Shown: positions 1-64,000 of the stretch, piece after piece
How the letters are laid out: the number at the start of each line of letters is the position of its first letter
Numbering within the stretch: position 1 is the stretch's first letter
DNA from: Candidatus Aenigmatarchaeota archaeon
GTDB lineage: Archaea; Aenigmatarchaeota; Aenigmatarchaeia; GW2011-AR5
Reading direction: 5' to 3'
Assembly (NCBI GenBank): GCA_016187335.1
Contig: JACPJW010000001.1
Location: forward strand, 404,170 to 468,169
Length of the DNA: 64,000 nucleotides
Notes under the pieces: model-generated
Told to the model about the DNA's origin: nothing
What the model saw: only the letters and a program-made list of their open reading frames with translations
The model's database searches: none
Translations under genes and position numbers: made by a program

Positions 1-436
1 CGGCGGCTTTACTTTGTCCAGATCATGGATACCTATGGCTATTTTCTTTCTTTTCCTGCCGAAGGTCTCGTGTATCTTTTCCTGCAGCTGTATCAGCGAG
101 CCAATCACGTAATCGTTGAGCTTTGCATTGCGCACGACAGCGGCAACAACATAAGGCCTGGACTCAACATTTTTTGCAGCCAGCTTTATGCCGCTTGACT
201 TTGACTTGTATTTGGAAAGTCCCTTGCTCAACCCCAGAAACGTCCGCAAGGCACGCGCAAACCCCTCGGGGCTCAGCAAATCAGGCCTGTTAGGGAATAT
301 CTCGTAATAAATCTTGCCGTCTTCCAGCTTCTCAAAGGGGCATCCCATCATGGGTATCAGTTCCGTTAATTCCTTTTCTGATAACTTCTTGCCTACAAGA
401 TTTTCTAGGTCGCTCAGGAAAAATTCTACTACTGCC
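1..436 (-). CDS. pheT: Phenylalanyl-tRNA synthetase beta subunit, N-terminal fragment (gene runs off window start)
   Basis: Minus-strand ATG near 434; hand translation MAVVEFFLSDLENLVGKKL...IFPNRPDLLSPEGFARALRTFLGL resembles archaeal PheT N-terminus; starts a few nt before the pheS stop (operon-like overlap). Confidence 0.65.
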
Positions 437-1658
437 ATAACACCGCTTCCCTCAGCAATTTCAGGTCATTCTTGTAATAGAAATTCCTGATATCATTCAT
501 ACCCATCTTGAGCATTATCAGCCGCTCAAGTCCAAGCCCCCACGCAAGTACAGGAACGTCAATGCCTACGGCTTTGCACATTTCCGGCCTGAATATCCCG
601 GACCCGCCCATCTCAATCCACTCCCCCTTTTCTTCAAAATATATCTCCGGCTCCGTTGACATCTCCGTGTAAGGGAAGTAAGCCGGACGAAACCTTACTT
701 TGAAGCCCATCCTCTGGTAGAATTCCTTCAGGTAGCCCAGCAAATCGCGGAAACCTATGTTTTCATCAAGAACTATGCCTTCTATCTGGGTGAATTCTGC
801 CGTATGCTTGTAATCTATGCTTTCATTGCGAAATGTCTTGCCTATGCAGAAGACCTTTGCAGGCGGCGTAAGCTTGCTCATCTCGCGGATGGAAACTGCT
901 GTCGTGTGCGTCCTTAACACAGCTTGTTTTGCAATTTCCTCGCTCCATTTGTAGCGCCATCCCAGCGAGCCTGTGCCGCCTCCGTTTTCATGAGCAGCCT
1001 TGACCTGATTAACAAGATTTTTGTCAGGTAATTTACATTTTTTAGGGTTTTTCATGTAGAAAGTATCCTGCAATTCCCTGCCTGGATGATCCTGCGGCAC
1101 GAACAGCGCGTCAAAGTTCCAGAAAGAGCTTTCTATCAACGGACCCGACGCTTCCTTAAAACCGAGGTCAAAAAATATATCTCTTATTTTCTGGATATAG
1201 AAAGAAACGATATGCTTTTTGCCGGGCTGAATTTTCTGACCGGGAACTTCAACATTATACGGTCTGAATTTCCCTAGACGCCAGTCCCGGGTTTTTATCA
1301 TTTCTTCCGTAAGAAATATAATTTCCTTTTCAATTTTTCTCGATTTTTCCGCAAGCTTCCTCTGGATCAGGACAGAAAGGATGTTTTCGTCAACTTTCTC
1401 CCCTCTGGATATTTTCTCCAGCGCCAGCTGCTCGGGGAAGCTTTTCGGTTCTTTGGCAAGATGGATTTTGCCTCCCTTCACTTCCACCCAGCCCTTTTTC
1501 TTCGCCCATTGTATGGCTATGGAAAAATTCTTCATCCTCCCTTTCAGCAGGTCAAAGGAAACTGGACCCTCTATAAGCAGCTCAACAAGGTTTTTTTCAG
1601 GCAAGCCTTCTTCTAGGTATTCTTTGCCCTCCTCTGTCAGCGCATACATGATAATCAC
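429..1658 (-). CDS. pheS: Phenylalanyl-tRNA synthetase alpha subunit (archaeal/eukaryotic type)
   Basis: 409 aa ORF; class II aaRS core motifs (FRPAYFPYTEMSTEPE, GWGLGLERL) and archaeal PheS N-terminal domain. Confidence 0.9.
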   Translation of the reverse strand: MIIMYALTEEGKEYLEEGLPEKNLVELLIEGPVSFDLLKGRMKNFSIAIQWAKKKGWVEVKGGKIHLAKEPKSFPEQLALEKISRGEKVDENILSVLIQRKLAEKSRKIEKEIIFLTEEMIKTRDWRLGKFRPYNVEVPGQKIQPGKKHIVSFYIQKIRDIFFDLGFKEASGPLIESSFWNFDALFVPQDHPGRELQDTFYMKNPKKCKLPDKNLVNQVKAAHENGGGTGSLGWRYKWSEEIAKQAVLRTHTTAVSIREMSKLTPPAKVFCIGKTFRNESIDYKHTAEFTQIEGIVLDENIGFRDLLGYLKEFYQRMGFKVRFRPAYFPYTEMSTEPEIYFEEKGEWIEMGGSGIFRPEMCKAVGIDVPVLAWGLGLERLIMLKMGMNDIRNFYYKNDLKLLREAVLWQ

Positions 1659-1702
1659 TTGCTTTTCCGAGTCTTAAATATTGGATTCTGGTAAATTTTT
1701 TA

Positions 1703-2059
1703 TCAGCGGATAAATCCCCATCCACGTCTTCGAGGCATTTGATCTGGATTTTCTGCCTTTGGATAAGCAGCATGCAGGCACCCGCCTGTGCACTCATTAT
1801 CCAGTACAGGCCTTATACTTACCAGTTCATCTCCACGTACCAAACCAGCACGAATGACGGAACCATAAGGACATCCTTTATGGCATTTAATTCCTCTGAC
1901 AGTAGCGCCATCATATGTGACAGCTTCGCATTCATGCGTGCCCTCGGGTAGAGACGCTCCGGTCAATATAGTTGCCTTGTCTCTTCTACTTCCTGCTTGT
2001 TCTATTTGTTTTGCAATGTATCCGCTTATTCTTGGGATTCCGTTTCCATCTGAACTCAT
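1703..2059 (-). CDS. Small Cys-rich hypothetical protein
   Basis: 118 aa ORF upstream of pheS on the same strand; several Cys/His (HECE, CHKGCPYG, CTGGC) suggest metal binding; no family recognised. Confidence 0.4.
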   Translation of the reverse strand: MSSDGNGIPRISGYIAKQIEQAGSRRDKATILTGASLPEGTHECEAVTYDGATVRGIKCHKGCPYGSVIRAGLVRGDELVSIRPVLDNECTGGCLHAAYPKAENPDQMPRRRGWGFIR

Positions 2060-2317
2060 TTCTCAGCACCTCTTTTCTATTTTCCTGCCTAACTGCTTAT
2101 CGGGCACAGCAGAACGCTGTGCCTAGATGTAAAAGAAAAACTCAAAAAATTCCGTGCAGAAGTTAGACAAGAAATCAGTATAACAACTAATCAGAACATT
2201 CCGGTTTAGCGAAGAAATTGGTACGGCATCAGTCCACCCTTGTAACATAATAATGAAGCGCTCAAATATATAAATTTATCTGAGCCGCTTTTAAAAACAT
2301 CTTGGCAAAATAAGATT

Positions 2318-3778
2318 ATGTCAAATACAGCGGAGATAGAAAAGATAGCGCTGCGAAGAGGCTTTTTCTTCCCGTCATCAGAAATTTACGGGGGGCTGTC
2401 CGGCTTATATGATTACGGCCCTCTGGGAACGCTGATGAAAAGGAAATGGGAGGGACTGTGGAGAAGGTTCTTTCTCGGACTGGACGAGAATTTCTACGAG
2501 ATAGAAGCAGCTGACATAATGCATGAAGGAGTTTTCATTGCTTCCGGCCATCTTCAGAGCTTTGTTGACCCTGTCGTGAAATGCAAGAAATGCGGTTATG
2601 CGGAAAGAGCTGACCACATCCTCGAAGATGTCCTGCAGGAAAAGTTTGAAGGACTTTCGCCGCAGCAGCTTGACGAGATAATAAAGAAGCACAATATAAA
2701 ATGCCCGAAATGCGGCGGCGCGTTTCAGGAAGTTGGAATTCTGAATATGATGTTCCCGCTGAATGTCGGCGTGGACAAGCCAGCTCGTGCCTATCTAAGG
2801 CCCGAAACGGCGCAGGGTGCCTATGTAAACTTCCGTAGAGCCTTTGAGGTATTACGCAAAAAACTTCCGTTGGGCTTGGCAATTATAGGCAAAGCCTACC
2901 GCAACGAGATATCGCCGCGTAATCTGCTGATAAGGATGAGGGAATTCACGCAAGCAGAATTACAGATCTTTTTCAATCCGAAGAAAATAGACGAGCATCC
3001 TGATTTCAACGAAGTGAAGGATTACCCGTTGCGTATTTATTCCGAAGAAAAAAAGCTGAAGTTCACCGAAGAGCTGTCGTCCTCACAGGTTTGCAAGGAG
3101 CAGAATTTGCCGGAATTCTACGTTTATTACATGGCGAAAATCCAGCAGTTTTATCTTGACGTGCTCAAGATAGACCCCAAGAAATTCCGCTTTCGTGAAT
3201 TAAGCAAAGAAGAAAGGGCGTTTTACAACAAGTACCACTGGGATGTAGAGTTAGAGCTGAGCGATGGTTTCAGGGAAGTCGGCGGCATCCACTACAGGAC
3301 TGACCATGATTTATCAGGGCATCAGAAAGTGTCGAAGCAGGACATGTCTGTTTTTGCTGACGCCGAGAAGTTTGTTCCCCATGTCCTTGAACTGAGCTTC
3401 GGGGTGGACAGGAATATTTTTGCCCTGATGGATTTGTCTCTGAAGAAAGGAAAAGAAGGAATGATTTTCGCTTTCCCGAAGATAGCTGCGCCTTATGACG
3501 CTGCCGTGTTTCCGCTGGTAAGCAAGAACGGCCTTCCTGAAAAGGCCCGGGAAATATTCGGAATCCTCTCAGGCTTCACCATGCTGTACGACGAGTCAGG
3601 CAGCATCGGCCGCAGATACGCTCGGCAGGACGAGGCAGGAACGCCTTTCTGCATCACCGTGGACCATCAGACGCTTGAGGACAATACCGTCACGGTCCGC
3701 GACAGGGATACTACAAAGCAGGTAAGGGTGGGCATAAACGAGCTAGCAGAAAAAATATCAGAAATGCTTTCCGAATAG
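2318..3778 (+). CDS. glyS: Glycyl-tRNA synthetase (archaeal/eukaryotic-type class II)
   Basis: 486 aa; N-terminal GFFFPSSEIYGGLSGLYDYGPLG signature and class II motifs; TATA-like AAATATATAAATTTAT about 40 nt upstream. Confidence 0.9.
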   Translation: MSNTAEIEKIALRRGFFFPSSEIYGGLSGLYDYGPLGTLMKRKWEGLWRRFFLGLDENFYEIEAADIMHEGVFIASGHLQSFVDPVVKCKKCGYAERADHILEDVLQEKFEGLSPQQLDEIIKKHNIKCPKCGGAFQEVGILNMMFPLNVGVDKPARAYLRPETAQGAYVNFRRAFEVLRKKLPLGLAIIGKAYRNEISPRNLLIRMREFTQAELQIFFNPKKIDEHPDFNEVKDYPLRIYSEEKKLKFTEELSSSQVCKEQNLPEFYVYYMAKIQQFYLDVLKIDPKKFRFRELSKEERAFYNKYHWDVELELSDGFREVGGIHYRTDHDLSGHQKVSKQDMSVFADAEKFVPHVLELSFGVDRNIFALMDLSLKKGKEGMIFAFPKIAAPYDAAVFPLVSKNGLPEKAREIFGILSGFTMLYDESGSIGRRYARQDEAGTPFCITVDHQTLEDNTVTVRDRDTTKQVRVGINELAEKISEMLSE

Positions 3779-3804
3779 ATTTTTGATTAAACTTTTTAAA
3801 AAGT

Positions 3805-4947
3805 TCACCTGAACTTTCTCAGCTGCCCGCTTTTCTTGGCGGCTTCGTGCCTTTGTACCTTCCCGTATTTTTTCTTTATTTCCCGTTCCAGCTTGCCCAG
3901 AACATCCTGCGCAACGTCAAGAGGCTTCCAGCCCATTGAGTGAGACACGAAAAGCCCCAGCGGCGTGCCTATTCTCGCGCGCATCACATAGCGGATTTTC
4001 TTATCGCCACCGCCATGGTCGTTCTGCCTCTCTACATGAACAAAGAGATATTGTACGCTGTCCATCATCCTCCCGATTTTCTGGACAAATCTTGTTGTTG
4101 CCTCGTCCACGCCGGCAATCAGTTCGCTGCTTTCGCCGTGAAGCCCAGTGACTTGCACGTAAACCTGTTTTTTAGGGCCTGAAACGAGCAGTTCAAGGAT
4201 ATCCTTTGGGGTTATTATTCCCGGCTCGCCGTTCATGACGATAACTTCTTCGCTTTTCTGCAGTAAGTCCAAAGCCCTTTCCAGAGGAGAGTTTTCTTTC
4301 AGTATGGCAGCAGCATGCATGAAAGATTCCACGCCAGCACTTTCAGTGGACATCTTTTCGCTGGCGCCCCGCTCCTTTGTTTTTCCTCTCATCTCCATTT
4401 TTTCTTTTCCTTCGAGCAGCTTTATCATGTCCAGCGTCCCTACGACCCCGAGAACCTTTTGGCCGTCGATAACAGGGACGCGCGATACGTTTTTGTTGAA
4501 CATGATTTTTTTGACTTTCCCGGCATTGTCACCTTTCGACACGCACTCACACTTGACAGCAATATCCCCGCAGGTTTTCTTCGTGTTCATCAGTTTTGAT
4601 GCAACCTTGACAACATCATATTCGGAAACAATACCCACCAGATTCCCTTTGTCCACAACAGGAACAGCCCTTAATCCCGTGTTCAGTAGGAGTTCTATGA
4701 TTTTCTGCAAGTCATGCTCCGGCGAAGCAGTGGAAGTGCTCGTTACGTAGTTCTCAACCTTTGTTGACTGTATGTCTATGTCCTTTGTAACAATGTTTTT
4801 CAATTCAAGCAGCCCGAGAACATTCTTCCCTTCAACGACAGGAAGCCGGTGGATATTGTATTTTTTCATCTTGGCCAATGCCGTGTTCAATGTGTCGCCC
4901 CTTCCGCAGGTTATCACGTTTCTGGTCATGATTTCGCTTACTTTCAT
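3805..4947 (-). CDS. CBS-domain protein (tandem CBS pairs plus C-terminal domain)
   Basis: 380 aa; repeated CBS-like segments (RLPVV, RAVPVVD, RVPVID with hydrophobic cores). Confidence 0.7.
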   Translation of the reverse strand: MKVSEIMTRNVITCGRGDTLNTALAKMKKYNIHRLPVVEGKNVLGLLELKNIVTKDIDIQSTKVENYVTSTSTASPEHDLQKIIELLLNTGLRAVPVVDKGNLVGIVSEYDVVKVASKLMNTKKTCGDIAVKCECVSKGDNAGKVKKIMFNKNVSRVPVIDGQKVLGVVGTLDMIKLLEGKEKMEMRGKTKERGASEKMSTESAGVESFMHAAAILKENSPLERALDLLQKSEEVIVMNGEPGIITPKDILELLVSGPKKQVYVQVTGLHGESSELIAGVDEATTRFVQKIGRMMDSVQYLFVHVERQNDHGGGDKKIRYVMRARIGTPLGLFVSHSMGWKPLDVAQDVLGKLEREIKKKYGKVQRHEAAKKSGQLRKFR

Positions 4948-4970
4948 GAAAACACCTAGGGTTTATGCCT

Positions 4971-4989
4971 TACTCTATAGAATAGAGTA
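4971..4989. promoter_or_regulatory. Perfect inverted repeat TACTCTAT-AGA-ATAGAGTA in divergent promoter region
   Basis: Lies between divergently transcribed CBS gene and DAHP synthase gene, next to A/T-rich TATA-like AAATAAATTTATA. Confidence 0.4.
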
Positions 4990-5054
4990 AATAAATTTAT
5001 ACAGATGAAATCTGGGAAAAATTTCTTTTTAAGGTTAATTGTTGTCGTTTATTT

Positions 5055-6335
5055 ATGGCTAAAGACGGTAAATCCAAAAAAGAACATGTAAGAGTCATGG
5101 TAAGAAATTTTGAAGTAGGTAGTGACGAATTATTCATAATAGCAGGCCCTTGTTCTGTTGAAAGCCGAGACCATATCATAGAAATGGCTTATTTAGTTAG
5201 AGGTGCTGGTGCTGATGCCCTACGTGGCGGTGCTTTCAAACCACGCACAGAAGCTGGTAAATTTGATGGCTTGAAAGAAAATGGTTTAAGGTATCTGGTT
5301 GAAGCTAGAGAAAAGACAGGATTGCCGATAGTTACTGAGATAATGGCAATAGAAGATATCCCATTATTTCAACAATACGGTGTTGATGTATATCAAGTAG
5401 GAACAAGAAATGCCCAGAACTTCCCCCTATTACATGCACTCGGAGATCTTGGTGTAACTGTTTTGCTGAAGAGAGGAATGGGAAACAAAGTTGAGGAATG
5501 GCTAGGTGCTGCAAGTCATGTAGTTTCAAGAAGGAATAAAAATCTGATTTTGTGTGAACGAGGAGTGTCTACATTTGATTCTAAGTTATTCAGAAACATG
5601 GCGGATATTGCAGGAATGGCTTACGCAGAAATGGAAGATAAATATCCGGTTTTATTTGACCCAAGCCACGCAACCGGTATTAGAAAACTTGTTCGTCCAA
5701 TGTCTCGCGCTGCTGTTACAGCAGGCGCTGACGGGCTTTTAATAGAAGTTCATGATGATCCGAATTACGCAAAAACAGATGGTCAACAGAGCATATACCC
5801 ACGTGAGCTTGAATTTTTAATAAAGGAAGCTAGGCGACTTAGAGCAGAATATATTGATTCGACGGCAGGACATGAAAAATGGATGGAAAAGCTGCAACCT
5901 AACATGACAATATACTTTCAGAAGGAATATCTAGATGATGTATGCGCTTTATTGGGATCTGATGCAGAGAGATTGAGGGTCAGGTCATACGGAGAAGACA
6001 CAGGAATTCTTCAGGCAAGGGTAAAGACAGGTCATGTAGGAAAATTAAAACAAAAAGGCGGTTATGCTATCGGAAGACTTTCGATGTGGAGTTCAGGTCC
6101 TGGAGAACCAGCTACAATACCGATGGCGAGTGTTGAGGCAGGGGGTCAACCAAAAACAATTCTAACCCTTTACGACAAAGAATTATTAGAAGACGCAGGT
6201 AAAAAGACAATAGACCAACGATACACACATCTTAGAAGATTACAAGTGAGACAATCGCACCCGGGAGATTTAGAACTTATAGCAAAAGCCTTTACGACTT
6301 ATACGGATAGACCTCTTATTCTATATCAACCATAG
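5055..6335 (+). CDS. 3-deoxy-7-phosphoheptulonate (DAHP) synthase, KDO8P-synthase-like class, with ~165 aa C-terminal extension
   Basis: 426 aa; FIIAGPCSVES and DPSHATG motifs typical of class I-beta DAHP synthase; codon third positions visibly more A/T-rich than neighbours. Confidence 0.75.
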   Translation: MAKDGKSKKEHVRVMVRNFEVGSDELFIIAGPCSVESRDHIIEMAYLVRGAGADALRGGAFKPRTEAGKFDGLKENGLRYLVEAREKTGLPIVTEIMAIEDIPLFQQYGVDVYQVGTRNAQNFPLLHALGDLGVTVLLKRGMGNKVEEWLGAASHVVSRRNKNLILCERGVSTFDSKLFRNMADIAGMAYAEMEDKYPVLFDPSHATGIRKLVRPMSRAAVTAGADGLLIEVHDDPNYAKTDGQQSIYPRELEFLIKEARRLRAEYIDSTAGHEKWMEKLQPNMTIYFQKEYLDDVCALLGSDAERLRVRSYGEDTGILQARVKTGHVGKLKQKGGYAIGRLSMWSSGPGEPATIPMASVEAGGQPKTILTLYDKELLEDAGKKTIDQRYTHLRRLQVRQSHPGDLELIAKAFTTYTDRPLILYQP

Positions 6336-6944
6336 TCAAGGCTTATGTCTTGTAATAGCGTAGTAGGTCACGTCTCCTTCGTTATCCACAATCGCCCATA
6401 ACATCCTTGCTCGTATGTTGTGGGCAAGCCTGACAGAGCGCGAAAGTTCCTGGAACGACATGGTGAAATCCTCCGGCACCGAGAAAACTATCCATTTCGT
6501 GTGCTCTTTGGCGGATTTCGGCCCTTTCTTCAGCTGCACGCCCCTTTCATACACGCGGAAGTCGCAGCCGAACTTGAATCCTGTCCTGACAAGCAGCCCG
6601 CGCTCCCTGAGGTCTTCGTAAACGCGGTAGCGCTCCGTGAACCTTTTGTCCAGAGCAGAAGAATGCCTGAACAGCTCGTCGAATGTTATTTGTTTCTTGC
6701 TGCTGTCAAAGACCCTTATCCTGCCGCGCTTCAGCAGCAGGCACGCTTCTACCAGAGCCAGTTCAAGCCTGTCAGGAAGAATTTTGCCGTAATAGCCGGG
6801 CTCGTAAACGCTTTCAAAGTTTTTCCATGCAACTGCTTTGTTCTCTTCCAGCGTTGTATCCACAACTTCTTTGAAAGGCTCCGGCTCCACGTATTCCGGT
6901 CTATCCTCTTCAGAATCATGCTTTTTCTTGGACATTTTGAACAC
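6336..6944 (-). CDS. endA: tRNA-splicing endonuclease subunit
   Basis: 202 aa; GFKFGCDFRVYERG and EHTKW segments match the EndA catalytic-domain fold (Tyr/His/Lys region). Confidence 0.7.
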   Translation of the reverse strand: MFKMSKKKHDSEEDRPEYVEPEPFKEVVDTTLEENKAVAWKNFESVYEPGYYGKILPDRLELALVEACLLLKRGRIRVFDSSKKQITFDELFRHSSALDKRFTERYRVYEDLRERGLLVRTGFKFGCDFRVYERGVQLKKGPKSAKEHTKWIVFSVPEDFTMSFQELSRSVRLAHNIRARMLWAIVDNEGDVTYYAITRHKP

Positions 6945-7079
6945 CTGAGAGGATTATGGATTACCAAAGCCTAGAGTATTCCTTATCATCAATGAAAATT
7001 ATTTCCGTTTGACAGAAGCAAGGTATGGGTCTATGCCCCCTTACTTCATGTTTTTGTTTTTATGACAAAGCTTAAAAGA

Positions 7080-7643
7080 TTAAGCGTAGTTTGTCTCGCC
7101 CGTTGCGCAATTGACGGTCAGATTTCCGCTGCATATGATTTTGTCATTCTCGATGCGCCACTGCTTCACCGTTGCGCTGTCCACATCGGATATTGTGCAG
7201 CATATGGATTTCACTGAGTTTTTCACAAGGTTCTTGTAGCCTATTGCAGATGCAGACTGGTTGGATTTTATGCTGTTTAACTCATTTCTGCATTCGTTCA
7301 GGCTGCTTTCCGACGAAGTTCTCAGGCTTGACAAATCGCCCTCGCACTTGCCAAGGCTTGCCGAATTACTCTGCAGATTCCCGGAACACTCGTTATAAAG
7401 AGCCGTTTTGTCATTAAGGCTTTTTGCGCAATCCACGCGCGCAGTTGAAATAATCTTCAGGTCCTCTTTGGTGTTGTTGAGCTCCGATTCAAGCTTTGTG
7501 GTGTAGGTCGTGTAGCCTGTAAAAACAGTTCCTACGGAATAAAGCACAAAAACAACAAGCACGGCAATAAGCGCGATTCCTATTTTTTTAGTATCTATAT
7601 TCATCTTGCCCGGCGGCGCGTATTCGTAACCCATAATTACCAT
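7080..7643 (-). CDS. Membrane-anchored Cys-rich extracellular protein
   Basis: 187 aa; N-terminal TM helix (IGIALIAVLVVFVLYSVG) followed by Cys-containing repeats. Confidence 0.5.
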   Translation of the reverse strand: MVIMGYEYAPPGKMNIDTKKIGIALIAVLVVFVLYSVGTVFTGYTTYTTKLESELNNTKEDLKIISTARVDCAKSLNDKTALYNECSGNLQSNSASLGKCEGDLSSLRTSSESSLNECRNELNSIKSNQSASAIGYKNLVKNSVKSICCTISDVDSATVKQWRIENDKIICSGNLTVNCATGETNYA

Positions 7644-7743
7644 TTCGCCGGGGCGATATTAATAGGTTGCCTTTAGAAAGCAGCAAAGAAAGCGTAATGC
7701 GGGTGTGATTTAACCCTTTTAGAAAAAGCGTCACGGAAAAAGA

Positions 7744-7980
7744 TGGGAAGGGAGGGATTTCCAGAACTTTTCATCGTTTTCCTCGAAGAACATCAGTTCT
7801 TCGGTATCTCGGAGAACTATCGTTCTCCGCAGATGATCGAACTTTTCTGAAAAGTTCGTTTGGACCCTCGACATTCCCGGCGTAGCACCAATCAAGTGCT
7901 ATGCTCCACGGTCTTCAGCCGTGTGCTCTCCCAGGCTTTGCCAACCGAAAAAATCATTCTCGGTTTTGAGCTACCTTCCC
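7744..7980 (-). tRNA. tRNA-Phe (anticodon GAA) with three putative introns (D-loop, variable loop, T-loop)
   Basis: Minus-strand acceptor GGGAAGG/CCTTCCC with discriminator A; D-stem GCTC/GAGC with AGCCUGGGA loop; anticodon arm CACGG-CUGAAGA-CCGTG; exons sum to about 73 nt; T-loop junction uncertain. Confidence 0.5.
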
Positions 7981-8399
7981 ATGGATGGAAAATATACTTT
8001 TTTCGTTTTCAAAGCTTCCAACGCTATTTTTACCGGTTCGAAAAGCGGTTTAGGCAGATTTTTCAGGTCAAACCACTTAAGTTCGCTGATATTTTCTTTG
8101 TCGACAATCCTTGGCTTGCCGGATTTTATTTTCGCAGTAAATTCCACATCAACGTAGTGTTTTTTGCCGTATTTCATTATGTCGCTGATGCACAGCAGCC
8201 TTAGATTACCGACTTCAAGTCCGACCTCTTCCTTTACCTCTCTCTTGGCGCATTCTTCCAGCGTCTCGCCAAATTCAACATGGCCGCCGAACCCTGACCA
8301 TTCTCCTTCGCCGTGAGAGCCCTTTCTCCTGCCCAGCAAAATCTTGTTGCCCTGTATTATCTGGCATCCTACGCCTACCAGAGGCCTTTCCTTTCTCAT
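7971..8399 (-). CDS. NUDIX hydrolase
   Basis: Nudix box GGHVEFGETLEECAKREVKEEVG; start taken at the internal Met (MRKERPL) because the track ORF extends over an upstream tRNA. Confidence 0.75.
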   Translation of the reverse strand: MRKERPLVGVGCQIIQGNKILLGRRKGSHGEGEWSGFGGHVEFGETLEECAKREVKEEVGLEVGNLRLLCISDIMKYGKKHYVDVEFTAKIKSGKPRIVDKENISELKWFDLKNLPKPLFEPVKIALEALKTKKVYFPSMGR

Positions 8400-8402
8400 G
8401 AG

Positions 8403-8521
8403 CGCCCCGGGACGGACTCGAACCGTCGACCTTCTGCAATTAGTCAAGAAATCCAAAAACTTGCTTGACTGTTAACAGCCAGACGCTTTAGGCGTCTATC
8501 TACCTGCTGAGCTACCAGGGC
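8403..8521 (-). tRNA. tRNA, anticodon unresolved, with D-arm intron and a second 27-nt hairpin intron
   Basis: Minus-strand 5' GCCCTGG TAGCTCAGCAGGTAG and 3' GACGG-TTCGAGT-CCGTC-CCGGGGC-G; removing a 19-nt hairpin restores D-stem GAGC; two parses give 73-nt exons but neither yields a canonical anticodon loop. Confidence 0.5.
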
Positions 8522-8558
8522 ATGCGTAGAAATAATCTGAGAATTAATATTTAAAACG

Positions 8559-9407
8559 TTAGAAGAAAGGCCTTATTACAAGCGCGGTTCCTGCGATAAT
8601 GAACAATGCGCCAATGAGCCTTCTTATCAGGTCTCCTTCCTTGTGGAACAGGTATCCGCCGAGAACGCTTATGACAATGCTCATCTGAACTACTATGGCT
8701 ACGTTGCTCACGTCCGTCAAATTATACGCCGTTATCTGCGAGAAATACCCGGCGGCAGCCAGCAAAGAAACGGCTATCATAGGCATTTTCATCTTATGAA
8801 ATGAAGCCTTAACTCTGTCGGCCCTGCCAAGCGCGGCTGGGGTAAGTATCATTGTAGGAAAAAGAAATACGAGAAATCCGTAGAATGCCGGGGTGAAATA
8901 AGCCAGACCTGTTTTGTCGATTACCGCTACCAAGCCCATAAGAAATGCGTTAATCAAAGTCAGAATTATACCCTTCTTGGAAATCCTTTTCAGCGGGTCT
9001 TTGTGCCATGCAAGGATTACAGCGCCTATCAGCAGCAAAAAGACGCCGAGGAACTTGTTAATCGTTAGCGATTCCTTCAGAATCAGCATAGAAAATATCA
9101 GCGTGAATAAAACGCTGGTCTTGGACAGCGGATCCCTTACAGAAATATCAGTATGCTTGTAAGCTTCGAGGCCCGTCACGTTGGCCAAAACGTACAATGA
9201 ACTCGCAAGCAGGACAATCAGCCACGCAATGTAGCTGGGCGGGAAGCTGGCTTCCCTCACAAACAGGAGAAAAAAGAAAGCCGCTGAAAAGACGTTGAAG
9301 AACCATGCATACACTATGGTGTTTTCCGTCTTCATTATATGCTTCTGGACAAGATTCCCCGCGCCGTAGCAAAGAGCCGCGAAAAGCGCGAGCAGTTCCC
9401 ATGACAT
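8559..9407 (-). CDS. EamA/DMT-family membrane transporter
   Basis: 282 aa, about 10 predicted TM helices in two-repeat arrangement typical of drug/metabolite transporters. Confidence 0.75.
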   Translation of the reverse strand: MSWELLALFAALCYGAGNLVQKHIMKTENTIVYAWFFNVFSAAFFFLLFVREASFPPSYIAWLIVLLASSLYVLANVTGLEAYKHTDISVRDPLSKTSVLFTLIFSMLILKESLTINKFLGVFLLLIGAVILAWHKDPLKRISKKGIILTLINAFLMGLVAVIDKTGLAYFTPAFYGFLVFLFPTMILTPAALGRADRVKASFHKMKMPMIAVSLLAAAGYFSQITAYNLTDVSNVAIVVQMSIVISVLGGYLFHKEGDLIRRLIGALFIIAGTALVIRPFF

Positions 9408-9431
9408 TAGAATACCTTGAGAAACAGGCTT

Positions 9432-12146
9432 TTAATCCAGGAAATCGCCCTTCTTCAGCTTATTAGGAAGGTAGGTCTCGGACATGAACTTAAGGCCGCG
9501 GTGCGACAAAGCTTCTATCTCGGCTTTTATTCCTTTTTCTATCATCAGGTTGATTTCCTTCTTCCATCTCGGGTTCTTGCTAAACCACTCGTAGTTGAGT
9601 AGTTCCTTCGCGCGCTTTATGTCAACTTCCTTGCATTTTATTGTCGCTTTTTTCAGGTCATACTCAAATATATCCGATATAGTAAGACCTATGTATCTGG
9701 CTTCCGGTGTCGCAATCCGATCTGAGACGTGAGCTAGGCTTATGGATCCGGATTTGATAACTGAATAAATATAGAAGCCGTACGAATCACTGTCGCAGCA
9801 TACATATACAGGCAGCTTGTGATCTTGGTTCAGCCTTTGTATCAGCAGCCTTGTTCCGCGTGATGGCTGCCCGCCTGTGCCGATCAAAACGCACTTCTGT
9901 TTCTGCCAGAACTTGTCCTCATGAAGCCGCTCAAAGCCTGCGTTCTTCTCCACGACCAAGACAAAGTCCGCGTTGACTTTTTTGAAATCTATTTCATCCA
10001 CGGTGCTCGGTATGGACCATCCCCCGCTTCCGAGCTTTGACCAGTCTATGCTGTCGCCGCGGTCTTCAATAATAACGTTGCCGGCGACAATGCCCTTTCT
10101 GTCGGTGGTGAGGTGCAATTGCTCGCGCAGAACGTCTATAGCCACTTCTATGTCAACAATTATAGGGTCAGAATTATGTAGAATTATAAATCCATTACCA
10201 CCAATGAAATTCTCAGTAGGTTCGACTGAAAGATCAACTGTATATTCAGGAGTTGGAGCGTCATTTATTTCAACTATCTTGTCCCACATAATGTCACTAT
10301 TAGCTATGGTTTCAAGTTCGGATACCAGCTGTAAATCTGGAGAATACTTTTGTAACTGCATCAAGGCGTTATATAACACAGGTCTGCTTATCGATTCGTT
10401 TTTATTTTCTATATAACTCCATGAAAAGTGGTTCCATTCAACACGATCCTTACAGGACTTTCTGACTTTTTCTACCAATTTCCCTATGTTTGGTATCCTG
10501 TCAGAAGATACGTCGTGTTTCCGCGGCTTACTGAATCTTTTATCATTGATTATTTCAGCCATCAATTTTACATCTTCTCTATTACCTATTCTAATTTCAT
10601 ATGCGTTATGGTGATTAGGATTTTGGACGCTTCTTTTATAGCGATAAATTCTTGCAAAAATTCCAAGCCTAAGCAGTAAAAATACCAATCCGTTAGCCAG
10701 CTTTTCGCTAGTTGTGTGGTACCTTAATCTAAATTTTGGAAGAAAAGTACTACCGTCTCCAAGCATAAACGAGAAAAGAAACATCTGTATACAATTTTCA
10801 GGTGAATCAAGCAAAACACGCGGTATTTCTTTATTCCATGCTCTGCAAGGCTTATACCCAATAACATAAGTCAATATGTGACTCAAAGTATCGTAACCTA
10901 CATTTAGCTTATAAACTCCATCTTTACCTAAACGTATCTTTCCGCTTACACAGCTTTTACCAAATGATTTTTCAAAGCAAATCATAAACTGCTTGAGAAG
11001 CTCTGAAGATTTGTTAGAAATAGCTACATGGTATGATTTTCGTGGTTCAAAAAGTGAATGCGAGCCTTCGCTCAAAAGAAGCCCTAGTACAAATCCTAAA
11101 TTTTCATCTTTTTTTATTAAAGCGTTGTAATAGTTCTTTGCACCCCTTCTTCCAATTTTTATTTTAGGAAGCAGATCTGAAATATCAATTCCGGTCGTTT
11201 TTACGACTTTAATTGGAATTGTTTTCCAGTTAATCCAGTTGGCTTTAACGTCAGACCATACATTCTTGTATCCGAAGTCATTTGAAATATTTTTTAGCTT
11301 ATCATTACCTATAAGCCTGATTATTTCTTTTATCGTGTCTTTATCCGATTTTATGTAAAATTCTTTTAATACACTTTCAGGGCAATTTTCAATAAGCTTT
11401 TCTAAAATATTTATATGATCAGAATTAACACCGACTTCTATTTTTCTTGGGATGGCTATCCAGTCTCCTATCTTTAGTTCTGATGTTTTTATGGATACAG
11501 GTTTTCCTTCAGAATTTGTAAACAAGCTGTGAGATTTAGTTACTTTGACACGCCTGCCACTTGATGTGATTATTTCCTTTACAATGTTAGGCGGGTGTTT
11601 CATTACCATCAGAACTTTCTGCTCCTTAATCCTGTAATTTTCATCGAAAGCGCAAACCTTAATGTCGCCAACTAAAATCTTCTTTTTATTACCATCATCA
11701 TAAATAATTCTCCCAAATTTTTCAGCATGGTCTACGACTTCGCTTGCTTGAGCTATTCTGAGTTCATCGTTTATTCTTACCAACAAAGGTTCATCGGGGC
11801 ATACAGACTCGCTCTGCTCGTCAAAGGTATTCTCGTTGCTGTCCGGCAGTGTCCTTTTCAGGTTGTAGTACATGTCTCGGATGCTGGCATGGATTTTCTC
11901 ATCAATGAGCGATTTACAGAAAGCACCGACCATAAGCGTCTGCATGAACTTCTTGGAGTGCGCGACGTTGAAGTAATACCTTTTTGCTGTCTTGGTGCCA
12001 AGCCTGAGCTGGCCGGTTTTCCTGTCGTAAACTACGTTGGAAAGAGCGCGTATTGGTATCTCTATGTTCGGGTTCTCGCCTTTCTCTATGTCATGCACGA
12101 CTTTCTTGCCCAGAACATTCAGTTCCTTTCTTACGTCTTTTTCCAT
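9432..12146 (-). CDS. top6A: DNA topoisomerase VI subunit A (Spo11-like) interrupted by an intein
   Basis: 904 aa; extein N-part (IPIRALSNVVYD...RDMYY) and C-part (WSKLGSGGWSIPS, Toprim LIGTGGQPSRGTR) match Top6A; central 543 aa has intein/LAGLIDADG blocks. Confidence 0.85.
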   Translation of the reverse strand: MEKDVRKELNVLGKKVVHDIEKGENPNIEIPIRALSNVVYDRKTGQLRLGTKTAKRYYFNVAHSKKFMQTLMVGAFCKSLIDEKIHASIRDMYYNLKRTLPDSNENTFDEQSESVCPDEPLLVRINDELRIAQASEVVDHAEKFGRIIYDDGNKKKILVGDIKVCAFDENYRIKEQKVLMVMKHPPNIVKEIITSSGRRVKVTKSHSLFTNSEGKPVSIKTSELKIGDWIAIPRKIEVGVNSDHINILEKLIENCPESVLKEFYIKSDKDTIKEIIRLIGNDKLKNISNDFGYKNVWSDVKANWINWKTIPIKVVKTTGIDISDLLPKIKIGRRGAKNYYNALIKKDENLGFVLGLLLSEGSHSLFEPRKSYHVAISNKSSELLKQFMICFEKSFGKSCVSGKIRLGKDGVYKLNVGYDTLSHILTYVIGYKPCRAWNKEIPRVLLDSPENCIQMFLFSFMLGDGSTFLPKFRLRYHTTSEKLANGLVFLLLRLGIFARIYRYKRSVQNPNHHNAYEIRIGNREDVKLMAEIINDKRFSKPRKHDVSSDRIPNIGKLVEKVRKSCKDRVEWNHFSWSYIENKNESISRPVLYNALMQLQKYSPDLQLVSELETIANSDIMWDKIVEINDAPTPEYTVDLSVEPTENFIGGNGFIILHNSDPIIVDIEVAIDVLREQLHLTTDRKGIVAGNVIIEDRGDSIDWSKLGSGGWSIPSTVDEIDFKKVNADFVLVVEKNAGFERLHEDKFWQKQKCVLIGTGGQPSRGTRLLIQRLNQDHKLPVYVCCDSDSYGFYIYSVIKSGSISLAHVSDRIATPEARYIGLTISDIFEYDLKKATIKCKEVDIKRAKELLNYEWFSKNPRWKKEINLMIEKGIKAEIEALSHRGLKFMSETYLPNKLKKGDFLD
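10173..11801 (-). mobile_element. Intein with LAGLIDADG homing-endonuclease domain inside top6A
   Basis: Begins with Cys after ...DEQSESV, block B GRRVKVTKSHSLFT, LAGLIDADG-like LGFVLGLLLSEGS and FLFSFMLGDGS, ends GFIILHN followed by Ser; region is A/T-rich relative to exteins. Confidence 0.7.
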
Positions 12147-12184
12147 AGAATCACTTTCCCAAAATATGGTTCCATTCCGCTTTA

Positions 12185-13837
12185 CTATTCTTCTTCAGCT
12201 TCTTCAGGCTTTTCTTTTTTAGGGTTCGACTGCGCAGCCGCCAGCTGCGGCGGCTGGACCGTTTCCAGCTCTTCGAAATCTTTCATCTTGTTCTTGTTTT
12301 CTATTATGGACAGCAGCTTCTTTTCTATAACAGCATCCTTGTCGCCCGTGAGAACGGACAGCGACGAGGCAACCTCCTTTGCGTACCTTTCAAAAATCTG
12401 TATCCTGCGTTTCTGCTCGCCGGCGCGCCGCTTTCCCGAAAGGTAGCGGGACAGCTCACGTGCCGCGTCCTGTATTGCCAGCTTCATTTCCTTGACAATT
12501 TCCGGGTACGGCGCAATGGCTTCTTTGCTTTCCGAAACGAAGGGCACCCACACGGACGACATGTGTATTACGAGAATCATGGGGCCTGATGGCAGCGAGT
12601 TCTTCGGATGCTGCAAGCCATACCGCTTCCAGTCCACGTCCTTGGCAGCTTCCGTCGTTGCGCAAGCGCCTGCTTGGTAGAGAAGAGGCACCCTGTTTGC
12701 AATTCTTATCACGTCTATCTGCTCTTCCAAAGCGCCTACATTGCCGAAAACGATGCCGATTTCAATCTGGAAAGGCATGCCGCGATAAACTTCACTTTCC
12801 CTTCCAATCACGGTTATAAATTCAGCCTGCGGATATTCCTTTTTCAGGCTTTTCTCGAGCTCTGCTTTCCCTACAGGCGACAGGCAATCCAAAGGAGGCC
12901 TTTGTATCTTGACTTTCTGCATGGCGCTGAGCAGTTTTTCTATTCCCGCCCTGTCAAGCGCCTGGGGCTTTCCGTTCGGATCTATTTTTGCCGTTTTGCA
13001 TATTTCCTTTGCTGTCTGCGACCCCACGGAAGAGAACTCGTTTACAAGAAATGACTGCACGGTCTTTGAATTTGTTTTTGACAGGAACCGCTGCAGAATT
13101 CCGAACTCAACGCCGTAGGGGTGCATTCTCATTTCCTTCGGCGGCTTCGGGAGATCGTCAAAGCTCCTTGGAAATGCCATCTTTGTTCCGTCGGGGGCGT
13201 GATAATTTATCTTTGCGAAAGGGTTTGAGATGCTCGTCTGCTTGAGATAGTCGTCAACGCCCTGCGTTTTCCTGTAGCGCCCGACAACATCAATTTCAAC
13301 TTTAACGCCGCGCTCCAGCCCGTCTTCCAGCGTTTCTTCCTTCACGATTTCCGGCTCGTTCTTGCTTGTGTTGATAAAAAGCTCGTAGTAACTGACCTTT
13401 TTCTTTTCGTCGGTCCTGGACCATACCTTTGTGGGGGAGCCTGTTGTAAGCTGCGAATAGAGCACCACAGCGGAAATTCCTATGCCCTGCTGGCCTCTTG
13501 ACTGGCGAAGACGGTGGAACTTGCTGCCATAAAGCAGTTTTCCGAAAATTCTGGGCACTTGTTCTTTCACGATGCCCGGTCCGTTGTCCTGTACGGTCAC
13601 GCGGAAGCGGTCCTCCCCGGTCTGCTTTATTTTCACGTTGATGTCCGGCAGAATGCCTGCTTCCTCGCATGCGTCTAGGGAGTTGTCCACGGCTTCCTTT
13701 ACGGTCATCAGCAGCGCTTTTGTCGGGTTGTCAAAGCCCAAGAGATGCTTGTTTTTTTCAAAGAACTCGCTTATTGATATTTCCTTCTGCTCTTTAGCAA
13801 ACTCCTCAGCGGTTTTTTTCGGGGATTTGTCAGACAT
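12185..13837 (-). CDS. top6B: DNA topoisomerase VI subunit B (GHKL ATPase)
   Basis: 550 aa; Bergerat-fold motifs (EAVDNSLDA, DNGPGI, GQQGIG) and transducer domain; directly upstream of top6A. Confidence 0.9.
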   Translation of the reverse strand: MSDKSPKKTAEEFAKEQKEISISEFFEKNKHLLGFDNPTKALLMTVKEAVDNSLDACEEAGILPDINVKIKQTGEDRFRVTVQDNGPGIVKEQVPRIFGKLLYGSKFHRLRQSRGQQGIGISAVVLYSQLTTGSPTKVWSRTDEKKKVSYYELFINTSKNEPEIVKEETLEDGLERGVKVEIDVVGRYRKTQGVDDYLKQTSISNPFAKINYHAPDGTKMAFPRSFDDLPKPPKEMRMHPYGVEFGILQRFLSKTNSKTVQSFLVNEFSSVGSQTAKEICKTAKIDPNGKPQALDRAGIEKLLSAMQKVKIQRPPLDCLSPVGKAELEKSLKKEYPQAEFITVIGRESEVYRGMPFQIEIGIVFGNVGALEEQIDVIRIANRVPLLYQAGACATTEAAKDVDWKRYGLQHPKNSLPSGPMILVIHMSSVWVPFVSESKEAIAPYPEIVKEMKLAIQDAARELSRYLSGKRRAGEQKRRIQIFERYAKEVASSLSVLTGDKDAVIEKKLLSIIENKNKMKDFEELETVQPPQLAAAQSNPKKEKPEEAEEE

Positions 13838-13921
13838 TATTCCGGACTCCTAAGGTTTGAAAGTCGCCGAAACTTCTCTGAAGTTTCGTGCGAAATGCTT
13901 TTGCCTGCAATGCATTTTATT

Positions 13922-14416
13922 TTATACGAGGAGATGAATTCTTTTTATGCCAATGGATTTGTAAACACTTTTATGCGAGTGCCCTATAATTAATCTCTCA
14001 ACGGCGCCTCTGGCCTTTTCTGCATCCTCGTATCTGCCTATAATCGAGACAGTTCTGCCGTAAACGGATATGAACGTCTTCGTCATAATCTCTATGTTTT
14101 TTCTGGCCTTGCCTCTGGTTCCAATTATCCTTGAGCGAACCCTTTTTAATGCTTTTTCGTTTTTCGGAAGCGGTATCATGTCAAGGGTGTATTCCTCGTC
14201 CAGCAGGTACATGGACCTCTCAGGAGAAAACCCGCGCCCTATGGCCTTCACTATGTTTTCCGCGTTCATTACGCGGAGCGCATCGCCCTCTATTTCAACA
14301 TCTTCATTCACAGATATTTTTACTTCTGCAAGATTTTCTATCTCCTTTTTTACCAGGCCGCCTTTTCCTATCAGAACGGCAAGTCTCTCTTTTGGTATCT
14401 TGACAACCCTGAGCAT
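13922..14416 (-). CDS. KH-domain RNA-binding protein (Dim2/Pno1-like)
   Basis: 164 aa; two KH-like segments with GXXG loops (VLIGKGG, IIGTRG). Confidence 0.65.
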   Translation of the reverse strand: MLRVVKIPKERLAVLIGKGGLVKKEIENLAEVKISVNEDVEIEGDALRVMNAENIVKAIGRGFSPERSMYLLDEEYTLDMIPLPKNEKALKRVRSRIIGTRGKARKNIEIMTKTFISVYGRTVSIIGRYEDAEKARGAVERLIIGHSHKSVYKSIGIKRIHLLV

Positions 14417-14420
14417 AAAA

Positions 14421-14711
14421 TCACTCTACGAGAAGTATGCCTTTCCTTTTCAGCCACGAAGCCTCTGTGGGGTTGTATTTCCATATTATGTCGCCGCTTT
14501 TCTCTCCTTGCACGCTCCACGGCTCTACGAGGACGGCATCGTCCTTCCTTATCCATATCCTTTTTCTCAGCTTGCCCGGTATCCTGCATATCCGCATTCT
14601 GTTGTCCTGGCACCGGACCATGAGCTTGTTGGAGCCTAGCATGGATTCTACTATGCCCAAAACTTCCTTGCCCCTCGGGATCCTCACGCGGAATACAGGC
14701 TGCTCAACCAT
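14421..14711 (-). CDS. Translation initiation factor 1A (aIF-1A)
   Basis: 96 aa; S1-like OB fold signature (RCQDNRMRICRIPGKLRKRIWIRKDDAVLVEPW). Confidence 0.8.
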   Translation of the reverse strand: MVEQPVFRVRIPRGKEVLGIVESMLGSNKLMVRCQDNRMRICRIPGKLRKRIWIRKDDAVLVEPWSVQGEKSGDIIWKYNPTEASWLKRKGILLVE

Positions 14712-14715
14712 GAAA

Positions 14716-15336
14716 TCACCTTATGGAATAATAGTCCCTGTAAAGCTTCTTTCCTTTCTTCTCCGTTATAAGCTTGTAGCTTTTCTTTATCTGAAAATTT
14801 TTAAGCATGCCAGCAATCCTTGCCGCGGTTCTTTTGTCGATAAATTTAACGTTGCAGCCGTCTTTGTCGCTTTCCGAAAACGCTTCGCCTTCCCCGGTCA
14901 GGAGAGAAACCTTTCTGATTATTTTTTTCATTCTGTCGCCTCTTATCTGGAAGATTGCCTGGTAGTATCCGCTCAGCAATTTAATGCAGGAATCGCACTT
15001 TCCCCTTTCTATAAGGAGCGGCACTGTTTTTTTCTCTCCCTTTATTTTTTTGCTGGGTTTAACGTAACCGCTGCATGAAAATTCCGCCTTGCCGTTGCCA
15101 ACCCTGATATTCATGTCCGATATCCTGTTTCTGGAAGATACCTTGCTTTCCAGTATTTTTTCCAGAGTGTTTTTTACCCACCCTTTGTCGTAATAAGCGC
15201 CGCAGCTGGTGCAGTGCCTGAGGAGTATTTTCTCCGGCACTTCAAAAAGGCTCCTGCTTTTCAGGAAGCATTTTTCACAGTAGTTGCTGGAGAAAACAGG
15301 CGAGCCGCAAACTATGCATATCTGCTGCGTTTTCAT
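14716..15336 (-). CDS. Zinc-ribbon protein, possible NMD3-like factor
   Basis: Four CxxC pairs (CIVCG..CEKC, CTSCG, CDSC) near N-terminus; start taken at the second Met (MKTQQICIVCG); family assignment tentative. Confidence 0.4.
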   Translation of the reverse strand: MKTQQICIVCGSPVFSSNYCEKCFLKSRSLFEVPEKILLRHCTSCGAYYDKGWVKNTLEKILESKVSSRNRISDMNIRVGNGKAEFSCSGYVKPSKKIKGEKKTVPLLIERGKCDSCIKLLSGYYQAIFQIRGDRMKKIIRKVSLLTGEGEAFSESDKDGCNVKFIDKRTAARIAGMLKNFQIKKSYKLITEKKGKKLYRDYYSIR

Positions 15337-15392
15337 GCGATGAAATTTGCTGTAAAGTATAAGAACACATGACGGATACATTTTTTTGACAG

Positions 15393-15473
15393 AACTTTTT
15401 CCTAAAAAGTTCTTTTTGATTAAACTTTTTCCTAAAAAGTTCTTTTTGATTAAACTTTTTCCTAAAAAGTTTA
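15393..15473. repeat. Tandem array (about 2.7 copies) of 30-bp unit AACTTTTTCCTAAAAAGTTCTTTTTGATTA
   Basis: Direct repeats read from sequence; each unit contains the palindrome AACTTTTT-CCT-AAAAAGTT; lies immediately upstream of the zinc-ribbon gene start. Confidence 0.85.
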
Positions 15474-16526
15474 GAAGAAGACCTTCCAGAACAACAGGCT
15501 CAATTCAAACTGATCGCCGCCAATTGATGAAAGGAGAGAGCTTTCCGAAAAAGACGGCGCCGGTGTTTTCTTGAAATTGTCCATTTTGTAATGTTCACCG
15601 GAAGCCCACATAAGCGCCGCCTTCGTAAGGTTCTTCGTCTCCTGCGCGCCCTGAGTGTCTTTTGCATAGTCGTATCCCGAAAACCACACGGTTCGCCCAT
15701 GGTTGTTCACAATGAACTGGTTTATCTTCACATAGGATATCTGGTTTCCTGGCGATGTTATTATAACGGACTTGTCCGTTACTTCAATCTGGTTTACGCC
15801 GCCGCCTGAAAATTCGCTGAATGCCGCGCTGGCGGGGTCTTTGCCAGTTAAGCCTCTGTAATATTTCGCTATCTTGTAAGAAACCTTTGAAGGCGTTACG
15901 GTGCTGTAAAATATTCCTTCGCCCCCGCCGCTCCCGGTCCACCTCAAATCAAAGACGCTGTTCATGAATCCGTCGCTTACCTGGTTTTCCGTCAGGTGCC
16001 CGAGCATGAATATTGTCCCGCCGCCGTCAAGGAAGCTGTTCAGCGCTGACATGTACGGATTGAGATTCTCATACCCGATTATGAAGGCAACGTCGGTCCG
16101 GGGGTTTATGTTGTTCAGGTTGTCGAGCCTCTGGATCCTCACGTCTATTTCCCTGTCCTTGTAGCCGAAGCGAAGAGGTGCAAGGAGAGATTCAAGGTCA
16201 TCTTTCTCTGTTTCACTGCAGAAGCATTCGACGTAAATTATGTCGTTGGGAATATCCCTGACTTCCAGCGAGAATTCTATGTTAGGGGGAAGGGTTTTCC
16301 TAAGGTCGTTGTTCAGCGAAGCTGCGTCATTGTTCTTCACATAGCCGGCAAGTTTGCCGCTTTTTTCCAAAGCAATAAGCGATTCCTTTGTCCTGGTGCT
16401 CAGAACCACGTCGTCCCACGAAGTCTGCTGCGTTGTGGGCAGGAAAAAATAGGATACTGAGGCTATGAGGATTATGGAAGCTATGATGGCTTCAAGCACC
16501 CTTATGAAACCTTTCATTATACCCAC
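15471..16526 (-). CDS. Pilin-like protein with class III (type IV pilin-like) signal peptide
   Basis: 351 aa; N-terminus MGIMKG-FIRVLEAIIASIILIASV (basic residues, Gly, hydrophobic helix). Confidence 0.5.
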   Translation of the reverse strand: MGIMKGFIRVLEAIIASIILIASVSYFFLPTTQQTSWDDVVLSTRTKESLIALEKSGKLAGYVKNNDAASLNNDLRKTLPPNIEFSLEVRDIPNDIIYVECFCSETEKDDLESLLAPLRFGYKDREIDVRIQRLDNLNNINPRTDVAFIIGYENLNPYMSALNSFLDGGGTIFMLGHLTENQVSDGFMNSVFDLRWTGSGGGEGIFYSTVTPSKVSYKIAKYYRGLTGKDPASAAFSEFSGGGVNQIEVTDKSVIITSPGNQISYVKINQFIVNNHGRTVWFSGYDYAKDTQGAQETKNLTKAALMWASGEHYKMDNFKKTPAPSFSESSLLSSIGGDQFELSLLFWKVFF

Positions 16527-16560
16527 CTTCGTCCTTGCTGCGACCCCATTTCATTTTTCA

Positions 16561-17058
16561 TCATGCGACGCCTACTTCTATGCTCACCCTTTCTTTGCTT
16601 TCCAAGACCCCGTATCTTTTCACGAGCGACTGCGGCAAAACAAGCGTAGCGACGGGCGGGGCGCAGTAAACATAAACCTCGTTTGTTTCCACGTTGGTTA
16701 TGTTTATGACGACAGCGAAATTGGGGTCGCCAGTTACCAGGTCCCTCACATTGTTGTAGTTATCGCTGCACATCCCCTTCAGGGCGTTTATTTTCTGCAT
16801 TGATATGACATATTTTTCCGGGGTTGACAGCCCGATTCTCTTCACGTTGCCGCTGTTCCAGTTTTTTGGTGCTCCCTCGTCCAGAAGAAGCGCTTCGGAC
16901 ATGGAAAAGCTTCTTGACCTCAGGGAAGATACCAGGGAGCCCTCGTGAAACTGCGGCACGTTGTTGGCCACGCTTATAATCAGAAAAAAAACCGTGCCTA
17001 AAAACACAAGGACAGAAATGATAAACTCTATGTTCACTACTCCCTTCATTTTGAACAC
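16561..17058 (-). CDS. Small pilin-like protein with class III signal peptide
   Basis: 165 aa; MFKMKG-VVNIEFIISVLVFLGTVFFLII. Confidence 0.45.
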   Translation of the reverse strand: MFKMKGVVNIEFIISVLVFLGTVFFLIISVANNVPQFHEGSLVSSLRSRSFSMSEALLLDEGAPKNWNSGNVKRIGLSTPEKYVISMQKINALKGMCSDNYNNVRDLVTGDPNFAVVINITNVETNEVYVYCAPPVATLVLPQSLVKRYGVLESKERVSIEVGVA

Positions 17059-17076
17059 CGATACGATTCTCTGTCT

Positions 17077-18027
17077 TCACGCGAACCCGGCTTTTATGAC
17101 CAGTACGAATATGAAGAAGCCGCTCAGCGTCATTATCAGGCTGTGCTTTATTCCCGCGGAAACGGAATCGGACACTATCTGGCCAGCTATAAGCCCGGAA
17201 AAGAATCCCTGGATGATTATCATGACAAGGAACAGCGAGCGGTAGTAAGACTCCGGCGCCTTTGCCGGGCCGAAATCAAGCGAGGACGAAACGCCCATGA
17301 ACAATGAGCATCCCAGGCATTCCGGGCTGTTCGACGAGATGCATGGCGTGCACGGGTTCGGGTTGAATTCCTGGAATATGCCGGCGATGCTTCCGCCTGT
17401 GCCGCCCGGCTGCAGGAGCGGTATAAGGAATTTGAGCAGCGCTATGCTGATTCCCAGGAATATGAAGAATATTGCGTACATCATAAGCACCTGCTGGTTA
17501 AGCAGGGAGGATTTTTCTTCCTGGACTTCCTTTATCATTTCAATGTTTTTCGCAAGCGACTCCATCGTATCTTCTATGCTGCCGCCGGATTTGTTCGCCT
17601 CATGGATTATCATTATGGACCTGACGATTATCCTGCTGTGCCTCATCCTTTTCGCCCAGTCATTGAGCACCTTTTCCAGCGGGATGTTCCAGCTGAGCTG
17701 GTTGTCTATCCTTTTTATCTCGGCGGTGAGCGGCCCGTAATCGGATTTTGCCGCGGATTTTATTGCCTGCAATACAGTAAGGCCAGCCCTTTGCGATTCC
17801 GACAAATCCCTGAGGAAGTTCGGGAACTCTTTTTCGTACGCCCGCACTTTCTTGAATTCAAAGAACCTGTAAAGGCTGTAAGGTATTGTCAGGACTGCAA
17901 GACCGATAAATACAAGGTTCAGCGCAAGAACTATGTCGCCGGAAAGGATTCCCATGGCCAGCAGGGAAATAAAAATAGCCGATGAAACCAGGATAATCTT
18001 CCTGCCATGGCTTAGTTTTTTCAGCAT
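17077..18027 (-). CDS. Pilus/secretion platform membrane protein (TadC/FlaJ-like, T2SS-F domain)
   Basis: 316 aa polytopic membrane protein with cytoplasmic helical domain; adjacent to TadB-like gene and secretion ATPase. Confidence 0.6.
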   Translation of the reverse strand: MLKKLSHGRKIILVSSAIFISLLAMGILSGDIVLALNLVFIGLAVLTIPYSLYRFFEFKKVRAYEKEFPNFLRDLSESQRAGLTVLQAIKSAAKSDYGPLTAEIKRIDNQLSWNIPLEKVLNDWAKRMRHSRIIVRSIMIIHEANKSGGSIEDTMESLAKNIEMIKEVQEEKSSLLNQQVLMMYAIFFIFLGISIALLKFLIPLLQPGGTGGSIAGIFQEFNPNPCTPCISSNSPECLGCSLFMGVSSSLDFGPAKAPESYYRSLFLVMIIIQGFFSGLIAGQIVSDSVSAGIKHSLIMTLSGFFIFVLVIKAGFA

Positions 18028-18033
18028 GATGAT

Positions 18034-18906
18034 CTACTCTTCTATAGGCGATATTGACTTTATCAAAAGGATAAAGCCCACGGAGATAAGCGGTATCAGT
18101 ATGAACACTATGAATGTCTGTATTGCTATCGTACCGAGTCCGCCCGAAAGCGCCGCCACTATTGACGACAGTATTATAAAAAATATTGAGCCGGTTATTA
18201 TCAGCGTCAGGTATATCTCCATGAACAGCGAAAGGTCCTGAGAATATTTTCTTATTTTTCTTCTGTACTCGCCCATAAGCTCTTCGGATTTCTTTTCAAG
18301 GTATTCCGCAAGGTTTCCCCCGGAAGAAGTGACGTTGTCTATGCCCCAGAAAAGCTCTCTCAACTCCGAGGACGGCGTCCTTCTGGCCTGCCTCCTCATG
18401 GCGTTTGAAAAAGTCATTCCGAACACTTCAACATTCTGGACTATTTCCCTTGCTTCCCTGCTCACTTCGCCGTACTCTTCAAAGCCTGCCAGCGTCCTGA
18501 AAGAGTCTATAGGCGGCAGACGCGACGAAGACATTGTGGCAAGGTATGAAACGGCGAAAGGCAGGGCCTTGTTAATCTTGCTGCTCCGGTTTTTCGATGC
18601 GGTCACGGGGTAAGAATAAAACAGGAAAAAAAGAATTCCCGACAGCGTAAAGGAAAGAGTGAGGCCAAGAATGATTGATGTCACAACAGGGAATCCCAGA
18701 AGCCCGAAGATGAAAGCGGACAGGGCTGCCTCAACGAGAAAGGTTACGGAAACGGCAAACAGCGCTATGGAAATGTATTCTTCCAACGTGTACTTGATGC
18801 CCGCCTTCTGCAAGTCGTCCTGCAAATCGCTCAGGTAATTCTTCAAGGACTTGCTGAGGCTGCCGAATATTTTGTAGGCAATAGCAGCATAATTAGGCAT
18901 ATTCAA
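18034..18906 (-). CDS. Pilus/secretion platform membrane protein (TadB/FlaJ-like, T2SS-F domain)
   Basis: 290 aa; TM helices flanking a cytoplasmic domain; start overlaps the ATPase stop. Confidence 0.6.
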   Translation of the reverse strand: MNMPNYAAIAYKIFGSLSKSLKNYLSDLQDDLQKAGIKYTLEEYISIALFAVSVTFLVEAALSAFIFGLLGFPVVTSIILGLTLSFTLSGILFFLFYSYPVTASKNRSSKINKALPFAVSYLATMSSSRLPPIDSFRTLAGFEEYGEVSREAREIVQNVEVFGMTFSNAMRRQARRTPSSELRELFWGIDNVTSSGGNLAEYLEKKSEELMGEYRRKIRKYSQDLSLFMEIYLTLIITGSIFFIILSSIVAALSGGLGTIAIQTFIVFILIPLISVGFILLIKSISPIEE

Positions 18907-20740
18907 TCCTCTGCAGCAAGAACTCGGGAGCAGTATAGAACAAATTGAATACGGAACCTAATTTCTGGTAGTCGTTGAGGTTTTTTTCAGCAGACCACTT
19001 CAGGACATTTGATTTTCTTTTTATGTCCTCGTTTATTTCTTCTTCTGATGCTCCGGTTGTTTCGGAGATTTTCTTAAGCAGCGAACTCTTGTTAACTACA
19101 GTGTAGGAATCATTTTTGGGGTTCCACCTGAAAACCTCGTTGGATACCACGGAATTGCTTCTCCTGTCGTACCCGAGGATTTCTATTACAGAAGAAATCC
19201 TCCTCTTGTAGACGCGTCCGTACTTCACCCTTTTGACGAATATTATCACGTCCAGGTTCTGTATAAGCCCTATAGGAAGGCTTATCGGCGGCGTTGAAAG
19301 CCTGTCCATAAGCTTGTTGAAATTTTCCGCATGTATTGTCGACAGGCCGGCATGGCCCACGGCCATCTGCTGGAAAAGAACGTACGCTTCGCGCCCGCGG
19401 ACCTCGCCGACGATTATGTAGTCAGGCCTCTGCCTCAGTGATTCTCTGAGCAATTCAAACATGTCAACCTTGCCTTCTTCCGACAGCGGAGTTCTTGCCA
19501 CTTCCGATATCCAGTGGGAATGCGGCAGCCTCAGTTCCGGCGTGTCCTCTATGCTCACTATTTTCATCTGCGGCTTGATGAACAGGGAAAGCGCGTTGAG
19601 GAGCGACGTCTTTCCGGTAGCAGTTCCCCCGGATATGAGCAGGCTCTGGTTGTGCTCTATAAGGTACCAGAAATACGAGAGCATCTTCAGGTCGCACGTC
19701 CCGAACTTTACCATGTCCACGGGTGTTAGCGGCTTTTCCGTGAACATTCTTATGGTGAAATTGCTGCCGTGCATTGCAACGTCGCTGCTCAGGGTTGCCT
19801 GGACCCTTGAGCCGTCGGGCAGCGCCCCGTCAAGGAGCGGCTTCGCGACAGAGATAAGCTTTCCGCACCTTTCGGCAAGCTTGTTTGCAAAGGAATCAAG
19901 GGAGTCCTTGTCGGAGAACTTTATGTTAGTCCTCATTGAGCCGAGCCGCGGGTCCCTGTGGTAAATAAAAATAGGGATGTTCATGCCGTCGCAGGATATG
20001 TCCTCTATCTGCTTGTCCTTCAGGAGGGGCTCTATTTTTTCCAGCCCGACAAAATCCCTTATAACGTAATACATGAGGACGTCTACATCCACGTCAGGCC
20101 CGGCGCGGAAATAAGAGAGCGCACCCTCAAATATTTTTTTGATGTAGCTCGTGGCGTCGCCCCTTACTTCCCCGAAGTTCACGTCAATCTTTTCCTGTAC
20201 ATACTCCTTTATTTCCCTGAGCAGCGCAGAGCTTTTCTCGTCAAGCTGCGGCTCAACAATGTCGTAGACAATTTCATTTATTTTCGGATTGAAGTAAATA
20301 TGGGCGTAAGCGAAGACGCGCTCGCCCTTTTTCGGCTCCGAGGGTATTAGCGGATATGTGATGTTGATTCTTCTCATCTCAATTGTTTCTTCAGTCATGC
20401 CGACGCTTTCAATAGTCGGGGACTCGGCGGTTTCAGGTATTTTTATCCCGCCTTTTACGAATTCCTTCATATCGTAATCTTCCGTCAGTATAACAGGTAT
20501 GGGGCCTGCCGGAAGCGCTGCAGCAGGCGGCGTTGAATACCCGCGGAATTCTGAAGAAGAATCAGGCTGCGAAGAATGCGGGCTGATATCCTGGGAAATT
20601 ATACCGGGTTGTTCTTTGGCTGGCTGGGTTTTCACTTTTAGCCTTATTTTCTTCAGGCCGGTGGAAGTTTTCATGGAAATTAACACGGTCTTTTCCGGCC
20701 ATGCTTCCTTTTTAGCGAGTTTTATCTTCATTCCAAACAC
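18893..20740 (-). CDS. Type IV pilus/archaellum-family secretion ATPase (FlaI/TadA/VirB11-like)
   Basis: 615 aa; Walker A LLISGGTATGKTSLLNAL, Walker B and His box region; low-complexity N-terminal extension. Confidence 0.85.
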   Translation of the reverse strand: MFGMKIKLAKKEAWPEKTVLISMKTSTGLKKIRLKVKTQPAKEQPGIISQDISPHSSQPDSSSEFRGYSTPPAAALPAGPIPVILTEDYDMKEFVKGGIKIPETAESPTIESVGMTEETIEMRRINITYPLIPSEPKKGERVFAYAHIYFNPKINEIVYDIVEPQLDEKSSALLREIKEYVQEKIDVNFGEVRGDATSYIKKIFEGALSYFRAGPDVDVDVLMYYVIRDFVGLEKIEPLLKDKQIEDISCDGMNIPIFIYHRDPRLGSMRTNIKFSDKDSLDSFANKLAERCGKLISVAKPLLDGALPDGSRVQATLSSDVAMHGSNFTIRMFTEKPLTPVDMVKFGTCDLKMLSYFWYLIEHNQSLLISGGTATGKTSLLNALSLFIKPQMKIVSIEDTPELRLPHSHWISEVARTPLSEEGKVDMFELLRESLRQRPDYIIVGEVRGREAYVLFQQMAVGHAGLSTIHAENFNKLMDRLSTPPISLPIGLIQNLDVIIFVKRVKYGRVYKRRISSVIEILGYDRRSNSVVSNEVFRWNPKNDSYTVVNKSSLLKKISETTGASEEEINEDIKRKSNVLKWSAEKNLNDYQKLGSVFNLFYTAPEFLLQRIEYA

Positions 20741-20748
20741 CAGAACGC

Positions 20749-21219
20749 TTACCCGCGCCTTATTTTTATTGTCTTCCCGTCCAAGTATATTTCTGCCCTG
20801 CCGGCTGTACTCAGGACCTCACCGCTCAGGCAGAAAATACCTTCAATACTACAATCTGTCTGGGCTATGTTAAATAGTTTTTGAGATACTTTTGTTTCCG
20901 GATCGCTGAAATCGTAAACTATAACGGAATCATCCTTGAGGGACACGACATAAACCTTTCCCGATATTTTATCCGGCAAACTTATCACTGCAGAAGAATT
21001 CTGGGCTGCTGTCCTGACAACGCCTGCTGCCACGACATCCCCGATGTTGCGGAAATGGTCCTTTGTGGAGACGCTGTTAAGCGATGCCTGTATTGTGCTG
21101 AAGCTGAGAGCAACATGGGCGGTTATCAGGACTCCTATGGCAAACAGTAGAACTTCGTTGACGACGAGATGCTGGCCCTTCATTCCCTTATTAAGAATAT
21201 TATTTTTCCTTTTTTTCAT
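20749..21219 (-). CDS. Pilin with class III signal peptide
   Basis: 156 aa; KGMKGQ-HLVVNEVLLFAIGVLITAHVALS (KGQ motif before hydrophobic helix). Confidence 0.6.
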   Translation of the reverse strand: MKKRKNNILNKGMKGQHLVVNEVLLFAIGVLITAHVALSFSTIQASLNSVSTKDHFRNIGDVVAAGVVRTAAQNSSAVISLPDKISGKVYVVSLKDDSVIVYDFSDPETKVSQKLFNIAQTDCSIEGIFCLSGEVLSTAGRAEIYLDGKTIKIRRG

Positions 21220-21261
21220 AAATATTCTTTATTGAGGCCGATAATAAAGATGCGGAATAAA

Positions 21262-21981
21262 TCAGATTAAGTCCAGATTTATGACGGTTTTTGTTATGAT
21301 CTTGCCGTTTTCTTCCGTTTCCGACGTGCCTTTGCTTTCAATTATGATTGAGTGGTCAAGGCCGGCGCTTTTGACCTGGTCTGAAGTGAGCACAAGAGAA
21401 TAAACCCTTATAGTCTGCGTTTTCAGCGGCACATATCGCAGCGTATAAGATGTCAGGTACTTGTTTTCGTCAAGCTTCACGCTCTTGACGCACAGGATGC
21501 CTGCGTCGTCAGAGCCCCATGCCCCTTCCGAAGCCGTGCACGTGCTGTTCTTCAGCGGTATCTCCGCGCCCGTGGCGTATATCGTCCCTTGCGTATCTGC
21601 GTCGAGCTGGATTACCCAGCCGTTCGGGCTGCTGTCTATTTTCACGATGCCTGACGCCGTGATTTTCAGCTGGTCTCGTCCGCCGGTGTTTGCAACTGTC
21701 TTTATCTTGCTGTCCAGGGTTTTCATGAACTGCTCGCTGCTCTGCAGCAGCGAGACGTCCTTGTTTTTCTGTATAAGGGGTATTCCCCAAAGATAGACGG
21801 ATCCCACGATGCCGATCAGTATCCCGCTCAGGAGTATCGCCGTGACAGCCTGTTCCTGGCCTTTAGAGGAGAAAAACCAAGGTTTTTCTCCCTCTACCCT
21901 CTTTTCCTTATTATTTTTTGATAGAACTTTTTTGTAAAAAGTTCTTCTCATTCCCTTATTAGAAATATTATTTGACATCAA
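21262..21981 (-). CDS. Pilin-like protein with class III signal peptide
   Basis: 239 aa; SSKGQEQAVTAILLSGILIGIVGSV; true start uncertain, an AACTTTTTT-AAAAAGTT palindrome sits in the first codons. Confidence 0.5.
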   Translation of the reverse strand: MMSNNISNKGMRRTFYKKVLSKNNKEKRVEGEKPWFFSSKGQEQAVTAILLSGILIGIVGSVYLWGIPLIQKNKDVSLLQSSEQFMKTLDSKIKTVANTGGRDQLKITASGIVKIDSSPNGWVIQLDADTQGTIYATGAEIPLKNSTCTASEGAWGSDDAGILCVKSVKLDENKYLTSYTLRYVPLKTQTIRVYSLVLTSDQVKSAGLDHSIIIESKGTSETEENGKIITKTVINLDLI

Positions 21982-22083
21982 AACCTAATTGTTTTCAAGG
22001 GTAATTAAGCTTTTCCAGATTTGGTAAAGCAAAGCTTTCCAAATCTTCAAGATGAATCAAAGATTTATCTTAGAAGAAAAAGT

Positions 22084-22491
22084 TCACACTATGGGCGCGG
22101 CTGGCATTCTTGGTCTTGCCATTTTCTTGGACATCGCTGACATGAGGATGGCATTAACGCGCTTTTCTAATTTTGCCAGACGCTCGTCCATCTTCCTTTC
22201 AAGCTGTGGCGACTCTTCCTTTACTTCCTCGCCTTCTATCTCAACCCGTGCCATGAAATCATCCAGTCTTGCCGTCAGCGCGCTCACGGACTGAATAGTG
22301 CTGTTCACCCTGTCAACCATCTCCGAGTTGCTTTTCACTATTTCATCCACAATCTGCTGGTTTGTCTTGACTATTTCCATCAAATCCTTCATCAATTCCT
22401 CGGAACCGCCGGACCGCTCAATCTTGTCAACCCTTTTTTCCAGCCGCCTTACCGGATTCATAGGCACAAGCTCGTATTCGTCTTCTTCCAT
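22084..22491 (-). CDS. Coiled-coil hypothetical protein
   Basis: Start taken at MEEDEYELVP because the track N-terminus (ELFKKVLSK) is the translation of an upstream palindromic element. Confidence 0.45.
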   Translation of the reverse strand: MEEDEYELVPMNPVRRLEKRVDKIERSGGSEELMKDLMEIVKTNQQIVDEIVKSNSEMVDRVNSTIQSVSALTARLDDFMARVEIEGEEVKEESPQLERKMDERLAKLEKRVNAILMSAMSKKMARPRMPAAPIV

Positions 22492-22577
22492 GAACAATAC
22501 ACCACATATCCGTTTTGATAGAACTTTTTTGAAAAGTTCTCTTTTATTATATTTGCAAAAGCGGTATAAATAGGTTT

Positions 22578-22895
22578 TCACGATCTCAAAGAGCTTCGCT
22601 CTTTGAGAATGTCCCCGAAAGCCCGGCAGAAATATTCCTTTGCACGCATAACGGCTTTCTTGCCCTCAGGCGTCAGCGAGTACACAATTATTTTGCCCCT
22701 TTTATCCCCCTTTATGAGGCCCTTGCTTTTCATGTCCTTCAGCGCAGGGTATATCGTTCCTGCCTTGGGCTTCTCGCCCCGGCGCTTCCCTATCTCCCCG
22801 GCAAGCTGCTCGCCGTTCATCTCCTTCTTTGACAGAAGCCATAAAACCTGGAAGGACAGCATCCCCCGCATGTCGCAGCCGTGATCATGTTTCAT
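22578..22895 (-). CDS. PadR-family transcriptional regulator
   Basis: Winged-helix core GEKPKAGTIYPALKDMKSKGLI; start taken at an internal Met (MKHDHG or MRGMLSFQ). Confidence 0.65.
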   Translation of the reverse strand: MKHDHGCDMRGMLSFQVLWLLSKKEMNGEQLAGEIGKRRGEKPKAGTIYPALKDMKSKGLIKGDKRGKIIVYSLTPEGKKAVMRAKEYFCRAFGDILKERSSLRS

Positions 22896-22931
22896 AGCAA
22901 TTATAGGGCATCCTATATATTTAAATACATG

Positions 22932-22948
22932 ACCGATACATAATATCG
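22932..22948. promoter_or_regulatory. Inverted repeat CCGATA-CATAA-TATCGG, candidate PadR operator
   Basis: In the ~80 bp spacer between divergent PadR and LUD-domain genes, flanked by two ATCCTATAT copies. Confidence 0.35.
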
Positions 22949-22975
22949 GATATCCTATATGCAGGAAGTGATGAA

Positions 22976-23578
22976 ATGGCGTTTGACAAATTGGGAAGCG
23001 ATGAAAGCATTGAAAAGGCTGTGGCTTCCTTGAAAGCCAACGGCATAGAAGCCTTTGTGGTTGAGAACGGCGAGCAGGCAAAGCAGAAAGCCCTGGAAAT
23101 GATACCGGAGGGTGCGGAAGTGATGAACATGACCTCCGTCACGCTTGATGCAATCGGCTTGACGGAAGAAATAATGTCTGGAAGGAATTCCGTCCGCAAA
23201 AAACTTATGAGCATGGACAGGACCAAGCATGGCAGCGAGATGAAAAAACTGGGGATTGCGCCTGATTACGCTGTCGGAAGCGTCCACGCCATTACCGAAG
23301 ACGGCAAGGTGCTTATCGCTTCCGCTTCCGGGAGCCAGCTTCCCGCTTACGCTTACGGGGCAGGCAAGGTTATCTGGATAGCAGGCACCCAGAAGATTGT
23401 GAAAAATCTGGAGGAAGGCATGAAGCGGATTTATGAGTATACATTGCCGCTGGAGGACCAGAGGGCGAGGATAGCATACGGCGTCGGGAGCGGCGTCAAC
23501 AAACTGCTGGTTGTAAACAAAGAATTCGCGCCCGGAAGGATAACCCTGATACTAGTGAAAGAAAAGCTCGGTTTCTGA
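22976..23578 (+). CDS. LUD-domain (YkgG/LutC-like) protein
   Basis: 200 aa; overall pattern consistent with lactate-utilisation LutC-like DUF162 fold. Confidence 0.6.
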   Translation: MAFDKLGSDESIEKAVASLKANGIEAFVVENGEQAKQKALEMIPEGAEVMNMTSVTLDAIGLTEEIMSGRNSVRKKLMSMDRTKHGSEMKKLGIAPDYAVGSVHAITEDGKVLIASASGSQLPAYAYGAGKVIWIAGTQKIVKNLEEGMKRIYEYTLPLEDQRARIAYGVGSGVNKLLVVNKEFAPGRITLILVKEKLGF

Positions 23579-23617
23579 TGTCTGTTTTGATGCTTAAACA
23601 AAAAGGAGTTGGTTGAA

Positions 23618-23749
23618 ATGTGCGTTGGTGCAATGAGAGGCTTCCTTACAAAGGAGGAAAAAATAGAAATGCTCAAGGAATACAAGGACTCCCTGGAAAA
23701 GGAAGCCGACGGGGTTGAGGAAAGAATCAAGGAACTGGAAAAAGACTGA
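23618..23749 (+). CDS. Small 43-aa hypothetical protein (not in ORF track)
   Basis: ATG preceded by GGAG; MCVGAMRGFLTKEEKIEMLKEYKDSLEKEADGVEERIKELEKD; charged helical. Confidence 0.3.
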   Translation: MCVGAMRGFLTKEEKIEMLKEYKDSLEKEADGVEERIKELEKD

Positions 23750-23951
23750 TTTTTTCTTTGTTTTTTATAAATTTTTTCTGCTGCTCAGGCATGAAAGGGA
23801 GCTGGAAAAAAACCAGCAGCCTGTCGAGAAGCGCAGGAAGAAATGAAAAAAGAACTCTGAGAAGTTCTGCCCTTTTGGTTAAACTCCTTCGAAGAACAAA
23901 GTTCTTCGAGGTCTCAGAGAAACTTCGTTTCTCTGCAGATTTTGGAAAAGT

Positions 23952-25598
23952 TTACTCCATGTCCATGTCTTCGCCGCCGGGCATTCCGCCAGGGCCGCCT
24001 CTCGGCATGCCGCCGCCGGACTTTGACGTTATGACGTCGTCTATGCGCAGTATCATTTCCGCCGCTTCCGTTGCGGACTTGATGGCCTGCGTCTTTATCT
24101 TCAGCGGCTCGACGACGCCGTTCTTCTTCATATCCTCTACTTTTCCGTTGACAACATCTATGCCGTAAGCGGATTTTCCTTTGTCGTGCAGCGTCCTTAA
24201 CTCTACAAGAAGATCAATAGGATCGCGTCCAGTGCTTTCAGCCAGCGTTCTTGGAATTATTTCAACAGCCTCGGCAAACGAATTTATTGCCAGCTGTTCT
24301 CTTCCGCCGACGGATTCTGCGTATTCCCTGAGCTTGCGGGCGATCTCTATCTCTACGGCTCCGCCGCCGTAGACAACCTTGCCTACTTCCAGGGCAGAAA
24401 TAACACCCAGGACTGCGTCGTCCATTGCGCGCTTCGCCTCGTCAACAACATGCTCCGTTCCGCCGCGCACAAGAATGCTTACTGATTTAGGATCCTTGCA
24501 GTCGCGGACAAAGATCATCTCTTCGCCGGCAATCTTCTGCTCCTCAACTAATCCGGCATAGCCTAAATCATCCTTTGATATCTCTTCCAGGTTCGAAACG
24601 ATGTTGGCGCCCGTGGCTTTTGCCAGCTTTTCCATGTCGCTTTTCTTCACGCGCCTTGCAGCTATAGTGCCTTCCTTGGCAAGATAATGCTGCGCTAAAT
24701 CATCAATGCCTTTCTGGCAGAAAACAACATTGCATCCTGTCGCTGACACCTTCTTTACCATTTCCTTGAGCATCTTTGTTTCCTGCTCGAGAAACGCCTG
24801 AAGCTGGTCAGGTGATGTTATTCTTATTTCCGCGTTCGTTTCGGTTTCCTTTACCTCCAGAGCCACATCCAGCAGCACTATTTTCGCATCCTTGACGCGC
24901 TTTGGCATGTTAGGATGCACAACTTCCTTGTCAATGACAATTCCCTTTATCAGTTCCGTGTCGTCAATTGAGCCGCCCTGCTTCTTCTCTATTTTCACAT
25001 CGTCCTTGTCGATGACAACCTTGCCGTTGTCCTGTTCCGCGACCATCTTGACAGCTTCAACGGCTAATTTCGCCAGGGATTCCTTTGCCGCTTCGCCGCC
25101 CTTCCCTGTCATTGCTGTCATCGCTATTTTCTGCAGCATTTCCGTGTCATTAATGTCAATGTCTTCGCCTATTTCCTGCAAAACTTCCAGCGCTTTTGTC
25201 TTCGAAAGCCTGTAACCCCTTACGATCATCGTGGGATGTATTTCCTGCTCCAGAAGACCCTCTGCTTTCTTCAGCAATTCACCAGCAAGAATTACTGCCG
25301 TGGTCGTGCCGTCGCCGACCTCGTCTTCCTGCGTCTTCGCCACTTCAACAATCATCTTTGCGGCAGGATGCTCTATTTCCATGTCCTCCAGTATTGTCGC
25401 GCCGTCGTTGGTTATGGTGACGTCACCTATAGAATTAACAAGCATCTTGTCCATGCCGCGCGGGCCCAGCGTAGTCCTTACAGACTCAGCAACGGCTTTC
25501 GCTGCCATTATGTTGCGCGACTGCGCGTCCCTTCCAGTGTTCCTCAAAGTGCCTTCCGGCAGGATGAATATAGGCTGTCCGCCAAGCTGGTTCACCAT
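23952..25598 (-). CDS. ths: Thermosome subunit (group II chaperonin)
   Basis: 548 aa; [27 protein letters not shown] and C-terminal GGMPGG repeats. Confidence 0.95.
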
Positions 25599-25750
25599 TT
25601 CAAATACACCTCGTTAATAGAATTTCTTTCCATGCACGCTTTCATTTTTGACGCAACTTTTTCCTAAAAGTTGCCGTATACTTTCATGCACATACATAGA
25701 AGAAGCTAATCTTTAAAAGGGTTGCGGTGCGGCTTAGCGTGTCACACAAT

Positions 25751-26329
25751 TCACAGGAACGACAGGCCGTAGCTTCCCAGATGAAGCCTGTAGTGAGACC
25801 TTACGTTATCGCTTCCAAAATAGTTCAGCAGGCCGAGACTTCTTGCCGCTTTCAGCGCATGAGTCCATGCGAACCTCTCTGAAAATCTTTCGTATTCCTC
25901 ATCCCCGAACGCTTTTATGCAGAATTCATGCACGGCCGCCAGCTGCTCAGAGTAAGACCCTGACAGGCTGCCGTGGCATAGTAAGGCATGGAGCGAGTCG
26001 TAAGTTTTTGCATGTCCTATTTCATGAAAAGACGACAGGATCCTTATCTCCCTTTCCCGCAGTTTCGGAATGCTTATTTGTATCTCCGGCACTGGCCTTA
26101 TGACGCCGTTCTCCCTTATGCAAATTTTGAAATTGGACCTGACAGGAATGAAAGTCCATCTGCCATTTTCCAGCAGATCGTTGAGCCTTATTACGCTTCC
26201 ATTTACACGGTAGTCGAAGAAATAGTTGCCACCTTCATGGGATTTGTCTTTGTAGAATGAAACCCCGTTTCCATTTTGATATTCGATTGAGCCCTCTTCG
26301 TATATTCTTGATGTAGGATTAGTATTCAC
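25751..26329 (-). CDS. HExxH-motif protein, putative zinc metallopeptidase
   Basis: 192 aa; FHEIGHAKTY motif; directly downstream of HTH regulator on same strand. Confidence 0.45.
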   Translation of the reverse strand: MNTNPTSRIYEEGSIEYQNGNGVSFYKDKSHEGGNYFFDYRVNGSVIRLNDLLENGRWTFIPVRSNFKICIRENGVIRPVPEIQISIPKLREREIRILSSFHEIGHAKTYDSLHALLCHGSLSGSYSEQLAAVHEFCIKAFGDEEYERFSERFAWTHALKAARSLGLLNYFGSDNVRSHYRLHLGSYGLSFL

Positions 26330-26331
26330 GT

Positions 26332-27312
26332 TTAGCTTCCATCACCCTTCTTTGCTGCTCTGACAATGTCCCGCTTTGTCATCTCCTTCAGCTCATCGGC
26401 AGGAATAACCGGGATTTCCAGTTCCATTCTTTTCTTCGTGACAACAATGACGGGTTTTTCGGTTATTTCTGAAAACGCCAGCATATATCCCTCGTTCTTC
26501 TCCACTCTTTTCTCGTTTTCTTCAGCATCGGAGAATACCAGAAAACGCTCCTTGTCATGCGTTTTGGCAATGATGTTGAAAGGCGCCTGGTAAACAAAGG
26601 AAGTTCCAAAGCCCTTCCTTTTCAGCTCTTTTGATATTGCCCTTTCAAATGCAGTCCTCGGCTCTTTGCCTGCCTCTTCAAAAGAGAAAGAAGTGAAGTC
26701 AATGCTTCTCGTTACGGAGCCCAGCAGCCGCTCCATTTTCTTCGCTATAACATATTTTGATTTCATCATTTTCCTTTCATGTTCGTAGACGTTCTTCTTT
26801 GTCGTGCCCAGTTTTTCCGCCAGTTCGCTCTGAGAGAATCCCCTGCCCTCTCTGGCATCCCGCAGCAGTTCTGGATCCACTTCGGCAAAAAAGCCGCCCC
26901 TGAACCTGTAAATCAGCGGGTTTATGTTGTGCACAAGAATATTTTCAAGCGTCTTAGGCGTGAAGGTGGGTATATCAAACCTGTCGTATATCACATTGTC
27001 ATGGAGCTTCTCGCGCCTTGTCCAGATGCCTACCAGGGCGGGCGAGGCGTCCAGATTTGATGACAGCGTTTTCAGGTTGTCTGATTGCTCTTCCTGGAAA
27101 GAATCAACGTTCTCAAGAACCTTCAGCAGAATCACTTCCTGCTTCCTGGCTATTATGTCAAAGCACCCGCTGTATTCGCTGTAATCGTAGTCAGACCTTT
27201 CCAGGATACGCCCGATTTCCTCCCTTAGCATGCATAACGTTTTCGGGAAAACTTTAAAACAATAATATCCAAGCAGATATTCAAAGAGCCAATTCAAAAG
27301 AGCTTGAAGCAC
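26332..27312 (-). CDS. HTH (XRE-like) transcriptional regulator with extra domains
   Basis: 326 aa; helix-turn-helix GRGFSQSELAEKLGTTKKNVYEHERKM in the middle of the protein. Confidence 0.6.
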   Translation of the reverse strand: MLQALLNWLFEYLLGYYCFKVFPKTLCMLREEIGRILERSDYDYSEYSGCFDIIARKQEVILLKVLENVDSFQEEQSDNLKTLSSNLDASPALVGIWTRREKLHDNVIYDRFDIPTFTPKTLENILVHNINPLIYRFRGGFFAEVDPELLRDAREGRGFSQSELAEKLGTTKKNVYEHERKMMKSKYVIAKKMERLLGSVTRSIDFTSFSFEEAGKEPRTAFERAISKELKRKGFGTSFVYQAPFNIIAKTHDKERFLVFSDAEENEKRVEKNEGYMLAFSEITEKPVIVVTKKRMELEIPVIPADELKEMTKRDIVRAAKKGDGS

Positions 27313-27332
27313 TTTGTGCTTCGTTCGGCTAT

Positions 27333-27491
27333 GGGCCGGTAGCTCAGTGGTAGAGCACCTGTCTTATACGACGTGTTTTCTTAATTGGAAAAAGAAAACA
27401 TTGCTAAGCCAGCAGGGGGTCGAGAGTCCGATACAAACTTTTCCAAAAAGTTTGATCAAAAGGGAAAGTTGCGGAATCCTCTCCCGGCCCA
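27333..27491 (+). tRNA. tRNA-Ile (anticodon UAU) with anticodon-loop intron and T-loop intron
   Basis: GGGCCGG-TA-GCTC-AGTGGTA-GAGC-A-CCTGT-CTTATA then ~42-nt intron, A-GCAGG; 3' end CTCTC-CCGGCCC-A; exons sum to about 72 nt; T-loop junction ambiguous. Confidence 0.6.
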
Positions 27492-27534
27492 TTCGGCTCT
27501 TTCAGAAAATGGCGGAAAATGTAGCAGAATAAAT

Positions 27535-28008
27535 TTATCCCTGGTACGTTTGCCTTCTTTCCCTGAACTCCAGTTTTTGCCACGAATCAGAAAGCTTTTT
27601 AGAAACCTTCGACAGATCCGGTTCAAATTCTCCGTTCCAGAAGTCCCAGACCTTCTTGATCCATTCGGCTGTCGCGTTTTCATCCGGCTTGAGCGTCAGC
27701 ATGGTGTTTTCCCATTTCAGGACCTGTATTTTCTTGTACAGCCTGAAAAGCTGCGTTACTTCCCTTTCCGTGAGCATGTTCTGCTCGTAAATGCCGGAAA
27801 ACGAATCGTAACCGGAAATTATGGGCTCTATTATCTTTTCCGTGAACATGAACAGTTTGTCTGACATCTCCGTTCTTATCTCGTCAAACGTCACTTCCTC
27901 GTCCTCAAGCTCCAGCTTGAACGCGGCTTTAAGGTCCGTCAGCTGGGGGAGCCCGAAGCGCTCTTGGATATTTTTGTATTTCTGAAAAGTAGGCTGCATT
28001 TTAGGCAC
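27535..28008 (-). CDS. Hypothetical protein
   Basis: 157 aa ORF with coherent codon usage, no recognised motif. Confidence 0.45.
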   Translation of the reverse strand: MPKMQPTFQKYKNIQERFGLPQLTDLKAAFKLELEDEEVTFDEIRTEMSDKLFMFTEKIIEPIISGYDSFSGIYEQNMLTEREVTQLFRLYKKIQVLKWENTMLTLKPDENATAEWIKKVWDFWNGEFEPDLSKVSKKLSDSWQKLEFRERRQTYQG

Positions 28009-28295
28009 CTTCAGCGTTATTTTTTTCTAAATCCAGGCAAAAATAAAAAAAGACTGATTTAATTGATAACAAATAAAGTATTAAAGCCTATTTCTGAAAA
28101 AGCACGAAGAAAATTTTGGAAAATTTTTCAATGTTGCCGCATTTTCAGGAATCAAAAGGCTATTTCAAACCTCAGAAGGAAAAAAAGAAGCAGTAAGTAT
28201 ATGGCAATCATCCCGAGCACAACGTATTTTTCTTCTTTTGGCATAATTTTATTTCTTTGCCACGCTTAAAAAGATTTTTGCCTTATTTTTTCGGT

Positions 28296-28802
28296 ATGAC
28301 AGAATATTTTGATGTCGTGGACGAAGGAAACAGCGTAATAGGAAGGGCAGCAAGGGAAGAATGCCACTCCAAAGGCTTGTGGCACAGGGCTTCGCACGTA
28401 ATTATAGTTAATTCTAAGGGCGAGCTGTTATTGCAGAAAAGGAGCATGAAGAAGGATCTGTACAAGGGGTACTGGATTGACGCAGCAGCGGGCCATGTGG
28501 ACAGCGGAGAAGCCTATGAACACGCAGCAAAAAGGGAGCTGAAGGAAGAAATTGGAGTAACCGCTGCATTGATGCAGCTTTTTGATTTCAAGAAACAAAC
28601 GGGCAATGACAATGAAATAATTAGGGTATTTGCAGCGAGGCACGACGGGCCGTTTTTTCCCAACAAGGAAGAAGTCGATTTTGTCAAGTTTTTCACTCTT
28701 GAGGAAATAAACGAGATGCTGAAAAAAGACAAATTCACCCCGGCAACCCTGGATATTCTCAAGGAAATAAACAGGGACCCGTCAATACTAAGCAGGTTTT
28801 AA
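28296..28802 (+). CDS. NUDIX hydrolase
   Basis: Nudix box GHVDSGEAYEHAAKRELKEEIGV; start taken at MTEYFDVVDEG; lacks the Cys motif of type-1 IPP isomerase. Confidence 0.7.
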   Translation: MTEYFDVVDEGNSVIGRAAREECHSKGLWHRASHVIIVNSKGELLLQKRSMKKDLYKGYWIDAAAGHVDSGEAYEHAAKRELKEEIGVTAALMQLFDFKKQTGNDNEIIRVFAARHDGPFFPNKEEVDFVKFFTLEEINEMLKKDKFTPATLDILKEINRDPSILSRF

Positions 28803-28827
28803 TCCTATTCTTCCGTAATTTTAGAAA

Positions 28828-28940
28828 GGGCTTGTAGTCTAGAGACCCTTTAGAAAAAGCGTCTACGAAAAGGGTTGGAAAATGGTTATGACGTCGCCTT
28901 CACACGGCGAAGGTCGGCGGTTCGAATCCGCCCGAGCCCA
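28828..28940 (+). tRNA. tRNA-Val (anticodon CAC) with 40-nt D-loop intron
   Basis: GGGCTTG-TA-GTCT-AG [intron 28843-28882] TGGTTA-TGAC-G-TCGCC-TTCACAC-GGCGA-AGGTC-GGCGG-TTCGAAT-CCGCC-CGAGCCC-A; exons sum to 73 nt. Confidence 0.8.
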
Positions 28941-28993
28941 TAGCAACTTTCTGGAAAAAAGTTGCATTTAAGCATTACGATATTAGTGGAAAT

Positions 28994-29983
28994 ATGAAAT
29001 CAACAGCGGCAGCCAACGCGAATATTGCGCTGGTGAAATACTGGGGCAAAAGGGACAGCAGGCTCATTCTGCCACAGAACAGCAGCATATCCATGACCTG
29101 CGACGGTCTCACGACAAAGACAACTGTAGAATTTTCCGAAAAATACGGCAAAGATACTGTGCTGATAAACGACGAGGAGCTTGTGAAGGACGAGCGTGAC
29201 ATATTAGGCCACATAGAGCGTATCCGAAGCATGGCTGGAATAAAGGAAAAGGCAAAGGTGATTTCTGAATCTAATTTCCCTGTAGCTGCAGGGCTTGCCA
29301 GCAGCGCTAGTGGCTTTGCTGCCCTGACGCTTGCAGCAGCAACAGCTGCAGGTTTGAAGTTAAGTGAAAAAGAATTGACAATACTTTCAAGGCAGGGATC
29401 CGGTTCTTCATGCCGCTCAATTCCTGAAGGCTTTGTGGAATGGCACAAAGGAATCGCCGCGGACGGCAGCGACAGCTATGCGGAAAGCATTGCCGGCAAA
29501 AATCACTGGCATGATTTCAGTATGATAGCCTGCATTGTGTCAGAAGCGAAAAAGAAGGTCAGCAGCCGCGCAGGCATGGCGCAGACCGTTGCAACATCGC
29601 CTTATTATGACGGATGGCTGAGAACGGTTGATGAAGACCTGAGAAAAATCAGGGAAGGAATATTGAACAAAGACTTTTCTTTGGTCGGCATTACAGCAGA
29701 GCAGAACTGCCTGAAGATGCATGCGCTGATGATGACAACGAGGCCTTCCATAATCTACTGGATTCCTGCAACGCTTGAAATTATCCATCACGTTCAGGCG
29801 TGGAGAGAAGAAGGAATAGAGTGCTATTTCACGATAGACGGCGGACCGCAGGTGAAGGTCATGTGCCTAGAAAAAGACGAAAAAGAATTAAACAAGAGAT
29901 TGCTGGATCTGGAAGGCGTCAAAAAAACCGTGTTATGCAAGCCCGGTGATGGCGCCCAGCTTATAGGAGAACATTTGTTCTGA
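28994..29983 (+). CDS. Diphosphomevalonate decarboxylase-family GHMP enzyme (MVD/PMD)
   Basis: 329 aa; NIALVKYWGKRD N-terminal signature and GHMP Gly-rich loop (AAGLASSASGFAAL). Confidence 0.8.
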   Translation: MKSTAAANANIALVKYWGKRDSRLILPQNSSISMTCDGLTTKTTVEFSEKYGKDTVLINDEELVKDERDILGHIERIRSMAGIKEKAKVISESNFPVAAGLASSASGFAALTLAAATAAGLKLSEKELTILSRQGSGSSCRSIPEGFVEWHKGIAADGSDSYAESIAGKNHWHDFSMIACIVSEAKKKVSSRAGMAQTVATSPYYDGWLRTVDEDLRKIREGILNKDFSLVGITAEQNCLKMHALMMTTRPSIIYWIPATLEIIHHVQAWREEGIECYFTIDGGPQVKVMCLEKDEKELNKRLLDLEGVKKTVLCKPGDGAQLIGEHLF

Positions 29984-29988
29984 TTGGT

Positions 29989-30732
29989 ATGAAAGTAATC
30001 GCACTTGATTTTGACGGCGTCATTGTAGACAGCATCGGCGAGCACTATTACCTTGCTGTTTCAGCCTTTGAAGAGATGAGAAGGAACGCACAAAAATTCA
30101 GAAACCTCAGGAAGAACTTCGATTTTTTCCGCAGATTCGCAAAGGTAGCCGAGGATTTTTACGCATTTTTCGTCATGATGGAACGCGGCAAGATTCCAAA
30201 GGACGAAAAAAAGCTTGTCGCAATGCGCGATGAAATACTGAAAAAGGAAAAGAAAAACGCCGAAAGTTTTGCGAAAATTTATTTTGACATAAGAAAAAGA
30301 ACGAAAGGCAGCGAAAATTGGGCAAGGTTTTTCAAGCCAAATAAGAAGTTCGTGAGCATGGCAAGGAAGCTTTCTTTGGAACATCCCATATTCATAGCGA
30401 CAACAAGAGACGGAGAAACCGCTTACAGCATTCTCCAAAGACTCGGCGTTGAAATATCCATGGGAAATATTTTATCAAAGGATGACACTACAAACAAAGG
30501 AGAGCAGATGAGAATAATAGCCCAAAGAAGCGGCGCCAGTCTTGGCGACATAATCTTCATTGAGGATAACTTCGAGAATCTCGTGGAATCTTCCAAGACA
30601 GGCATAAAGCCCGTCCTTGTTGAATGGGGTTACAACACGCCTAGCCAGAGAAAAGAAGCCAGGAAACTCGGCATACCTGTCCTTAAGAAAAAAGGATTTG
30701 AGAAGCAGCTTATGGAAATAATTGGGAATTGA
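29989..30732 (+). CDS. HAD-superfamily hydrolase
   Basis: 247 aa; motif I ALDFDGVIVDS; embedded between decarboxylase and mevalonate kinase genes. Confidence 0.65.
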   Translation: MKVIALDFDGVIVDSIGEHYYLAVSAFEEMRRNAQKFRNLRKNFDFFRRFAKVAEDFYAFFVMMERGKIPKDEKKLVAMRDEILKKEKKNAESFAKIYFDIRKRTKGSENWARFFKPNKKFVSMARKLSLEHPIFIATTRDGETAYSILQRLGVEISMGNILSKDDTTNKGEQMRIIAQRSGASLGDIIFIEDNFENLVESSKTGIKPVLVEWGYNTPSQRKEARKLGIPVLKKKGFEKQLMEIIGN

Positions 30733-31765
30733 TAGAATGATTACCGTCTCCGCACCGGGAAAGGTTCACCTGATAGGCGAGCACGCTGTCGTATACGGCG
30801 AGCCTGCAATAATAGCTGCTATAGGTAAGAGAACTTTTGTAACACTGGAAAAATCCCCTTCATTTGTTTACAAAGACGGCAGGTTTGACGAAGCCACGGA
30901 ATTTTCCTTGGAAGAAGCCTTTGAGAAAGCCGGTGAGGCGAAAAAATTGTGGCAGGAATGTTTTGAAAAAAAGGACTTCTCGCAGCTTTTTGCTTTTGTA
31001 AAGAAGGATTACTACGGCAATTACAGAAAAGCCGCCGTCGGCTTGCTTGCGAAGAAATTCGGAATTGACCATGGACTGAAAATTCATATTCACTCAGAAA
31101 TCCCGGCAGGCTCCGGCCTGGGTTCTTCTGCCTCTCTTGCGGTTGCTTTAACAAAAGGGCTTGCAGAATTTGCCGGAAAGAGACTATCCTTGGAAGAAAT
31201 ATACAACACTGCCTTTGAGCTTGAGCATTTTATTCACGGCACTCCGTCAGGCGGCGACCATTCACCGCCATGTTATGGAGGCTTGATATGGTTCCAGAGA
31301 AGCCAGCCGAGAAACATAATAAAATCGCTGAAGCAGGAAATCCCATACCAGCTGGAAAACTTTGTTCTTGTTTACACAAAGGAGCCGGAAAAAAACACGG
31401 GCGAACTGGTGCAGGCAGTAAGAAACCTGCCTGAAGATTACAGAAACCCAAGAATTAAAGAAATAGGCTTGATGACGGAAGAAATGAAAGGCGCACTGAT
31501 CAGGAAAGATTTCTTTAAAGTGAAGGAACTGATGAATAAAACGCAAAGGATTCTGGCAGAGCTTGGCGTTTCCGTTCCGGAGATAGACGAGATTCACGAG
31601 GCTGTCAAAGCGATAGGCGGCGCGGCAAAGCTTTCGGGCGCAGGCGGAGGCGGCGTTATGATCTGCTATCACGAAGACAATGAAAAACTCAACGAAACAA
31701 TCCGCTCCCTGGGCTACGAGCCTTTGGAAACGGACTTGGGTGTGGAAGGAGTTAGGGTAGAATGA
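30722..31765 (+). CDS. mvk: Mevalonate kinase
   Basis: 347 aa; SAPGKVHLIGEHAVVYG and GHMP ATP loop PAGSGLGSSASLAVA. Confidence 0.85.
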   Translation: MGIDRMITVSAPGKVHLIGEHAVVYGEPAIIAAIGKRTFVTLEKSPSFVYKDGRFDEATEFSLEEAFEKAGEAKKLWQECFEKKDFSQLFAFVKKDYYGNYRKAAVGLLAKKFGIDHGLKIHIHSEIPAGSGLGSSASLAVALTKGLAEFAGKRLSLEEIYNTAFELEHFIHGTPSGGDHSPPCYGGLIWFQRSQPRNIIKSLKQEIPYQLENFVLVYTKEPEKNTGELVQAVRNLPEDYRNPRIKEIGLMTEEMKGALIRKDFFKVKELMNKTQRILAELGVSVPEIDEIHEAVKAIGGAAKLSGAGGGGVMICYHEDNEKLNETIRSLGYEPLETDLGVEGVRVE

Positions 31766-32865
31766 TTCATTATTCCGCTCCCGGCAAGCAGTTCATATCG
31801 GGCGAATGGTCTATCCTTGAAATGGGCAACGTAGGCGTCGTTGCGGCCGTGAACAAACGAGTGCACGCTGTTGTTCAGGCTGCTGAAAAAATTACAATAA
31901 GCATAGATGATTTTGCTATCAGCGGTCTGGAAGCGGATTGGAACGGGAAGGAGATTGTTATTTCAGGCGGCCATGAAAAAGAAAAGCTGCAGTTCATCAA
32001 GGAATCCATGGAGACAACGCTGCGTTTCCTGCAGGACAAAGGCATCAAAACAAAGCCGTTCAAAATCCGCAGCTGGGGCGAGCTTTCGCAAATAATTGTG
32101 AATGGCGAAGCCAAGAAAATCGGCTTCGGCTCGTCTGCTTCGGTTACAGTGGCTGTAACCGCGGTGCTTCTGGATTATCACGGGTATGAAGCAAGCAAGG
32201 AAGAAATATACAAATTAGCGACAATAGCTCATTACTTCGCGCAAGGAAAGGTCGGCTCTGCCTTTGATGTTGCCGCATCCACATATGGCGGCGTCTTTGC
32301 TTATTCCCGTTTTGATCCTGGCTGGCTGACAAGCAAAATAGAAAGAGTAGAAAGAATTGCAGACATAGTGAAGGAAAAGTGGCCCGGGTTCTTCGTGGAG
32401 CAGCTCGAAGTCCCTGCGGATTTTTACTTGCTTATTGCTTGGACAGGAGAATCCTTTTCCACGTCCGCAGCCATAAAAAAGATGAACGAGTTCAAGGCGG
32501 CAGATTCCGGGCAGTACCAGGAACTTATTGGAAGGGTTGCAAATACGGCCCGAAGCGTTGCTGATTACTGGAAAAGAAAAGAACGGTCTTCGGTGCTGGA
32601 ATTGCTGCGGAAGAACGAGGATTATTTGCGCGAGCTTGGGGAAAAATCCGGGGTTCCTATAGAAACGCCTGCGCTGAAGCTATTGGCAGATATTGCAAAC
32701 AAGTGCGGCGCTGCCGGGAAGCTCTCTGGCAGCGGCGGCGGAGACTGCGGCATCGGCGTATGCTTTGATGACAGGACGGCTGGAAAAGTTAAGGAAGAAT
32801 GGGAAAAAGCAGGTTTGTACTTTGTTGATGCCACAATAGACTATGAAGGCGTCAAGAAGCATTAG
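31762..32865 (+). CDS. Phosphomevalonate kinase (ERG8/bacterial type)
   Basis: 367 aa; SAPGKQFISGEWSILE, KIGFGSSASVTVAV, KLSGSGGGDCGIGV as in ERG8-type PMK. Confidence 0.8.
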   Translation: MIHYSAPGKQFISGEWSILEMGNVGVVAAVNKRVHAVVQAAEKITISIDDFAISGLEADWNGKEIVISGGHEKEKLQFIKESMETTLRFLQDKGIKTKPFKIRSWGELSQIIVNGEAKKIGFGSSASVTVAVTAVLLDYHGYEASKEEIYKLATIAHYFAQGKVGSAFDVAASTYGGVFAYSRFDPGWLTSKIERVERIADIVKEKWPGFFVEQLEVPADFYLLIAWTGESFSTSAAIKKMNEFKAADSGQYQELIGRVANTARSVADYWKRKERSSVLELLRKNEDYLRELGEKSGVPIETPALKLLADIANKCGAAGKLSGSGGGDCGIGVCFDDRTAGKVKEEWEKAGLYFVDATIDYEGVKKH

Positions 32866-33050
32866 GCCTTTCTTTTGGCTACCCGGGCGATGTAGCCGGC
32901 GACCTTGTTCCTTACTATCTTGCTTTCAAATAATTTCAGTTCCTCAAGGATTTTCTTGTTTGCTTCAAAATCCCTGGAAAATCTGTCAGGGAATTTTTCC
33001 AGCAGGTCGTTGCTTACGCCTTTGATGTCAGATGTCATTATATTGCCCAT
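32862..33050 (-). CDS. rps17e: Ribosomal protein S17e
   Basis: 62 aa; MGNIMTSDIKGVSNDLLEKFPDRFSRDFEANKKILEEL matches S17e; 3' end overlaps the PMK stop. Confidence 0.8.
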   Translation of the reverse strand: MGNIMTSDIKGVSNDLLEKFPDRFSRDFEANKKILEELKLFESKIVRNKVAGYIARVAKRKA

Positions 33051-33127
33051 TTTTTCACCGTGAACCTTCCATTTGGATTGCTTCTTTTCCCGAAGGTTTT
33101 AATAGTATATAAAAAACTTAAATATCC

Positions 33128-34102
33128 ATGAAAGCCTTTGTCGTAAAATCGCCAATAGGCGTCTTCGCCTTCAGCGAAAGCGGCGAACTGGTTTACTACA
33201 GGGTATTCAGCAGCGATCCGCCAAAGGCGCTGCAGGAGTTTGAAAGCGTTATCGACAAAGACTTCATAGACGACCTGAAGGACTATGAATTAGCAGAAGA
33301 CAAGGGCGCGCAAATGATTCTCAGAAAGCACTTCCGGGAATATGCATTGTCTCTGGGCTTTGCAAAAAGCAGCGAGGAACTGAATAAATTTCTTTCTTCT
33401 TTTGCTGCGCTGCTCTCGCGCAAGAGGATGAAGCAGCAGATGAGTCGCGACAGGCTCATTATACAGGCATCCAACGCTTTGGAGGACATAAAGAAGACAG
33501 AAAACCTGCTTTCAGAGCGGTTCAGGGAATGGTACACCCTTCATTATCCCGAGCTGAAGAGCGTTAAAGCAGAAGATGTCATCAAATACGGCCCGCGCGA
33601 AGCGTTCCCCGATTTTAGGGAAAGCGTCGGCGTTGATCTGGCGGAAAACGATTTAGAAATAATCCTGGAGCAGGCAAAGACCCTGAAATCCGTGCAAGAG
33701 CACAGGAAAAGCCTGGAAAGGTATATCCGGAATGCCGCAAGGGAAGTGATGCCGAATTTTTCATCTCTTATTGAACCCTTTTTGGCAGCGCGCTTTCTTT
33801 CACTGGCCGGCTCTCTGGAAAAGCTGGCCAAGATGCCTGCCTCGACGCTGCAGCTGCTTGGCGCAGAGAAGGCCTTGTTCAGGCATCTCCGTGAGAAAGG
33901 AAAGTCGCCGAAATACGGCATCCTGTTTTTGGACACCCGCATCCATACTGCGCCTGACGAGCAAAGGGGCAAAATAGCCCGCGCCATATCGTCAAAACTT
34001 ATGCAGGCCGCGCGCATAGATTTTTACTCAGGCAGGGAAGAGCCGCGCCTGAAAGCAGAGCTTGGTCAAGAAATAAAGAAAATCAATGAGGAAAGGAAAT
34101 GA
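33128..34102 (+). CDS. nop5: Nop5 (Nop56/58) box C/D snoRNP protein
   Basis: 324 aa; NOSIC/Nop domain; immediately upstream of and overlapping fibrillarin. Confidence 0.8.
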   Translation: MKAFVVKSPIGVFAFSESGELVYYRVFSSDPPKALQEFESVIDKDFIDDLKDYELAEDKGAQMILRKHFREYALSLGFAKSSEELNKFLSSFAALLSRKRMKQQMSRDRLIIQASNALEDIKKTENLLSERFREWYTLHYPELKSVKAEDVIKYGPREAFPDFRESVGVDLAENDLEIILEQAKTLKSVQEHRKSLERYIRNAAREVMPNFSSLIEPFLAARFLSLAGSLEKLAKMPASTLQLLGAEKALFRHLREKGKSPKYGILFLDTRIHTAPDEQRGKIARAISSKLMQAARIDFYSGREEPRLKAELGQEIKKINEERK

Positions 34103-34749
34103 AAGAGATTTTTCCCGGCGTGTTCAGGTCAGGCAAAGACTTGCTTACTGTTAATTTAGTTCCCGGAAAGAGGGTCTACGGCGAAAAGCTGCTTGCCAAA
34201 GGCAGGCAGGAATTCAGGGAATGGGTCCCCCAGAGGAGCAAGCTTGCCGCAGCGATAATGAACGGGCTACAGAACATGCCGATGAAGCAGGGCAGCAGGA
34301 TACTCTATCTAGGCGCAGCATCAGGGACAACGCCGTCGCACGTGAGCGATATTGTTGGCCATGACGGAATTGTCTATGCCCTGGAATTCTCTGAACGCCC
34401 GTTCAGGTCACTGATAGAGCTGGCGCGAACCCGCAAGAACATTGCCCCGCTGCTTGCTGACGCGCGGAAGACAGAGGATTATTACTGGGTCGAGGCGTGC
34501 GACATTCTATATTGCGACATCGCGGACCCCCAGCAGACTGAGATTGCTATCCGCAATTTTGAAGAATTCATTGCCGAAGGTTTTCTTTTACTTTCAATAA
34601 AATCACAGAGCATCGACGTTGTCAAGGAGCCGCTGCGCGTTTACGAAGAGGAAAAAAGGAAATTAGAGAAAGCGGGATTTGACGTTCTTGAACTGATCGA
34701 CCTAGAGCCATACGAGGAAAAGCACTGCTTCATCGTAGCGAAGAAATAA
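34099..34749 (+). CDS. flpA: Fibrillarin (rRNA/tRNA 2'-O-methyltransferase)
   Basis: 216 aa; SAM-binding VLYLGAASGTTPSHVSD and conserved fibrillarin N-terminus. Confidence 0.9.
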   Translation: MKEIFPGVFRSGKDLLTVNLVPGKRVYGEKLLAKGRQEFREWVPQRSKLAAAIMNGLQNMPMKQGSRILYLGAASGTTPSHVSDIVGHDGIVYALEFSERPFRSLIELARTRKNIAPLLADARKTEDYYWVEACDILYCDIADPQQTEIAIRNFEEFIAEGFLLLSIKSQSIDVVKEPLRVYEEEKRKLEKAGFDVLELIDLEPYEEKHCFIVAKK

Positions 34750-35802
34750 TCACTTGCACAGCTTCGCCAGGTGCTCCTTGAACTTTTCCCAGTCGCTGGT
34801 ATTCAGAGTCGCGCCGGCTGCGGCTTCGTGCCCGCCTGCCGATGCTTTCAGCCCACGAGCGGCTTTCTGCAGCAGCTTTGCCACATCCATGCCGCTGTGC
34901 GTTCTTGCGGACATCTTCGCTTTCGCGCCGCTTTTCTCGTAAACGACAATTATTTTGTTCTTGTGCTTTTCCGCCAGCTTTGTTGAAATTATGGAAGAAA
35001 TATTGTATCTTGATTTTATGCCGTACAAGACAAGTCTGCCTAAAATCTCCGAGTTAACTTCGGCATCGGCGAACGTCATGTCAATTTCCGACTGCAGTTC
35101 CCTGTAGGCTTCCGTCATCTTTTCCGCGTCTTTGCTTTCCAAGAATTCTTTGTAGTCTTCGTGCCTTGCCAGAACGTTCACGATTTCCTCGCACGTCATT
35201 TTTTTCGTTGCTCTTGACGACTCGATCATGAAAGAAATCATTGAAAAATCCCCCATCGCATCATGGCCGTATCTATTTTTCACTTCGTCAACAAGCTCCT
35301 TTGAGTGGGAAAGGTCGTAATCCGCAACCATGCCTATTGCGGCGACCCATAAATACTGCGAAATATCGTGGACCCTTGAGCAAATCTTGTAAGCTAAATA
35401 AGAAGTGGACTGGTAGATCTTTGGATTCCTGAATCGCGGGTTGTAATGCACGACGTTGCCGCTGTTTAAATTTTTGAAGACCTGGTGGTGGTCGATAATC
35501 AGGATGTCGCAGATGCCCTTCAGCTTTTTTACAACATCCTCTTTCTGGTCTATGGCCATGTCAAGAAATATCATCTTGTTGGGCAGAGAAGTCTGAACCC
35601 TTTTTATCAAATTTTTCTCGGGCGGCATAGGCTGCGCTATGATGAAAGGCTTCTTCACGCCGTTCTTTTCCAGGGTTTTCATGACGAGCAAACAGGAAGC
35701 AATGCCGTCGCTGTCGTTGTTGAATATGATGACTACGCCGTCTTTTGCCGTTGTGTTCTTCAGGAACTCTACGGTCTTGTCTGTTTCAGTCATGACAATC
35801 AA
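34750..35802 (-). CDS. DHH/DHHA1 phosphoesterase (RecJ/NrnA-like)
   Basis: 350 aa; DHH motifs (NNDSDGIASC, IIDHH) and DHHA1 GGHEAAAG. Confidence 0.75.
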   Translation of the reverse strand: MIVMTETDKTVEFLKNTTAKDGVVIIFNNDSDGIASCLLVMKTLEKNGVKKPFIIAQPMPPEKNLIKRVQTSLPNKMIFLDMAIDQKEDVVKKLKGICDILIIDHHQVFKNLNSGNVVHYNPRFRNPKIYQSTSYLAYKICSRVHDISQYLWVAAIGMVADYDLSHSKELVDEVKNRYGHDAMGDFSMISFMIESSRATKKMTCEEIVNVLARHEDYKEFLESKDAEKMTEAYRELQSEIDMTFADAEVNSEILGRLVLYGIKSRYNISSIISTKLAEKHKNKIIVVYEKSGAKAKMSARTHSGMDVAKLLQKAARGLKASAGGHEAAAGATLNTSDWEKFKEHLAKLCK

Positions 35803-35903
35803 CAGAATAATTGAAGGAAAGGCTTAAATGAAGTTCAGAATGTTGAGGCAGAAGTCCCGGGCAAAGCTCTGTTGGAGGCAGAAAACCAATCTCCCTTTTG
35901 TTC

Positions 35904-38900
35904 TTACTTTATTTTCTTTATCTCTATACCTATTTTCCTGCCTTCAAAGTCCAGTTTTTCCCCTTCCGCCTTCGCGAACACGACCTTCGCCGCCCCCACT
36001 TCGTTCTTTATTTCTTTTTCCCATTTCTTCAGTTCCCCGGCCCCTTCTATTTTCAAGGCAATTTTGTCCATGACAACAAGCCCTGATTTCTTGCGCATAT
36101 CCTGCACTTTTCTGACAACCTCGCGGAGCAGGGCCTCTTTTTTCAGCTCGTCGGTGAGCAGCGTGTCCAGTTCCAGCTTGCCGCCGTCAAAGGGAACGCC
36201 ATTGTTCGTGTTTGCAAAAACAGCGGCTTTGACATTGCACATATTCTTTATTATTTCTGCAAAAGGCTTGAGATTCTCTTTGCTGTCCACTGTAAGCTTT
36301 GCCAGGGGCCACCTTATTTTTATGTTGCTTTCATGCCTTTGCGAGTTGGATGCTTCGACAAGGTTTTTTACGATATTCATGGCTTTCTCCGCCTTTGCGC
36401 TGATGTATTTTGAATCGTACTTAGGCCAGTCCCTGGTATGCACGGATTCCTTTTCGCCGAGGATTTCGAGGTTTATCTGCTCGGCGAGATACGGCGTTAT
36501 AGGCGCTAAAAGCTGCGATGTTTTTTCTGCTATCTCGTATAAGGTGTAAAAGGCCGCTTCCTTGTCTTTCCCTGAATACGCCGGCCATACGCGGTCCCGG
36601 ATCAGCTTTATGTACCACCTTGAAAAGTCGTTTACTAGGAAATCATGCAGCTCTGTTACGGCCTTGTGGCCGTTGTAGCTGCAGAAATGCTGGGTGCAGT
36701 TCTTTATGGTGGTGTTCAGGCGCGAAAGAATCCATTTGTCCTCTATATTCAGTTTTTTTGGCATTGAACCGCTTGACGCGTCGGTCTGTTTCGGTTTTGT
36801 TGCGTAGGTCTTCACGAAATTAAAGCTGTTTTCTATCACAATAAGAGACCTCGCAATGGCTTCAACGTCCGGCCACTTGAAGTAGAAGTCATCCCACGGC
36901 GCGCTTGACAGCAGATAGAAGCGAAGCACGTCCCGGCCGTATTTTTTTATAATGTCCTCCGGCTCGACAATATTTCCTTTGCTCTTTGACATTTTCACGC
37001 CGTGAGCGTCAAGTATGAAGCCGTGGAAAAGTATGTTCGTGAAGGGCTTCTCATCAAATGTTATTACCGACGTTATCAGCTCGGCGTTCCACCAGCCTCT
37101 GATTTGATCCGGGCCTTCTGTCTGGAAGTCGCTTGGCCACAGTTTCTTGAACAACGCCTTGTTTTTCGGGTAGCCGAGGGATGCCCATCCGGCAAGGCCG
37201 GCGTCAAACCAGACATCAAGGACATCGGCTATCCGTTTCATCGCAGAGCCGCACCTGCATTTCAAAAAAACGTTATCAATGTAAGGCCTGTGCAAATCAC
37301 GGGGTATTTCCGGCAATTCGTCAGCGGAGCCGATGACCTTGACGCTTTCGCATTTCTCGCATATCCATATCGGCAGCGGTATGCCCCAGTAGCGCTGCCT
37401 TGATATAGGCCAGTCGCCGAGGTTTTCAAGCCAGTTGTTGAACCGTTGCTTTGCCCATTCAGGGTACCAGTTCACATTCTTGTTTTCCTTGATGAGCTTG
37501 TCCCTTATCTTCGTCACGCGGAAGAACCACTGCGACACGGATATCAGCAGCAGGGGAGTGCTGCAGCGCCAGCATTGCGGGTAGTCGTGCGTTATCGTTT
37601 CCTCCTTCAGCAGCAGGTCTTTTTCCTTCAGCAGTTCAATTATTTTTTTGTCGCTTGCCTTGACAGGATTTCCAGCAAAAGCACCGCATTTCTCGTCAAA
37701 AGTGCCGTTGATTTTCACCGGAGATATTATGGGCAATTTGTTTTCCAGACCGACTTTGTAGTCCTCCTGTCCGTGCCCGGGGGCGGTGTGGACAAGCCCG
37801 GTGCCGTCTTCCATGCTCACGTACTGCTCTGAAAGCACAACCTTGTGCGCGCCTTTGAGCTGCTGCTGGAATGTAAAAATGTCCCGGAGCGGATGCTCGT
37901 ATTCTGTCCCAGCCAGCTTTTTTCCGGGAAACGTTTCCACAATGCTGAATGGCAGTCCGGCTTTCTTCATAACAGCTTCAAGAAGCGGCTTTGCCAGGAT
38001 AAGAAATTCAGTTCCACCAGAACTTTCCACCATTACCTTGACATATTCGTGCTTCGGATGCGCCATGATGCCTGTATTAGCTGGTAACGTCCACGGCGTT
38101 GTCGTCCATATGACCAGGAACACGTTTTCTTGTCCTTTCACCGGAAACTTAACATAAATAGAAGGGTCCTTGGCTTTGCTGTATTCTATTTCGTTGTACG
38201 CAACGGCTGTTTCGCAATTATGTGTCAAGAAGCCGTTAGTTATAAAGTTGTGATGAGTTTCAACTGCTATATCACATACTTTCCGTTTCCCCTTATATTT
38301 TATAGAATTTATTTCATCCCAAATAAATCCGTCTCTGAGGTCTTTTGCAGCATTTTTTAACCATGCATCGAATGCAGGGGTATATTTGGCAGCACGAACT
38401 GACTTAGACTTGCCATAAACCACATGCCTTACATAAAGTTCAGGTAAGTTAAGCATAATTGCGATTTTGCTGCAAGGGATCTTAGAATGTCTTAGTGATA
38501 AGATCCTACCTTTCAATTTTCTGTATTGTTTCTCAAGTGATTTTTTGTACAGAAGATAGCCCAAAACATGCGAAGCCCTGATTTTTCTGTATTTACAGTA
38601 CTCGTATCCTAAATACCGTATGAATTTAATGAGGTTGTAATCGTTGCAATCTATACTGATAGTGGTCTTCGATTTTTCTATTTTATTAACAATATTTCTT
38701 TCTGTTTTTATTTCTCCTGTCGATACCCCAAACTTATTGATAAGCGCGCATATCTGTTTTGCAAATTCCATCCCGTTTTCTTCTAGATGTCTATTTTTTG
38801 TAAGGTAAAGCCTCAGGCATTCAAATCCCTTTCCATATTTTCTGGGGCTTATTATCTGGAGTTCGCTTCCGAAGTAAGATGCCAAAAATTCCCTTGTTAA

Positions 38901-40421
38901 TTTTTTATTGGACTTTATCCATTTTGGCACAAATGTCTTTGTTTCCGTCTTTTTTCCTATAGGACAGCCTAGCGTTATAAGCAAAACAGCCAAAGACAAA
39001 GAATAACATCTCATGGATGTTGTAAATCCCTTTATTGCTCTGCCATTTACGACAGATTTAGTTGGCACGGTTGAAATATCCGAATGGCTAAAGCCAAGAA
39101 TCTTTAGGTCTTTTTGGATTTCTTTTAAATCTTCCTCTTTTCCGCAGAAATCTATGCCAAATACCGGGAATTTTCTGTTTTTAGATGTACGTACAACAAT
39201 AGATCCATCACCAAAAATATGACCTGCCAATCTGGCTAAAATAAATGATTTTGTAGATTTACTGTGAAGAGGTATCAGTTCTTTATCTTTCAATTCATTT
39301 ATTATAGAATCGTAGCGCGTAAACGTATTTACTTTTAAAATTTTTGCTACCCATGATTTTGAAACTCTTATTTTGAAGGCGTTTTGTATTTCTTTAATAA
39401 TTTTAGTATATGAATAGTTATTTTTTCTAAGTTCGGCAACAAAGTTCTTAATTTTAATTTTCGAATGACTTGTAAGGTCGTTAAATTTATGCAGATCTCT
39501 GAAAACTATATTTTCTAAGTTCTGCAAAGTAAACATTACATTATTCTCATTTACAAGAGCTTTGCCTGTTTCCGTAATTTCCGGCAGTCTGCTTTCCACA
39601 TTATTATATACGGCCACTTTGGTTCCTATTCTGAGCTTAGAAAGAGTCATCCATCCATCTTGCGTCCAGAACGGATGATCACTCGAAGCGATTAGTTTCT
39701 TTCCTGTTAGCGTTTTTACAAGAAATACATTATCTTCCAATTCCACATAGCCCAGAGGTTTTGCCGTAGTTAGAAGTTTAGAATTAGTATCAACAGCTAC
39801 AACCGTGTTGTGTTTCCAGCAGCCTTTCAGTTCTCCTATTTTTCTTGTTCCCCCTTCAACAAGAATAGTAGAATTAGGATCAACGCATCTCGGGCATACA
39901 TGCACCGGATAAAGACCCTTGTAGAGCAGTCCCTTGTCGTAAGCGGTCTTGAACGTGTGCCACGCGCCCTCTATGTACTCGTTGTTGTACGTTATGTAAG
40001 GGTTGTCCCAGTCCATCCACACGCCAAGATTCAGGAACTGGTTATTCATGACAGAAATGAACTGGCTGACGAACGCCCTGCATTCCTTGTTGAATCTCTC
40101 GACGCCTAGCCTTTCTATATCAGCCTTTGATTTTATCTCCAGTTTTTGCTCGACCTTGTTTTCTATCGGCAGCCCGTGGGTGTCGTAGCCCGGCTGGTCC
40201 CATACGTCGAAGCCGGACATGCGCCAGAATCGGATGTAGCTATCCTTCAATATTTTGTTCCAGGCAGTGCCTATGTGTATGTAGCCCGTGGCGTAAGGCG
40301 GGCCGTCAAGGAAGTAGAATTTCTTCTTTCCTTTTCTTTTTGTCTTGGCCTTCTGGTAAATGCCGTCTTTTGCCCAGAACTCGGCGATTTCTTCTTCTTT
40401 TTTCTTGCGGCTTTCTATCAT
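35904..40421 (-). CDS. ileS: Isoleucyl-tRNA synthetase interrupted by an intein
   Basis: 1505 aa; HIGH (YIHIGT), KMSKS (KMSKSKGN), WPISRQRYWGIPLP; 557-aa insertion between CPR and CETA of the zinc-binding region. Confidence 0.9.
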   Translation of the reverse strand: MIESRKKKEEEIAEFWAKDGIYQKAKTKRKGKKKFYFLDGPPYATGYIHIGTAWNKILKDSYIRFWRMSGFDVWDQPGYDTHGLPIENKVEQKLEIKSKADIERLGVERFNKECRAFVSQFISVMNNQFLNLGVWMDWDNPYITYNNEYIEGAWHTFKTAYDKGLLYKGLYPVHVCPRCVDPNSTILVEGGTRKIGELKGCWKHNTVVAVDTNSKLLTTAKPLGYVELEDNVFLVKTLTGKKLIASSDHPFWTQDGWMTLSKLRIGTKVAVYNNVESRLPEITETGKALVNENNVMFTLQNLENIVFRDLHKFNDLTSHSKIKIKNFVAELRKNNYSYTKIIKEIQNAFKIRVSKSWVAKILKVNTFTRYDSIINELKDKELIPLHSKSTKSFILARLAGHIFGDGSIVVRTSKNRKFPVFGIDFCGKEEDLKEIQKDLKILGFSHSDISTVPTKSVVNGRAIKGFTTSMRCYSLSLAVLLITLGCPIGKKTETKTFVPKWIKSNKKLTREFLASYFGSELQIISPRKYGKGFECLRLYLTKNRHLEENGMEFAKQICALINKFGVSTGEIKTERNIVNKIEKSKTTISIDCNDYNLIKFIRYLGYEYCKYRKIRASHVLGYLLYKKSLEKQYRKLKGRILSLRHSKIPCSKIAIMLNLPELYVRHVVYGKSKSVRAAKYTPAFDAWLKNAAKDLRDGFIWDEINSIKYKGKRKVCDIAVETHHNFITNGFLTHNCETAVAYNEIEYSKAKDPSIYVKFPVKGQENVFLVIWTTTPWTLPANTGIMAHPKHEYVKVMVESSGGTEFLILAKPLLEAVMKKAGLPFSIVETFPGKKLAGTEYEHPLRDIFTFQQQLKGAHKVVLSEQYVSMEDGTGLVHTAPGHGQEDYKVGLENKLPIISPVKINGTFDEKCGAFAGNPVKASDKKIIELLKEKDLLLKEETITHDYPQCWRCSTPLLLISVSQWFFRVTKIRDKLIKENKNVNWYPEWAKQRFNNWLENLGDWPISRQRYWGIPLPIWICEKCESVKVIGSADELPEIPRDLHRPYIDNVFLKCRCGSAMKRIADVLDVWFDAGLAGWASLGYPKNKALFKKLWPSDFQTEGPDQIRGWWNAELITSVITFDEKPFTNILFHGFILDAHGVKMSKSKGNIVEPEDIIKKYGRDVLRFYLLSSAPWDDFYFKWPDVEAIARSLIVIENSFNFVKTYATKPKQTDASSGSMPKKLNIEDKWILSRLNTTIKNCTQHFCSYNGHKAVTELHDFLVNDFSRWYIKLIRDRVWPAYSGKDKEAAFYTLYEIAEKTSQLLAPITPYLAEQINLEILGEKESVHTRDWPKYDSKYISAKAEKAMNIVKNLVEASNSQRHESNIKIRWPLAKLTVDSKENLKPFAEIIKNMCNVKAAVFANTNNGVPFDGGKLELDTLLTDELKKEALLREVVRKVQDMRKKSGLVVMDKIALKIEGAGELKKWEKEIKNEVGAAKVVFAKAEGEKLDFEGRKIGIEIKKIK
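38217..39887 (-). mobile_element. Intein with LAGLIDADG homing-endonuclease domain inside ileS
   Basis: Starts CVDPNSTILVEGG, contains ILARLAGHIFGDGSI, ends FLTHN followed by Cys; A/T-rich relative to exteins. Confidence 0.7.
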
Positions 40422-40600
40422 CGTTGAACACCGGAAAATACCATAACGGAAAGAAAAGGGAAATCCCAGGCATAACCTTTCTTTTCCGCCTTAATTACCC
40501 TTTTAAACCTAACTCTGTTGCTTAATTTTTTAAGCATTGAATGGTACTCTTATTAATCAAAGCCAGTGAGGTCATGTAGTCAGTTCTCGATGGTGCTTTC

Positions 40601-41038
40601 ATGACAGAATGCGAAATGTGCGGCTGGAACGGCGATTTGGTCAGGGCCAACGTCGAGGGCACGATCCTGAGGGTCTGCAAAAAATGCTCCGTCCTGGGCG
40701 CAAAAATGGAAGAAGCGAAAACGGAGCAGAAGCCGCTGAGTTTAGCCAGAAAGATGGAAATCTCCGAATTCGTGCCGGATTTTGCCGAGAAAATAAGGCA
40801 CGCCAGGGAGTCAGCAGGAATGAACAAAAGCGACCTGGCGCGCAGGATTGGCGTGAGCCCGTCATTGCTGTCGCGCATCGAGAAGGGCATGCGCCCTACC
40901 GATGCTTTGGCAAGAAAGCTGGAAAAAGAGCTGAAGATAGGCTTGTTCTACACGGACACATTGACCACGGTAAAGGCGGAAAGAACGCCTGAAGTAACCC
41001 TAGGCGACGTCGTTGAGCTGAGGATAAGGAAGAAGTAG
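40601..41038 (+). CDS. mbf1: Archaeal multiprotein bridging factor 1 (zinc ribbon plus HTH)
   Basis: 145 aa; N-terminal CEMCG...CKKC ribbon and HTH MNKSDLARRIGVSPSLLSRIEKG. Confidence 0.75.
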   Translation: MTECEMCGWNGDLVRANVEGTILRVCKKCSVLGAKMEEAKTEQKPLSLARKMEISEFVPDFAEKIRHARESAGMNKSDLARRIGVSPSLLSRIEKGMRPTDALARKLEKELKIGLFYTDTLTTVKAERTPEVTLGDVVELRIRKK

Positions 41039-41195
41039 TTTTTTCTAAAGCGGACATTCCATTTCCGATGGTTATCCCACGTTTTCTTATTTAAGTCTTG
41101 GCAAATTATTAGCAAAAGCAAACTGACTGATACACTTTGTACGTCAGTCAGGAATGGCCATTAAGAATCGGCATTGCTGGTAATGACTTAATCAT

Positions 41196-41330
41196 GGCCG
41201 CCATGGTGTAGAAAGCCCTTTTTGACGCTTCGCTTATCAAAAAGCGCTTGCGGAAATAATTAGGGTTTGCAAATTGGTAGCATCGGAGCCTGTGGAGCTC
41301 CTTGGCTGGGTTCGAATCCCAGTGGCGGCC
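41196..41330 (+). tRNA. tRNA-His (anticodon GUG) with encoded G-1 and 63-nt D-loop intron
   Basis: G-1 plus GCCGCCA, D-stem GTGT/GCAT, D-loop AG [intron 41212-41274] TGGTA, anticodon arm GGAGC-CTGTGGA-GCTCC, T-arm CTGGG-TTCGAAT-CCCAG, acceptor TGGCGGC, discriminator C. Confidence 0.8.
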
Positions 41331-41360
41331 CTAAATTATTGTTATGATTAAGAAAATAAT

Positions 41361-42248
41361 TCAATAACATAAATTCAAGCCAAGATGTCTGTCCAACTGT
41401 TCTTTTGCCATTCTTTGTTCTCTGTTGTTAAGATGCCAATATCGAAATGATTCTCTACGACAAAGATCCGTTCCTTCGTAGCATTCCAATAAATGCGGAT
41501 ACCCTGCGCCTATTATTCTCGGCTTCCCACCGTATTGGGAAGCCACGATTATTGGCGTGTCAAGGCTGTTTGGCGACAAGTTTGCAGGATAGAAAGTGAT
41601 GTGCATTTTTGCCGGGTCAAATTCGAAATAGGGCACTATGGTAAATCCATTTCTCTTGTAATCAAGCTCTACAGGCCTTTGTTGTGCTCTTTTCCCCCGT
41701 CGCCTCAATCCTTCGACAAGATTTCTGTAAAACTTGGAAGTTTTTACAGGCGATGCCAACAGTGGCATGTTTGCACTCTTAACATATCCGCTTGGTGTAT
41801 CATAATTTGGTTCGATTTCACCAAAGCGGAAGGAATACCAGAAGAAGTGCTTACCGGTAGTTTCTACTGCAATGCCTCTTATGTGAGGAGTTTCATAAGA
41901 TGATGGCGGAAAGCCAAATTCATCCCTTCCTGAAATATCTAGTCGGGGCCAATGAGATGCCGGCTTAACAGAAATAAAACATGGGACATTCAATCCATCT
42001 ATATTGACGTCTCTGACCAATATAGGAACATCATTTCTTGTCCACAGGCGAAATTCCTTCTCATCTTTATCCCCACGTCTGTTAATGAATACATGCCACT
42101 TAACTGTTGTCAGGCCTGCGCTGAATTCATCTTCTGTAAAAATTCGCCTTCCTTCAAAACCAAGCTGCCACCAGAATAAGTACCTTTTGTCTATTATCTT
42201 TTCCCCATCTAGTTTGTCAACTAGGCTTCTGTCAATCATATATAACAA
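41361..42248 (-). CDS. Hypothetical protein (A/T-rich gene beside tRNA-His)
   Basis: 295 aa; no recognised motif; no tyrosine-recombinase signature seen. Confidence 0.45.
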   Translation of the reverse strand: MLYMIDRSLVDKLDGEKIIDKRYLFWWQLGFEGRRIFTEDEFSAGLTTVKWHVFINRRGDKDEKEFRLWTRNDVPILVRDVNIDGLNVPCFISVKPASHWPRLDISGRDEFGFPPSSYETPHIRGIAVETTGKHFFWYSFRFGEIEPNYDTPSGYVKSANMPLLASPVKTSKFYRNLVEGLRRRGKRAQQRPVELDYKRNGFTIVPYFEFDPAKMHITFYPANLSPNSLDTPIIVASQYGGKPRIIGAGYPHLLECYEGTDLCRRESFRYWHLNNREQRMAKEQLDRHLGLNLCY

Positions 42249-42300
42249 GAATCAGGAAAATATTTAGCTGTAAAATAAACCACAGAAAATAAAATCAGCC

Positions 42301-42576
42301 CTATCCAGTCCTCTTTATCACGTGCCAGCCGAACTCGGTTTTCACGGGCTGGGAAATCTGGTCCTTTTCCAGAGCGAATGCAGCCATCTCGAACGTCCTG
42401 ACCATCATGCCCCTTCCAAAAGAACCAAGGTCTCCGCCATGCTTTCTTGACGGGCATAAAGAATGCTGCTGCGCAAGCTCCGCGAAGCTCTCGCCTTTCT
42501 TGATCTTGTCAAGGATAAGCTTTACTTCCTGCTCAGTTTTCACAAGGATGTGCGAGCATCGCACTTGGGATGGCAT
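42301..42576 (-). CDS. Parvulin-type peptidyl-prolyl cis-trans isomerase
   Basis: 91 aa; CSHILVKT, GGDLGSFGRGMMV, TEFGWHVIKR. Confidence 0.8.
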   Translation of the reverse strand: MPSQVRCSHILVKTEQEVKLILDKIKKGESFAELAQQHSLCPSRKHGGDLGSFGRGMMVRTFEMAAFALEKDQISQPVKTEFGWHVIKRTG

Positions 42577-42696
42577 CGTTCAATTTACCCACAAAAACTT
42601 TATATATTTCTTAGTAGGTTAATACAGACGGTGACAGAATGACCGGCTCAAGAAGGGATCTACTTCACTCGGCGCAGGAAGCGCGGTTCAGTTAGT

Positions 42697-42870
42697 TTAC
42701 TTAATTCTCAAAACAGGTTTTCTGTCACCATTGATGACCGCGGAAGGATATTCATCCCGGCAGAGATACGAAGGTCTTTCGGAATGACCGCAGGCGAGAC
42801 GCTGTTCCTTTACCCGATTACTTCTGAGAATGCTGTTTTGATTAAGAGAGGTGTTGGAAATGCTAAATGA
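42697..42870 (+). CDS. AbrB/SpoVT (MazE-like) swapped-hairpin small protein, start codon unclear
   Basis: Hand translation ...SVTIDDRGRIFIPAEIRRSFGMTAGETLFLYPITSENAVLIKRG...; no in-frame ATG/GTG/TTG upstream of the domain before a TGA at about 42640. Confidence 0.35.
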   Translation, partial: LLNSQNRFSVTIDDRGRIFIPAEIRRSFGMTAGETLFLYPITSENAVLIKRGVGNAK

Positions 42871-43495
42871 TTGTCTACTTTTCATATTCGATCTTGATGG
42901 AACGCTGTATTCTAAGGATAGGGAAAAAAATTACTACAGAGAGCTTCAAAAATTGAGGAAAAGATTCATTGCTAAAACATTAGGCGTACCATTGAAAGAA
43001 GCGGATAGAATTCTTGCAGGTCTAATCAGCAATTATGGTGAAAATATAGATATCACCTTAGAAACCGAATATGGTGTACCAAAGCCGAGATACTATGCAG
43101 AAACTGCAGGTTCTGTTCCTGTTGAAGACATAATTTCTTATGACCCAAAACTACGTTGCATCTTATGTCAAATAGACTCTACGAAATCTGTTTTGACAAA
43201 TGCACCTAGTGTCTGGGCAGAAAAAGCGATAGGACAGCTAGGAATTGCAGACCAGTTTGGCTTGGTAATGACATGTGATGACGGCATCGTAAAGCCGCAG
43301 GAAGAAGCCTTTCTAAGGGTATGCAGAGGCGCCGCTGTGGAACCAAAAAGAGCCATTGCCGTAGGAGATAACCCTCAACGGGACTTATACGTTCCAAGAA
43401 AGCTCGGGATGAAAACTGTTTCTGTGGGTGTTTTTGACACAAATGCAGATTTCTTCATAGATTCCATTTACGGGTTGCCAGAAATTTTGAGGTGA
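42851..43495 (+). CDS. HAD-superfamily hydrolase
   Basis: 214 aa; motif I FIFDLDGTLYS, motif IV AVGDNPQRD; A/T-rich codons. Confidence 0.7.
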   Translation: MLEMLNDCLLFIFDLDGTLYSKDREKNYYRELQKLRKRFIAKTLGVPLKEADRILAGLISNYGENIDITLETEYGVPKPRYYAETAGSVPVEDIISYDPKLRCILCQIDSTKSVLTNAPSVWAEKAIGQLGIADQFGLVMTCDDGIVKPQEEAFLRVCRGAAVEPKRAIAVGDNPQRDLYVPRKLGMKTVSVGVFDTNADFFIDSIYGLPEILR

Positions 43496-43504
43496 TAGTC
43501 ATGG

Positions 43505-44254
43505 GTGAATTACTTCATCGGCGAGAAAGTTGAAGGCAGTATCTTTGTGCTAGATGACGCAAAGCCTTTTGGGATAAAGTTTCCAGATGATTACGAAAAA
43601 CTGCTCAGAAAAAATAACGGCACTCTGAGAGTCATTGATGCAGAAGAGCTTACTTTTTACTTGATGTATTTTATGGAAACATCAACTGGGCAGAAGCCTG
43701 TTACCCTTATAGGAAAGGGCGGTGCATTGACAGGAGTTCTTCTGAGGCGCAGAGGATTCTCAAAACAAATGAGTTTTGCGGATGTTGAAAGGACTTACAG
43801 CAGCGATGGAAATGGTACGAAGATAAACTACCGTATTATTTCCTGCGATGATGAACTATACCCTCGCATAGCTGACGATGTAATTGCAAGCGGGACGACT
43901 TTGAATTTTCTGATGAGAGAACTTGGCCTGAGGGAGTCTGATGTATATACATTGGTCCTGAGCGGAGATACGAACAGCGGCTGGAGAGATGCAACAGGCA
44001 GTACACTGGCGAATTCAAGGAATGTTTACGCAGCTGCTGTTGCACTACGTCCTAACGCAAAGCCTGCAATATTTTCTACACGATATCTTTTGTACGGCGT
44101 CAAAAACAATCCAAGATACAGGGATTATTTGGCAAAATACGTCGGCGGGGAGCAGAATGTTCGTAGTATTCTGCCAATGCTCAGGGAAATTGATTTGTCA
44201 CCTTTTGATTTGCTGTACAAAGAACCGCGAGAATTTCTCCGGAAATATGGATAG
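43505..44254 (+). CDS. Phosphoribosyltransferase-like protein
   Basis: 249 aa; PRPP-binding-like motif IADDVIASGTTL preceded by acidic residues; N-terminal domain unassigned. Confidence 0.5.
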   Translation: MNYFIGEKVEGSIFVLDDAKPFGIKFPDDYEKLLRKNNGTLRVIDAEELTFYLMYFMETSTGQKPVTLIGKGGALTGVLLRRRGFSKQMSFADVERTYSSDGNGTKINYRIISCDDELYPRIADDVIASGTTLNFLMRELGLRESDVYTLVLSGDTNSGWRDATGSTLANSRNVYAAAVALRPNAKPAIFSTRYLLYGVKNNPRYRDYLAKYVGGEQNVRSILPMLREIDLSPFDLLYKEPREFLRKYG

Positions 44255-44261
44255 TGATTCT

Positions 44262-44798
44262 ATGAAGATTCAGGTTGGAGTTATAGGTCCTGCGGAAGAA
44301 GAGTATTCTTCTGACAAAAAAATGCGCGAAAAAATTGAGATAACGGCAGAGAGATTAGGCGAACTTGTCGCAGAAAGCGGCGCTGTTTTGTTTACAGGCG
44401 GCATGAGCGGCGTAATGGAAGCTGCATCGCGGGGTGCAAAAAAGAAAGGAGGTTTGACCATCGGCACGCCCGGACGAGACAGAGGAATTTCAAACAAATA
44501 CGTGGATGTGGAAATATGCACGCCTATAGACATAGGCGACTTTTTGTTTGCCGGGACGTGGAGCTGTGACGCAATTATTGTTGTTCCCGGAAGCGCAGGA
44601 ACACTGGCGGAAATGTGCCTGGCTTACAGGGCTAAAAAACCTATAATCGTATTGAGAGGATTTGATGAAATATACGAAAAATGGATAGATAACTACATTG
44701 ACGAAGGAAAGTTCGTAAAAATCTTAGGGACAGAAACTCCAGAAGAAGCAGTTGAAATGGCTATTAAAATCGCCAAATTAAATCTAAATAAAAAGTGA
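44262..44798 (+). CDS. LOG/SLOG-family (TIGR00725-like) Rossmann protein
   Basis: Start taken at MKIQVGVIG; GGMSGVMEAASRGAKKKGGLTIG and PGSAGTLAE motifs typical of LOG-like proteins. Confidence 0.65.
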   Translation: MKIQVGVIGPAEEEYSSDKKMREKIEITAERLGELVAESGAVLFTGGMSGVMEAASRGAKKKGGLTIGTPGRDRGISNKYVDVEICTPIDIGDFLFAGTWSCDAIIVVPGSAGTLAEMCLAYRAKKPIIVLRGFDEIYEKWIDNYIDEGKFVKILGTETPEEAVEMAIKIAKLNLNKK

Positions 44799-46069
44799 TT
44801 ATCATGCCCAAATTCCAGACGCCACGAGGCACCAGGGACTTTTTGCCTGAGAAGATGCTCAGAAGGCAGTTCGTTCTGGATACGCTGCGCGCTGTCTTTG
44901 AGAAATGGGGCTACGAGCCTTTGGAAACGCCTGCATTCGAGGACTGGGCCTTGCTGTCGGCGAAGCAGGGCGGCGGAGAAGAGATCAAGAAAGAGATATT
45001 TTATTTCAAGGACAAGGGCGACAGAGAAGTTGGCTTGCGTTTTGACCTGACCGTGCCGCTTGCCCGCGTTGTTGCAGGCAATCCCCAGCTGCCTAAGCCT
45101 TTCAAAAGATACGCCATCGGCAGGGTGTGGCGCTACGACGAGCCGCAGGCCGGCAGGTACAGGGAATTCTGGCAGGCTGACGTTGATATTATAGGCTCGC
45201 CCGAGAGCGACGCTGACGCCGAAATAATTGCTATAGCCTGCGAAGCCCTGCTGGTTCTAGGTTTCAAGGAATTCCAGATACGGCTGAACAACAGGAAGAT
45301 TCTGGAATCCTTTGTGAAGTCTCTGGGCATCAAGGACCCTATGGCTGTTTTCCGCGCCGTTGACAAGCTGGAAAAGACAGGAGAGGAGCAGGTCAGAAAA
45401 GAGCTGAAAAAAACAGTCAGCAGCGCCCAGGCAGACGAAATAATGAAATTCCTGAAGATTAGGGAAACGGAAGAATTGCGTTCCTTGGCAAAAAGCGACG
45501 AGATGAGGGAAGCCATAGCGGAATTGGAATCGGTCCTTAACTCAATGAAGGGCTACGGCTATTCTGCTTTTGTTCGCAGCGACATGTCCCTGGTCCGCGG
45601 CCTTGAATATTATACAGGGCCGGTTTTCGAAATAAAGGTGGGCAAAGCCAGGCTAAGCATAGGCGGCGGCGGCAGGTATGACAAGCTCATAGAATTGTTC
45701 GGCGGCAAGCCAACGCCTGCCACGGGCATTTCCTTCGGCGTTGAAAGGCTTGTGGATATCATGGAAGCGGAGAAAATGCTGGACACGCCGAAAACCATTG
45801 CAAGGGTGTTTATTGCGAGCGCCGGCGACGTCCGTCCGGCTGTCCTGAAAGCCGCCAAGGAGCTGAGAAGGCTTGGCATCAATTGCGAATACGACGTCAT
45901 GCAGCGCGACTTGGGCAAGCAGCTGCAGTACGTCAACGCCAGAAGCGTTCCTTTCGTGCTGATTATCGGCGAGAAAGAGGTTAAGGAAGGCGTTTATCGG
46001 CTAAGGGACATGAAAAGCGGCGAAGAGCAGTTGTTGAAAAGCTTGGAAGACGTGAAAAAGTGGGGTTAA
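44795..46069 (+). CDS. hisS: Histidyl-tRNA synthetase
   Basis: 424 aa; class II motifs and HisRS signatures (GLRFDLTVPLARV, RYDEPQAGRYREFWQ, GGGGRYD). Confidence 0.9.
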   Translation: MIIMPKFQTPRGTRDFLPEKMLRRQFVLDTLRAVFEKWGYEPLETPAFEDWALLSAKQGGGEEIKKEIFYFKDKGDREVGLRFDLTVPLARVVAGNPQLPKPFKRYAIGRVWRYDEPQAGRYREFWQADVDIIGSPESDADAEIIAIACEALLVLGFKEFQIRLNNRKILESFVKSLGIKDPMAVFRAVDKLEKTGEEQVRKELKKTVSSAQADEIMKFLKIRETEELRSLAKSDEMREAIAELESVLNSMKGYGYSAFVRSDMSLVRGLEYYTGPVFEIKVGKARLSIGGGGRYDKLIELFGGKPTPATGISFGVERLVDIMEAEKMLDTPKTIARVFIASAGDVRPAVLKAAKELRRLGINCEYDVMQRDLGKQLQYVNARSVPFVLIIGEKEVKEGVYRLRDMKSGEEQLLKSLEDVKKWG

Positions 46070-46129
46070 AGGAAAAAATTTGCAGGCCAGAAAGAGTCTC
46101 TCCTGTATCAAAGCCCTGTATCGCTGTTT

Positions 46130-46261
46130 TTATGACTTAACCAAGATGTACGAGCACGCCATGCAGATGAATTCTTCATCCGCGCTGTAAGTCCTGTACG
46201 AGCCGCATCTCGGGCAGCCTTTTCTTGTTTTTGCTTCTGCAAGTCTTGTCTTTGCTTTCAT
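46130..46261 (-). CDS. Small zinc-ribbon protein (43 aa, not in ORF track)
   Basis: Hand translation MKAKTRLAEAKTRKGCPRCGSYRTYSADEEFICMACSYILVKS with CPRC...CMAC pairs. Confidence 0.3.
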   Translation of the reverse strand: MKAKTRLAEAKTRKGCPRCGSYRTYSADEEFICMACSYILVKS

Positions 46262-46533
46262 TTTCGTCAGCCCACCTGTTCCCACAATATCGGCATCAGA
46301 ATATAAAGCTTCTAGCGGCGGAAACTATCTTTTACCCTACAATAATGCTTTTATGCGTAGTCTCTGGCAAGGGGTGAAAGCTTTAAAAAGGTTCCAGCCA
46401 AGTATAAAATGCTCTTACTTCTACGGTGTTTTAGCCAATGACAGTAAGGTTAGACAAAAATATGCAAAGCGGAAGAGCAGAACCGATTTCCGGCTTTTGG
46501 TGAGCTTCCGCCTTAGAAAAAGGTGAAAATATT

Positions 46534-48327
46534 ATGGCAAAGGAAAAAATAGTGCCTGATACGTCAGTGATTATTTCAGGCATCTTAACGGATCTGATAG
46601 CCAAAGGCGAGCTGTCGGACGCGGAAATAATCATGCCGGAGTTCGTTGTGGAAGAGCTTCGCGCCCAGTCGTCAAAAGGCAGGGAAATAGGCTTCAAGGG
46701 CCTGGAAGAACTGAAGAAATTGCGGGAGCTCAGCGGCGAGAAAATCAAGCTTGTCAAAATAGGCCGCAGGCAGACGATGGAGGAAATACAATTGGCAAAA
46801 TACGGCAGGATAGACGCTCTAATCATTGATATTGCCAGGGAATACGATGCCGTTCTTTACACTGCTGACTATGTCCAGTTCCTCGTGTGCGATGCCGAGG
46901 GCATCAAGACGCGCTACTTCAAGCCTTACGAAAAAAAAATAGAAACAAAGCTTTCCTCGATGCTGACCAAGGATACAATGTCCCTGCATCTGAAGGAAGG
47001 GACGGTGCCGATGGCGAAGCGAGGCCTGCCCGGTAAGTTTTCTTTAGTCAAGCTGAGGGAGGAGCTGCTGACAGAGGACGAACTGGAAGAGATTATCAAG
47101 GAGGTCATGGACGCGGCCAGGTATGAAGAGGACACGTTCATAGAAGTGGGCGGCCACGTGGCTTCTGTCGTGCAGATGGGCGACATGAGGATAGCGATAG
47201 CACGTCCTCCTTTCTCCGACGGCGTAGAGATTACAGTGGTCAGGCCAATAATCAAGCTGACGCTGGAAGACTACAAGCTTTCTGAAAAGCTCAAAGAGCG
47301 CCTTGCAAAGCGCGCTGACGGAATTCTCATAGCCGGCCCGCCCGGCTCAGGAAAAAGCACTTTTGCCGCCTCCCTTGCGGAGTTTTATGAAAGACAGGGC
47401 AAGATTGTGAAGACAATGGAATCACCAAGGGACTTGCAGGTAGGCCCGGAGATAACGCAGTACAGCAAATTGAAGGGCTCTTTCGAGAATACAGCGGACA
47501 TGCTCCTGCTTGTGAGACCGGACTACACTGTTTTCGACGAGGTGCGGAAAACCGAGGACTTTCTTATATTCAGCGACATGCGCCTTGCGGGAATAGGCAT
47601 GATCGGCGTTGTCCATGCCACGGAGCCCGTTGACGCCGTGCAGCGCTTCATCGGCAGGATTGAACTGGGCATGGTGCCTCACATCATTGACACAATCATA
47701 TACATCAAGGACGGCGTCATCAAAAATGTTTACGTATTGTCTTTGGTCGTGAGGACGCCGACAGGCATGACAGAAGCTGACCTGGCAAGGCCTGTTGTTG
47801 AAGTCAGGGATTTTGAAACAGGAACAATGGAATACGAAATATACACCTACGGCGAGGAGAACGTAATCATACCGGTGAAAGAGAAAAAAGAATCAGCGCT
47901 GCAAAGGCTTGCCAAAAAACACATATTCGAGGAAATCAAGCGCTTCGACAGGGACGCGCAGGTGGAATTCATGAGCGACGAGAAGATCCTCGTCAAGGTG
48001 GACAACGAAATTATCCCAAGAATCATCGGCAAGGAAGGCGTGACTATAAAGCATCTGGAAGAAAAGCTGGGATTGCACATTGACATCCTGCCGAAGGTGG
48101 AAACATTCGGAAAGGAGACGAAGTTTGACCAGGAAGAGAGCGGCGCGTACATGCAGTTCGTTTTCAGCGAGAAGCAGGGCAGGATTGTCAACTTCTACGC
48201 AGGAAAGGATTATTTGTTCTCGGCAACAATAGGCAAGAACGGCCGCATCAAGGTCAGCAAGGATTCCGATATAGGCAAGGAAGCCATGAAGGCGCTGGCC
48301 AAAGGGACCCTGAAGACGTTTGTATAA
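46534..48327 (+). CDS. PIN-domain/PilT-family ATPase with C-terminal KH domain
   Basis: 597 aa; N-terminal PIN-like region, Walker A GPPGSGKST, KH motif IIGKEGVTIKHLEEKLG. Confidence 0.8.
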   Translation: MAKEKIVPDTSVIISGILTDLIAKGELSDAEIIMPEFVVEELRAQSSKGREIGFKGLEELKKLRELSGEKIKLVKIGRRQTMEEIQLAKYGRIDALIIDIAREYDAVLYTADYVQFLVCDAEGIKTRYFKPYEKKIETKLSSMLTKDTMSLHLKEGTVPMAKRGLPGKFSLVKLREELLTEDELEEIIKEVMDAARYEEDTFIEVGGHVASVVQMGDMRIAIARPPFSDGVEITVVRPIIKLTLEDYKLSEKLKERLAKRADGILIAGPPGSGKSTFAASLAEFYERQGKIVKTMESPRDLQVGPEITQYSKLKGSFENTADMLLLVRPDYTVFDEVRKTEDFLIFSDMRLAGIGMIGVVHATEPVDAVQRFIGRIELGMVPHIIDTIIYIKDGVIKNVYVLSLVVRTPTGMTEADLARPVVEVRDFETGTMEYEIYTYGEENVIIPVKEKKESALQRLAKKHIFEEIKRFDRDAQVEFMSDEKILVKVDNEIIPRIIGKEGVTIKHLEEKLGLHIDILPKVETFGKETKFDQEESGAYMQFVFSEKQGRIVNFYAGKDYLFSATIGKNGRIKVSKDSDIGKEAMKALAKGTLKTFV

Positions 48328-48374
48328 CGGGTTGATTCTACAAGTTTTAATACTTTAAAGTAGTAACGAGTCGT

Positions 48375-48962
48375 GTGGTTAGAATGCCCAATGAAGGTTC
48401 AGGTCTAATCGTATTTCTTAATGGCACAAGCAGTTCTGGAAAAACCAGTATAGCTGCTGAGCTGACCAGAACACTGTTTGGCTACGAGTACATGGGGGTA
48501 GATGAATATTTAACGCGTGACAGAAATTTAGACGAACAACTTCAAAGACAGGATGAGCAAGGCATAGTTAAAGCGGCTACAGATGCCATTTATAATTTCC
48601 ACAACTCAATTGCGGCCAGGGCTGCTGCAGGACGGAACGTTGTCGCGGATCATGTTCTTTGGGATTCCGAACTGACAGAGCACGCCGCGAGAACCCTAGG
48701 GCCTTACCATGTCCTTCTCGTGGGCGTATATTGCCCTCTTGATATCGCAAAGGAGAGGGAAAAGAAACGTGGTGACAGAATTCTAGGGATTGTGCAATGT
48801 CAATTTCCGGTTGTTCATGAAGGCAAGCTATATGATGTGACGGTCGATACTTCTGTTTTGAGACCCGAGCAGTGCGCAACAGAAATTATAGACGCAATTA
48901 ATAGTAGGCAGTATATTTCTCGGCCTACTCGTGAAAAATTTGTTGTACCAACTGAATTATAA
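48375..48962 (+). CDS. P-loop kinase of the chloramphenicol-phosphotransferase-like family
   Basis: 195 aa; Walker A FLNGTSSSGKTSIA; overall CPT-like layout; A/T-rich codons. Confidence 0.5.
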   Translation: MVRMPNEGSGLIVFLNGTSSSGKTSIAAELTRTLFGYEYMGVDEYLTRDRNLDEQLQRQDEQGIVKAATDAIYNFHNSIAARAAAGRNVVADHVLWDSELTEHAARTLGPYHVLLVGVYCPLDIAKEREKKRGDRILGIVQCQFPVVHEGKLYDVTVDTSVLRPEQCATEIIDAINSRQYISRPTREKFVVPTEL

Positions 48963-49000
48963 ATAATAAGAGAAAGAAATCAAGGAAAACAAAGGAGAGG

Positions 49001-49321
49001 TTGGTCTTGTCTATGGACATAGAGTTTTGTGGTTGCGGCGGCATGCTTGCGCCTGCCGGAAAGGGATTGCTAAGGTGCAGGTCCTGCGGCAAGGAACTGG
49101 AAAAAAAATTTCATGGCAAAATAACGGCAAAGTCCGAGAAAAAGGAAATCGTCGTGATAGAAGACAACGCTCCTGATCTGCCGACAACTGACAAGGAATG
49201 CCCGAAGTGCAAGCATGGAAAGGCTTACTGGTGGCTCATCCAGACAAGGAGCGCGGACGAGCCGCCCACGCAGTTCTTCCGATGCATAAAGTGCAGGCAC
49301 GTGTGGCGGGAGTACAAGTGA
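49001..49321 (+). CDS. tfs: Transcription factor S / RNA polymerase subunit M (TFIIS-type zinc ribbon)
   Basis: 106 aa; N-terminal CxxC ribbon and C-terminal CPKC...QTRSADEPPTQFFRCIKCRHVWRE with acidic hairpin. Confidence 0.75.
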   Translation: MVLSMDIEFCGCGGMLAPAGKGLLRCRSCGKELEKKFHGKITAKSEKKEIVVIEDNAPDLPTTDKECPKCKHGKAYWWLIQTRSADEPPTQFFRCIKCRHVWREYK

Positions 49322-49394
49322 TTTTTTCGCAGTCTTCACGTGATTAATTAAAGTTTTCAATTTCCTTTAAGAAAATTGTTTCCAAAGGAAATTC

Positions 49395-50465
49395 ATGAAT
49401 TCTTCAGATGCACTTCTCAGGGAGCTTTCTCCTTATTTCATACCGCCTGAAAAGACCCGTGCAAGGCAGCGTTTCGGCGGCTTTGATGCGGCGAAAACAA
49501 CATTCAGGGATGCGAAGGTCATCGTATACGGCGTGCCGTTTGAAGGCACACAGACATATCATGCGGGCAGTCACCTCGGGCCGTGGGCAATCAGGGACGT
49601 AACGGGCAACCAGCTTGAACCCTTTGTAATCGACCAGGGAATCGATCCTTATGCCGCAGTCGGAGTTTTTGATATCGGCGACTTCAAACTTCGCGTTTAT
49701 AGAAACGATAGAAAACTGATTTATGATGTAATGCATCCTTCTGTCAGGGCAACCAAAAGGCAGATAGAAGCAGCCAAAGCCAGAGTAAACAGGGCTGTTG
49801 AAAAGCTAGGTAGCCTGGAAAGAATTACCGAAATGCTGAGGAATGAAGGCAAAGTTCCGCTCATGCTTGGAGGCGAGCATCTGGTTTCTTTGTGGCCTAT
49901 CAGGGGCGTTTCCAGAGAAAATCCTGTAGTTCTTCATTTTGACGCTCATATGGACATGAAAAGACAGTATTTAGGCGTCGTTTATTCTCATACAACACCG
50001 ATGTATCATGTGATTTACGGCGACAAGCCTGTTGAGGGCAGGGATTTTGTCCAGATAGGAATAAGGCAGGCGTCACCTGATGAGATTGGTAACGCCAAGG
50101 AAAAAGGCGTAAATGTTTTTTATTCGCTGAAACACACATGGAGAGGAATAGAATCGCAGTTTTCGGATGAAATGATAGCTGATGTGAAAACCTTTGTAAG
50201 GGAAATCACGCATGGCAGGCGGGTTTACGTGACATTTGATATGGACGTTTTGGATTGCCCTTACGTCCCATTCAGTGGAACTCCCGAGCCTTTTGGAATA
50301 ACTCCGCTACAGGCTTACAAAATATTTCAGTCAATAGATGACGGTGCCGAAATAATAGGCATGGATTTTGTTGAAACAAGTTCTGATGGCAAAAGCACAA
50401 TAGAAGGAGCTGTTGCCTCGCATCTGATTCTAAGAATGCTCTGCCACCCTTCACTGAGGCGCTAA
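49395..50465 (+). CDS. Arginase/agmatinase-family ureohydrolase
   Basis: 356 aa; manganese-binding motifs GGEHLVS, HFDAHMD, TFDMDVLD. Confidence 0.8.
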   Translation: MNSSDALLRELSPYFIPPEKTRARQRFGGFDAAKTTFRDAKVIVYGVPFEGTQTYHAGSHLGPWAIRDVTGNQLEPFVIDQGIDPYAAVGVFDIGDFKLRVYRNDRKLIYDVMHPSVRATKRQIEAAKARVNRAVEKLGSLERITEMLRNEGKVPLMLGGEHLVSLWPIRGVSRENPVVLHFDAHMDMKRQYLGVVYSHTTPMYHVIYGDKPVEGRDFVQIGIRQASPDEIGNAKEKGVNVFYSLKHTWRGIESQFSDEMIADVKTFVREITHGRRVYVTFDMDVLDCPYVPFSGTPEPFGITPLQAYKIFQSIDDGAEIIGMDFVETSSDGKSTIEGAVASHLILRMLCHPSLRR

Positions 50466-51163
50466 ACCCAAACCCCCAGCAATGAGCCGATAAGGAAGCC
50501 TGTCAATGCCGCTGCCATCCCGACCAAGGACATCTCTATTCCGCTCTTCCACCATGTGCCCAGAGTCATCTTCGCCTTGACGGAGCCGGCGATGAACAAA
50601 GTGATAGTTGAAATTATTACGGAAACAATTATAGCATCCTTTATCGGTATGAAGAAGAAAGGCAGCAGCGGTATCAGCGAGCCGATGATAGCTGAGAATC
50701 CTACGACGAATGCGCTTTTTGTCGGGTTCTCAGAGTCCTCAGGCGATACGTGAAGTTCCTCTGTCATCATCGTGTCCAGCCACACCTTCTTGTCGGACGT
50801 GATTTTGTCCACTATTTTTTTCAGCGGGGCGCCGCGGAATCCTTTCCTGTAATAAATGTCGCGAATTTCCTTCCTTTCGACATGCGGCAGTTCCCTTATC
50901 TCCTTCATCTCCCTTTCCTTTTCGCTTTTGTAGAAATCCCTGCTTGCCTTGAAGGACGTGTAAGCGACAGCTGCCATGGAAATGCTCTCCGCAAAGGTGG
51001 CGGCAATGCCGGCAATAATGACTATTCTGGCGTCCTGCACGGCTGTCGCGACACCGAGAATGATTCCCAGAACATTGACGAGGCCGTCCTGCCCGCCGAG
51101 GATGAAGTCGCGCAGCGTAGAGCCGCTCTTGTGCATTTCCCTGTGAACGTCTGCTGACGACAT
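50462..51163 (-). CDS. VIT1/CCC1-family membrane protein (iron/manganese transporter-like)
   Basis: 233 aa; GGQDGLVNVLGIILG N-terminal helix, central cytoplasmic segment, C-terminal TM helices. Confidence 0.7.
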   Translation of the reverse strand: MSSADVHREMHKSGSTLRDFILGGQDGLVNVLGIILGVATAVQDARIVIIAGIAATFAESISMAAVAYTSFKASRDFYKSEKEREMKEIRELPHVERKEIRDIYYRKGFRGAPLKKIVDKITSDKKVWLDTMMTEELHVSPEDSENPTKSAFVVGFSAIIGSLIPLLPFFFIPIKDAIIVSVIISTITLFIAGSVKAKMTLGTWWKSGIEMSLVGMAAALTGFLIGSLLGVWV

Positions 51164-51228
51164 GGTTTTCTCTTGGCGAAAACGTGATTTAAAGATTTTA
51201 GTTGAGTTTTAGTGTAGCATTAGTTCAT

Positions 51229-51492
51229 GCGCCCGTAGCTCAGCTTGGCAAACTTTGCTACTCCAAAGTTTGATCAAAAGAGGTCTGTGACGAAGTTTGA
51301 GCAAATAGAGCACTTCTCTCCTAGAGGTGAATTGAGCGCAACGGAAGACTGAAGTTTCTGAAGAAACTTCAGCCGGTTTTGTGCGATGATAATTTCCTGA
51401 AGTGAGGAAGGGGCCGCGCGTTCGAATGCACCCTTTCTTGGAAAGAAAGCGTGCACGGAAAGAAAAGGGTGCCGAATATCGCGCCGGGCGCG
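51229..51492 (+). tRNA. tRNA-Arg (anticodon CCU) with three introns
   Basis: Exons GCGCCCG-TA-GCTC-AGCTTGG / TAGAGC-A-CTTCT-CTCCTA / A-GGAAG-GGGCC-GCGCG-TTCGAAT / CGCGC-CGGGCGC-G; introns about 51249-51305, 51324-51404, 51428-51479; exons sum to 74 nt. Confidence 0.8.
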
Positions 51493-51495
51493 CTT

Positions 51496-51798
51496 ATGTT
51501 CCATTACAGAGATCCGATAAGGGAAATAGCGGAAGAAGACGGATATTTCCTCACCGAGACAGCCGAAGGTATGAATCTTGCCTTGAAGACAATCTTAGGC
51601 TTTGCAAGCATAATACTCAGGGAACTGGAAGGGGGGAAATGTTATGTAAAAATAGTACTTGAGCCTCCTAGAGGTTTATCAAGGACAGCCGAAGAAATTT
51701 TTGAAAGTCCTTATTCCGCGGCCGGATATGTTGCAAAATGGATGTGCGGACCTATCTATACGGATCTGGTTCAAGAAGTTGAGGCGTTAATTCTCTAA
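51496..51798 (+). CDS. Hypothetical protein
   Basis: Start taken at MFHYRDPIRE because the track ORF overlaps the tRNA-Arg 3' exon. Confidence 0.4.
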   Translation: MFHYRDPIREIAEEDGYFLTETAEGMNLALKTILGFASIILRELEGGKCYVKIVLEPPRGLSRTAEEIFESPYSAAGYVAKWMCGPIYTDLVQEVEALIL

Positions 51799-51832
51799 TC
51801 TTTATATTCCGCCTTCGCACAAAAGATTCATT

Positions 51833-53170
51833 ATGAGGAAATATCTGTTATCAATAGTCCTGCTGCTGCTTTCGTCTGTACCTGTTTTTGCAGTGGGCAA
51901 CCTCACGGTTTTCAGCGTTCCTTTATCACAGCCGGCTGTCTACGCAAACACCAACCAGTCCGTTAACGTCCTTAACCTGACCCTGAACGTGACGGCGGGC
52001 AGCGGCGCGGACGGCGTCATCAACATAACTGTCATCAATATTACGGTGACCAACAGCAGCGAAGGCAACCTGTCAGCGGGCAATATATCAGCGGTTGAGG
52101 TCAGGAACAGCACGGGGTTCCCGATAGCAAGGAACACAACAGTCAATCCTGCAAACAACATGACGTTCACGATTTCAATCCCGGGAGGGCTGACCATAAA
52201 CACATCTAATGCGACCATATGGATTGCCATCAACATATCAAGGTCGGCGGCGCGCTTCCTGAACATATCAGTGAACATAACGGGTCCCGGGGAAATAGGC
52301 ACGAACAGCTCTGTGAACAATATCACGATATCAGGCGTTTCAATAAAGTCAAACGGCGTGCAGATACAGAATTTACATTCAAACTCAACAATATCGCCGC
52401 GCTTTGTGGACACGGGCGTTGAGAACCAGTCGTTCACTTACACCTTGGTTCCGCCGACTGGAACGGATGCAATAAAGAACGTCAGTATTTCGTTCCCGGC
52501 CAATTACACCTTGTCCAAGCTCATTTCAATAATGGTTGGCGGCGGCGTCCCGGACGGCGCGACAAACAATACAGCCGTCAACGGCATAAACATTTCCCTG
52601 AGCACGGCCACGACCCAGACAATACAGGTAAACTTCACCGCCAACACTTCCGTCAATCCTATCCAGAACAGGGCGTTCTCATCAACCCTGGACGGAGGAA
52701 ACCTCTCTGCCGTGTCAACTGATCCCACGCTGGAAGGGGTGAATGTAAGCACACAGCCCATACTGAACCTTACGAACGTCACCCTGGTAAAAAGCACTGC
52801 AATAATCAACGGCACCGATTACTGGGAATTCAATTTCACTTTGAATTACACTGCCAACATATCAACAGGAGGCCTGATTCAGTTCAGGCTCACGGACTGG
52901 AACACTTCTTCCGGCAGCACGCTTGCATTGAACAATTCATTGTGCGATGGCAGCAGGTGCGCGTCCCTGAGGAACGAGACAACCATGAACACCACAGGGA
53001 AATTCAACATAACGAATGATTACGAATCTTTCACAAAGGGAATCACCATATCGTCCATAACACAGGGCACCCTGACAATACTGGTCTTGAGAATGGTAAT
53101 ACCTTCAAATGCCCCGACATCATCCAACTGGCAGGCTGCTTACGGATTTTTGTTCAGGTCAAGCCCTTGA
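51833..53170 (+). CDS. Secreted surface protein, extremely N-glycosylation-sequon rich
   Basis: 445 aa; signal peptide MRKYLLSIVLLLLSSVPVFA; about 40 N-x-S/T sequons counted by hand. Confidence 0.6.
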   Translation: MRKYLLSIVLLLLSSVPVFAVGNLTVFSVPLSQPAVYANTNQSVNVLNLTLNVTAGSGADGVINITVINITVTNSSEGNLSAGNISAVEVRNSTGFPIARNTTVNPANNMTFTISIPGGLTINTSNATIWIAINISRSAARFLNISVNITGPGEIGTNSSVNNITISGVSIKSNGVQIQNLHSNSTISPRFVDTGVENQSFTYTLVPPTGTDAIKNVSISFPANYTLSKLISIMVGGGVPDGATNNTAVNGINISLSTATTQTIQVNFTANTSVNPIQNRAFSSTLDGGNLSAVSTDPTLEGVNVSTQPILNLTNVTLVKSTAIINGTDYWEFNFTLNYTANISTGGLIQFRLTDWNTSSGSTLALNNSLCDGSRCASLRNETTMNTTGKFNITNDYESFTKGITISSITQGTLTILVLRMVIPSNAPTSSNWQAAYGFLFRSSP

Positions 53171-53191
53171 CGTTTTTAATAGTGATGCTGA

Positions 53192-54403
53192 ATGGATTAT
53201 CGCCTTTCAATACTTTTAGCTGCGGCATGCCTGCTTCTGCTGTCCTTCGTTTCCAGAGGAGAAACAACCGGCAATGTAAGCATCTCAACGCAGGGAAATA
53301 TTTCCCCGTCAACAGGGGTTTACGGATATGTAGCTCCCGGCGGATGCAACAGCAACGCGGAGTGCTACGACTATAAATGCTTCCAGGATTTTTTGGTGCC
53401 ATCCGGAAACAAGACCGGCAGGTGCGACGTCCCGGCAACCACAAAATGCTTTCACAGCGGGACAGGCTATTCAACCGGCACTTATTATTGCTCGGCTAAC
53501 ACATCGTATTACCGGTGCGATACAGGCGGCAACGGAAGCTGGACAGGCGCGTTTTCGTGCTCGTCAGGCCAGACGTGTTCTGTTGATAGTACGTCGTCTT
53601 CAGCCCCTTGCTCAACATCGTCGCCTTCAAGCAGCTCAAGCAGCAGCGGAGGCGGAGGCACAGCAATAAAGAAAGCCTCTGTCCAGCTTGTCTCGGGCAT
53701 AGCCGGCTTTGAAATTTATCAGGAGGAAGATGTCAACAAAACGGTTATCGTGAAAAACAACGGCGATTATGTCCTTGGCAATGTCTACCTTGACATACAG
53801 GGAATTCCTTTTGCTTCCGTCCTTACGGGCAGCAGCGAGATCAATTTGTCAAAAAATTACAACTTCACCGTGTCTTTCATGCCCAAAAACTCTACTGAAA
53901 TCAGGACGTACCCCGCCAATGCAACGGTTTATACCAACTTCACCAATACGACGGCAAACTTTTCCTTCACAGTCAAAGTACTCCCAAGCAACAGGACCGT
54001 TTCAGAGTCAATCATTCCCGCGTACGCAGAATATATCAACCTTTCTCTGGAATACGAAAAGAACGTAACGGCCCTGGAAAAGGAAGGGCATAACCTCACG
54101 GATGCGAGGGCGATTCTTACGACAATAAAGGCAAAGATGCAGGACATCAACCAGTCGATATCCAAGAAGGACTACTTTTCTGCTGCATCCCAGATCAGCG
54201 AGGTGAAGGTTCTTTTTGATGAGCTCCAGAAAACCATTTCAAAATCCGAAAAGCCGAAAGGAACGGATATAATAATTTATCTGGCCGTCGCCGCTGCCAT
54301 TCTGGTGGCAGTTATTCTGGCCTACCTTCTGTGGCCGTCAAAGCAGCAAAGAAGAGTTTTTCAGGGCCAGCAGTATTCGCAAGCAGCAGTAATTAAGCAA
54401 TAG
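53192..54403 (+). CDS. Surface protein with Cys-rich N-domain, Ser-rich linker and C-terminal TM anchor
   Basis: 403 aa; signal peptide, Cys-rich segment, poly-Ser stretch, many sequons, C-terminal hydrophobic helix IIIYLAVAAAILVAVILAYLLW. Confidence 0.6.
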   Translation: MDYRLSILLAAACLLLLSFVSRGETTGNVSISTQGNISPSTGVYGYVAPGGCNSNAECYDYKCFQDFLVPSGNKTGRCDVPATTKCFHSGTGYSTGTYYCSANTSYYRCDTGGNGSWTGAFSCSSGQTCSVDSTSSSAPCSTSSPSSSSSSSGGGGTAIKKASVQLVSGIAGFEIYQEEDVNKTVIVKNNGDYVLGNVYLDIQGIPFASVLTGSSEINLSKNYNFTVSFMPKNSTEIRTYPANATVYTNFTNTTANFSFTVKVLPSNRTVSESIIPAYAEYINLSLEYEKNVTALEKEGHNLTDARAILTTIKAKMQDINQSISKKDYFSAASQISEVKVLFDELQKTISKSEKPKGTDIIIYLAVAAAILVAVILAYLLWPSKQQRRVFQGQQYSQAAVIKQ

Positions 54404-54758
54404 AGATCCGGCCGGCGTCAGCGGCTGGTGGTTTCTTTCCCTGAACCGACCTTTCTGCGGCAAACTTGCAGAGGATGACAAATCTGCTGTTCAGTTCGCC
54501 GCGGTCAAGCTTGTTTTCAAAAATCACGGAAGCCAGTTTTCTCGCCTCTGAAATTATTTCGTCGTTGGAAAAAACCCTGTCGTTTTTCCCCCTTATCCTG
54601 CGCAGGTATTGCGATATTGCCGGCTGCGATATTCCCATCAGCCTTGCGGCCTCGCTCTGGTTAAGATTGTAGCCCTCAATAAGCTCTCTGGCTATCAATG
54701 ATCTCAGAGACGGAACTATTTCGCTGGCAATCAGTTCCCATTCAATTTTCATTTTCAA
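54393..54758 (-). CDS. HTH transcriptional regulator
   Basis: 121 aa; helix-turn-helix NQSEAARLMGISQPAISQYL. Confidence 0.55.
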   Translation of the reverse strand: MKMKIEWELIASEIVPSLRSLIARELIEGYNLNQSEAARLMGISQPAISQYLRRIRGKNDRVFSNDEIISEARKLASVIFENKLDRGELNSRFVILCKFAAERSVQGKKPPAADAGRISIA

Positions 54759-54993
54759 TCACCGATGCAAGGAGAAGCAAAGCTTCTATGATAAGAGATT
54801 GAAACAAACGTTTTTAAGCCTGATAAGTTTCTAGAATTTTATTATACCGAGGGCTATGAGGCCTGTCACCAGAACGATGGCCGTTATGAGTATCCAGAAA
54901 TAAGTGTAAACGTAATCATGCGTCGACTTTTCTTTCATAATCAGAACCCATCATGTTAATTAATTTTATTTAGTCGGTTCCGGTACCTCCGAC

Positions 54994-55518
54994 TTATTTC
55001 TTCATCATCAGGGGCTCCCCTTTTTCAGGGTAATGCACGTCAATCAGCTCGTAATCCTGCAGTACGCGGGCCCACTGCTCTACAAGGCCTTCATGGACGC
55101 CGAATTTCTTCGCGGCGTCTTTCAGTTTCACCTTTTTGTTTTTCATCACCAGGTCAAACAGCTCGTCCAGAGGCGCCTTGTAATCCTTCTTCAAATCAGC
55201 AATAACCTTTTCATTGCTCACGATGCCTTCCTTGGCGACTCTTTCAAAGAACTTTGCATTATCAATGATTATCTGCTTTGCAGGCTTGACAATGCTTTCT
55301 TTTACCGGCTCTGAAATGCTTGGCAGCTTTCTCAGAATATCCTTGTATCTTTCAAGAAGAAAATCCCTGTCGCTTTTCAGCTCGATGTTTTCTTTTTTCA
55401 GCTTGATTATAGTATCCTTCATGATGGAGAAGGATTCCTCCATGCGCTGCATCCTCCTGTTCATTTCCCTTTCAAGTCTGGCAATTTTTTTTTCGGCGTC
55501 GTCAGCGAATAGAGGCAT
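54994..55518 (-). CDS. Coiled-coil hypothetical protein
   Basis: 174 aa; heptad-like charged N-terminal half. Confidence 0.45.
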   Translation of the reverse strand: MPLFADDAEKKIARLEREMNRRMQRMEESFSIMKDTIIKLKKENIELKSDRDFLLERYKDILRKLPSISEPVKESIVKPAKQIIIDNAKFFERVAKEGIVSNEKVIADLKKDYKAPLDELFDLVMKNKKVKLKDAAKKFGVHEGLVEQWARVLQDYELIDVHYPEKGEPLMMKK

Positions 55519-55578
55519 AAGAAAAAATTCTTTTGATATTTTTTAAAGCTTATAACGAACGGGAGCGAACACATATGC

Positions 55579-56379
55579 ATGTACGTTGTCAAGGCCGACG
55601 GCCGGCGCGAGACTTTCAGCAAAGAGAAAATAATAAATACATGCCTCAAGGCCGGAACCGACAGGAAGAAGGCTGAGGAAATATCAGGAAAAGTTTTTTC
55701 GTCCGTCAAAGACGGGATTGCCACGAAGGAAATATACAGAATGATTCTGAATCTTCTTGAAAAAGCGAGCCATAGGTCATCTTTCTTTTTCCGCCTCAGG
55801 GACGCAATAGCAAAGCTCGATTCTGAAAGCTATGAACTCTATGTAAAAGAGCTTTTGGAATCCATGGGCTACAAATGCTCGTGGAATAAAATCATTGCCG
55901 GAAAATCCGTGGAGCATCAGGTTGATATTGTTGCAAAAAACGCGAAAGGCAGAATGTTTCTTGTTGAATGCAAAAGGCACGTGAACCCCCACAGGTTCTG
56001 CGGCCTGGGCGTCATTTTGCAGGTCCAGGCGCGCCTTGAGGACATAGATGACGGCTTCGAATCAGGGAAAAATAATTGCAGGTTTGACCAGGCGTGGATA
56101 TTCAACAACACGAAATTCTCGGAGCACGCAAAGCAGTACGCTGCGGCAAAAAATATCCTCCTGAGCGGATGGGGGTACAAAGGAAGCATTTCTATAGAAA
56201 AGCTTGCTGGCAGGAACAGGATATATCCCGTGACGCTGCTGAAAGCAGACAATTCAACAATACAGCAGCTGCTCCGTCAGAAAATAATCACGGTGGAGGA
56301 TGTCCTGAAAGAAAAGATAAGCATGCCGAAGAGCGTTGCCGATGAGCTCAGGAAGCAGGCACGTATCATTCTTTCTTAA
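55579..56379 (+). CDS. ATP-cone domain fused to Mrr-like restriction-endonuclease domain
   Basis: 266 aa; ATP-cone start MYVVKADGRRETFSKEKI; nuclease-like core YELYVKELLESMGYK...QVDIVAKNAKGRMFLVECKRH. Confidence 0.6.
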   Translation: MYVVKADGRRETFSKEKIINTCLKAGTDRKKAEEISGKVFSSVKDGIATKEIYRMILNLLEKASHRSSFFFRLRDAIAKLDSESYELYVKELLESMGYKCSWNKIIAGKSVEHQVDIVAKNAKGRMFLVECKRHVNPHRFCGLGVILQVQARLEDIDDGFESGKNNCRFDQAWIFNNTKFSEHAKQYAAAKNILLSGWGYKGSISIEKLAGRNRIYPVTLLKADNSTIQQLLRQKIITVEDVLKEKISMPKSVADELRKQARIILS

Positions 56380-56404
56380 AAATTATCTGTGCAGTTATTA
56401 GCAG

Positions 56405-56509
56405 GCCGGCGTCGCATAATCTGGTGGTGCACTGATTGCATGCGAAGCAAGTGTATGTCTCGAAAACCAGCGGGCTCTGCCCATGCAGGTTCAAATCCTG
56501 CCGCCGGCG
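56405..56509 (+). tRNA. tRNA, anticodon unresolved, probably intron-containing
   Basis: Acceptor GCCGGCG/CGCCGGC with discriminator G; T-arm GCAGG-TTCAAAT-CCTGC; internal 73 nt could not be folded into a unique cloverleaf. Confidence 0.5.
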
Positions 56510-56513
56510 CTTT

Positions 56514-56981
56514 ATGATAGAAATAAAACTAGCTGCTGAAAAGGATAGGCAAGGCTTTGAAAATCTGGCTGCAGAAAGAGACAAAGAAATAAGGCAGCGC
56601 AGGGCAAAAAATTACTGGGGCAAAAAATTCACGAAGCTTGTCATGGAAAAGAGGCTGGTAATTAGCCTTGACAAAGGCAAGCCATCAGGATTTCTTTATT
56701 TTACATTCGAATTTATCGACTATCCTGCGGCGTACGTTGAGCTTATTTTTGTTTCAAAGAAGAGCCGGAGAAAGGGTTCAGCCTTGTATTTGTTGAATAG
56801 ATTCGAGCGGCTCGCGTCAGAAAACGGTTTTGTCAATGTATTTTCCAGCACAAATCCAAGCAACAGGATCTCGCTGAAATTGCACAAGAAGCTCGGCTAC
56901 AAAGAATGCGGCTTTATCTACGGCATAGAAAACAGGCGCAGCAAGGAGATTTTTCTCTCAAAAGAACTGAAAAAAACCTAA
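56514..56981 (+). CDS. GNAT-family N-acetyltransferase
   Basis: Start taken at MIEIKLAAEK; acetyl-CoA motif region VSKKSRRKGSALYLLNRFERLA. Confidence 0.6.
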   Translation: MIEIKLAAEKDRQGFENLAAERDKEIRQRRAKNYWGKKFTKLVMEKRLVISLDKGKPSGFLYFTFEFIDYPAAYVELIFVSKKSRRKGSALYLLNRFERLASENGFVNVFSSTNPSNRISLKLHKKLGYKECGFIYGIENRRSKEIFLSKELKKT

Positions 56982-57022
56982 ACTTCCTTTTTAAGTTTTG
57001 AAACAAGTTCTTAGTATTTCAT

Positions 57023-57282
57023 GCCGGGATACCGAAATCAGGTCTCTCAAGATAAGAGTGAAGAAATTCACGATGATTGCCTTTCATTGGTAAACGGGCC
57101 AGTGCAGTTCCGCTTCAAAGAAGCGGTGCGGCCAACCTTGAGAGCTGGTGCGCCTTCGGCGCGTGGGGGTTCAAAGCACCCTTTCTTTTTGCAAAAGAAA
57201 GCGTGCGCGGAAAGAAAAGCAACTTTTCAGAAAAGTTGCATCAAAAATAAAGGAAAGGGCTGTGAAATTCCCTCTCCCGGCG
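57023..57282 (+). tRNA. Class II tRNA, tentatively tRNA-Ser (UGA), with three putative introns
   Basis: Acceptor GCCGGGA/TCCCGGC, discriminator G; anticodon arm CCAGT [intron] CTTGAGA-GCTGG; variable arm GCGCC-TTC-GGCGC; T-arm GGGGG-TTCAAA [~93-nt intron] T-CCCTC; exons sum to about 87 nt. Confidence 0.5.
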
Positions 57283-57336
57283 CTTTTTTCTTGAAGATGC
57301 AAGAAGCTTTTAAAATAACCATTTCTAATTATAAAC

Positions 57337-57861
57337 ATGGCAAGCGATTTTTACCGCCAGCTGGGGTCAGGCGTTGCCAGCCTGACGTTCGGCGTTGCGC
57401 TTTCCGTATTCATTTACGCTGCCGCTTCTGGTGCGGCAAGCAGCCTGCAGTCATGGCTGCTCTTTGCGGCATCGTTCCTGCTGATGCTCAGGTTCTGGTG
57501 GCGGTACAGCGAACTTTTCGTGCAGTTCCTGCCGTCCCGCACGTTTTCGCATTTCCTGTTTGACTTTGCGATTTCATTCTTCGGCATTCTGGCAGTGCTT
57601 TTTGTAAGCGCTATGCAGACATGGGCAGCCTTGGGGGCACTGGCTATGCTTTCAAGCGCGATACGATGCAGGCTTTCGTGGAACGAAGCATCCAAGGATG
57701 TAAAGGCAAAGCTGAAAAGAACTTTTGCAGGAGCATTGGCGATGCTTTTTGTCTTCGCTGCGATATACGCCCTTGCACCGGTCTTTGATCAGATTTTGCT
57801 TGCTGCATTAGTATTTCTCATAGTTCTGCTGTTCGTTGTTTACGCCTCAAGAAAGCCGTGA
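57337..57861 (+). CDS. Integral membrane protein (four predicted TM helices)
   Basis: 174 aa; hydrophobic segments separated by short loops. Confidence 0.55.
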   Translation: MASDFYRQLGSGVASLTFGVALSVFIYAAASGAASSLQSWLLFAASFLLMLRFWWRYSELFVQFLPSRTFSHFLFDFAISFFGILAVLFVSAMQTWAALGALAMLSSAIRCRLSWNEASKDVKAKLKRTFAGALAMLFVFAAIYALAPVFDQILLAALVFLIVLLFVVYASRKP

Positions 57862-57966
57862 TTTTGAAATCTCCCGGCGCTTTTTATATTCTGAAGAATA
57901 TATGTCAGCCAAGACAAAAGTATTTAAATCTTTAATCACTAATAAGTAGTATCAAAATTATGAGGT

Positions 57967-58230
57967 GTGGATATGGTAGAACATTTCATTGGAAAGATAT
58001 CAACTCAAGTTCTTACGGATTTAAATAGAGGCAGGGATACGTGGGAAGTTCCATATGAAGCCGTGATTTATGTAAAGGAAGGTCCAGAAGCATGTGGACA
58101 GGTTCTTGGAATAGTTCCGGGACTTAGCCCTGATATGAGAATGCGTACAATGAGCGTTTATGCAGGCAGAAAATTCGTGTCAAAGCCTTCAGAACACGGC
58201 TACAAAGATATTTTCGAAATCGTGGAATAG
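57967..58230 (+). CDS. Small hypothetical protein
   Basis: 87 aa; A/T-rich codons; no motif recognised. Confidence 0.4.
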   Translation: MDMVEHFIGKISTQVLTDLNRGRDTWEVPYEAVIYVKEGPEACGQVLGIVPGLSPDMRMRTMSVYAGRKFVSKPSEHGYKDIFEIVE

Positions 58231-58431
58231 AAATTTTCTAACGTAAAACAAAAACGTTGATTATTTTACAATTCTCTTTTTTATTTCACTATTTATCTTT
58301 CTTTTATTTCAAATTATAAAATTCTTTGATTAATTCTTCAAAATCCCGTGCTTCTCTCGTGCTTTCTGCGTAATTTGCGCCTTGGAAAATCTTTATTAAT
58401 GGGTTTTTACAAGAACTATAAAGGTGAAGAA

Positions 58432-59067
58432 ATGGTATCCCAGATAGTAGATGTATTATCTCAGTTTACCGTTGGTACAGTGTCTTTCCTGCCAAGCCTG
58501 GTTGCTGCCGTCATTCTTCTGGTCATCGGCTTGGTTGTTGGAAAAATAGTGGGAAGGGTAGTCAAGGAAGCCTTGGAAAAGCTGAAGGTTGACTACTACG
58601 TTTCGGAAACCAAGAAGCCCGTTGTGATGCTGAGCGATTTGTTCGCCCTCATAGCAAGATGGTGGATATACCTTGCGTTCGTAACGGCGGCTTTGTCCAC
58701 GAACGTTCTTGGCATACCGTCATTGGCGTTGTGGGTTTCTGAAATCAATGCATTCATCCCGCGAATCATCGGCGCAGCCGTGATTCTGATTTCGGGCTAC
58801 ATCCTGGCTGAGTACATCAGGGGTCACTTGGTGTCATTGAAGAAACTCTATGCAGAGGTTGTCGGCAAGATGCTATTCTTCTTCGTCATGTACGTGGCGC
58901 TTGCGCTTGCCCTGCCTATTCTAGGGGTTTCAGCAATCCTGGTGAACAACATCCTGATAGTAATCATAGCCTCGATAGGGCTTGCAATGGCAATAGCCCT
59001 GGGCCTGGGATTGAAGGACGCTGTTTCTGACGTTTCCAAGAGATATGTCAAAAAGCTGAAAGTTTGA
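58432..59067 (+). CDS. Integral membrane protein
   Basis: Start taken at MVSQIVDVL; multiple TM helices. Confidence 0.55.
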   Translation: MVSQIVDVLSQFTVGTVSFLPSLVAAVILLVIGLVVGKIVGRVVKEALEKLKVDYYVSETKKPVVMLSDLFALIARWWIYLAFVTAALSTNVLGIPSLALWVSEINAFIPRIIGAAVILISGYILAEYIRGHLVSLKKLYAEVVGKMLFFFVMYVALALALPILGVSAILVNNILIVIIASIGLAMAIALGLGLKDAVSDVSKRYVKKLKV

Positions 59068-59097
59068 TTTTTTTGCTTTCATTTCAATTTTTCATTT

Positions 59098-59442
59098 CTA
59101 ATGACTAGGCCGCCAAGCAATGGGATTGAGGCCTGATATTTCCCACCATGAAAAATCCTTGCCGGTTAAAATTTCCCTCGGGTCGTGTATTCCCGCTTTT
59201 CCGGAATGAACCGGCAGTTCTACCCCTTCCAGTTCCTGCTCACTTACAACACAGTAGTGTTCGTCGGATCTGGCGTGGCTGAATACAAGCCTGATTGAAG
59301 CAATCCCCGGAGCGATATACCCTTTATCCCATAATTGCTGGTACGGCTCAAGCCCTCTGAAAGCAAAGGGAAGGTTCGTCTCCCTGCGGTTTTTCAGATA
59401 ATTTTCAATAGTTCCGTCCCTTTCAGGTTTATAAAATGGCAT
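59098..59442 (-). CDS. Hypothetical protein
   Basis: 114 aa ORF, no motif recognised. Confidence 0.4.
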   Translation of the reverse strand: MPFYKPERDGTIENYLKNRRETNLPFAFRGLEPYQQLWDKGYIAPGIASIRLVFSHARSDEHYCVVSEQELEGVELPVHSGKAGIHDPREILTGKDFSWWEISGLNPIAWRPSH

Positions 59443-59484
59443 ACCCTTAGTTCTTAAGAATTAAGCATAAATAGAAATCTTGAC

Positions 59485-59665
59485 GCGATGGTAGTCTAGG
59501 AACCCTTTTTCTCGTTGCGCTCGAAAAAGCGTTCACGGAAAATGGGTTGGAAGATGGTAGGATACAACCTTGCCAACGGCCCTTTTCAAAAAGCGCCGGC
59601 GGAAAATGCAAACAGGTTGAGAGGCGAAAGCCCGACAAACCCGGGTTCAAATCCCGGCCGTCGCA
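59485..59665 (+). tRNA. tRNA-Gly (anticodon GCC) with D-loop, anticodon-loop and variable-region introns
   Basis: GCGATGG-TA-GTCT-AG [intron] TGGTA-GGAT-A-CAACC-TTGCCA [intron] A-GGTTG ... CCGGG-TTCAAAT-CCCGG-CCGTCGC-A; exons sum to about 72 nt. Confidence 0.6.
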
Positions 59666-59759
59666 TAAACAAGAAAAAAATAGCCGGAAACAAGGGTCCC
59701 AGTCAGGCAACGCATCTCAATTATTTATATAGCCCCCTGACAAATATTGTATTGATATC

Positions 59760-60242
59760 ATGTTCTTCAAAAAGAAAGACAATTACGAGGAAATAAAGCG
59801 CGCCGTTGAAGAGCCTGTTTCTTCCGAGCCGACATTGCAGGACCTGGAAATAGAGGACCTGCCGCCGGAAATGCGCTACGACAAGAATTATGCGGAGCCC
59901 CGGGACAGCGCGCCTCTTTTCGTCAAGGTGGAGAAGTACAAGGAACTGATAGGCCTCATACAGGAAATGCGGGCATTTACAAACGGATTGAAGCAGACGT
60001 TTTCTGTGATACACGAGTCTGATGCGCTGCGCAACGATGCCGTTAAAATCATGCGCACGACGGTCCAGCGGCTGGACAAGACCTTGGCAGAAATTGACAG
60101 CGAGCTGGTAAGGCCGCGCGGCATTGACATGGAAAAGCCGCCTTACGCCGGCAGCGAAATGAAATACATTGAAGGATCGCTGTCAGAATTGCAGCGCCAT
60201 TTGGCTGTTTTGCGCAAGGATCTGCAGGAAATGAAGGAATGA
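59760..60242 (+). CDS. Coiled-coil hypothetical protein
   Basis: 160 aa; charged helical segments. Confidence 0.45.
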   Translation: MFFKKKDNYEEIKRAVEEPVSSEPTLQDLEIEDLPPEMRYDKNYAEPRDSAPLFVKVEKYKELIGLIQEMRAFTNGLKQTFSVIHESDALRNDAVKIMRTTVQRLDKTLAEIDSELVRPRGIDMEKPPYAGSEMKYIEGSLSELQRHLAVLRKDLQEMKE

Positions 60243-60291
60243 TCAGGTTATCTGGTTCTTAAATATTTCATCAAAAATTACTACATTCAGT

Positions 60292-60563
60292 GCGGCCGTC
60301 GCCAAGAGGCCCTTTTTAGAAAAAAGCGTCTACGGAAAAACTAAAAAGCGTCTGGAAATCTGGTCAAAGGCGCGGGTTTCACTTGAGTGTTGATGCGCAA
60401 GCAGGTGAAAGCGTAACTCAAGGCAGCTGACGAGGCTGACGCACTTCGTGCGTCATGCTGTTTGATATCCCGTCGGTTAGTCCGTTCGGCGGTTCGAATG
60501 CACCCTTTCTTAGAAAGAAAGCGTGCACGGAAAGAAATGGTGCCGAAAATCCGCCCGGCCGCA
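60292..60563 (+). tRNA. Class II tRNA, probably tRNA-Leu, with three introns (anticodon unresolved)
   Basis: GCGGCCG-TC-GCC-AAG [53-nt intron] CTGGTCAAA-GGC matches the tRNA-Leu D-arm; T-arm GGCGG-TTCGAAT [51-nt intron] CCGCC-CGGCCGC-A; a third ~83-nt intron in the anticodon region gives 85-nt exons. Confidence 0.55.
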
Positions 60564-60621
60564 TTTATTCAATTTTCGCTTCACCAAAACCCTTAAAACC
60601 GCTCACTTTAAAGTAGCAACC

Positions 60622-61395
60622 ATGGATGAGTACCTGCTGACAGTGGGCATCGGCGTATTGATTCTTGCGCTCCTGCTGCTGATAACGAATGCCCAGTTCA
60701 TAACCGGCGCCGCCCCTTCAAGGCAGCTTGTCCCGGCTACGAGCGTTTTTGACCTTGGCAGTTTCAGCTCAACCTTCGTCAAGGAAACGAAAACTTATGA
60801 TTTGGGCAGCAAGGAAGTGTCTAATGGTGTTTTGTTTGGCGAAAACAAGCTGGAGTTCCACGCAGAAGCGCCTGAGATCGAATCAGCACTGGTAAAATTC
60901 CGTGTCGCGCGCATGAATGACCTGGGACCTCTTTTCGTGAAGTACAACGGCGACGTCGTTGAAAAAAAGCGCTACGCTGCGGGGGATTATGCCGTAAGAG
61001 TGCCAAAAGAAATGCTTAACGAATCAAGCACCATTGAAATGTCTGCTTCATCATCGCTTTGGCAGTTCTGGGCGCCCAATATCTACAGCCTCAGGAATAT
61101 AAATCTTATAGTGAAATCCTTTGATTTCAGCCCCGCGGAGCTTAACTTCACGCTTGGCGAGGAATACACAACGCTGAAGCAGGGAAGGATTGAGTTCAGC
61201 TTAGAAGAAAACACTGGAAGAATGGCTGTTGTTCTCAACGGGAAAGAAATCATGAATGATTTTGCGCGCAACGAGCAGTCCGTGCCATTCAGCAAAGAGG
61301 AAGCGAGAGCAGGGGAAAACAAAATAAGGATTGTGCCGCTGCAGGGCTCGCGCTTCAGCGGAACTGCGCATGTTGTCGTGTTTTGGGAGAAATAG
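60622..61395 (+). CDS. Membrane-anchored extracellular protein
   Basis: Start taken at MDEYLLTVGIGVLILALLLLI because the track ORF overlaps the tRNA-Leu 3' exon. Confidence 0.5.
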   Translation: MDEYLLTVGIGVLILALLLLITNAQFITGAAPSRQLVPATSVFDLGSFSSTFVKETKTYDLGSKEVSNGVLFGENKLEFHAEAPEIESALVKFRVARMNDLGPLFVKYNGDVVEKKRYAAGDYAVRVPKEMLNESSTIEMSASSSLWQFWAPNIYSLRNINLIVKSFDFSPAELNFTLGEEYTTLKQGRIEFSLEENTGRMAVVLNGKEIMNDFARNEQSVPFSKEEARAGENKIRIVPLQGSRFSGTAHVVVFWEK

Positions 61396-61547
61396 AAATT
61401 CGTTTTCTGTGTAATGTTTTTGCCTTACTAGTTTTCTGGAAACCTATATATTGCGCTTCTCACAAATCTATTGCAGAACAAAGTTTCTGCAATTTGTGAA
61501 ACTATGGTTCCACAGTATTGCAGTTAGTCGTAACTATCTGTGGTAAA

Positions 61548-64000
61548 GATGACGCTTATACTAAGAATAAACGGGCATAACGTTGCAATAGCCCCGGGCG
61601 CTCCTTATCCGACAGGGGCGTTTCCGCCCGCAGGAGTTGTTTTGCCTGCCGGCGAGCAGGAGCTGGATTTTTATTGCGAAGTCCAGACTGGCGGTCCAGG
61701 TGCTATTCCTGCCGGCTACGGTGGAAACTGGTTCTTTAATTTCTTTTCAGTGGACGACGGGATTTCCATAAATCCCAATCCCGAAACTCCAAGGCCGACA
61801 AACGCTGTGAAATTCAAGGCAAAACTGAAGCCCGGGGCTCACCAGATACTTGTAAGGGTTCAGGGAAGCCTGAGATTGCCGGCAGGGTACCCTCCTGTTG
61901 AATACGTCATGTTAACAATAACAATCCCGCCGCCGATAACGACATTGACAGTCAAAATAAAAAGCCCTGAAAACAATTCCAACGTAGTCCTAAAAAGAAC
62001 TCCTGCAGGACTGCCTTATCACGACCCCCTGAATTTTCAGTGCGAAATAAAAGGCGGAAGGTCTCCTTACATTGTCAGATGGTTTTCATATTCTGAATCA
62101 AATTTTAATGTATACACCGTGTCCAAAATACTCGTACACGAGGAAACGACAAAAAGCGGTTCTGTATCTTTTTCGCGCGGAGGAGAAGAATACCCGGTTC
62201 CTGCAAAGACGCTTCCACCTCCTCCAGCGCTACCTCCACCGTTTCCACCGCCTCCGGATCCAAAAATTCCGTTCAGCCTGCTTGAAGGCAGGCATACAAT
62301 TAGTGTAAACGTAGTAGATTCAACTGCGCCTGCGCCAATAACAGTCGGTGATATGGTCAATATCACGGTGAGCACGGAGCCTAAAAAAGCAGGAGACATA
62401 CTTCCGGGCGGCGACGAAAGCCTGGGAGGCGCTGCCCGCGGCAGGGAAGGCATGGGGCTTGCGGGCCTTCCCGGAATCAGGAAAAGGCTCGGCAAAGAAG
62501 TGGGAAGGCTTGACTGGTCAAAGCGTGCGGCAAATCCTGCATTGCGCTCAGCTATCAACAGAGGCAAGAAACTGCTTGACCAGGCGACCAATGCCGCTTA
62601 CTACAGGCTCTTTGATGGCCCCGGCGGCGTCCAGCAAAGGCAGCAAAGAAGAATACGGGAGCTTGAGGACGCGAGAAAGGATTACGAAGCATCGATGAAC
62701 TCACTGAGAAAATATTTCCGGAAATACAAGATAAAGGCAGGCGTTCCGTTGCTCGTGACGGCAAGGATGGCATCCGCTCAGGACCTGACGAACATTGCAA
62801 ACACGATTGCGCAGGAGCAGCCCGCGCTTCAGGCGCAGATGCAGGAGCACCAGAACGCAATAAAAAGATACCTTGAGCTGCGGGACAAATTCGACGAGAC
62901 TTCCGAAAACGAAATTGATAAAGCAGGCAAGGAGCTTCAGGAATATGCAAAGCAAAGGGCAGGAACCTTTGCAACAAGGCTCGGATACCAGTACGGATTC
63001 CCTGCTAACCCTCCCGATGAAAGAAACGCCCTGAAAACCGAGCTTGAACAATACGCTGTTGATATTGCAGAAGAATTCCTGAGGCGCGGAAGGTCAAAAT
63101 TTTTTGCAGCGGCGAGGTTCATGCGCCGCGTCGGACTGGGAACGGAAACAATCGCAGAAAGTTATTATAACGTTATCCGCAGCCTGTGGGACCTGATAAC
63201 CGGTCCTTGGACAATCGCGTGGCTTTTCGTGGTTGCGCAGTTTTACTTCTCCTTGAGCTACATAGGCTACCAGCCTACCCTGTTGTTCACCATGCCGGCC
63301 GGCGGCGCCGTGATGATGTTCCTCATGAACTTTTCGCAGATAAAACGGCCTCTTGACGGCGTCACGCACGCGGGCGTCGGAGCGCTCTTAGGTCAGGGCA
63401 TCATAATCTTCATGTTCGCCCTGGGCATCACGCCGAACCTCTGGGGATGGGGATGGTTCGTTGGAATATGGTTCATCTTCGGCACCATAGGCGCGTTTGA
63501 GTTCTATCCCGTCGGCGGACCGCAGATAATGTTCCAGACAGCCGTGCTTGTCATCATTTTCGGCTACATAGCACTCGGCCCTTACAAGGGCTACTGGGAA
63601 CTTGTAAAAGACCAGCTGAGGGCGCCTTTGTACACCATGTACGTATCTATGAAAAACGCCGTCAATGACGTCTGGCTGCTGGCTACAAACCCCACTGCCT
63701 GGTACGCGAAGCAGCAGGTTATCAATGTCCGGCCCGAGCAGCCCATATCGTTCCCCGTGGAGATAGAAACGCCTGTTTTTGAAGGCCTGCCGCCGTCAGC
63801 GCCGGCAGGCACAGCTTTCTCCGTATCAATAGTTACGAAAAACAGCGGCAAGCTTGACGCGAAGAACATTGTCATAGAGCACGCATGCAACGAGTGGTGC
63901 GAGAACAGGGGCGCAATCGTGCCTGATGCATATCCGCTGCTGCATCCCGGAGAAAGCCAGGCGTTCTTCATGCAGAAGTTCGCAGCAAAGAAAGCCACGG
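61548..64000 (+). CDS. Large membrane protein, partial (runs off window end)
   Basis: Hand-translated open frame from ATG near 61548 with no stop to window end: N-terminal domain, proline-rich PPPPALPPPFPPPPDP segment, coiled-coil region, then several TM helices. Confidence 0.45.

Follow-up and report, generated by a model that had tools for sequence, protein, structure and literature searches.

The window analysed here, a 64-kb stretch of the genome of an uncultured DPANN archaeon (Aenigmarchaeota), carries the genes for both subunits of topoisomerase VI, and the one for the DNA-cutting subunit, Top6A, is interrupted in frame by a large intein (Table 1). The Top6A precursor, deposited at NCBI as 'hypothetical protein HYW26_02500, Candidatus Aenigmarchaeota archaeon', matches NCBIfam NF003333 with 482 bits (cutoff, 465). 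Its N-extein contains the catalytic Tyr94 of the 5Y-CAP domain (RDMYY, window positions 11865-11867), which aligns with Tyr106 of the Sulfolobus shibatae protein. The C-extein matches the Pfam family TOP6A-Spo11_Toprim with 208 bits, is recognized by Topo_VI_alpha as well, and retains the Toprim glutamate (Glu733 in VVEKN, 9948-9950) and the DxD motif (DSD at residues 785-787, 9786-9794), so the catalytic set of the enzyme is intact in the exteins. Furthermore, joined exteins align as one continuous Top6A with the structures of the S. shibatae (2zbk_A, E 2.8e-89) and Methanocaldococcus jannaschii (1d3y_A) enzymes, in keeping with the first-pass annotation, which had the extein resume as Top6A behind the insertion. 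Directly upstream of the Top6A gene, and read in the same direction, is the gene for Top6B, a gene order that is shared with a syntenic, intein-free locus (L001). With a 5Y-CAP domain bearing its tyrosine, the Toprim Glu and DxD residues and an adjacent Top6B partner, the host protein is Top6A. The insertion lies within the 5Y-CAP domain, 19 residues past Tyr94, and the Pfam TP6A_N match (residues 65-114 against profile positions 1-42 of 62) breaks off there.

Table 1. Features of the topoisomerase VI locus and of the Top6A intein (window coordinates; all on the reverse strand)
Feature	Position	Strand	Extent or key residues	Basis or location
Top6B partner	12185..13837	(-)	550 aa, intein-free	Pfam Topo-VIb_trans, HATPase_c
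Top6A precursor CDS	9432..12146	(-)	904 aa + stop	identical to NCBI P0001
N-extein	11808..12146	(-)	aa 1-113, end ...NTFDEQSE	Pfam TP6A_N
Intein	10173..11807	(-)	precursor aa 114-658, 545 aa, Ser1 to Asn545	boundary, profiles, PDB sequences, fold
Hint N-lobe	11433..11807	(-)	intein residues 1-125	aligns to PI-PkoII, TFIIB mini-inteins
Block A	11772-11807	(-)	SVCPDEPLLVRI	Hint N-lobe
Block B	11517-11558	(-)	GRRVKVTKSHSLFT, Thr90 and His93	Hint N-lobe
Helical insert (mostly)	11133..11432	(-)	intein residues 126-225	AF2 secondary structure
LAGLIDADG endonuclease core	10542..11132	(-)	intein residues 226-422	Pfam LAGLIDADG_3, invariant residues, Foldseek I-DmoI
Block C	11058-11099	(-)	LGFVLGLLLSEGSH, Glu247	endonuclease core
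Block D	10809-10844	(-)	RAWNKEIPRVLL, Lys326	endonuclease core
Block E	10746-10781	(-)	FLFSFMLGDGST, Asp351	endonuclease core
Block H	10647-10700	(-)	LANGLVFLLLRLGIFARI	endonuclease core
Second helical region	10299..10541	(-)	intein residues 423-503, endonuclease to Hint C-lobe	AF2 model
Hint C-lobe	10173..10298	(-)	intein residues 504-545	TIGR01443 above cutoff
Block F	10197-10247	(-)	EYTVDLSVEPTENFIGG, Asp525	Hint C-lobe
Block G	10173-10196	(-)	NGFIILHN, His544 and Asn545	Hint C-lobe
C-extein	9435..10172	(-)	aa 659-904, from Ser+1 (SDPIIVDIEV...)	Pfam TOP6A-Spo11_Toprim, Topo_VI_alpha

With a probability of about 0.9, we regard the insert as an intein of the canonical class-1 type that contains a two-motif LAGLIDADG homing endonuclease and separates, without a frame shift, the Top6A residues Glu113 and Ser(+1). 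The profile searches proposed by the first-pass annotation returned Pfam Intein_splicing (PF14890; 85.4 bits, E 4.6e-24, cutoff 35.8) and LAGLIDADG_3 (62.1 bits, E 6.2e-17, cutoff 22.5). The NCBIfam models for the two intein ends exceed their thresholds as well, with 28.9-29.5 bits for intein_Nterm (TIGR01445; cutoff, 24.5) and 21.4-23.5 bits for intein_Cterm (TIGR01443; cutoff, 15.6). Lack of blocks A, B, F and G had been named there as the sign against an intein; these four could all be placed, along with C, D, E and H, which makes up the eight canonical blocks. Profiles, blocks, conservation among orthologues and predicted fold thus support the original description of a large LAGLIDADG intein in Top6A, and the two LAGLIDADG-like blocks that it mentioned correspond to LGFVLGLLLSEGSH and FLFSFMLGDGST, LAGLIDADG_3 matching in two stretches.

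The AlphaFold2 model of the intein (pLDDT 93.2, pTM 0.93) retrieved with Foldseek PI-PkoII (E 1.2e-36, TM 0.70), TliVMA, PI-PfuI, PI-SceI and I-DmoI, and its Hint fold superposes on the mini-inteins 5o9i, 4o1s, 2lqm and 6rpp with an rmsd of 1.6-2.9 over ~120 columns. By sequence as well as by fold, the intein is closest to PI-PkoII, intein 2 of the Thermococcus kodakarensis DNA polymerase (2cw7/2cw8), together with related Thermococcales Pol inteins. The sequence match to PI-PkoII (E 8.7e-27) runs in three stretches across all domains, and the order of the parts is the same (Hint N-lobe, accessory region, two-motif LAGLIDADG core, second accessory region, Hint C-lobe); the sizes are similar (537 aa and 545 aa), and both inteins end in HN. 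However, the two share only ~20% identity, and PI-PkoII resides in a family-B DNA polymerase, at another insertion site and in another lineage, i.e., it is a different intein allele. TliVMA, PhoVMA (7qss, 7qst), PI-PfuI (1dq3) and PI-SceI (1vde) are likewise bifunctional Hint plus LAGLIDADG proteins (fold E 2e-28 to 1e-8; VMA inteins by sequence, E 1e-17), but are 10-20% identical, reside in other hosts and differ in the size and position of their accessory domains. I-DmoI superposes on the endonuclease core (target-side TM 0.63-0.74), and both are pseudo-dimeric two-motif monomers; in contrast to the Top6A intein, I-DmoI is free-standing, intron-encoded and without a Hint domain. By analogy with PI-PfuI and PI-PkoII, the helical insert at residues 126-225 probably represents an accessory DNA-binding region.

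In the endonuclease core, the two motif helices (LLLSE247G and MLGD351G) each carry an acidic residue, the predicted metal ligand, and Glu247, Lys326 and Asp351 are invariant among 28 sequences. The order of secondary structure elements in the model and the Foldseek matches, which also include the endonuclease domains of PI-PkoII and PI-PfuI, conform to the twofold alpha-beta-beta-alpha-beta-beta-alpha core. Mean pairwise identity among the orthologues is 50.3% for this core, equal to that of the Hint N-lobe (50.3%) and not far below the value for the exteins (53.3%), and is lower in the helical regions (39% for residues 126-225 and 32%, the lowest value, for residues 423-503). As judged from these alignments, the endonuclease appears to be under constraint. 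The released 545-aa intein or the precursor is predicted to act as a site-specific endonuclease with Glu247 and Asp351 as putative metal ligands. It would be expected to cut top6A alleles that lack the intein around GACGAGCAGAGCGAG^TCTGACCCTATAATTGTTGAC, and repair from an intein-bearing copy would let the element spread (homing). Written as a synthetic sequence, the intein-free site reads TTTGACGAGCAGAGCGAGTCTGACCCTATAATTGTTGAC.

The distribution of the intein bears on whether this endonuclease is active. For intein-bearing alleles, the closest relatives by extein sequence (92-99% identity) have no intein, and none was found in the best 120 matches to the spliced extein; as such closely related exteins lack it, the intein must have undergone a recent gain or loss. 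Among database inteins, the nearest is only 71% identical, and intein divergence rises with extein divergence (Spearman 0.67), from which the history of the element looks mostly vertical or based on exchange between close relatives. Among 185,579 GTDB species genomes, at least 5 loci were detected, a lower bound given by a scan with two peptide patterns. The same correlation, the absence of a near-identical intein elsewhere and the small number of loci would also be expected of a splicing-competent intein whose endonuclease is inactive, and which is resident, vertically inherited and occasionally lost rather than homing. Endonuclease lesions in some members of the family, such as a deletion of 12 residues following the second LAGLIDADG motif in orthologue P0007, fit this reading as well. 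Decay does occur within the family, as in P0019 a proline replaces the penultimate histidine. Nevertheless, the invariance of Glu247, Lys326 and Asp351 and a core conserved as much as the splicing domain speak against inactivity, and all 26 complete orthologous inteins are full size (534-548 aa), with no mini-intein derivative among them. Moreover, intein presence differs between hosts whose exteins are 98-99% identical, which precise loss alone explains poorly. We therefore consider an inactive endonuclease unlikely, though it is the most serious of the alternatives.

The reading as a canonical intein required one correction of its borders. The first-pass annotation had placed the intein at 10173-11801, with 543 residues from the Cys after DEQSESV to an HN before Ser. 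Its coordinates are exactly the codons for Cys116-Asn658, and the HN end before Ser holds (junction text of the ORF: ...NTFDEQSESV-CPDEP...GFIILHN-SDPIIVD...), but the intein starts two residues upstream, at Ser114 (window position 11807), and the insertion comprises 545 residues. The alternative, a start at Cys116 and a spliced Top6A that keeps two extra residues (...DEQSESV-SDP...), can draw on cysteine being the commonest intein nucleophile and on its presence at this column in 17 of the 26 complete orthologues. In the remainder, however, the column is occupied by Thr (3), Ser (2), Ala (2), Asp (1) or His (1), which cannot all be nucleophiles, while the Ser of the preceding E-S-[VIL] is kept in 26/26. 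Comparison with intein-free Top6A, recommended at the outset together with a check of site conservation, gave an insertion of 545 residues: all 109 parsable intein-free relatives have DEQxE-[S/T]-DP with a single S or T, and none contains the extra two residues. Removal of 545 codons leaves 1080 nt, equal in length to the syntenic intein-free allele (L001:3738-4817), to which the spliced sequence aligns without gaps (81% nucleotide and 92% amino acid identity); it is the 359-codon product, not one of 361, that equals this allele. The 359-aa product aligns with 120 intein-free homologues as well, and an uninterrupted conserved host protein is restored, whereas a 361-aa product forces a 2-residue gap with S. 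shibatae and M. jannaschii Top6A. The profiles set the same start, as in the whole-protein match to TIGR01445 residue 117 corresponds to profile position 4, i.e., position 1 falls at residue 114, where the NF011491 alignment begins likewise. Finally, Pro4 of PI-PkoII (2cw7) pairs with the Pro following Cys116, the SVCP of the intein thus corresponding to PI-PkoII residues 1-4; in this register S-V-C-P-D-E of the Top6A intein stands over Pro4-Glu5-Glu6 of PI-PkoII, which starts S-I-L-P-E-E. On the invariant Ser, the variable Cys column, the intein-free relatives, the gapless 1080-nt product, the profiles and the PI-PkoII register, the intein starts at Ser114, and a start at Cys116 is hardly credible.

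The peptide that the Cys116 boundary would imply in the mature protein is ...DEQSESVSDPIIVD....

A class 2 or class 3 mechanism was considered and rejected. Inteins of these classes lack a nucleophile at position 1, and class 3 has a Trp-Cys-Thr triad with its Cys in Block F, whereas here position 1 is an invariant Ser and Block F (EYTVDLSVEPTENFIGG) is without Cys. Ala, Asp, His or Thr as the 'first' residue of some orthologues had suggested that these do not splice or do so in a non-canonical way, but this is an artefact of the misplaced boundary and vanishes with the invariant Ser.

With this boundary, all splicing residues are present and the precursor is predicted from its sequence to splice. 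Ser114 provides the position-1 nucleophile of class 1. Block B contains the TxxH motif (Thr90-Lys-Ser-His93), with His in 26/26 and Thr in 25/26 of the orthologues covering it (SxxH in P0010). The C-terminal splice residues are Asp525, His544, Asn545 and Ser659(+1); Asp525 and Asn545 are invariant in the orthologue alignment, and His544 is present in 27/28. The steps that we propose are standard intein chemistry. The 904-aa precursor would fold such that its two Hint lobes (intein residues 1-125 and 504-545) hold the junctions close to each other, and Thr90 and His93 in Block B would help an N-O acyl shift at Ser1. The resulting ester would be attacked by Ser+1 (transesterification), and cyclization of Asn545, helped by His544 and Asp525, would release the intein. 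An O-N shift would then produce a normal peptide bond and a mature Top6A with a predicted length of 359 aa (...DEQSE-SDPIIVD...), which would have the length and register of intein-free alleles and pair with the Top6B encoded just upstream. An insertion without splicing (a permanent inserted domain, a pseudogene disrupted by the insert, or a chimera from the assembly, the source being a metagenome-assembled genome) is very improbable, as the 2715-nt frame is open, the splicing residues are conserved across orthologues that are only 35-71% identical, a 545-aa block in the CAP domain 19 residues from the catalytic Tyr would very probably be disabling, the identical protein occurs on 4 contigs (the longest of 918 kb) and in NCBI, NCBI nr and Logan assemblies, and separate projects contributed about 28 orthologues.

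The insert had also been described as more A/T-rich than the host gene, and it clearly is: its GC content is 0.347 vs. 0.473 for the extein, with GC3 values of 0.303 and 0.603, respectively. Against all 1635-nt segments of the 64-kb stretch (mean GC 0.463, sd 0.03) the intein is extreme, and only one non-overlapping segment out of 5910 has an equally low GC content. This segment is a second, unrelated intein in an IleRS-like gene (GC 0.348), an ORF that was picked up, with a weak score (E 1.8e-13), when a helicase containing an intein served as the query, and in which Pfam detects a Hint domain; a second copy of the Top6A intein was not found by phmmer in any of the six-frame ORFs of the window. 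In four other genomes, too, the orthologous intein has lower GC and GC3 values than its extein. With orthologous inteins and the IleRS intein equally A/T-biased, we rejected the low GC content as proof of recent horizontal arrival; relaxed codon selection on a selfish sequence may explain the bias equally well.

Relatives carry inteins in Top6A at two further sites, which gives three sites in all: 19 residues past the active-site Tyr (site a), at the Toprim Glu (site b) and at the Toprim DxD (site c). The named lineages with Top6A inteins are of the DPANN type (Aenigmarchaeota, Woesearchaeota, Iainarchaeum/Diapherotrites, Altiarchaeales). It is tempting to see in Top6A an undescribed intein host with three hot spots beside the catalytic chemistry, in which slow or conditional splicing of the Ser1/Ser+1 intein would gate topoisomerase VI after translation; this reading, which presupposes that the cell relies mainly on topoisomerase VI as its type II enzyme, seems to us very improbable.

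A top6B intein allele has been described in Halobacteria and other archaea (Soucy et al. 2014, PMC4071816), and 15 cases of Top6B inteins are given in Novikova et al. 2016 (PMC4760082). These inteins concern the same enzyme but its other subunit, whereas here the A subunit is invaded and Top6B is intein-free. Another study (PMC9348778) mentions in passing that inteins were removed from 'several' Top6A/Top6B sequences. By name, a Top6A intein was not found in full-text searches of the literature, which returned Top6B, TopA and GyrA/B inteins, although InBase or the supplement of Novikova et al. may list one; automated annotations already label some Top6A inteins.

The Top6A intein is of an ordinary type, and the modest news lies in its host gene and in the two-residue correction of its start. 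The Cys closest to the junction need not be residue 1 of an intein, as this case shows; conservation among orthologues and intein-free alleles gave the true start. GenBank labels ('hypothetical protein' for this protein and 'LAGLIDADG family homing endonuclease' for orthologues) hide the catalytic subunit of topoisomerase VI. As a LAGLIDADG enzyme with a defined and conserved predicted target, the intein is a candidate rare-cutting nuclease. Inteins are biased towards proteins of replication and DNA topology, and an invasion of topoisomerase VI fits this pattern; its A subunit joins these invaded proteins, in poorly studied DPANN archaea.

The gene for topoisomerase VI subunit A (Top6A) encodes a precursor with a large insert that has intein features, as the first-pass annotation had proposed; matches in Pfam and NCBIfam and alignments to PDB structures put this far beyond chance. 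The identical protein in GenBank (Candidatus Aenigmarchaeota MAG, 918 kb contig) is called 'hypothetical protein'. The host part (extein) resumes as uninterrupted Top6A, as was also proposed: the insert-free protein aligns end to end with S. shibatae Top6A (2zbk_A, E 2.8e-89) and likewise with the solved Top6A of M. jannaschii (1d3y_A) and M. mazei (2q2e). The NCBIfam Top6A equivalog NF003333 matches in two stretches (482 bits, cutoff 465), and the Toprim residues Glu733 and D785-x-D787 are intact downstream of the insertion. The intein interrupts F-[DE]-[DE]-Q-x-E-S-D-P-I-I-V-D, a conserved motif within the 5Y-CAP domain, 19 residues past Tyr94 (second Tyr of RDMYY, aligned to S. shibatae Tyr106), which we take to be the catalytic tyrosine from established knowledge and this alignment. 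The Pfam TP6A_N match stops exactly there, at profile position 42 of 62. Inteins typically sit in highly conserved, functionally critical motifs.

Features of the window, the Top6A precursor and its intein (nucleotide positions are those of the window)
Feature	Position	Strand	Remarks
Top6A precursor ORF	9432..12146	-	one open frame, 904 codons
Top6A intein	10173..11807	-	Ser114..Asn658, 545 aa, between Glu113 and Ser(+1)
Top6B (topoisomerase VI subunit B)	38 nt upstream of Top6A start codon		without intein
282-codon ORF	8559..9407	-	between Top6A and ORF 7971..8456
Second intein	38217..39887	-	~557 aa, inside ORF 35907..40490 (-)
Long ORF	61534..63999	+	822 codons, runs past window end
Pfam TP6A_N	precursor aa 65-114		Top6A domain
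Pfam Topo_VI_alpha	precursor aa 686-724		Top6A domain
Pfam TOP6A-Spo11_Toprim	precursor aa 728-897		208 bits
Block A	intein residues 1-12		Ser1
Block B	intein residues 84-97		Thr90, His93
Block C	intein residues 237-250		first LAGLIDADG motif, Glu247
Block D	intein residues 322-333		Lys326
Block E	intein residues 343-354		second LAGLIDADG motif, Asp351
Block H	intein residues 370-387
Block F	intein residues 521-537		Asp525
Block G	intein residues 538-545		His544, Asn545; Ser+1 next
Hint N-lobe, beta-rich	intein residues 1-125		AlphaFold2 model
Helical insert	intein residues 126-225		AlphaFold2 model
Endonuclease core, two-fold alpha/beta	intein residues 226-422		AlphaFold2 model
Second helical region	intein residues 423-503		AlphaFold2 model
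Hint C-lobe	intein residues 504-545		AlphaFold2 model

The insert matches Pfam Intein_splicing (85 bits, insert alone), LAGLIDADG_3 in two stretches (62 bits), and NCBIfam intein_Nterm TIGR01445 (28.9-29.5 bits, cutoff 24.5) and intein_Cterm TIGR01443 (21.4-23.5 bits, cutoff 15.6); NCBIfam also gave partial matches to many archaeal proteins bearing inteins. All eight canonical blocks, including A, B, F and G, could be placed; C and E are the two LAGLIDADG-like blocks recognized before, and the insert indeed ends HN before Ser (NGFIILHN-SDPIIVDIEV). Among the orthologues, Glu247, Lys326, Asp351, Asp525 and Asn545 are invariant, and Ser1, His93 and His544 are at least 90% conserved. An AlphaFold2 model computed from the 28 aligned sequences has high confidence (mean pLDDT 93.2, pTM 0.93). 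In the PDB, Foldseek matched it to PI-PkoII, the Thermococcus kodakarensis DNA polymerase intein 2 (E 1.2e-36, TM 0.70), and further to the TliVMA and PhoVMA inteins, PI-PfuI and PI-SceI; many mini-inteins match its Hint part and I-DmoI its endonuclease part.

The junctions read ...NTFDEQSESV-CPDEPLLVRI...NGFIILHN-SDPIIVDIEV... if the intein is started at Cys, as in the first-pass annotation. Its interval (10173..11801) is exactly Cys116-Asn658, 543 codons, but starts two residues late. We aligned 28 Top6A sequences whose intein occupies this site; 26 of these cover the intein in full. In these 26, the Cys column holds Cys (17), Thr (3), Ser (2), Ala (2), Asp (1) or His (1), which excludes it as the catalytic nucleophile, since a nucleophile cannot vary so. 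The Ser two residues upstream, in E-S-[V/I/L], is found in 26/26. None of the best 120 database matches to the spliced extein (355-381 aa, 79-92% identical) has an intein, and the 109 that were pattern-parsable all have DEQxE-[S/T]-DP, i.e. one residue vs three in the splice product of a Cys-first intein; this 361-aa product needs a 2-residue gap against both S. shibatae and M. jannaschii. Removal of Ser114..Asn658 leaves a CDS of 1080 nt. The closest intein-free allele (P0053, in the syntenic locus L001 of another Aenigmarchaeota genome) has exactly 1080 nt too, and the two align without gaps at 81% nucleotide identity. Independent alignments give the same start: phmmer sets the Pro that follows the Cys against residue 4 of PI-PkoII, TIGR01445 profile position 4 pairs with precursor residue 117, and the NF011491 alignment begins at residue 114. 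The invariant Ser, the intein-free alleles and these registers thus define an intein of 545 aa; Cys116 as residue 1 is rejected on account of its variable column, the invariant Ser114 and the length of the intein-free alleles. That Top6A carries a splicing intein whose first residue is Ser114 we give a probability of about 0.9. Its start, S-V-C-P-D-E-P, resembles the S-I-L-P-E-E with which Thermococcales Pol inteins start.

At intein residue 3 (11799..11801), a non-catalytic position beside the scissile bond, Cys is favoured. On the coding strand, the same four bases open both junctions, GAG/TCTG TATGC and CATAAT/TCTG ACCCT (11804..11807 and 10169..10172, -), so that, in the DNA, the point of insertion can be placed only to within 4 nt.

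Our data show the anatomy, the conservation, the fold and the restored host frame. Splicing chemistry, nuclease activity and target sequence we infer: splicing would follow the standard class-1 pathway via Ser1, Ser+1 and Asn545, and, after or parallel to it, LAGLIDADG cleavage of empty alleles would lead to gene conversion. The predicted endonuclease is probably active at present.

Orthologous inteins, 35-71% identical to that of the window, were found in Aenigmarchaeota, Woesearchaeota, Iainarchaeum/Diapherotrites and Altiarchaeales. The nearest extein neighbour of the window allele is intein-free (92% extein identity), as are those of the intein-bearing P0003 (P0065, 98%) and P0004 (P0169, 99%), so gain or precise loss was recent relative to how far the hosts have diverged. 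The LAGLIDADG core and the Hint N-lobe are equally conserved (50.3% each), nearly to the level of the exteins (53.3%). No mini-intein derivatives occur among the 26 complete orthologues, which argues that the endonuclease stays under selection. Intein and extein identity are correlated (Spearman 0.67), and the intein is more similar than the extein in only few pairs; judged from these comparisons, this argues against frequent long-range transfer. One orthologue (P0019) ends L-P-N instead of L-H-N, having lost the penultimate His, and in another (P0007), 12 residues right behind the second LAGLIDADG motif are missing. Splicing efficiency and endonuclease may thus be decaying in some members of the family.

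In relatives, inteins also occupy two further sites of Top6A. In P0026, P0036, P0037 and P0038 (...DA[ED]FVL/C[VL]P...HN/C[VI]EKNA...), the intein lies one residue ahead of the catalytic Glu of Toprim; Cys replaces the usual Val at +1, and removal of the intein gives exteins of 354-359 aa. In P0029-P0035 (...TDAD/SIP...FHN/SYGWYIY...), it directly follows the DxD motif of Toprim, and residues 1 and +1 are both Ser. P0030 of this group and P0008, with an intein at the window's site, have 94% identical exteins. All 39 intein-bearing Top6A retrieved are too short for two inteins.

The insert is A/T-richer than its host gene, as first described (GC 0.347 vs 0.473 in the exteins; GC3 0.303 vs 0.603). 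Taken over every 1635-nt segment of the 64 kb, GC averages 0.463 (sd 0.03), and the two lowest regions are this intein and a second one (GC 0.348 vs 0.488 for the rest of its gene), in a 1528-codon ORF for a class I aminoacyl-tRNA synthetase, IleRS-like (tRNA-synt_1 407 bits, Anticodon_1, DUF5915). Its junctions (...HVCPR/CVDPNST...GFLTHN/CETAVAY) place it within the CPRC zinc-knuckle motif. It matches Pfam Intein_splicing (58 bits); Pfam LAGLIDADG gave no match in it, and LARLAGHIFGDGSI looks like one LAGLIDADG motif. Orthologous inteins at four loci of other genomes also have GC and GC3 below their own exteins. The bias characterizes the element family as well as the two inteins of this genome, and it does not prove recent import.

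The window (7971..14711, -) and L001 (GCA_016198625.1) share the gene order eIF-1A, KH-domain protein, Top6B, Top6A. A NUDIX gene follows further downstream in both, ORF 7971..8456 being its putative counterpart in the window. The ~900-nt stretch of L001 corresponding to the 282-codon ORF has no called gene. The long ORF at the window end matched no Pfam family at E <= 0.001.

Inteins of TopA, GyrA/B and reverse gyrase are documented. Top6B inteins are documented as well (PMC4071816; PMC4760082, with 15 Top6B cases), and inteins were removed from 'several' Top6A/Top6B sequences in one study (PMC9348778). In the searchable literature, no paper that we found describes an intein in Top6A; in JGI's automated annotation, some orthologues already carry the label 'DNA topoisomerase VI subunit A/intein/homing endonuclease'. 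The Top6A intein belongs to a well-known kind and is unsurprising to a specialist; its use lies in annotation and in catalogues of inteins.

Follow-up and report, generated by a model that had tools for sequence, protein, structure and literature searches.

Repetitive extragenic palindromes (REPs) of bacteria, tagged by GTAG or CGTC (PMC3733652), are the closest described systems to the repeat analysed here in a stretch of 64 kb of archaeal DNA (the window; ~46% G+C, ~14.5% non-coding). Like bacterial REPs (PMC3733652), this repeat is a short palindrome of 20–40 bp that bears a conserved tag on just one of its ends. It occurs in many extragenic copies, single and clustered, many of them downstream of ORFs and in the gaps that separate unidirectional or convergent genes. 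It is probably transcribed as RNA hairpins, as REPs are, and its abundance likewise varies among relatives. However, its host belongs to the DPANN archaea, its stem is rich in A/T and has a T-tract and an A-tract beside the loop, and the tag is (A/G)TCAAAA, neither GTAG nor CGTC being present. The repeat also differs in being found in tRNA introns as part of the splice motif, and no RAYT (Y1/HUH) transposase was seen among the ~60 ORFs of the window.

A second point of comparison is archaeal 'intron transposition' (Fujishima et al. 2010, reviewed in PMC4090602), in which every new site requires a BHB and intron gain comes late in a lineage. Both traits recur in the introns described below. Nevertheless, the families in that review (PMC4090602) are from Thermoproteales, whereas ours are from Aenigmarchaeota, and the intron core found here is also extragenic, occurring in UTRs, at gene boundaries, in tRNA flanks and in a tandem array. 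The existence of extragenic copies hints at a possible pool of donors. Earlier work on DPANN archaea characterised heavily disrupted tRNA genes by EndA type and intron position (PMC5829648). The tRNA genes of the window similarly contain multiple non-canonical introns each and are missed by standard finders, but that study describes no hairpin-plus-tail module common to introns and intergenic DNA.

MITEs resemble the repeat in being short and non-coding, in their presence or absence among relatives and in the assembly breaks associated with them. Unlike MITEs, the unit is only ~30 nt long, lacks terminal inverted repeats enclosing an internal sequence and has no matching transposase. The gained intron and the array described below have no direct repeats at their flanks, and no target-site duplication was found there. 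Repeats of class 1 CRISPR systems are comparable in their ~30-nt unit and in a hairpin followed by an 8-nt A-rich 3' handle; the present module, in contrast, is dispersed and has neither spacers nor nearby cas genes. Literature searches with the exact motif sequences returned nothing relevant, and the literature on DPANN and Aenigmarchaeota tRNA introns and palindromes gave no account of a hairpin-plus-tail module. That a REP-like tagged hairpin also forms the core of BHB introns is new.

Anatomy and setting of the hairpin repeat

Pattern searches of the window detected 13 copies of the hairpin NN-AACTTTT / AAAAGTT-NN, usually with a 3-nt loop (Table 1). Ten are exact matches to AACTTTT-N(0-20)-AAAAGTT, against 0.02 expected from dinucleotide shuffles of the window, and a relaxed pattern added the hairpins at 13871, 28945 and 51251. 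The number of copies is thus not explained by A/T content, a source that the original prediction had wanted checked, and a composition artefact is ruled out. All hairpin positions listed in that prediction proved correct, and each is indeed a hairpin; those at 13868-13888 and 28943-28965 are variants, the former without the T/A tract and the tail, the latter with ATTTAAGC where the tail would be expected. The two outermost stem pairs, beyond AAC/GTT, are complementary in 11 of the 13 copies and comprise six different dinucleotides (binomial P = 4e-12), so the stem is reckoned at 9–10 bp.

A tail, (A/G)TCAAAA, follows the hairpin after 0–2 nt in 10 of the 13 copies. Because it stands at one side of the palindrome, the module has an orientation. 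Perfect hairpins followed by this tail number nine in the window (0.22 expected by chance), and all nine belong to the AACTTTT/AAAAGTT family. Compared with shuffled sequences, the single unit of the thermosome leader has an RNA folding z-score of -3.7 and the array one of -3.1. Rfam 15, searched at gathering and at permissive thresholds, gave no family match at the copies in the window and in 30 related loci.

Table 1. Copies of the hairpin module in the window, with their positions and main traits.
Feature	Position	Strand	Details
Single copy	3781..3805	-	Stem 7, loop 2, followed by TAATCAAAAA
T-loop (59/60) intron of tRNA 7980-7744	7758..7858	-	Hairpin CGAACTTTTCAGAAAAGTTCG (7858-7838); variant tail ATCATCT
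Diverged variant hairpin CGAAACTTCTCTGAAGTTTCG (CGAAACTTCAGAGAAGTTTCG)	13868..13888	-	31 nt upstream of top6B ATG
Tandem array	15383..15473	-	Hairpins 15451-15473, 15421-15443 and 15391-15413, each followed by (A/G)TCAAAAA
Copy, stem 10, followed by ATCAAAAAA	21914..21945	-	Within 5' end of pilin-like ORF 21262-21954
Copy, stem 9, followed by ATCAAAAC	22513..22540	-	Between PadR gene stop (22578) and next ORF ATG (22490)
Thermosome 5' leader copy, GCAACTTTTAGGAAAAAGTTGC followed by GTCAAAAA	25645..25674	-	47 nt upstream of ATG
45-nt T-loop (59/60) intron of tRNA-Ile(UAU) 27333-27491	27433..27477	+	BHB fold; clean splice
Hairpin GCAACTTTCTGGAAAAAAGTTGC	28943..28972	+	2 nt after tRNA 28828-28940
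56-nt D-loop intron of tRNA-Arg(CCU) 51229-51493	51249..51304	+	Hairpin CAAACTTTG..CAAAGTTTG; tail ATCAAAAG; distal arm GAAGTTTG
T-loop (59/60) intron of tRNA 57023-57282	57175..57268	+	Module 57219-57247 nested in intron of the 'first' palindrome family

The tandem array noticed in the original prediction is a perfect 30-bp unit, which TRF places at 15393-15471 (period 30, 2.6 copies, 100% identity), with stems of 10, 8 and 10 bp. Its first hairpin overlaps the TAA stop of the pilin-like ORF 15471-16526, and its end lies 47 nt ahead of the conserved NMD3 start. Across the window, 12 of the 13 copies are non-coding (P = 4e-8 over 11 independent loci). The copy at 3781..3805 occupies a 26-bp gap between a CBS-domain gene and a class II aaRS gene that converge, and the start of its hairpin is overlapped by the TGA stop of ORF 3805-4947. 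The copy at 22513..22540 is, like the thermosome one, situated in a 5' leader, and TATA-like boxes lie 10–30 nt upstream of it; the thermosome gene itself is found at 23952-25598 on the minus strand, and the hairpin at 28943..28972 is 29 nt ahead of the ATG of the diphosphomevalonate decarboxylase gene.

All ten tail-bearing copies of the window, at eight loci, are co-oriented with the local genes or tRNAs. Their orientation switches at ~28 kb together with gene strand and skew, so gene orientation is inseparable from the direction of replication in this window. Co-orientation was also complete in an 8.3-kb metagenome contig, L115 (seven out of seven copies); there, four hairpins overlap a stop codon, and 0–30 nt separate the tail from the next ATG. 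The placement beside start codons that had been proposed for the family describes some copies, but stop codons and convergent gaps are at least as frequent. Over 175 modules, the distance from tail to ORF start showed no peak or preferred spacing, and a leaderless promoter was rejected as a general reading on this ground. The right end of a TnpB/IS200 element was also considered and rejected: the ORFs that end at the motif encode diverse housekeeping or viral proteins, not transposases.

Several other features of the window were noted in passing. Cumulative GC skew has its minimum at ~27–28 kb, where gene strand turns from minus to plus, and this has the appearance of a replication origin or terminus. 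The window showed no Orc1/Cdc6 gene. Inteins are present in Top6A (9432-12146, with a LAGLIDADG domain) and in a 1505-aa class I aaRS (35904-40421), both with a low G+C of ~0.37. The ORF at 46534-48327 joins PIN and KH domains to a secretion-type ATPase, and might accordingly encode an RNA-directed nuclease/ATPase.

tRNA introns that contain the repeat

ARAGORN with default settings found no tRNA in the window and Rfam only three, although at least nine tRNA genes are present, several of them interrupted two or three times, in the D-loop, the anticodon loop and the T-loop (59/60). The copies attributed to tRNA introns in the original prediction do lie in four real introns, at D-loop and T-loop 59/60 positions. 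The BHB layout, two 3-nt bulges about a 4-bp helix between flanking helices, concerns these four copies only and was seen in the MFE folds of two of them (below); by inspection, the flanks of intergenic copies contain no such 4-bp helix and bulges. Excision at the sites predicted from the BHB yielded clean cloverleaf tRNA-Arg(CCU) 51229-51493 and tRNA-Ile(UAU) 27333-27491 in ARAGORN. In tRNAs 7980-7744 (minus strand) and 57023-57282, the acceptor and T-stem halves match across the insert. Splicing the T-loop intron alone from tRNAs 57023 and 7980 gave no ARAGORN match, because additional introns are still present.

The module holds a constant place in these introns. In every intron copy, its 5' arm starts 1–2 nt past the 5' splice site and adjoins the 5' splice bulge. 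This arm has two possible partners, the adjacent (proximal) 3' arm or a distal 3' arm, the latter directly preceding the 4-nt strand of the central BHB helix. In the predicted folds, the distal 3' arm is the partner, and together with the 5' arm it makes up the outer helix of the BHB. In tRNA-Ile(UAU), the order is 5' arm CAAACTTTTCC, proximal 3' arm AAAAAGTTTG, tail ATCAAAAG, distal 3' arm GGAAAGTTG and the 4-nt BHB strand CGGA, and the MFE fold of 27415-27478 makes the BHB with the distal arm. The same holds for the intron at 7758..7858, which has its distal arm, GAAAAGTTC, at 7772-7764. The MFE fold of 7745-7870 uses this arm and consists of a helix, a 3-nt bulge, a 4-bp helix, a 3-nt bulge and a further helix (-51.1 kcal/mol, z = -6.7). 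An EndA splicing endonuclease gene is encoded in the window at 6336-6944. We also considered split tRNA halves lying side by side with a promoter in the intron, an idea that was dropped because the predicted start site falls within the distal arm.

A common core is shared by introns in different tRNAs and at different positions, and relatives lack an intron of this kind in orthologous tRNAs, as in the transposed tRNA intron families. The intron cores at 27434 and 51249 have CAAAC..GTTTG and ATCAAAAG in common, and those at 7838 and 57219 have ACTTTTCAGAAAAGT in common, which is also found in a canonical intron of the Aenigmarchaeota contig L008. This intron, at position 37/38 of a tRNA-Ser, has a 5' arm, a proximal 3' arm, the tail, a filler and a distal 3' arm. 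Many tRNA introns of metagenomic contigs likewise begin with the module; most motif-bearing tRNA introns of other contigs are in the sense orientation, with the module at the 5' splice site.

The tRNA genes show further peculiarities. Another palindrome family, called the 'first', CCCTTT(T)..AAAAAGCGT-N-ACGGAAA(A/G), is present at 28845, 51430-51474, 57175-57218, 59505, 59582, 60312 and 60500, and antisense at 7716. Its layout is alike, a 5' arm being followed by a proximal 3' arm that is only partial and then by the tail and a distal arm, and it makes D-loop and T-loop introns; a fragment lies at 25630-25645, after the thermosome copy, and contig L110 contains units of both families in tandem. 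The three introns of tRNA-Arg(CCU) 51229-51493 include one of ~95 nt in the anticodon loop with C/D-box-like GCGATGATAA and CCTGAAG, and genes for Nop5 and fibrillarin are located at 33128-34749. tRNA 7980-7744 (minus strand) lacks the 20 nt TGCGTTTAAGCGCAGCTCAA that hold the UAA anticodon loop in its counterpart on contig L001 (6141-6267), and what remains is a CACGG-CTGAAGA-CCGTG arm and a long variable arm. This gene may represent another isoacceptor, carry yet a further disruption or be a pseudogene. The 5' ends of tRNAs 8521, 7980, 27333, 51229 and 57023 are directly preceded by (C/T)AT and have a TATA-like box at about -35 to -28.

Conservation and turnover among relatives

Syntenic loci of relatives were retrieved through thermosome homologues. 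The closest species representative in a scan of GTDB genome contigs was L001, a groundwater MAG of Aenigmatarchaeota with 59% identity on NMD3. At 82–91% thermosome identity, the copy in the thermosome leader is kept in L254, L248 and L249, with ATCAAAA in all three. It is almost identical to the window copy in L254; in L248, the outer pairs have changed from GC..GC to CA..TG, a double compensatory change, and in L249 the stem is replaced by CCTTTCTT/AAGAAAGG. At this one orthologous site, the stem sequence thus turns over (GCAAC.., CAAAC.., CCTTTCTT..) while pairing and tail stay, and the compensatory changes indicate constraint. Separately, a conserved 18-mer, ATGTGCATG(A/G)AAGTATAC, lies at 25675-25692 (minus strand) just upstream of the leader hairpin. 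It also occurs in L248, L249, L254 and L255 and, inverted, in L252 and L250, and is a candidate cis-regulatory (perhaps heat-shock) site distinct from the hairpin family.

Similar behaviour was seen in four hot-spring strains of an unrelated lineage, in which a pilin-like gene is preceded by 2 to 3.4 tandem units. In an orthologous unit of these strains, GCTTTT/AAAAGC has changed to GCCTTT/AAAGGC by way of a U.G intermediate on the sense strand. Mixed metagenome loci also contain imperfect copies, in which G.T (7) and A.C (8) mismatches are similarly frequent, so there is no general strand-specific wobble signal. L248 has a comparable copy at the same place in its pilin-like ORF as the one at 21914..21945, the N-termini being alignable, and L253 and L254 have degenerate counterparts of the 28943 hairpin, with ATCAAG.

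Other copies come and go. The array is missing at the orthologous site of L001, L248, L249 and L250, and the hairpin at 13868..13888 is missing in L248, L249 and L250. The 45-nt T-loop intron is missing from the orthologous tRNA-Ile(UAU) of L249 and L254, in which the T-arm is uninterrupted. The absence of the array and of this intron in relatives identifies them as gains in the lineage of the window. The counterpart of tRNA 7980-7744 in L001 has no T-loop intron, and a module lies 4 nt past its 3' end. Copy density is 13 per 64 kb (~0.2/kb) in the window against about 5 per 108 kb (~0.05/kb) in related loci. Exact-match short-read (Logan) contigs from groundwater runs end inside copies, L002 at 15422 and L245 at 27462. 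The original suggestion of a miniature mobile palindrome consequently holds in an evolutionary sense, given the gains of the array and the 45-nt intron, the contig breaks and the variation in unit number, but no transposase was found among the ~60 ORFs of the window, and no target-site duplication was seen.

Metagenome and viral scans with a 21-base pattern had mixed bacterial, archaeal and viral contigs among the matches listed. The AT-rich viral ones among these look compositional, and homology of the bacterial and viral contig matches to the archaeal module is uncertain, so these scans were given no weight as a sign of universality. Bacterial contigs L039, L057, L073, L067, L051, L090 and others contain a composite of a GC-rich hairpin and CCCC-NN-AAACTTTTGAAAAAGTTTGATCAAAACTTT, near fucI, mnmG, spoVD and gspE, often within long foldbacks and with weak scores in a miRNA-precursor model; it is apparently an undescribed repeat.

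Proposed action in RNA and competing explanations

What the sequences themselves show is the anatomy and orientation of the module, its non-coding placement, the BHB geometry, the compensatory change at conserved sites and the lineage-specific gains. We infer that the module most likely acts in RNA, and the function and mode of spread proposed here are to be read in the same way. The reading that we prefer, with a probability of roughly 45%, is that of a ~30-nt family, a hairpin with a single-stranded (A/G)UCAAAA tail, that is transcribed, constrained in structure and duplicating, and that supplies new BHB introns. Modules would lie in transcribed but untranslated stretches: mRNA leaders, intercistronic and post-stop spacers, tRNA trailers and tRNA introns. 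There, a stable stem-loop of 9–10 bp, selected for pairing rather than sequence, would display the conserved A-rich tail to a putative factor, whose recognition of the tail would probably mark or protect RNA ends and processing sites in the manner of bacterial REP hairpins. In pre-tRNA, the 5' arm, coming right after the 5' splice bulge, would serve as one strand of the intron-side outer BHB helix. It would pair with the second, distal copy of the 3' arm, and the resulting BHB would be cut by the splicing endonuclease. The family may grow by tandem duplication and by appearance at new non-coding sites, some of which would become new spliceable tRNA introns. This pattern matches that of a REP-like tagged hairpin (PMC3733652), which would be transcribed, structure-constrained and able to multiply. 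No binding protein or mobilising enzyme for the module was identified among the ~60 ORFs of the window, and the proximal 3' arm, which in the introns competes with the splicing-competent pairing, is not explained by an RNA-level module.

Several of the same observations would also suit a purely selfish REP- or MITE-like element, moved as single-stranded DNA by a HUH or tyrosine transposase encoded elsewhere in the genome and surviving, without host function, only at safe places such as gene 3' ends and introns. The tail or its complement, TTGAT, would then be a cleavage or target tag; tags of the TTGAT/TCAA type are used by IS200/IS605-family enzymes. Lineage-specific gains, an about five-fold difference in abundance among relatives, assembly breaks at copies and tandem arrays of varying unit number all favour such an element, as does the REP-like architecture of a small palindrome tagged at one end and placed between unidirectional and convergent ORFs (PMC3733652). 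We nevertheless consider it rather unlikely: no transposase or HUH domain occurs among the ~60 ORFs of the window, no target-site duplications were seen, the thermosome-leader copy has been kept with compensatory changes across relatives of 82–91% identity, and the intron hairpin always begins at the splice bulge, which random insertion would not lead one to expect. Fainter still are the prospects of a punctuation mark in DNA, that is, a terminator combined with a promoter, in which the T- and A-runs would be two-way oligo-T terminators and a BRE/TATA-like box and the tail would act for the downstream gene as its proximal promoter or initiator. The core CTTTTTAGG/CTTTTTAAAAAG does resemble the local TATA consensus CTTTTTAARR, found at -31 to -23 of many ATGs, a resemblance that lends a DNA-level role some probability. 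Two copies of L115 have an ATG 28–30 nt past the first T, a leaderless-promoter geometry, ORFs of both strands end at module edges, and T4–T6 runs are present. Against this stand the lack of a peak of ORF starts after the tail, the copy between convergent genes, where no promoter is needed, and the separate, conserved TATA boxes of the NMD3 and thermosome genes. Sense T5–T6 copies within tRNA introns of other lineages are likewise at odds with efficient termination or initiation, and TBP/TFB need no covariation of the outer stem.

Less likely again is the shared regulatory site of the original prediction, if this is taken as a sequence-specific, double-stranded operator for a dimeric transcription factor, with a regulon such as heat shock in view of the thermosome copy. 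A palindrome does lie upstream of several genes, thermosome included, but stem sequences are swapped between orthologous sites with pairing maintained. The repeat is moreover found within tRNA introns, behind stop codons and in convergent gaps, its gene neighbours have no functional relation, and the separate 18-mer beside the thermosome copy is a better operator candidate. Since stems change while pairing and tail persist, such an operator is very unlikely. We give almost no credence to units akin to CRISPR repeats, solitary or spacer-less, in which a hairpin with an 8-nt handle ending in AAAG is cut by a Cas6-type nuclease. The 30-nt unit, a hairpin and then AUCAAAAAG, has the layout of a class 1 repeat. 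However, copies are dispersed, some of them in introns, no Rfam CRISPR-DR match was obtained at them, and no cas domains were detected among the ~60 ORFs of the window. In the array, the units abut without spacers, and the original prediction was right that it is not a CRISPR array.

A bolder extension of the RNA-level module, tentative and more doubtful than the module itself, is that an extragenic REP-like hairpin repeat inserts or copies itself into tRNA genes and is a vehicle of archaeal tRNA intron gain. Such an insertion would be tolerated because its own arms supply the outer BHB helix, so that it can become a spliceable intron. REP-like tagged hairpins occur in DPANN archaea. Many tRNA genes of such genomes escape standard finders; default ARAGORN missed all of the at least nine present here. 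In the window, one short module serves as an extragenic repeat and also makes up the core of D-loop, T-loop and anticodon-loop introns. Sequenced relatives bracket the date of one intron gain, and this provides a concrete donor–recipient system for the gain of archaeal BHB introns at new positions. If true, the proposal that the repeat is a vehicle would account for 'intron transposition' and for the extreme fragmentation of DPANN tRNA genes.

Follow-up and report, generated by a model that had tools for sequence, protein, structure and literature searches.

The 64-kb window (the whole stretch of 64,000 nucleotides that was analysed) contains an eight-gene operon of Aenigmarchaeota whose likely product is a surface filament resembling a type IV pilus, of a Tad/Epd-like kind. 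The organism that carries it is a tiny and probably host-dependent archaeon, and the probable role of the filament is adhesion to surfaces or host cells. DPANN archaea are thought to need physical contact with host cells. Type IV pili head the list of candidates for making it, and their subunits are for the most part unannotated 'dark matter'. The operon is real and conserved. The observation is sound yet mostly ordinary, because such loci have already been described for Aenigmarchaeota: Hamm and colleagues (2024, Nat Commun, PMC11291902) reported this type of locus from DPANN archaea, among them this lineage.

The first-pass annotation had placed seven same-strand genes at 15471-21981. All seven ORFs are present there on the minus strand and closely spaced, with intergenic gaps of -14 to +42 nt. 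The count of seven thus holds for this interval but falls short of the conserved block, which has eight genes, the eighth being a coiled-coil protein (CCP; 135 aa; 22084-22491, minus strand) that lies upstream and has neither a TM segment nor a signal peptide. Downstream of it, on the same strand, follow the prepilin-like proteins p239 (21262-21981; 239 aa as called) and p156 (20749-21219; 156 aa as called), the assembly ATPase (18893-20740; 615 aa), platform protein 1 (18034-18906; 290 aa), platform protein 2 (17077-18027; 316 aa) and the two class III-type proteins p165 (16561-17058; 165 aa as called) and p351 (15471-16526; 351 aa as called). The true starts are probably the MKG methionines at 21183 for p156 (144 aa), 17049 for p165 (162 aa) and 16517 for p351 (348 aa), and independent gene calls (348, 162 and 612 aa) agree with starts at these methionines. 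For p239 the likely start is the ATG at 21951 (229 aa), and for the CCP the N-termini of the orthologues (MEDEYELIP...) point to the ATG at 22491.

All eight genes occur in the same order in the related loci L004, L006, L011 and L013, with protein identities of 34-64%. The orthologues of p351 in these syntenic relatives are only 35-40% identical, those of platform protein 1 57-60%. The CCP has orthologues in L004 and L006 (47-48% identity), and in L011 and L013 as well; each lies directly ahead of the pilin genes, so that this gene adjoins the pilus genes immediately upstream in every relative examined; its matches in Pfam were weak coiled-coil matches only. In L004 and L006 the thermosome gene is directly upstream of the operon. 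The thermosome gene of the present window is found at 23952-25598, and here it is separated from the operon by genes for a LUD-domain protein and a PadR protein. A scan of genome contigs with the ATPase as query gave one true relative (L001, 60% identity); two bacterial matches from the same scan were false leads.

The ATPase belongs to the PilB/GspE/ArlI/TadA superfamily. It matched the Pfam family T2SSE (9.7e-34) and, with 27.1 bits, PilB3_C, and it groups with the archaeal pilus and archaellum ATPases, so the secretion ATPase of the earlier reading was correctly named. Against the PDB the best match was GspE of A. fulgidus (2oap; 372 bits, 3.5e-110), followed by FlaI (267 bits, 3e-78), CpaF (148 bits, 4e-42) and VirB11 (~62 bits). 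The NCBIfam model for FlaI was matched with 401 bits, under its cut-off of 550. The catalytic motifs are intact in the translation: Walker A (GGTATGKTS), the Asp box (IEDTPEL), Walker B (DYIIVGEVRG) and the His box (GHAGLSTIHA). The two T2SS-F-type membrane proteins that had been proposed are equally clear (T2SSF, 2.1e-19 and 7.9e-15 for platform proteins 1 and 2). The first aligns with positions 13-248 of 555 of the ArlJ profile and corresponds to the N-terminal half of FlaJ/TadC; the second aligns with positions 288-451 of 555 and 193-379 of 465 of two ArlJ profiles and corresponds to the C-terminal half. Because the two halves show no significant similarity to each other, the split of the platform is old.

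In four putative prepilins a K-G pair precedes a strongly hydrophobic helix: SSKG/QEQAVTAILLSG, MKG/QHLVVNEVLLFAIG, MKG/VVNIEFIISVLVF and MKG/FIRVLEAIIASIIL, where the slash is the predicted cleavage site. All four fit the pattern of class III-type subunits (a short charged leader, G or A at -1, K or R at -2, a hydrophobic helix of ~20 aa), and the K-G pair, the MKG start and a downstream Glu are kept in the alignments of the orthologues. The 64-kb window has 118 ORFs of 100 aa or longer, and we searched them for [KR]G close to the N-terminus with a hydrophobic 16-mer after it. Five matched and four of these are genes of the locus, an enrichment over the rest of the window; the fifth ORF is apparently spurious. 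A six-frame class III scan of the window for further small pilin genes gave none beyond these four. None of the four N-termini appears to conform to the strict FlaFind hexamer. The earlier reading was to be given up if no class III sites were predicted and the ATPase fell among unrelated families; on examination neither was the case, since there are four class III-type N-termini and the best match of the ATPase is an archaeal GspE.

The two genes with KGQ before a hydrophobic helix that had been noted at first are p239 and p156. The predicted cleavage site of p239 is SSKG/QEQ; its orthologues mostly start with MKGQ, and the leader in this genome is unusually long with at least 31 aa. DUF7289 was matched by 19 of 25 members of the p239 family, with a best E-value of 1.4e-6 that lies below the Pfam gathering threshold, and p239 is a distant relative of that family. 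The AF2 model (pLDDT 84.5) shows an N-terminal helix of 60 residues and then an all-beta domain, giving a helix-plus-beta 'lollipop' shape, for which there was no significant relative among solved structures. An exact copy of p239 as called was not found in the protein collection, where the best match was 96% identical. The N-terminus of p156 is MKG/QHLVV and its orthologues begin with MKGQY... or MKRTKGQH... Sub-threshold matches to DUF7266 were obtained for p156 and for all four orthologues tested and reach past the TM helix; p156 is distantly related to DUF7266. In its cleavage context, KG/Q resembles the pilins of the EppA type, which reportedly carry Gln at +1 (Szabo et al. 2007).

The two further MKG-motif proteins are also present as had been claimed, with the shorter likely lengths given above. 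The N-terminus of p165 is MKG/VVNIEF with a Glu at +5, and the motif KG/xxxxEF is kept in its L004 and L006 orthologues (34-36% identity). No family was found for it in Pfam and NCBIfam, and we regard p165 as a candidate minor pilin. Across the locus the pilin-like families are remotely related to the archaeal families DUF7289, DUF7266 and DUF7288, with all Pfam links below the gathering thresholds.

The largest subunit, p351, begins with MKG/FIRVLEAIIAS, a class III-type N-terminus that is DUF7288-like. The domain search that had been suggested for it was run and returned no Pfam family; its own family is without a Pfam model, and the family profile had no match among PDB sequences. The fold of the ectodomain is GATase1-like (ThuA/GldG/IFT52 'GIFT' type), and the sequence identity to the structural relatives is 8-16%. 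All members of the family that carry an organism name are from Aenigmarchaeota, and p351 itself has 100% identity to a protein of a Candidatus Aenigmarchaeota MAG, which places the present organism among the DPANN archaea. In the alignment of the orthologues there is no conserved His, and the Cys-His-Glu catalytic triad can therefore not be conserved. For this reason we ruled out that p351 is an enzymatic class I glutamine amidotransferase. It is instead a candidate tip adhesin, and the combination of a pilin-type N-terminus with a non-catalytic GATase1-like domain is the modestly new point of the locus.

No A24 prepilin peptidase was found in the 64-kb window or in the flanks of L004 and L006. 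For the window this rests on the ORFs of 100 aa or more that have three or more predicted TM segments; six polytopic candidates among them were scanned with Pfam, the short 3-TM ORFs at 52504-52815 and 55214-55546 being left out of that scan. Three of the six matched EamA, VIT1 and an MscS-like helix and the other three have no Pfam family, so the earlier remark that the peptidase is missing from the window was correct. The locus had also been called a complete candidate adhesive-pilus system. The gene content bears this out, but 'complete' is too strong, as the window has no peptidase and for the major pilin there are only candidates. Pfam searches of the eight locus proteins, part of the window and the flanks of the relatives likewise gave no dedicated EppA-type peptidase, FleN/MinD, DUF2341 adhesin or S-layer-like gene.

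Two palindromic elements were seen at the DNA level. The comparison of the leader-coding region of p239 revealed an ultra-conserved block of 52 nt (21864-21915, minus strand) that contains an 11+11 palindrome or hairpin at 21868-21891. Apart from 2 central bases, the window, L011 and L013 have the same DNA sequence throughout the block, whereas the coding DNA on either side of it has diverged; the RNA fold of the block has a z of -3.1. A metagenome scan with the 24-nt leader palindrome detected one further Aenigmarchaeota pilin locus (L013); the other matches, L012 and L014, are unrelated bacterial intergenic hairpins, that is, chance terminator-like matches. At the other end of the operon the palindrome AACTTTTTCCTAAAAAGTT is repeated in tandem at 15393-15471, in three copies of 30 nt between the stop of p351 and the start of NMD3. 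This motif occurs 10 times in the window compared to 0.01 expected occurrences, and the independent short-read assemblies L008-L010 break at the repeat. The tandem repeat marks the 3' boundary of the operon.

The proposed pilus would be assembled as follows. The precursors of p239, p156, p165 and p351 would be inserted into the membrane via their class III signal peptides, and an A24 prepilin peptidase encoded elsewhere would trim them after the conserved Lys-Gly. A hexameric ATPase of the PilB/GspE/ArlI type would dock on the platform formed by the two half-size FlaJ/TadC proteins and extract the subunits from the membrane; these would polymerise via their N-terminal hydrophobic helices. The best candidates for filament subunits are the two KG/Q proteins encoded upstream of the ATPase, and the downstream p165 and p351 are likely minor or tip subunits. 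The non-catalytic GATase1/GldG/IFT52-like domain of p351 might be displayed as a binding (adhesin) module, and the small cytoplasmic CCP may act as a conserved accessory, scaffold or regulator. The gene content, the motifs, the synteny and the folds are observed; cleavage, polymerisation, the choice of major subunit and the adhesive role are what we infer for this assembly. A joint extension, in which p351 is a tip adhesin that recognises host-surface glycans and sets the host range of these archaea and the p239 leader palindrome is an operator or RNA hairpin switch that controls piliation, is possible, if rather unlikely.

Some of these features would also be expected of other machines. An archaellum, serving rotary motility instead of adhesion, is suggested by the FlaI archaellum motor model as the best NCBIfam match of the ATPase, by the matches of both platform halves to ArlJ/FlaJ models and by the label 'FlaF' that Hamm et al. 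(PMC11291902) give to one filament gene. However, the FlaI score stays under the cut-off, the ATPase is closer to the non-archaellar GspE of A. fulgidus than to FlaI, and Arch_flagellin, FlaH/ArlH, FlaF/FlaG and FlaC/D/E/X were unmatched when the seven locus proteins and the CCP were searched with Pfam and NCBIfam. The division of FlaJ into two proteins is moreover what pilus clades 1 and 2 show (Makarova et al., PMC4858521). With no archaellum families among these eight proteins, a FlaI match under the cut-off and no single full-length ArlJ we did not assign the locus to the archaella, and we consider this reading very improbable. In a bindosome-like or pseudopilus system the class III proteins, and the globular p351 in particular, would be displayed at the cell surface to capture or take up nutrients, glycans or DNA from a host, with no long adhesive fibre. 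The size and globular form of p351 on a class III N-terminus do resemble the binding proteins of the Sulfolobus bindosome, a single ATPase is present, nothing in the window stands out as an abundant small major pilin, and the import of DNA or nutrients has already been proposed for DPANN pili (PMC9563170). The ATPase and both platform halves match the BasE/BasF models (2e-61, 1.3e-10 and 4.4e-5), but far more weakly than FlaI/ArlJ and GspE, and with 208 bits against a cut-off of 1000 for BasE and 40 and 22 bits against 1300 for BasF they are not members of a Sulfolobus-type Bas system. The GATase1/GldG-like fold is furthermore unlike that of known transporter substrate-binding proteins, no genes for an ABC transporter or a substrate-binding protein are adjacent, p239 and p156 are of typical pilin size and the model of p239 also suggests a typical pilin shape. 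We therefore give the bindosome-like reading a small chance.

Finally, the locus could be a decaying, non-functional remnant or in part an artefact of gene calling. The lack of a nearby peptidase, the long and odd leader of p239 with its repeat-like palindromes and the failure to find an exact copy of p239 would agree with this. Against it stand eight intact and tightly spaced ORFs and an order and sequence that are kept across relatives down to 35% identity with the catalytic motifs intact. In genomes as reduced as those of DPANN archaea, conservation of this kind speaks for a functional locus, and a remnant is hardly credible.

The locus leaves the understanding of archaeal type IV pili unchanged. 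It provides a clean, complete-looking example of an Aenigmarchaeota pilus locus in which gene boundaries are precise and four class III proteins can be assigned. It also contributes a conserved accessory gene, the eighth, and a structural assignment of p351, the largest subunit. p351 thereby becomes a concrete target for host-binding experiments. The closest known group for this protein are the non-catalytic GATase1-like 'GIFT' proteins OST48, ThuA-like, GldG and IFT52, and we know of no ThuA-like, GldG, IFT52 or OST48 protein that has a class III signal peptide or is encoded in a pilus operon.

Among known systems, the bacterial Tad/Flp pilus (TadA/CpaF, TadB, TadC) shares with this locus two separate T2SS-F proteins and a single ATPase, as well as an adhesive function of the kind inferred here. 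In contrast to Tad/Flp, the present system has no Flp-type small pilins, TadV, TadZ, RcpA secretin or outer membrane, and its ATPase is much nearer to archaeal GspE and FlaI than to the Tad CpaF. Type IV pilus systems with two tadC genes are known from euryarchaea (Makarova, Koonin and Albers 2016, PMC4858521). The clade 1 and 2 pili of that study (M. maripaludis Epd; H. volcanii PilB3-PilC3 type) have, as is the case here, two tadC-like genes per locus, an ATPase of the VirB11 superfamily and an operon with several different class III pilin genes, and the PilB3_C domain of the ATPase is a further likeness. A difference is that the pilin family matches of our locus are all below the Pfam thresholds. 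Hamm et al. (PMC11291902) describe a type IV pilus-like 'Locus 1' across cluster-2 DPANN including Aenigmarchaeota, and report that DPANN pilus loci include CCP genes. The text consulted makes no mention of two downstream class III proteins or of a GATase1-like domain as in p351, and the LUD-domain and PadR genes between thermosome and operon also set our locus apart. Both loci nevertheless comprise a CCP, FlaF/PilA-like filament proteins, a CpaF-type ATPase and TadC, and both lie near a group II chaperonin (thermosome) gene. By gene content and position, rather than by comparison with the Nanohaloarchaeum sequences, the present locus corresponds to Locus 1 as given there, with a CCP, pilus genes directly downstream of it and a thermosome gene in an Aenigmarchaeota genome.

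The seven minus-strand ORFs of the pilus-like locus (window 15471-21981) are all present exactly as the first-pass annotation listed them, with intergene gaps of -14 to +42 nt. The secretion ATPase named there was borne out: the 615-aa protein (18893-20740) matches T2SSE (9.7e-34) and has a C-terminal PilB3_C domain (Pfam, NCBIfam), and the Walker A, Asp box, Walker B and His box are all readable in its sequence. The same holds for the two T2SS-F-type membrane proteins, TadC-N (290 aa, 18034-18906) and TadC-C (316 aa, 17077-18027), with a single T2SSF domain apiece (Pfam, NCBIfam). TadC-N aligns to the N-terminal half and TadC-C to the C-terminal half of the archaellar platform ArlJ/FlaJ; jointly the two amount to one FlaJ. 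A platform split in this way is typically seen in Tad systems and in clades 1 and 2 of the archaeal pili (PMC4858521).

Among solved structures the ATPase is closest to 'GspE', an archaeal secretion ATPase of A. fulgidus (2oap, 372 bits); S. acidocaldarius FlaI comes next with 267 bits, then CpaF of the Tad system (148) and VirB11 (∼62). The score against the FlaI equivalog model is 401 bits with a cut-off of 550 (NCBIfam), and none of the pilus-locus proteins matches the archaellin, FlaH, FlaF/G or FlaC/D/E/X families. On these results an archaellum and unrelated secretion families are both ruled out, so that the combination which the first-pass annotation had named as speaking against a pilus, a lack of predicted class III sites and an ATPase from an unrelated secretion family, was not observed. 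The ATPase starts with an N-terminal extension of about 115 residues, in which a short basic beta-like motif precedes a Pro/Ser/Gln linker of low complexity; the related contigs L004 and L006 have this linker too, with poorly conserved sequence. A faint UCP018868 match is recorded on ATPase gene calls from the same organism.

Four locus proteins had been described as carrying class III signal peptides. The N-termini read SSKG/QEQAVTAILLSG for p239 (21262-21981), MKG/QHLVVNEVLLFAIG for p156 (20749-21219), MKG/VVNIEF... for p165 (16561-17058) and MKG/FIRVLEAIIAS... for p351 (15471-16526), where the slash marks the predicted cut; in all four, Lys-Gly is followed by a strongly hydrophobic helix. 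A rule demanding [KR]G and then a hydrophobic 16-mer inside the first 60 residues selected 5 of 118 window ORFs of at least 100 aa, four of them being these proteins, and a six-frame scan of the window down to 45 aa gave no further candidates. The motif is also conserved in orthologues: nearly all members of the p351 family start with MKG and G6 and E12 are invariant, most members of the p239 family start with MKGQ, and the p165 orthologues keep KG/xxxxEF with Glu at +5. Translation therefore probably begins at the MKG methionines, in agreement with genes called independently on contigs from this organism (348, 162 and 612 aa).

Gene order extends this unit. In L004 and L006 it runs coiled-coil protein, p239, p156, ATPase, TadC-N, TadC-C, p165, p351, although the p351 orthologues are just 35-40% identical, and two further related contigs (L011, L013) show the identical order. 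The conserved unit thus comprises eight genes, the eighth encoding a cytoplasmic coiled-coil protein of 135 aa (22084-22491, minus strand) whose orthologues are 47-48% identical. The window also contains Topo VI, aIF-1A, NMD3 and thermosome genes, and its source is a DPANN archaeon. In the relatives the thermosome gene lies directly upstream of the pilus block, whereas here a LUD-domain gene (22976-23578, plus strand) and a PadR-family regulator gene (22578-23081, minus strand), both absent from this place in L004 and L006, lie between them. From the end of the PadR gene it is 40 nt to a palindrome that precedes the coiled-coil gene; the PadR product may therefore regulate the pilus operon.

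Of the filament candidates, p239 belongs to a family in which 19 of 25 members match DUF7289 (best E 1.4e-6), which points to a remote relationship. In its AF2 model (pLDDT 84.5) an N-terminal helix of 60 residues leads into a beta domain; the model has no significant match among solved structures and is consistent with a pilin fold. Sub-threshold DUF7266 matches were obtained for p156 and for 4/4 orthologues tested, and p165 matches no Pfam or NCBIfam family.

The last protein, p351, is 100% identical to HYW26_02525 from a Candidatus Aenigmarchaeota MAG. Its model is of high confidence (pLDDT 88, pTM 0.81) and predicts a GATase1-like ectodomain. In its relatives this domain gives weak sequence matches to GldG-type ABC_transp_aux and DUF4350, and approximately the first 100 residues match DUF7288. 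The family is sizeable, with 623 representatives when the cut-off is E<=1e-3 and 126 when it is E<=1e-30, the named members sampled being all Aenigmarchaeota, with no Pfam model and no sequence relative in the PDB. As no His is conserved anywhere in the family, a catalytic Cys-His-Glu triad is ruled out, and p351 more probably serves in binding or as a structural part than as an enzyme.

If the locus works like the archaeal and Tad pili that have been studied, a peptidase encoded elsewhere would cut the p239, p156, p165 and p351 precursors after KG, and an ATPase hexamer would drive polymerisation on the TadC-N/TadC-C platform. The fibre would be formed by p239 and/or p156, p165 and p351 would prime or cap it with p351 as adhesin, and the coiled-coil protein would be a cytoplasmic scaffold or regulator. 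The main gap of this pilus model is the prepilin peptidase: Pfam scans of six polytopic ORFs found none in the 64-kb window, as had been noted before. The main rival, a bindosome-like or uptake pseudopilus merely displaying p351, strikes us as improbable.

The palindrome AACTTTT-N(0-5)-AAAAGTT (core AGAACTTTTT..AAAAAGTTCT) occurs 10 times in the window compared to 0.01 expected: at 3790-3805, 7840-7856, 15393-15471 (three copies), 21925-21943, 22522-22538, 25655-25672, 27436-27452 and 57221-57237. Every copy is intergenic or at a gene 5' end. The three tandem copies, at which short-read assemblies of the source organism break, mark the 3' boundary of the pilus operon; a single copy each is found ahead of the coiled-coil gene and within the p239 leader, and the sites include positions upstream of the thermosome and NMD3 genes and one between two convergent genes. 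The more distant L004 and L006 lack the palindrome, which could be an operator, promoter element, bidirectional terminator or small palindromic repeat element.

The 5' ends of both KG/Q pilin genes share a 26-nt direct repeat, 92% identical (21180-21205, 21948-21973; ..AAATAATATT[C/T]T.AATAAGGGAATG). The KGQ codons directly follow the ATG in p156; in p239 ∼87 nt including palindromes intervene. In p239 the leader-coding part holds, immediately ahead of the KGQ codons, a 52-nt block with a perfect 11+11 palindrome (21864-21915, minus strand; L011 2706-2760; L013 about 375-430). Its DNA is 100% identical in three species save 2 central bases, whose change replaces Trp by Arg and preserves the palindrome, while the surrounding p239 coding DNA diverges and the mature pilins are just ∼49% identical. 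This points to a nucleotide-level function: the region coding for the signal peptide may harbour an element that regulates in cis, as DNA or as RNA.

Elsewhere in the window, the Topo VI subunit A gene (9432-12146, minus strand) encodes 904 aa compared to 358 aa in L004 and L006, apparently through insertion of an intein or homing endonuclease; the L004 gene is followed by a LAGLIDADG_3 ORF of its own. Two adjacent plus-strand ORFs of 445 and 403 aa (51833-53170, 53192-54403) match no Pfam family and have N-terminal signal-like hydrophobic segments, the second also a C-terminal TM anchor; both are possible surface or S-layer-like proteins. Rfam gave three tRNA genes (8403-8521, 28872-28940, 56405-56509), two of which (119 and 105 nt) exceed the standard length, which suggests introns.

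Hamm et al. 2024 (PMC11291902) describe a pair of type IV pilus-like loci that are conserved across the cluster-2 DPANN, with Aenigmarchaeota named. Locus 1 there comprises a coiled-coil protein, FlaF/PilA-like filament proteins, CpaF and TadC and adjoins a GroEL-type chaperonin, the same arrangement as in our locus. Makarova et al. 2019 had earlier noted DPANN pilus loci with pilins that are unrecognisable 'dark matter' (PMC6393860), and Makarova et al. 2016 described euryarchaeal systems that combine two tadC genes with several distinct pilins (PMC4858521). The locus therefore belongs to a kind already known, to which the present analysis adds the gene-by-gene assignment in the source genome, the demonstration that the downstream class III proteins p165 and p351 are part of the conserved block, and the predicted fold of p351.

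Follow-up and report, generated by a model that had tools for sequence, protein, structure and literature searches.

A twice-interrupted tRNA-Ile gene with an encoded UAU anticodon in an Aenigmarchaeota archaeon

Introduction

How might an archaeon read the codon AUA when its isoleucine tRNA is encoded with U rather than C at position 34, leaving TiaS no cytidine to convert into agmatidine? This question is raised by a tRNA gene within a 64-kb stretch of DNA (the window) that belongs to a metagenome-assembled genome of a DPANN archaeon of the Aenigmarchaeota. Genes for a thermosome, both subunits of topoisomerase VI and Nop5/fibrillarin, together with those for mevalonate-pathway kinases and several aminoacyl-tRNA synthetases, identify the window as archaeal. 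Topoisomerase VI subunit A (9432-12146, minus strand, 904 aa, with a LAGLIDADG domain) is interrupted by an intein. The splicing endonuclease of the window and the protein encoded beside the tRNA gene each match, at 100% identity, a protein of a "Candidatus Aenigmarchaeota archaeon" whose genes lie on a contig of 918,042 bp, and these matches place the source in DPANN. We estimate a probability of about 0.85 that the locus encodes the functional AUA-decoding tRNA-Ile(UAU) of this Aenigmarchaeota archaeon, a tRNA that is named "Ile3" in tRNAscan-SE 2.0.

Structure of the interrupted gene

According to the first-pass annotation, a gene for tRNA-Ile whose UAU anticodon is genomically encoded occupies positions 27333-27491, and these boundaries prove to be exact. 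Reading the plus strand puts G1 at 27333 and the discriminator base A73 at 27491, and ARAGORN identifies the locus as tRNA-Ile(tat) after splicing. From 27333 the sequence runs GGGCCGG-TA-GCTC-AGTGGTA-GAGC-A-CCTGT-CTTATA, and the interval ends with CTCTC-CCGGCCC-A at 27491. The loop assignment made at the same time, CTTATA with TAT at positions 34-36, also holds, as the anticodon loop reads C32-T33-T34-A35-T36-A37 and the triplet at 27365-27367 is conserved in all six orthologues described below. The gene is composed of the following parts, of which the T-loop intron, although it lies inside the interval first annotated, had not been mentioned.

27333-27368, plus strand: exon 1, tRNA positions 1-37 (from the sequence and from ARAGORN on the spliced product)
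27365-27367, plus strand: anticodon TAT (UAU), positions 34-36, unchanged in 7/7 orthologues
27369-27410, plus strand: intron 1, 42 nt, at position 37/38, in a BHB motif (hand reading, BHB enumeration and folding)
27411-27432, plus strand: exon 2, positions 38-59 (ARAGORN on the spliced product and BHB enumeration)
27433-27477, plus strand: intron 2, 45 nt, a T-loop intron at the non-canonical site 59/60 with a strict hBHBh' motif (folding and BHB enumeration)
27478-27491, plus strand: exon 3, positions 60-73 (from the sequence and from ARAGORN on the spliced product)

Exon 1, which is the same in orthologues L130, L131 and L123, holds the 5' strand of the acceptor stem (GGGCCGG), the D-arm, the 5' strand of the anticodon stem and C32-U33-U34-A35-U36-A37. 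Exon 2 continues with A38, the 3' strand of the anticodon stem (GCAGG), the variable loop GGGUC, the 5' strand of the T-stem (GAGAG) and the T-loop bases U54-C55-C56-G57-A58-U59, and exon 3 supplies C60, the 3' strand of the T-stem (CUCUC), the 3' strand of the acceptor stem (CCGGCCC) and A73. CCA is not encoded at the 3' end.

Both introns match the definition of a BHB motif, with two 3-nt bulges on opposite strands, a 4-bp helix between them and helices on either side; cleavage was placed after the second base of each bulge. For intron 1, the outer helix is the anticodon stem CCUGU/GCAGG, and in the central helix CUUA/UAAG loop bases C32-A35 pair with intronic UAAG. The two bulges read UA|C and CC|A, and the inner helix starts weakly, with a single G-C pair and a 2x2 mismatch, before continuing for 10 bp. 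The outer helix of intron 2 is the 5-bp T-stem GAGAG/CUCUC, followed by the 4-bp central helix UCCG/CGGA, bulges AU|A and AU|C of 3 nt each, and a 10-bp inner helix formed by CAA(A)CUUUUCC/GGGAAAGUUG; this second motif is already visible in the unconstrained MFE fold. No box C/D guide motifs were found when either intron was inspected by eye.

Removing both introns in silico gives a 72-nt product that ARAGORN calls tRNA-Ile(tat) and that has a complete cloverleaf, with acceptor, D, anticodon and T stems of 7, 4, 5 and 5 bp, a 7-nt anticodon loop containing U33 and a purine at position 37, and a 7-nt T-loop. Moreover, the precursor structure that combines this cloverleaf with the two BHB motifs uses standard pairs only and has an energy of -53.1 kcal/mol, compared with -55.1 kcal/mol for the MFE structure, whereas shuffled sequences average -40.0 kcal/mol (z = -3.5 for the locus).

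Conservation in related genomes

Orthologues of the tRNA gene were located by way of the protein-coding gene that lies next to it.

26332-27231, minus strand: neighbor gene for a PDDEXK_19/HTH protein, 100% identical to the Aenigmarchaeota protein HYW26_02590

Six relatives were gathered in this way, L123 from a metagenome scan and the others from a protein search and the corresponding contigs, with neighbor proteins that are 82% (L130), 71% (L131), 69% (L123), 59% (L132), 51% (L133) and 48% (L134) identical to that of the window. Just upstream of the PDDEXK/HTH gene, all six carry a tRNA gene whose acceptor stem is unchanged, and in every one the TAT anticodon, the 37/38 intron and the ends of that intron are conserved. 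The substrate for agmatinylation, C34, is absent throughout, position 34 being T in the window (27365) and in all six orthologues. When the seven spliced sequences are aligned, 126/126 cells contain standard pairs, covering all 21 pairs of the cloverleaf, and compensatory double changes are seen at three pairs (28:42, 29:41 and 50:64); when the 3' partners are shifted by one to three columns, pairing falls to 39-52%. The D-loops of L132 and L134, which contain nested introns that a simple BHB solver could not resolve, were masked in this alignment. The first-pass annotation had recommended that the fold be confirmed with covariance models, and the single-intron orthologues indeed score 52.6-60.8 bits against an Rfam tRNA gathering score of 29, with CUUAUA aligned in the loop. 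As judged by comparative sequence analysis, the tRNA-Ile(UAU) gene is real and is under selection as a tRNA with a TAT anticodon, which adds the Aenigmarchaeota to the DPANN groups shown to have an encoded UAU anticodon.

The T-loop intron, on the other hand, is absent from 6/6 orthologues and is thus a recent gain, while L132 and L134 carry long D-loop introns. This variation among relatives implies that D- and T-loop introns are lineage-specific gains, whereas the 37/38 intron is fixed, and a series of seven orthologues in which introns come and go around a fixed one should be useful for studying intron gain. The T-arm of L130, the closest relative, is uninterrupted and reads GAGAG-TCCGATC-CTCTC, exactly as in the predicted spliced product of the window gene, thereby confirming the splice sites of intron 2.

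A 7-bp hairpin (GAAGCAC-ttt-GTGCTTC, 27306-27322) is present 10 nt upstream of the 5' end of the tRNA, and also in L130. The same hairpin is found in L123 (about 4467-4483, minus strand) as GACGCAC-aaa-GTGCGTC, which amounts to a compensatory change. It lies in the spacer between the tRNA gene and the divergently oriented HTH/PDDEXK gene, and so could act as an operator or form a leader structure.

AUA codons and a proposed decoding pathway

AUA is the commonest isoleucine codon in the 31 confident genes of the window, where it accounts for 482 of 962 Ile codons (50%) and occurs 39 times per 1000 codons, and it is likewise the top Ile codon in the thermosome gene. The thermosome aligns without gaps to the Thermococcus thermosome (1q3r). 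At the 22 AUA positions, 1q3r has isoleucine 13 times, valine four times, leucine three times, and phenylalanine and methionine once each. Isoleucine, valine or leucine is therefore present at 20/22 positions, a substitution pattern like that of AUC and AUU, while AUG positions are matched by methionine in 10/18 cases. AUA thus means isoleucine in this organism, and an efficient decoder is needed. Isoleucine identity for the tRNA itself is suggested by its anticodon, by this codon test and by the likeness of its acceptor and D arms to those of other tRNA-Ile genes.

Two proteins encoded in the window are relevant to how such a decoder could be made.

6336-6935, minus strand: splicing endonuclease EndA, an alpha-type catalytic subunit of about 200 aa (Pfam tRNA_int_endo_N and tRNA_int_endo)
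35904-40421, minus strand: isoleucyl-tRNA synthetase (IleRS), 1505 aa, interrupted by an intein (Pfam tRNA-synt_1, Anticodon_1, DUF5915 and Intein_splicing)

In the pathway that we propose, the 159-nt precursor would be transcribed and would fold with each intron in its BHB motif. Both motifs would be cut by EndA, whose gene lies 20 kb away and whose sequence matches the NCBI entry "tRNA-intron lyase [Candidatus Aenigmarchaeota archaeon]" at 100% identity; because both motifs are close to the strict form, any type of EndA should accept them. An RNA ligase would then join the three exons into the 72-nt tRNA, CCA would have to be added post-transcriptionally because it is not encoded, and IleRS would charge the product with isoleucine, the specificity of the synthetase at 35904-40421 being predicted from its set of domains. 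On the ribosome, U34 would pair with the A of AUA, and no conversion of cytidine to agmatidine by TiaS would be required. Ways in which reading of AUG might be avoided include an unmodified U34 to which IleRS and the ribosome are adapted, the situation in M. mobile (PMC3575796), and pseudouridine at position 34, as in eukaryotes (PMC9602550). The first-pass annotation took the encoded UAU to imply a different strategy for decoding AUA, and it is reasonable to suppose that the codon is read without a C34-to-agmatidine step. We further infer that the genome lacks both tiaS and a CAU-type tRNA-Ile2; a second copy of the tRNA-Ile(UAU) gene may be present elsewhere in it.

Relation to known tRNA-Ile(UAU) systems

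Replacement of the TiaS/agmatidine route by tRNA-Ile(UAU) is already known for such archaea, and the locus is in this sense a correct but ordinary example that leaves knowledge of AUA decoding unchanged. [quoted passage not shown] The first-pass description of this anticodon as uncommon in archaea agrees with those surveys, but it is overstated for DPANN, where there are published cases and where most of the at least 49 archaeal genomes considered below are placed.

Among the closest published cases is ARMAN-2 (Candidatus Micrarchaeum acidiphilum, Fujishima et al. 2011, PMC3239211), which, like the source of the window, is a DPANN archaeon with a UAU anticodon and a 37/38 intron in a strict hBHBh' motif. 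ARMAN-2, ARMAN-4 and ARMAN-5 were reported in 2011 to have tRNA-Ile(UAU) and to lack TiaS and tRNA-Ile(CAU), the ARMAN-2 pre-tRNA-Ile(UAU) with its 37/38 intron was used as a splicing substrate, and a 59/60 intron is documented in ARMAN genomes too, in tRNA-Cys (PMC3239211). There are differences, however: ARMAN-2 belongs to the Micrarchaeota and its endonuclease is of the fused epsilon2 type, whereas the window comes from the Aenigmarchaeota and encodes a separate alpha-type subunit, and the ARMAN-2 gene has one 25-nt intron, while the window gene has C55 and a pair of introns of 42 and 45 nt. [quoted passage not shown] Mycoplasma mobile also reads AUA by means of an encoded UAU, in tRNA-Ile2(UAU), within a reduced genome that has no C34-modifying enzyme (Taniguchi et al. 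2013, PMC3575796). It is the only case in which the mechanism has been worked out, U34 being unmodified and an IleRS change (Arg865) allowing the enzyme to accept UAU, but it is bacterial, has no introns and has a different IleRS C-terminal architecture (PMC3575796).

Eukaryotic tRNA-Ile(UAU) is similar to the window gene in its anticodon and in always having a 37/38 intron, and that of C. merolae has additional ectopic introns, one of them in the T-arm. In yeast, the intron of tRNA-Ile(UAU) is required for formation of pseudouridine 34 and 36, and an intron in the T-arm blocks formation of pseudouridine 55 by Pus4. Eukaryotes differ in their splicing machinery, and by analogy intron-dependent modification of a DPANN tRNA is suggested only as a lead.

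To gauge distribution, one genome per species was scanned with a degenerate tRNA-Ile-like 5' half ending in CTTATA, which returned at least 120 loci. At least 49 archaeal genomes have such a tRNA-Ile(UAU) gene, and bacterial matches, assigned by record title, number at least 71. Among the matches listed, 39/49 archaeal loci carry DPANN phylum labels (Woesearchaeota 15, Micrarchaeota 14, Iainarchaeota 3, Nanoarchaeia 3, Pacearchaeota 2 and Aenigmatarchaeota 2), a further eight are labeled only "archaeon" and two are Methanosarcinales, while the bacterial loci are mostly from Patescibacteria/CPR. ARAGORN calls an intron in most of the archaeal matches listed and in none of the bacterial ones. 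Many of the listed archaeal matches that ARAGORN leaves uncalled (for example L038, L040, L056, L063, L069, L083, L100, L108 and L117) show a second insert, in the T-loop.

These comparisons bear on the possibility that the archaeon is at a redundant stage, in which tRNA-Ile(UAU) is functional but tiaS and tRNA-Ile2(CAU) have been kept, so that two systems share the reading of AUA. A precedent is provided by some bacteria that have LAU and UAU tRNAs side by side (Taniguchi et al., PMC3575796). We consider such redundancy improbable here, because the ARMAN lineages have tRNA-Ile(UAU) with neither TiaS nor tRNA-Ile(CAU) (PMC3239211), tRNA-Ile2(CAU) is missing from N. equitans and K. cryptofilum (PMC8450103), and DPANN genomes are strongly reduced. 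In addition, no TiaS-like Pfam domain was detected in the 40 window ORFs that were scanned, which include all ORFs of at least 350 aa, and no CAU anticodon occurs among the seven tRNA genes recognized in the window, which spans some 7% of a 918-kb contig.

The T-loop intron, C55 and a dispersed repeat

All seven tRNA genes in the window bear introns. The six others, several of which share features with the tRNA-Ile gene, are as follows.

7744-7980, minus strand: tRNA-Phe(GAA), with inserts in the D-loop, variable region and T-loop (by hand)
8403-8521, minus strand: tRNA gene
28828-28940, plus strand: tRNA gene
51229-51492, plus strand: tRNA gene
56405-56509, plus strand: tRNA gene
57023-57282, plus strand: long tRNA of uncertain isotype, with three introns (by hand)

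Hand reading also shows a D-loop intron in tRNA-Val(CAC) and three introns, in the D-loop, anticodon loop and T-loop, in tRNA-Arg(CCT). The T-loop introns of tRNA-Arg and of the long tRNA at 57023-57282 share the sequence GCACCCTTTCTT...GAAAGAAAGCGTGC.CGGAAAGAAAAG.

U55 is near-universal in tRNAs and is the site of pseudouridine 55. The T-loop of the mature tRNA-Ile instead has U54-C55-C56 (C55 at window position 27428) in place of the conserved U54-U55-C56. C55 is also found in L130, U55 is present in the five more distant orthologues, and C55 occurs in just 2/95 other tRNA-Ile(TAT) genes. The fact that L130 has C55 without the intron means that the substitution predates intron 2 and belongs to the mature tRNA. 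In the precursor, C55 pairs with a G of the intron, which makes the central BHB helix of intron 2 fully Watson-Crick. The same combination is seen in tRNA-Phe(GAA) of the window, whose T-loop TCCAAAT likewise has C55 and a 59/60 intron, with a C55-G pair in the BHB central helix. C55 may simply be tolerated.

The core of intron 2, CAAACTTTT-CC-AAAAAGTTTG-ATCAAAA, belongs to a dispersed palindromic repeat with the consensus xAACTTTT(T)-loop-(A)AAAAGTTx' followed by [A/G]TCAAAA. Within the 64-kb window, the repeat 16-mer has nine matches with at most two mismatches where 0.24 are expected, and a looser hairpin pattern has 14 matches against an expectation of 1.35, about 12 of which are real copies. 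The outer stem pairs co-vary among copies (GAAC/GTTC, GCAAC/GTTGC, CAAAC/GTTTG and TAAAC/GTTTA). Copies in the window and in the relatives are located as follows.

27437-27461, plus strand: core of intron 2, AACTTTT-loop-AAAAGTT then ATCAAAA (pattern search and alignment)
3781-3804, 7841-7855, 21916-21942, 22513-22537, 25646-25671, 28946-28962, 51252-51279 and 57222-57246: further copies
15394-15470: tandem array of three 30-nt units upstream of NMD3
L130 about 1500-1535, L131 about 2760-2790 and L123 about 4295-4330: copies in relatives

Eight copies occupy short spacers just after the 3' ends of genes, one of these being between convergent genes, and four of the approximately 12 window copies are inside tRNA introns (those of tRNA-Ile, tRNA-Phe, tRNA-Arg and the unassigned tRNA at 57023-57282). 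In L130, L131 and L123 a copy lies 2-3 nt after the 3' end of the tRNA-Ile gene, and a tRNA-Ile(UAU) gene from Micrarchaeota has a near-identical copy within its T-arm intron (L036, 5715-5728). The idea that the repeat AAAAGTTTGATCAAAA is a BRE/TATA promoter was rejected, as clear TTTAAA/TTTATA boxes are found elsewhere upstream of genes. Its position after gene 3' ends, including that between convergent genes, is a better fit to a terminator-like role than to a promoter, and the repeat, which has T-runs on both strands, probably represents either a terminator-like hairpin that works in both directions or a small mobile palindrome. A terminator-like palindrome may accordingly have been co-opted into intron sequence or inserted as such.

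We tentatively propose, at rather less than even odds, that intron 2 is a very recent gain from the dispersed repeat, that DPANN tRNAs gain introns through repeat capture of this kind, and that C55 is tolerated. If true, this would mean that a tRNA without pseudouridine 55 is tolerated as an essential tRNA of the lineage. Transposition of tRNA introns has reportedly been described in Thermoproteales (Fujishima 2010). The intron-gain model developed for Caldiarchaeum (PMC3293823) is similar to the situation here in that non-canonical introns differ between close relatives and different tRNAs of one genome share intron sequence, as they do in the window. The shared module of the window is, however, a palindrome of about 25-30 nt that otherwise follows gene 3' ends and is not recombinase-bearing, unlike the elements in the mobile-DNA models for Caldiarchaeum and Thermoproteales. 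In DPANN, alpha4-type endonucleases that contain an extra loop have been associated with greater disruption of tRNA genes (PMC5829648).

If the repeat had inserted into the T-loop and U55 had been changed to C55 during decay of the gene, the locus would be a pseudogene and AUA would be decoded by another tRNA. Such a history is compatible with the rarity of C55 among tRNA-Ile(TAT) genes and with the fact that the insert, a member of a dispersed repeat family, is missing from all six relatives, yet we regard it as very improbable. The insert sits in a perfect hBHBh' motif (5-bp outer helix, 4-bp Watson-Crick central helix and 10-bp inner helix), and its excision restores the exact T-loop of the intron-less L130. 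Since L130 has C55 without a T-loop intron, the substitution is not insertion damage; C55 and a 59/60 intron recur together in tRNA-Phe(GAA) of the window, and all other positions of the tRNA-Ile cloverleaf are intact. Moreover, the junction of exon 2 and intron 2, including C55, was assembled independently in L001, and the 3' part of intron 2 was assembled independently at the start of L002, both from other runs of the same SRR series.

Anticodon assignment and detection by tRNA finders

The functional reading depends on the triplet at positions 34-36, and we therefore enumerated every BHB-compatible intron in 27333-27491 and every subset of these introns. The sole product with a normal three-base anticodon is Ile(tat); the remaining five ARAGORN calls are "tRNA-???" with the four-base anticodon "tata" and involve weaker BHB motifs. 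An alternative fold that places a different triplet at 34-36, which the first-pass annotation had named as grounds for abandoning its assignment, was not produced by any BHB-compatible set of splices. Another placement of intron 1, for which the weak start of its inner helix (one G-C pair, then a 2x2 mismatch) might leave room, can be dismissed as having almost no probability, because the enumeration gave only Ile(tat) with a normal anticodon, intron 1 has a canonical central helix and canonical bulges that are retained in six orthologues, and Rfam places CUUAUA in the loop of the single-intron orthologues at 52-61 bits.

Standard tools do not report the gene from the unspliced sequence. ARAGORN finds no tRNA gene in the whole unspliced 64-kb window (0/7), and Rfam at the gathering threshold finds three of the seven, one of them (tRNA-Val) with a wrong 5' end, and misses tRNA-Ile(UAU). 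A permissive Rfam run returns only a 20.7-bit partial match in which the 5' half is correct and the T-arm is false. For tRNA-Ile(UAU) these failures are caused by its two introns and do not count against the gene. As a consequence, the decoder of the organism's commonest Ile codon goes undetected by both ARAGORN and Rfam at the gathering score, as do at least three further multi-intron tRNA genes in the window, and automated tRNA inventories of such DPANN genomes would look incomplete, with AUA seemingly left without a decoder.

Assembly is also affected at this locus. Logan contigs L124-L129 (SRR12113383-SRR12113431), which are from the same organism, all end about 130-230 nt upstream of the neighbor gene, in the stretch that holds tRNA-Ile, and L001, the only contig read to its end, stops at the intron 2 repeat. 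Breakage of contigs at this stretch implies that such tRNA genes are often truncated or missing in fragmented DPANN bins.
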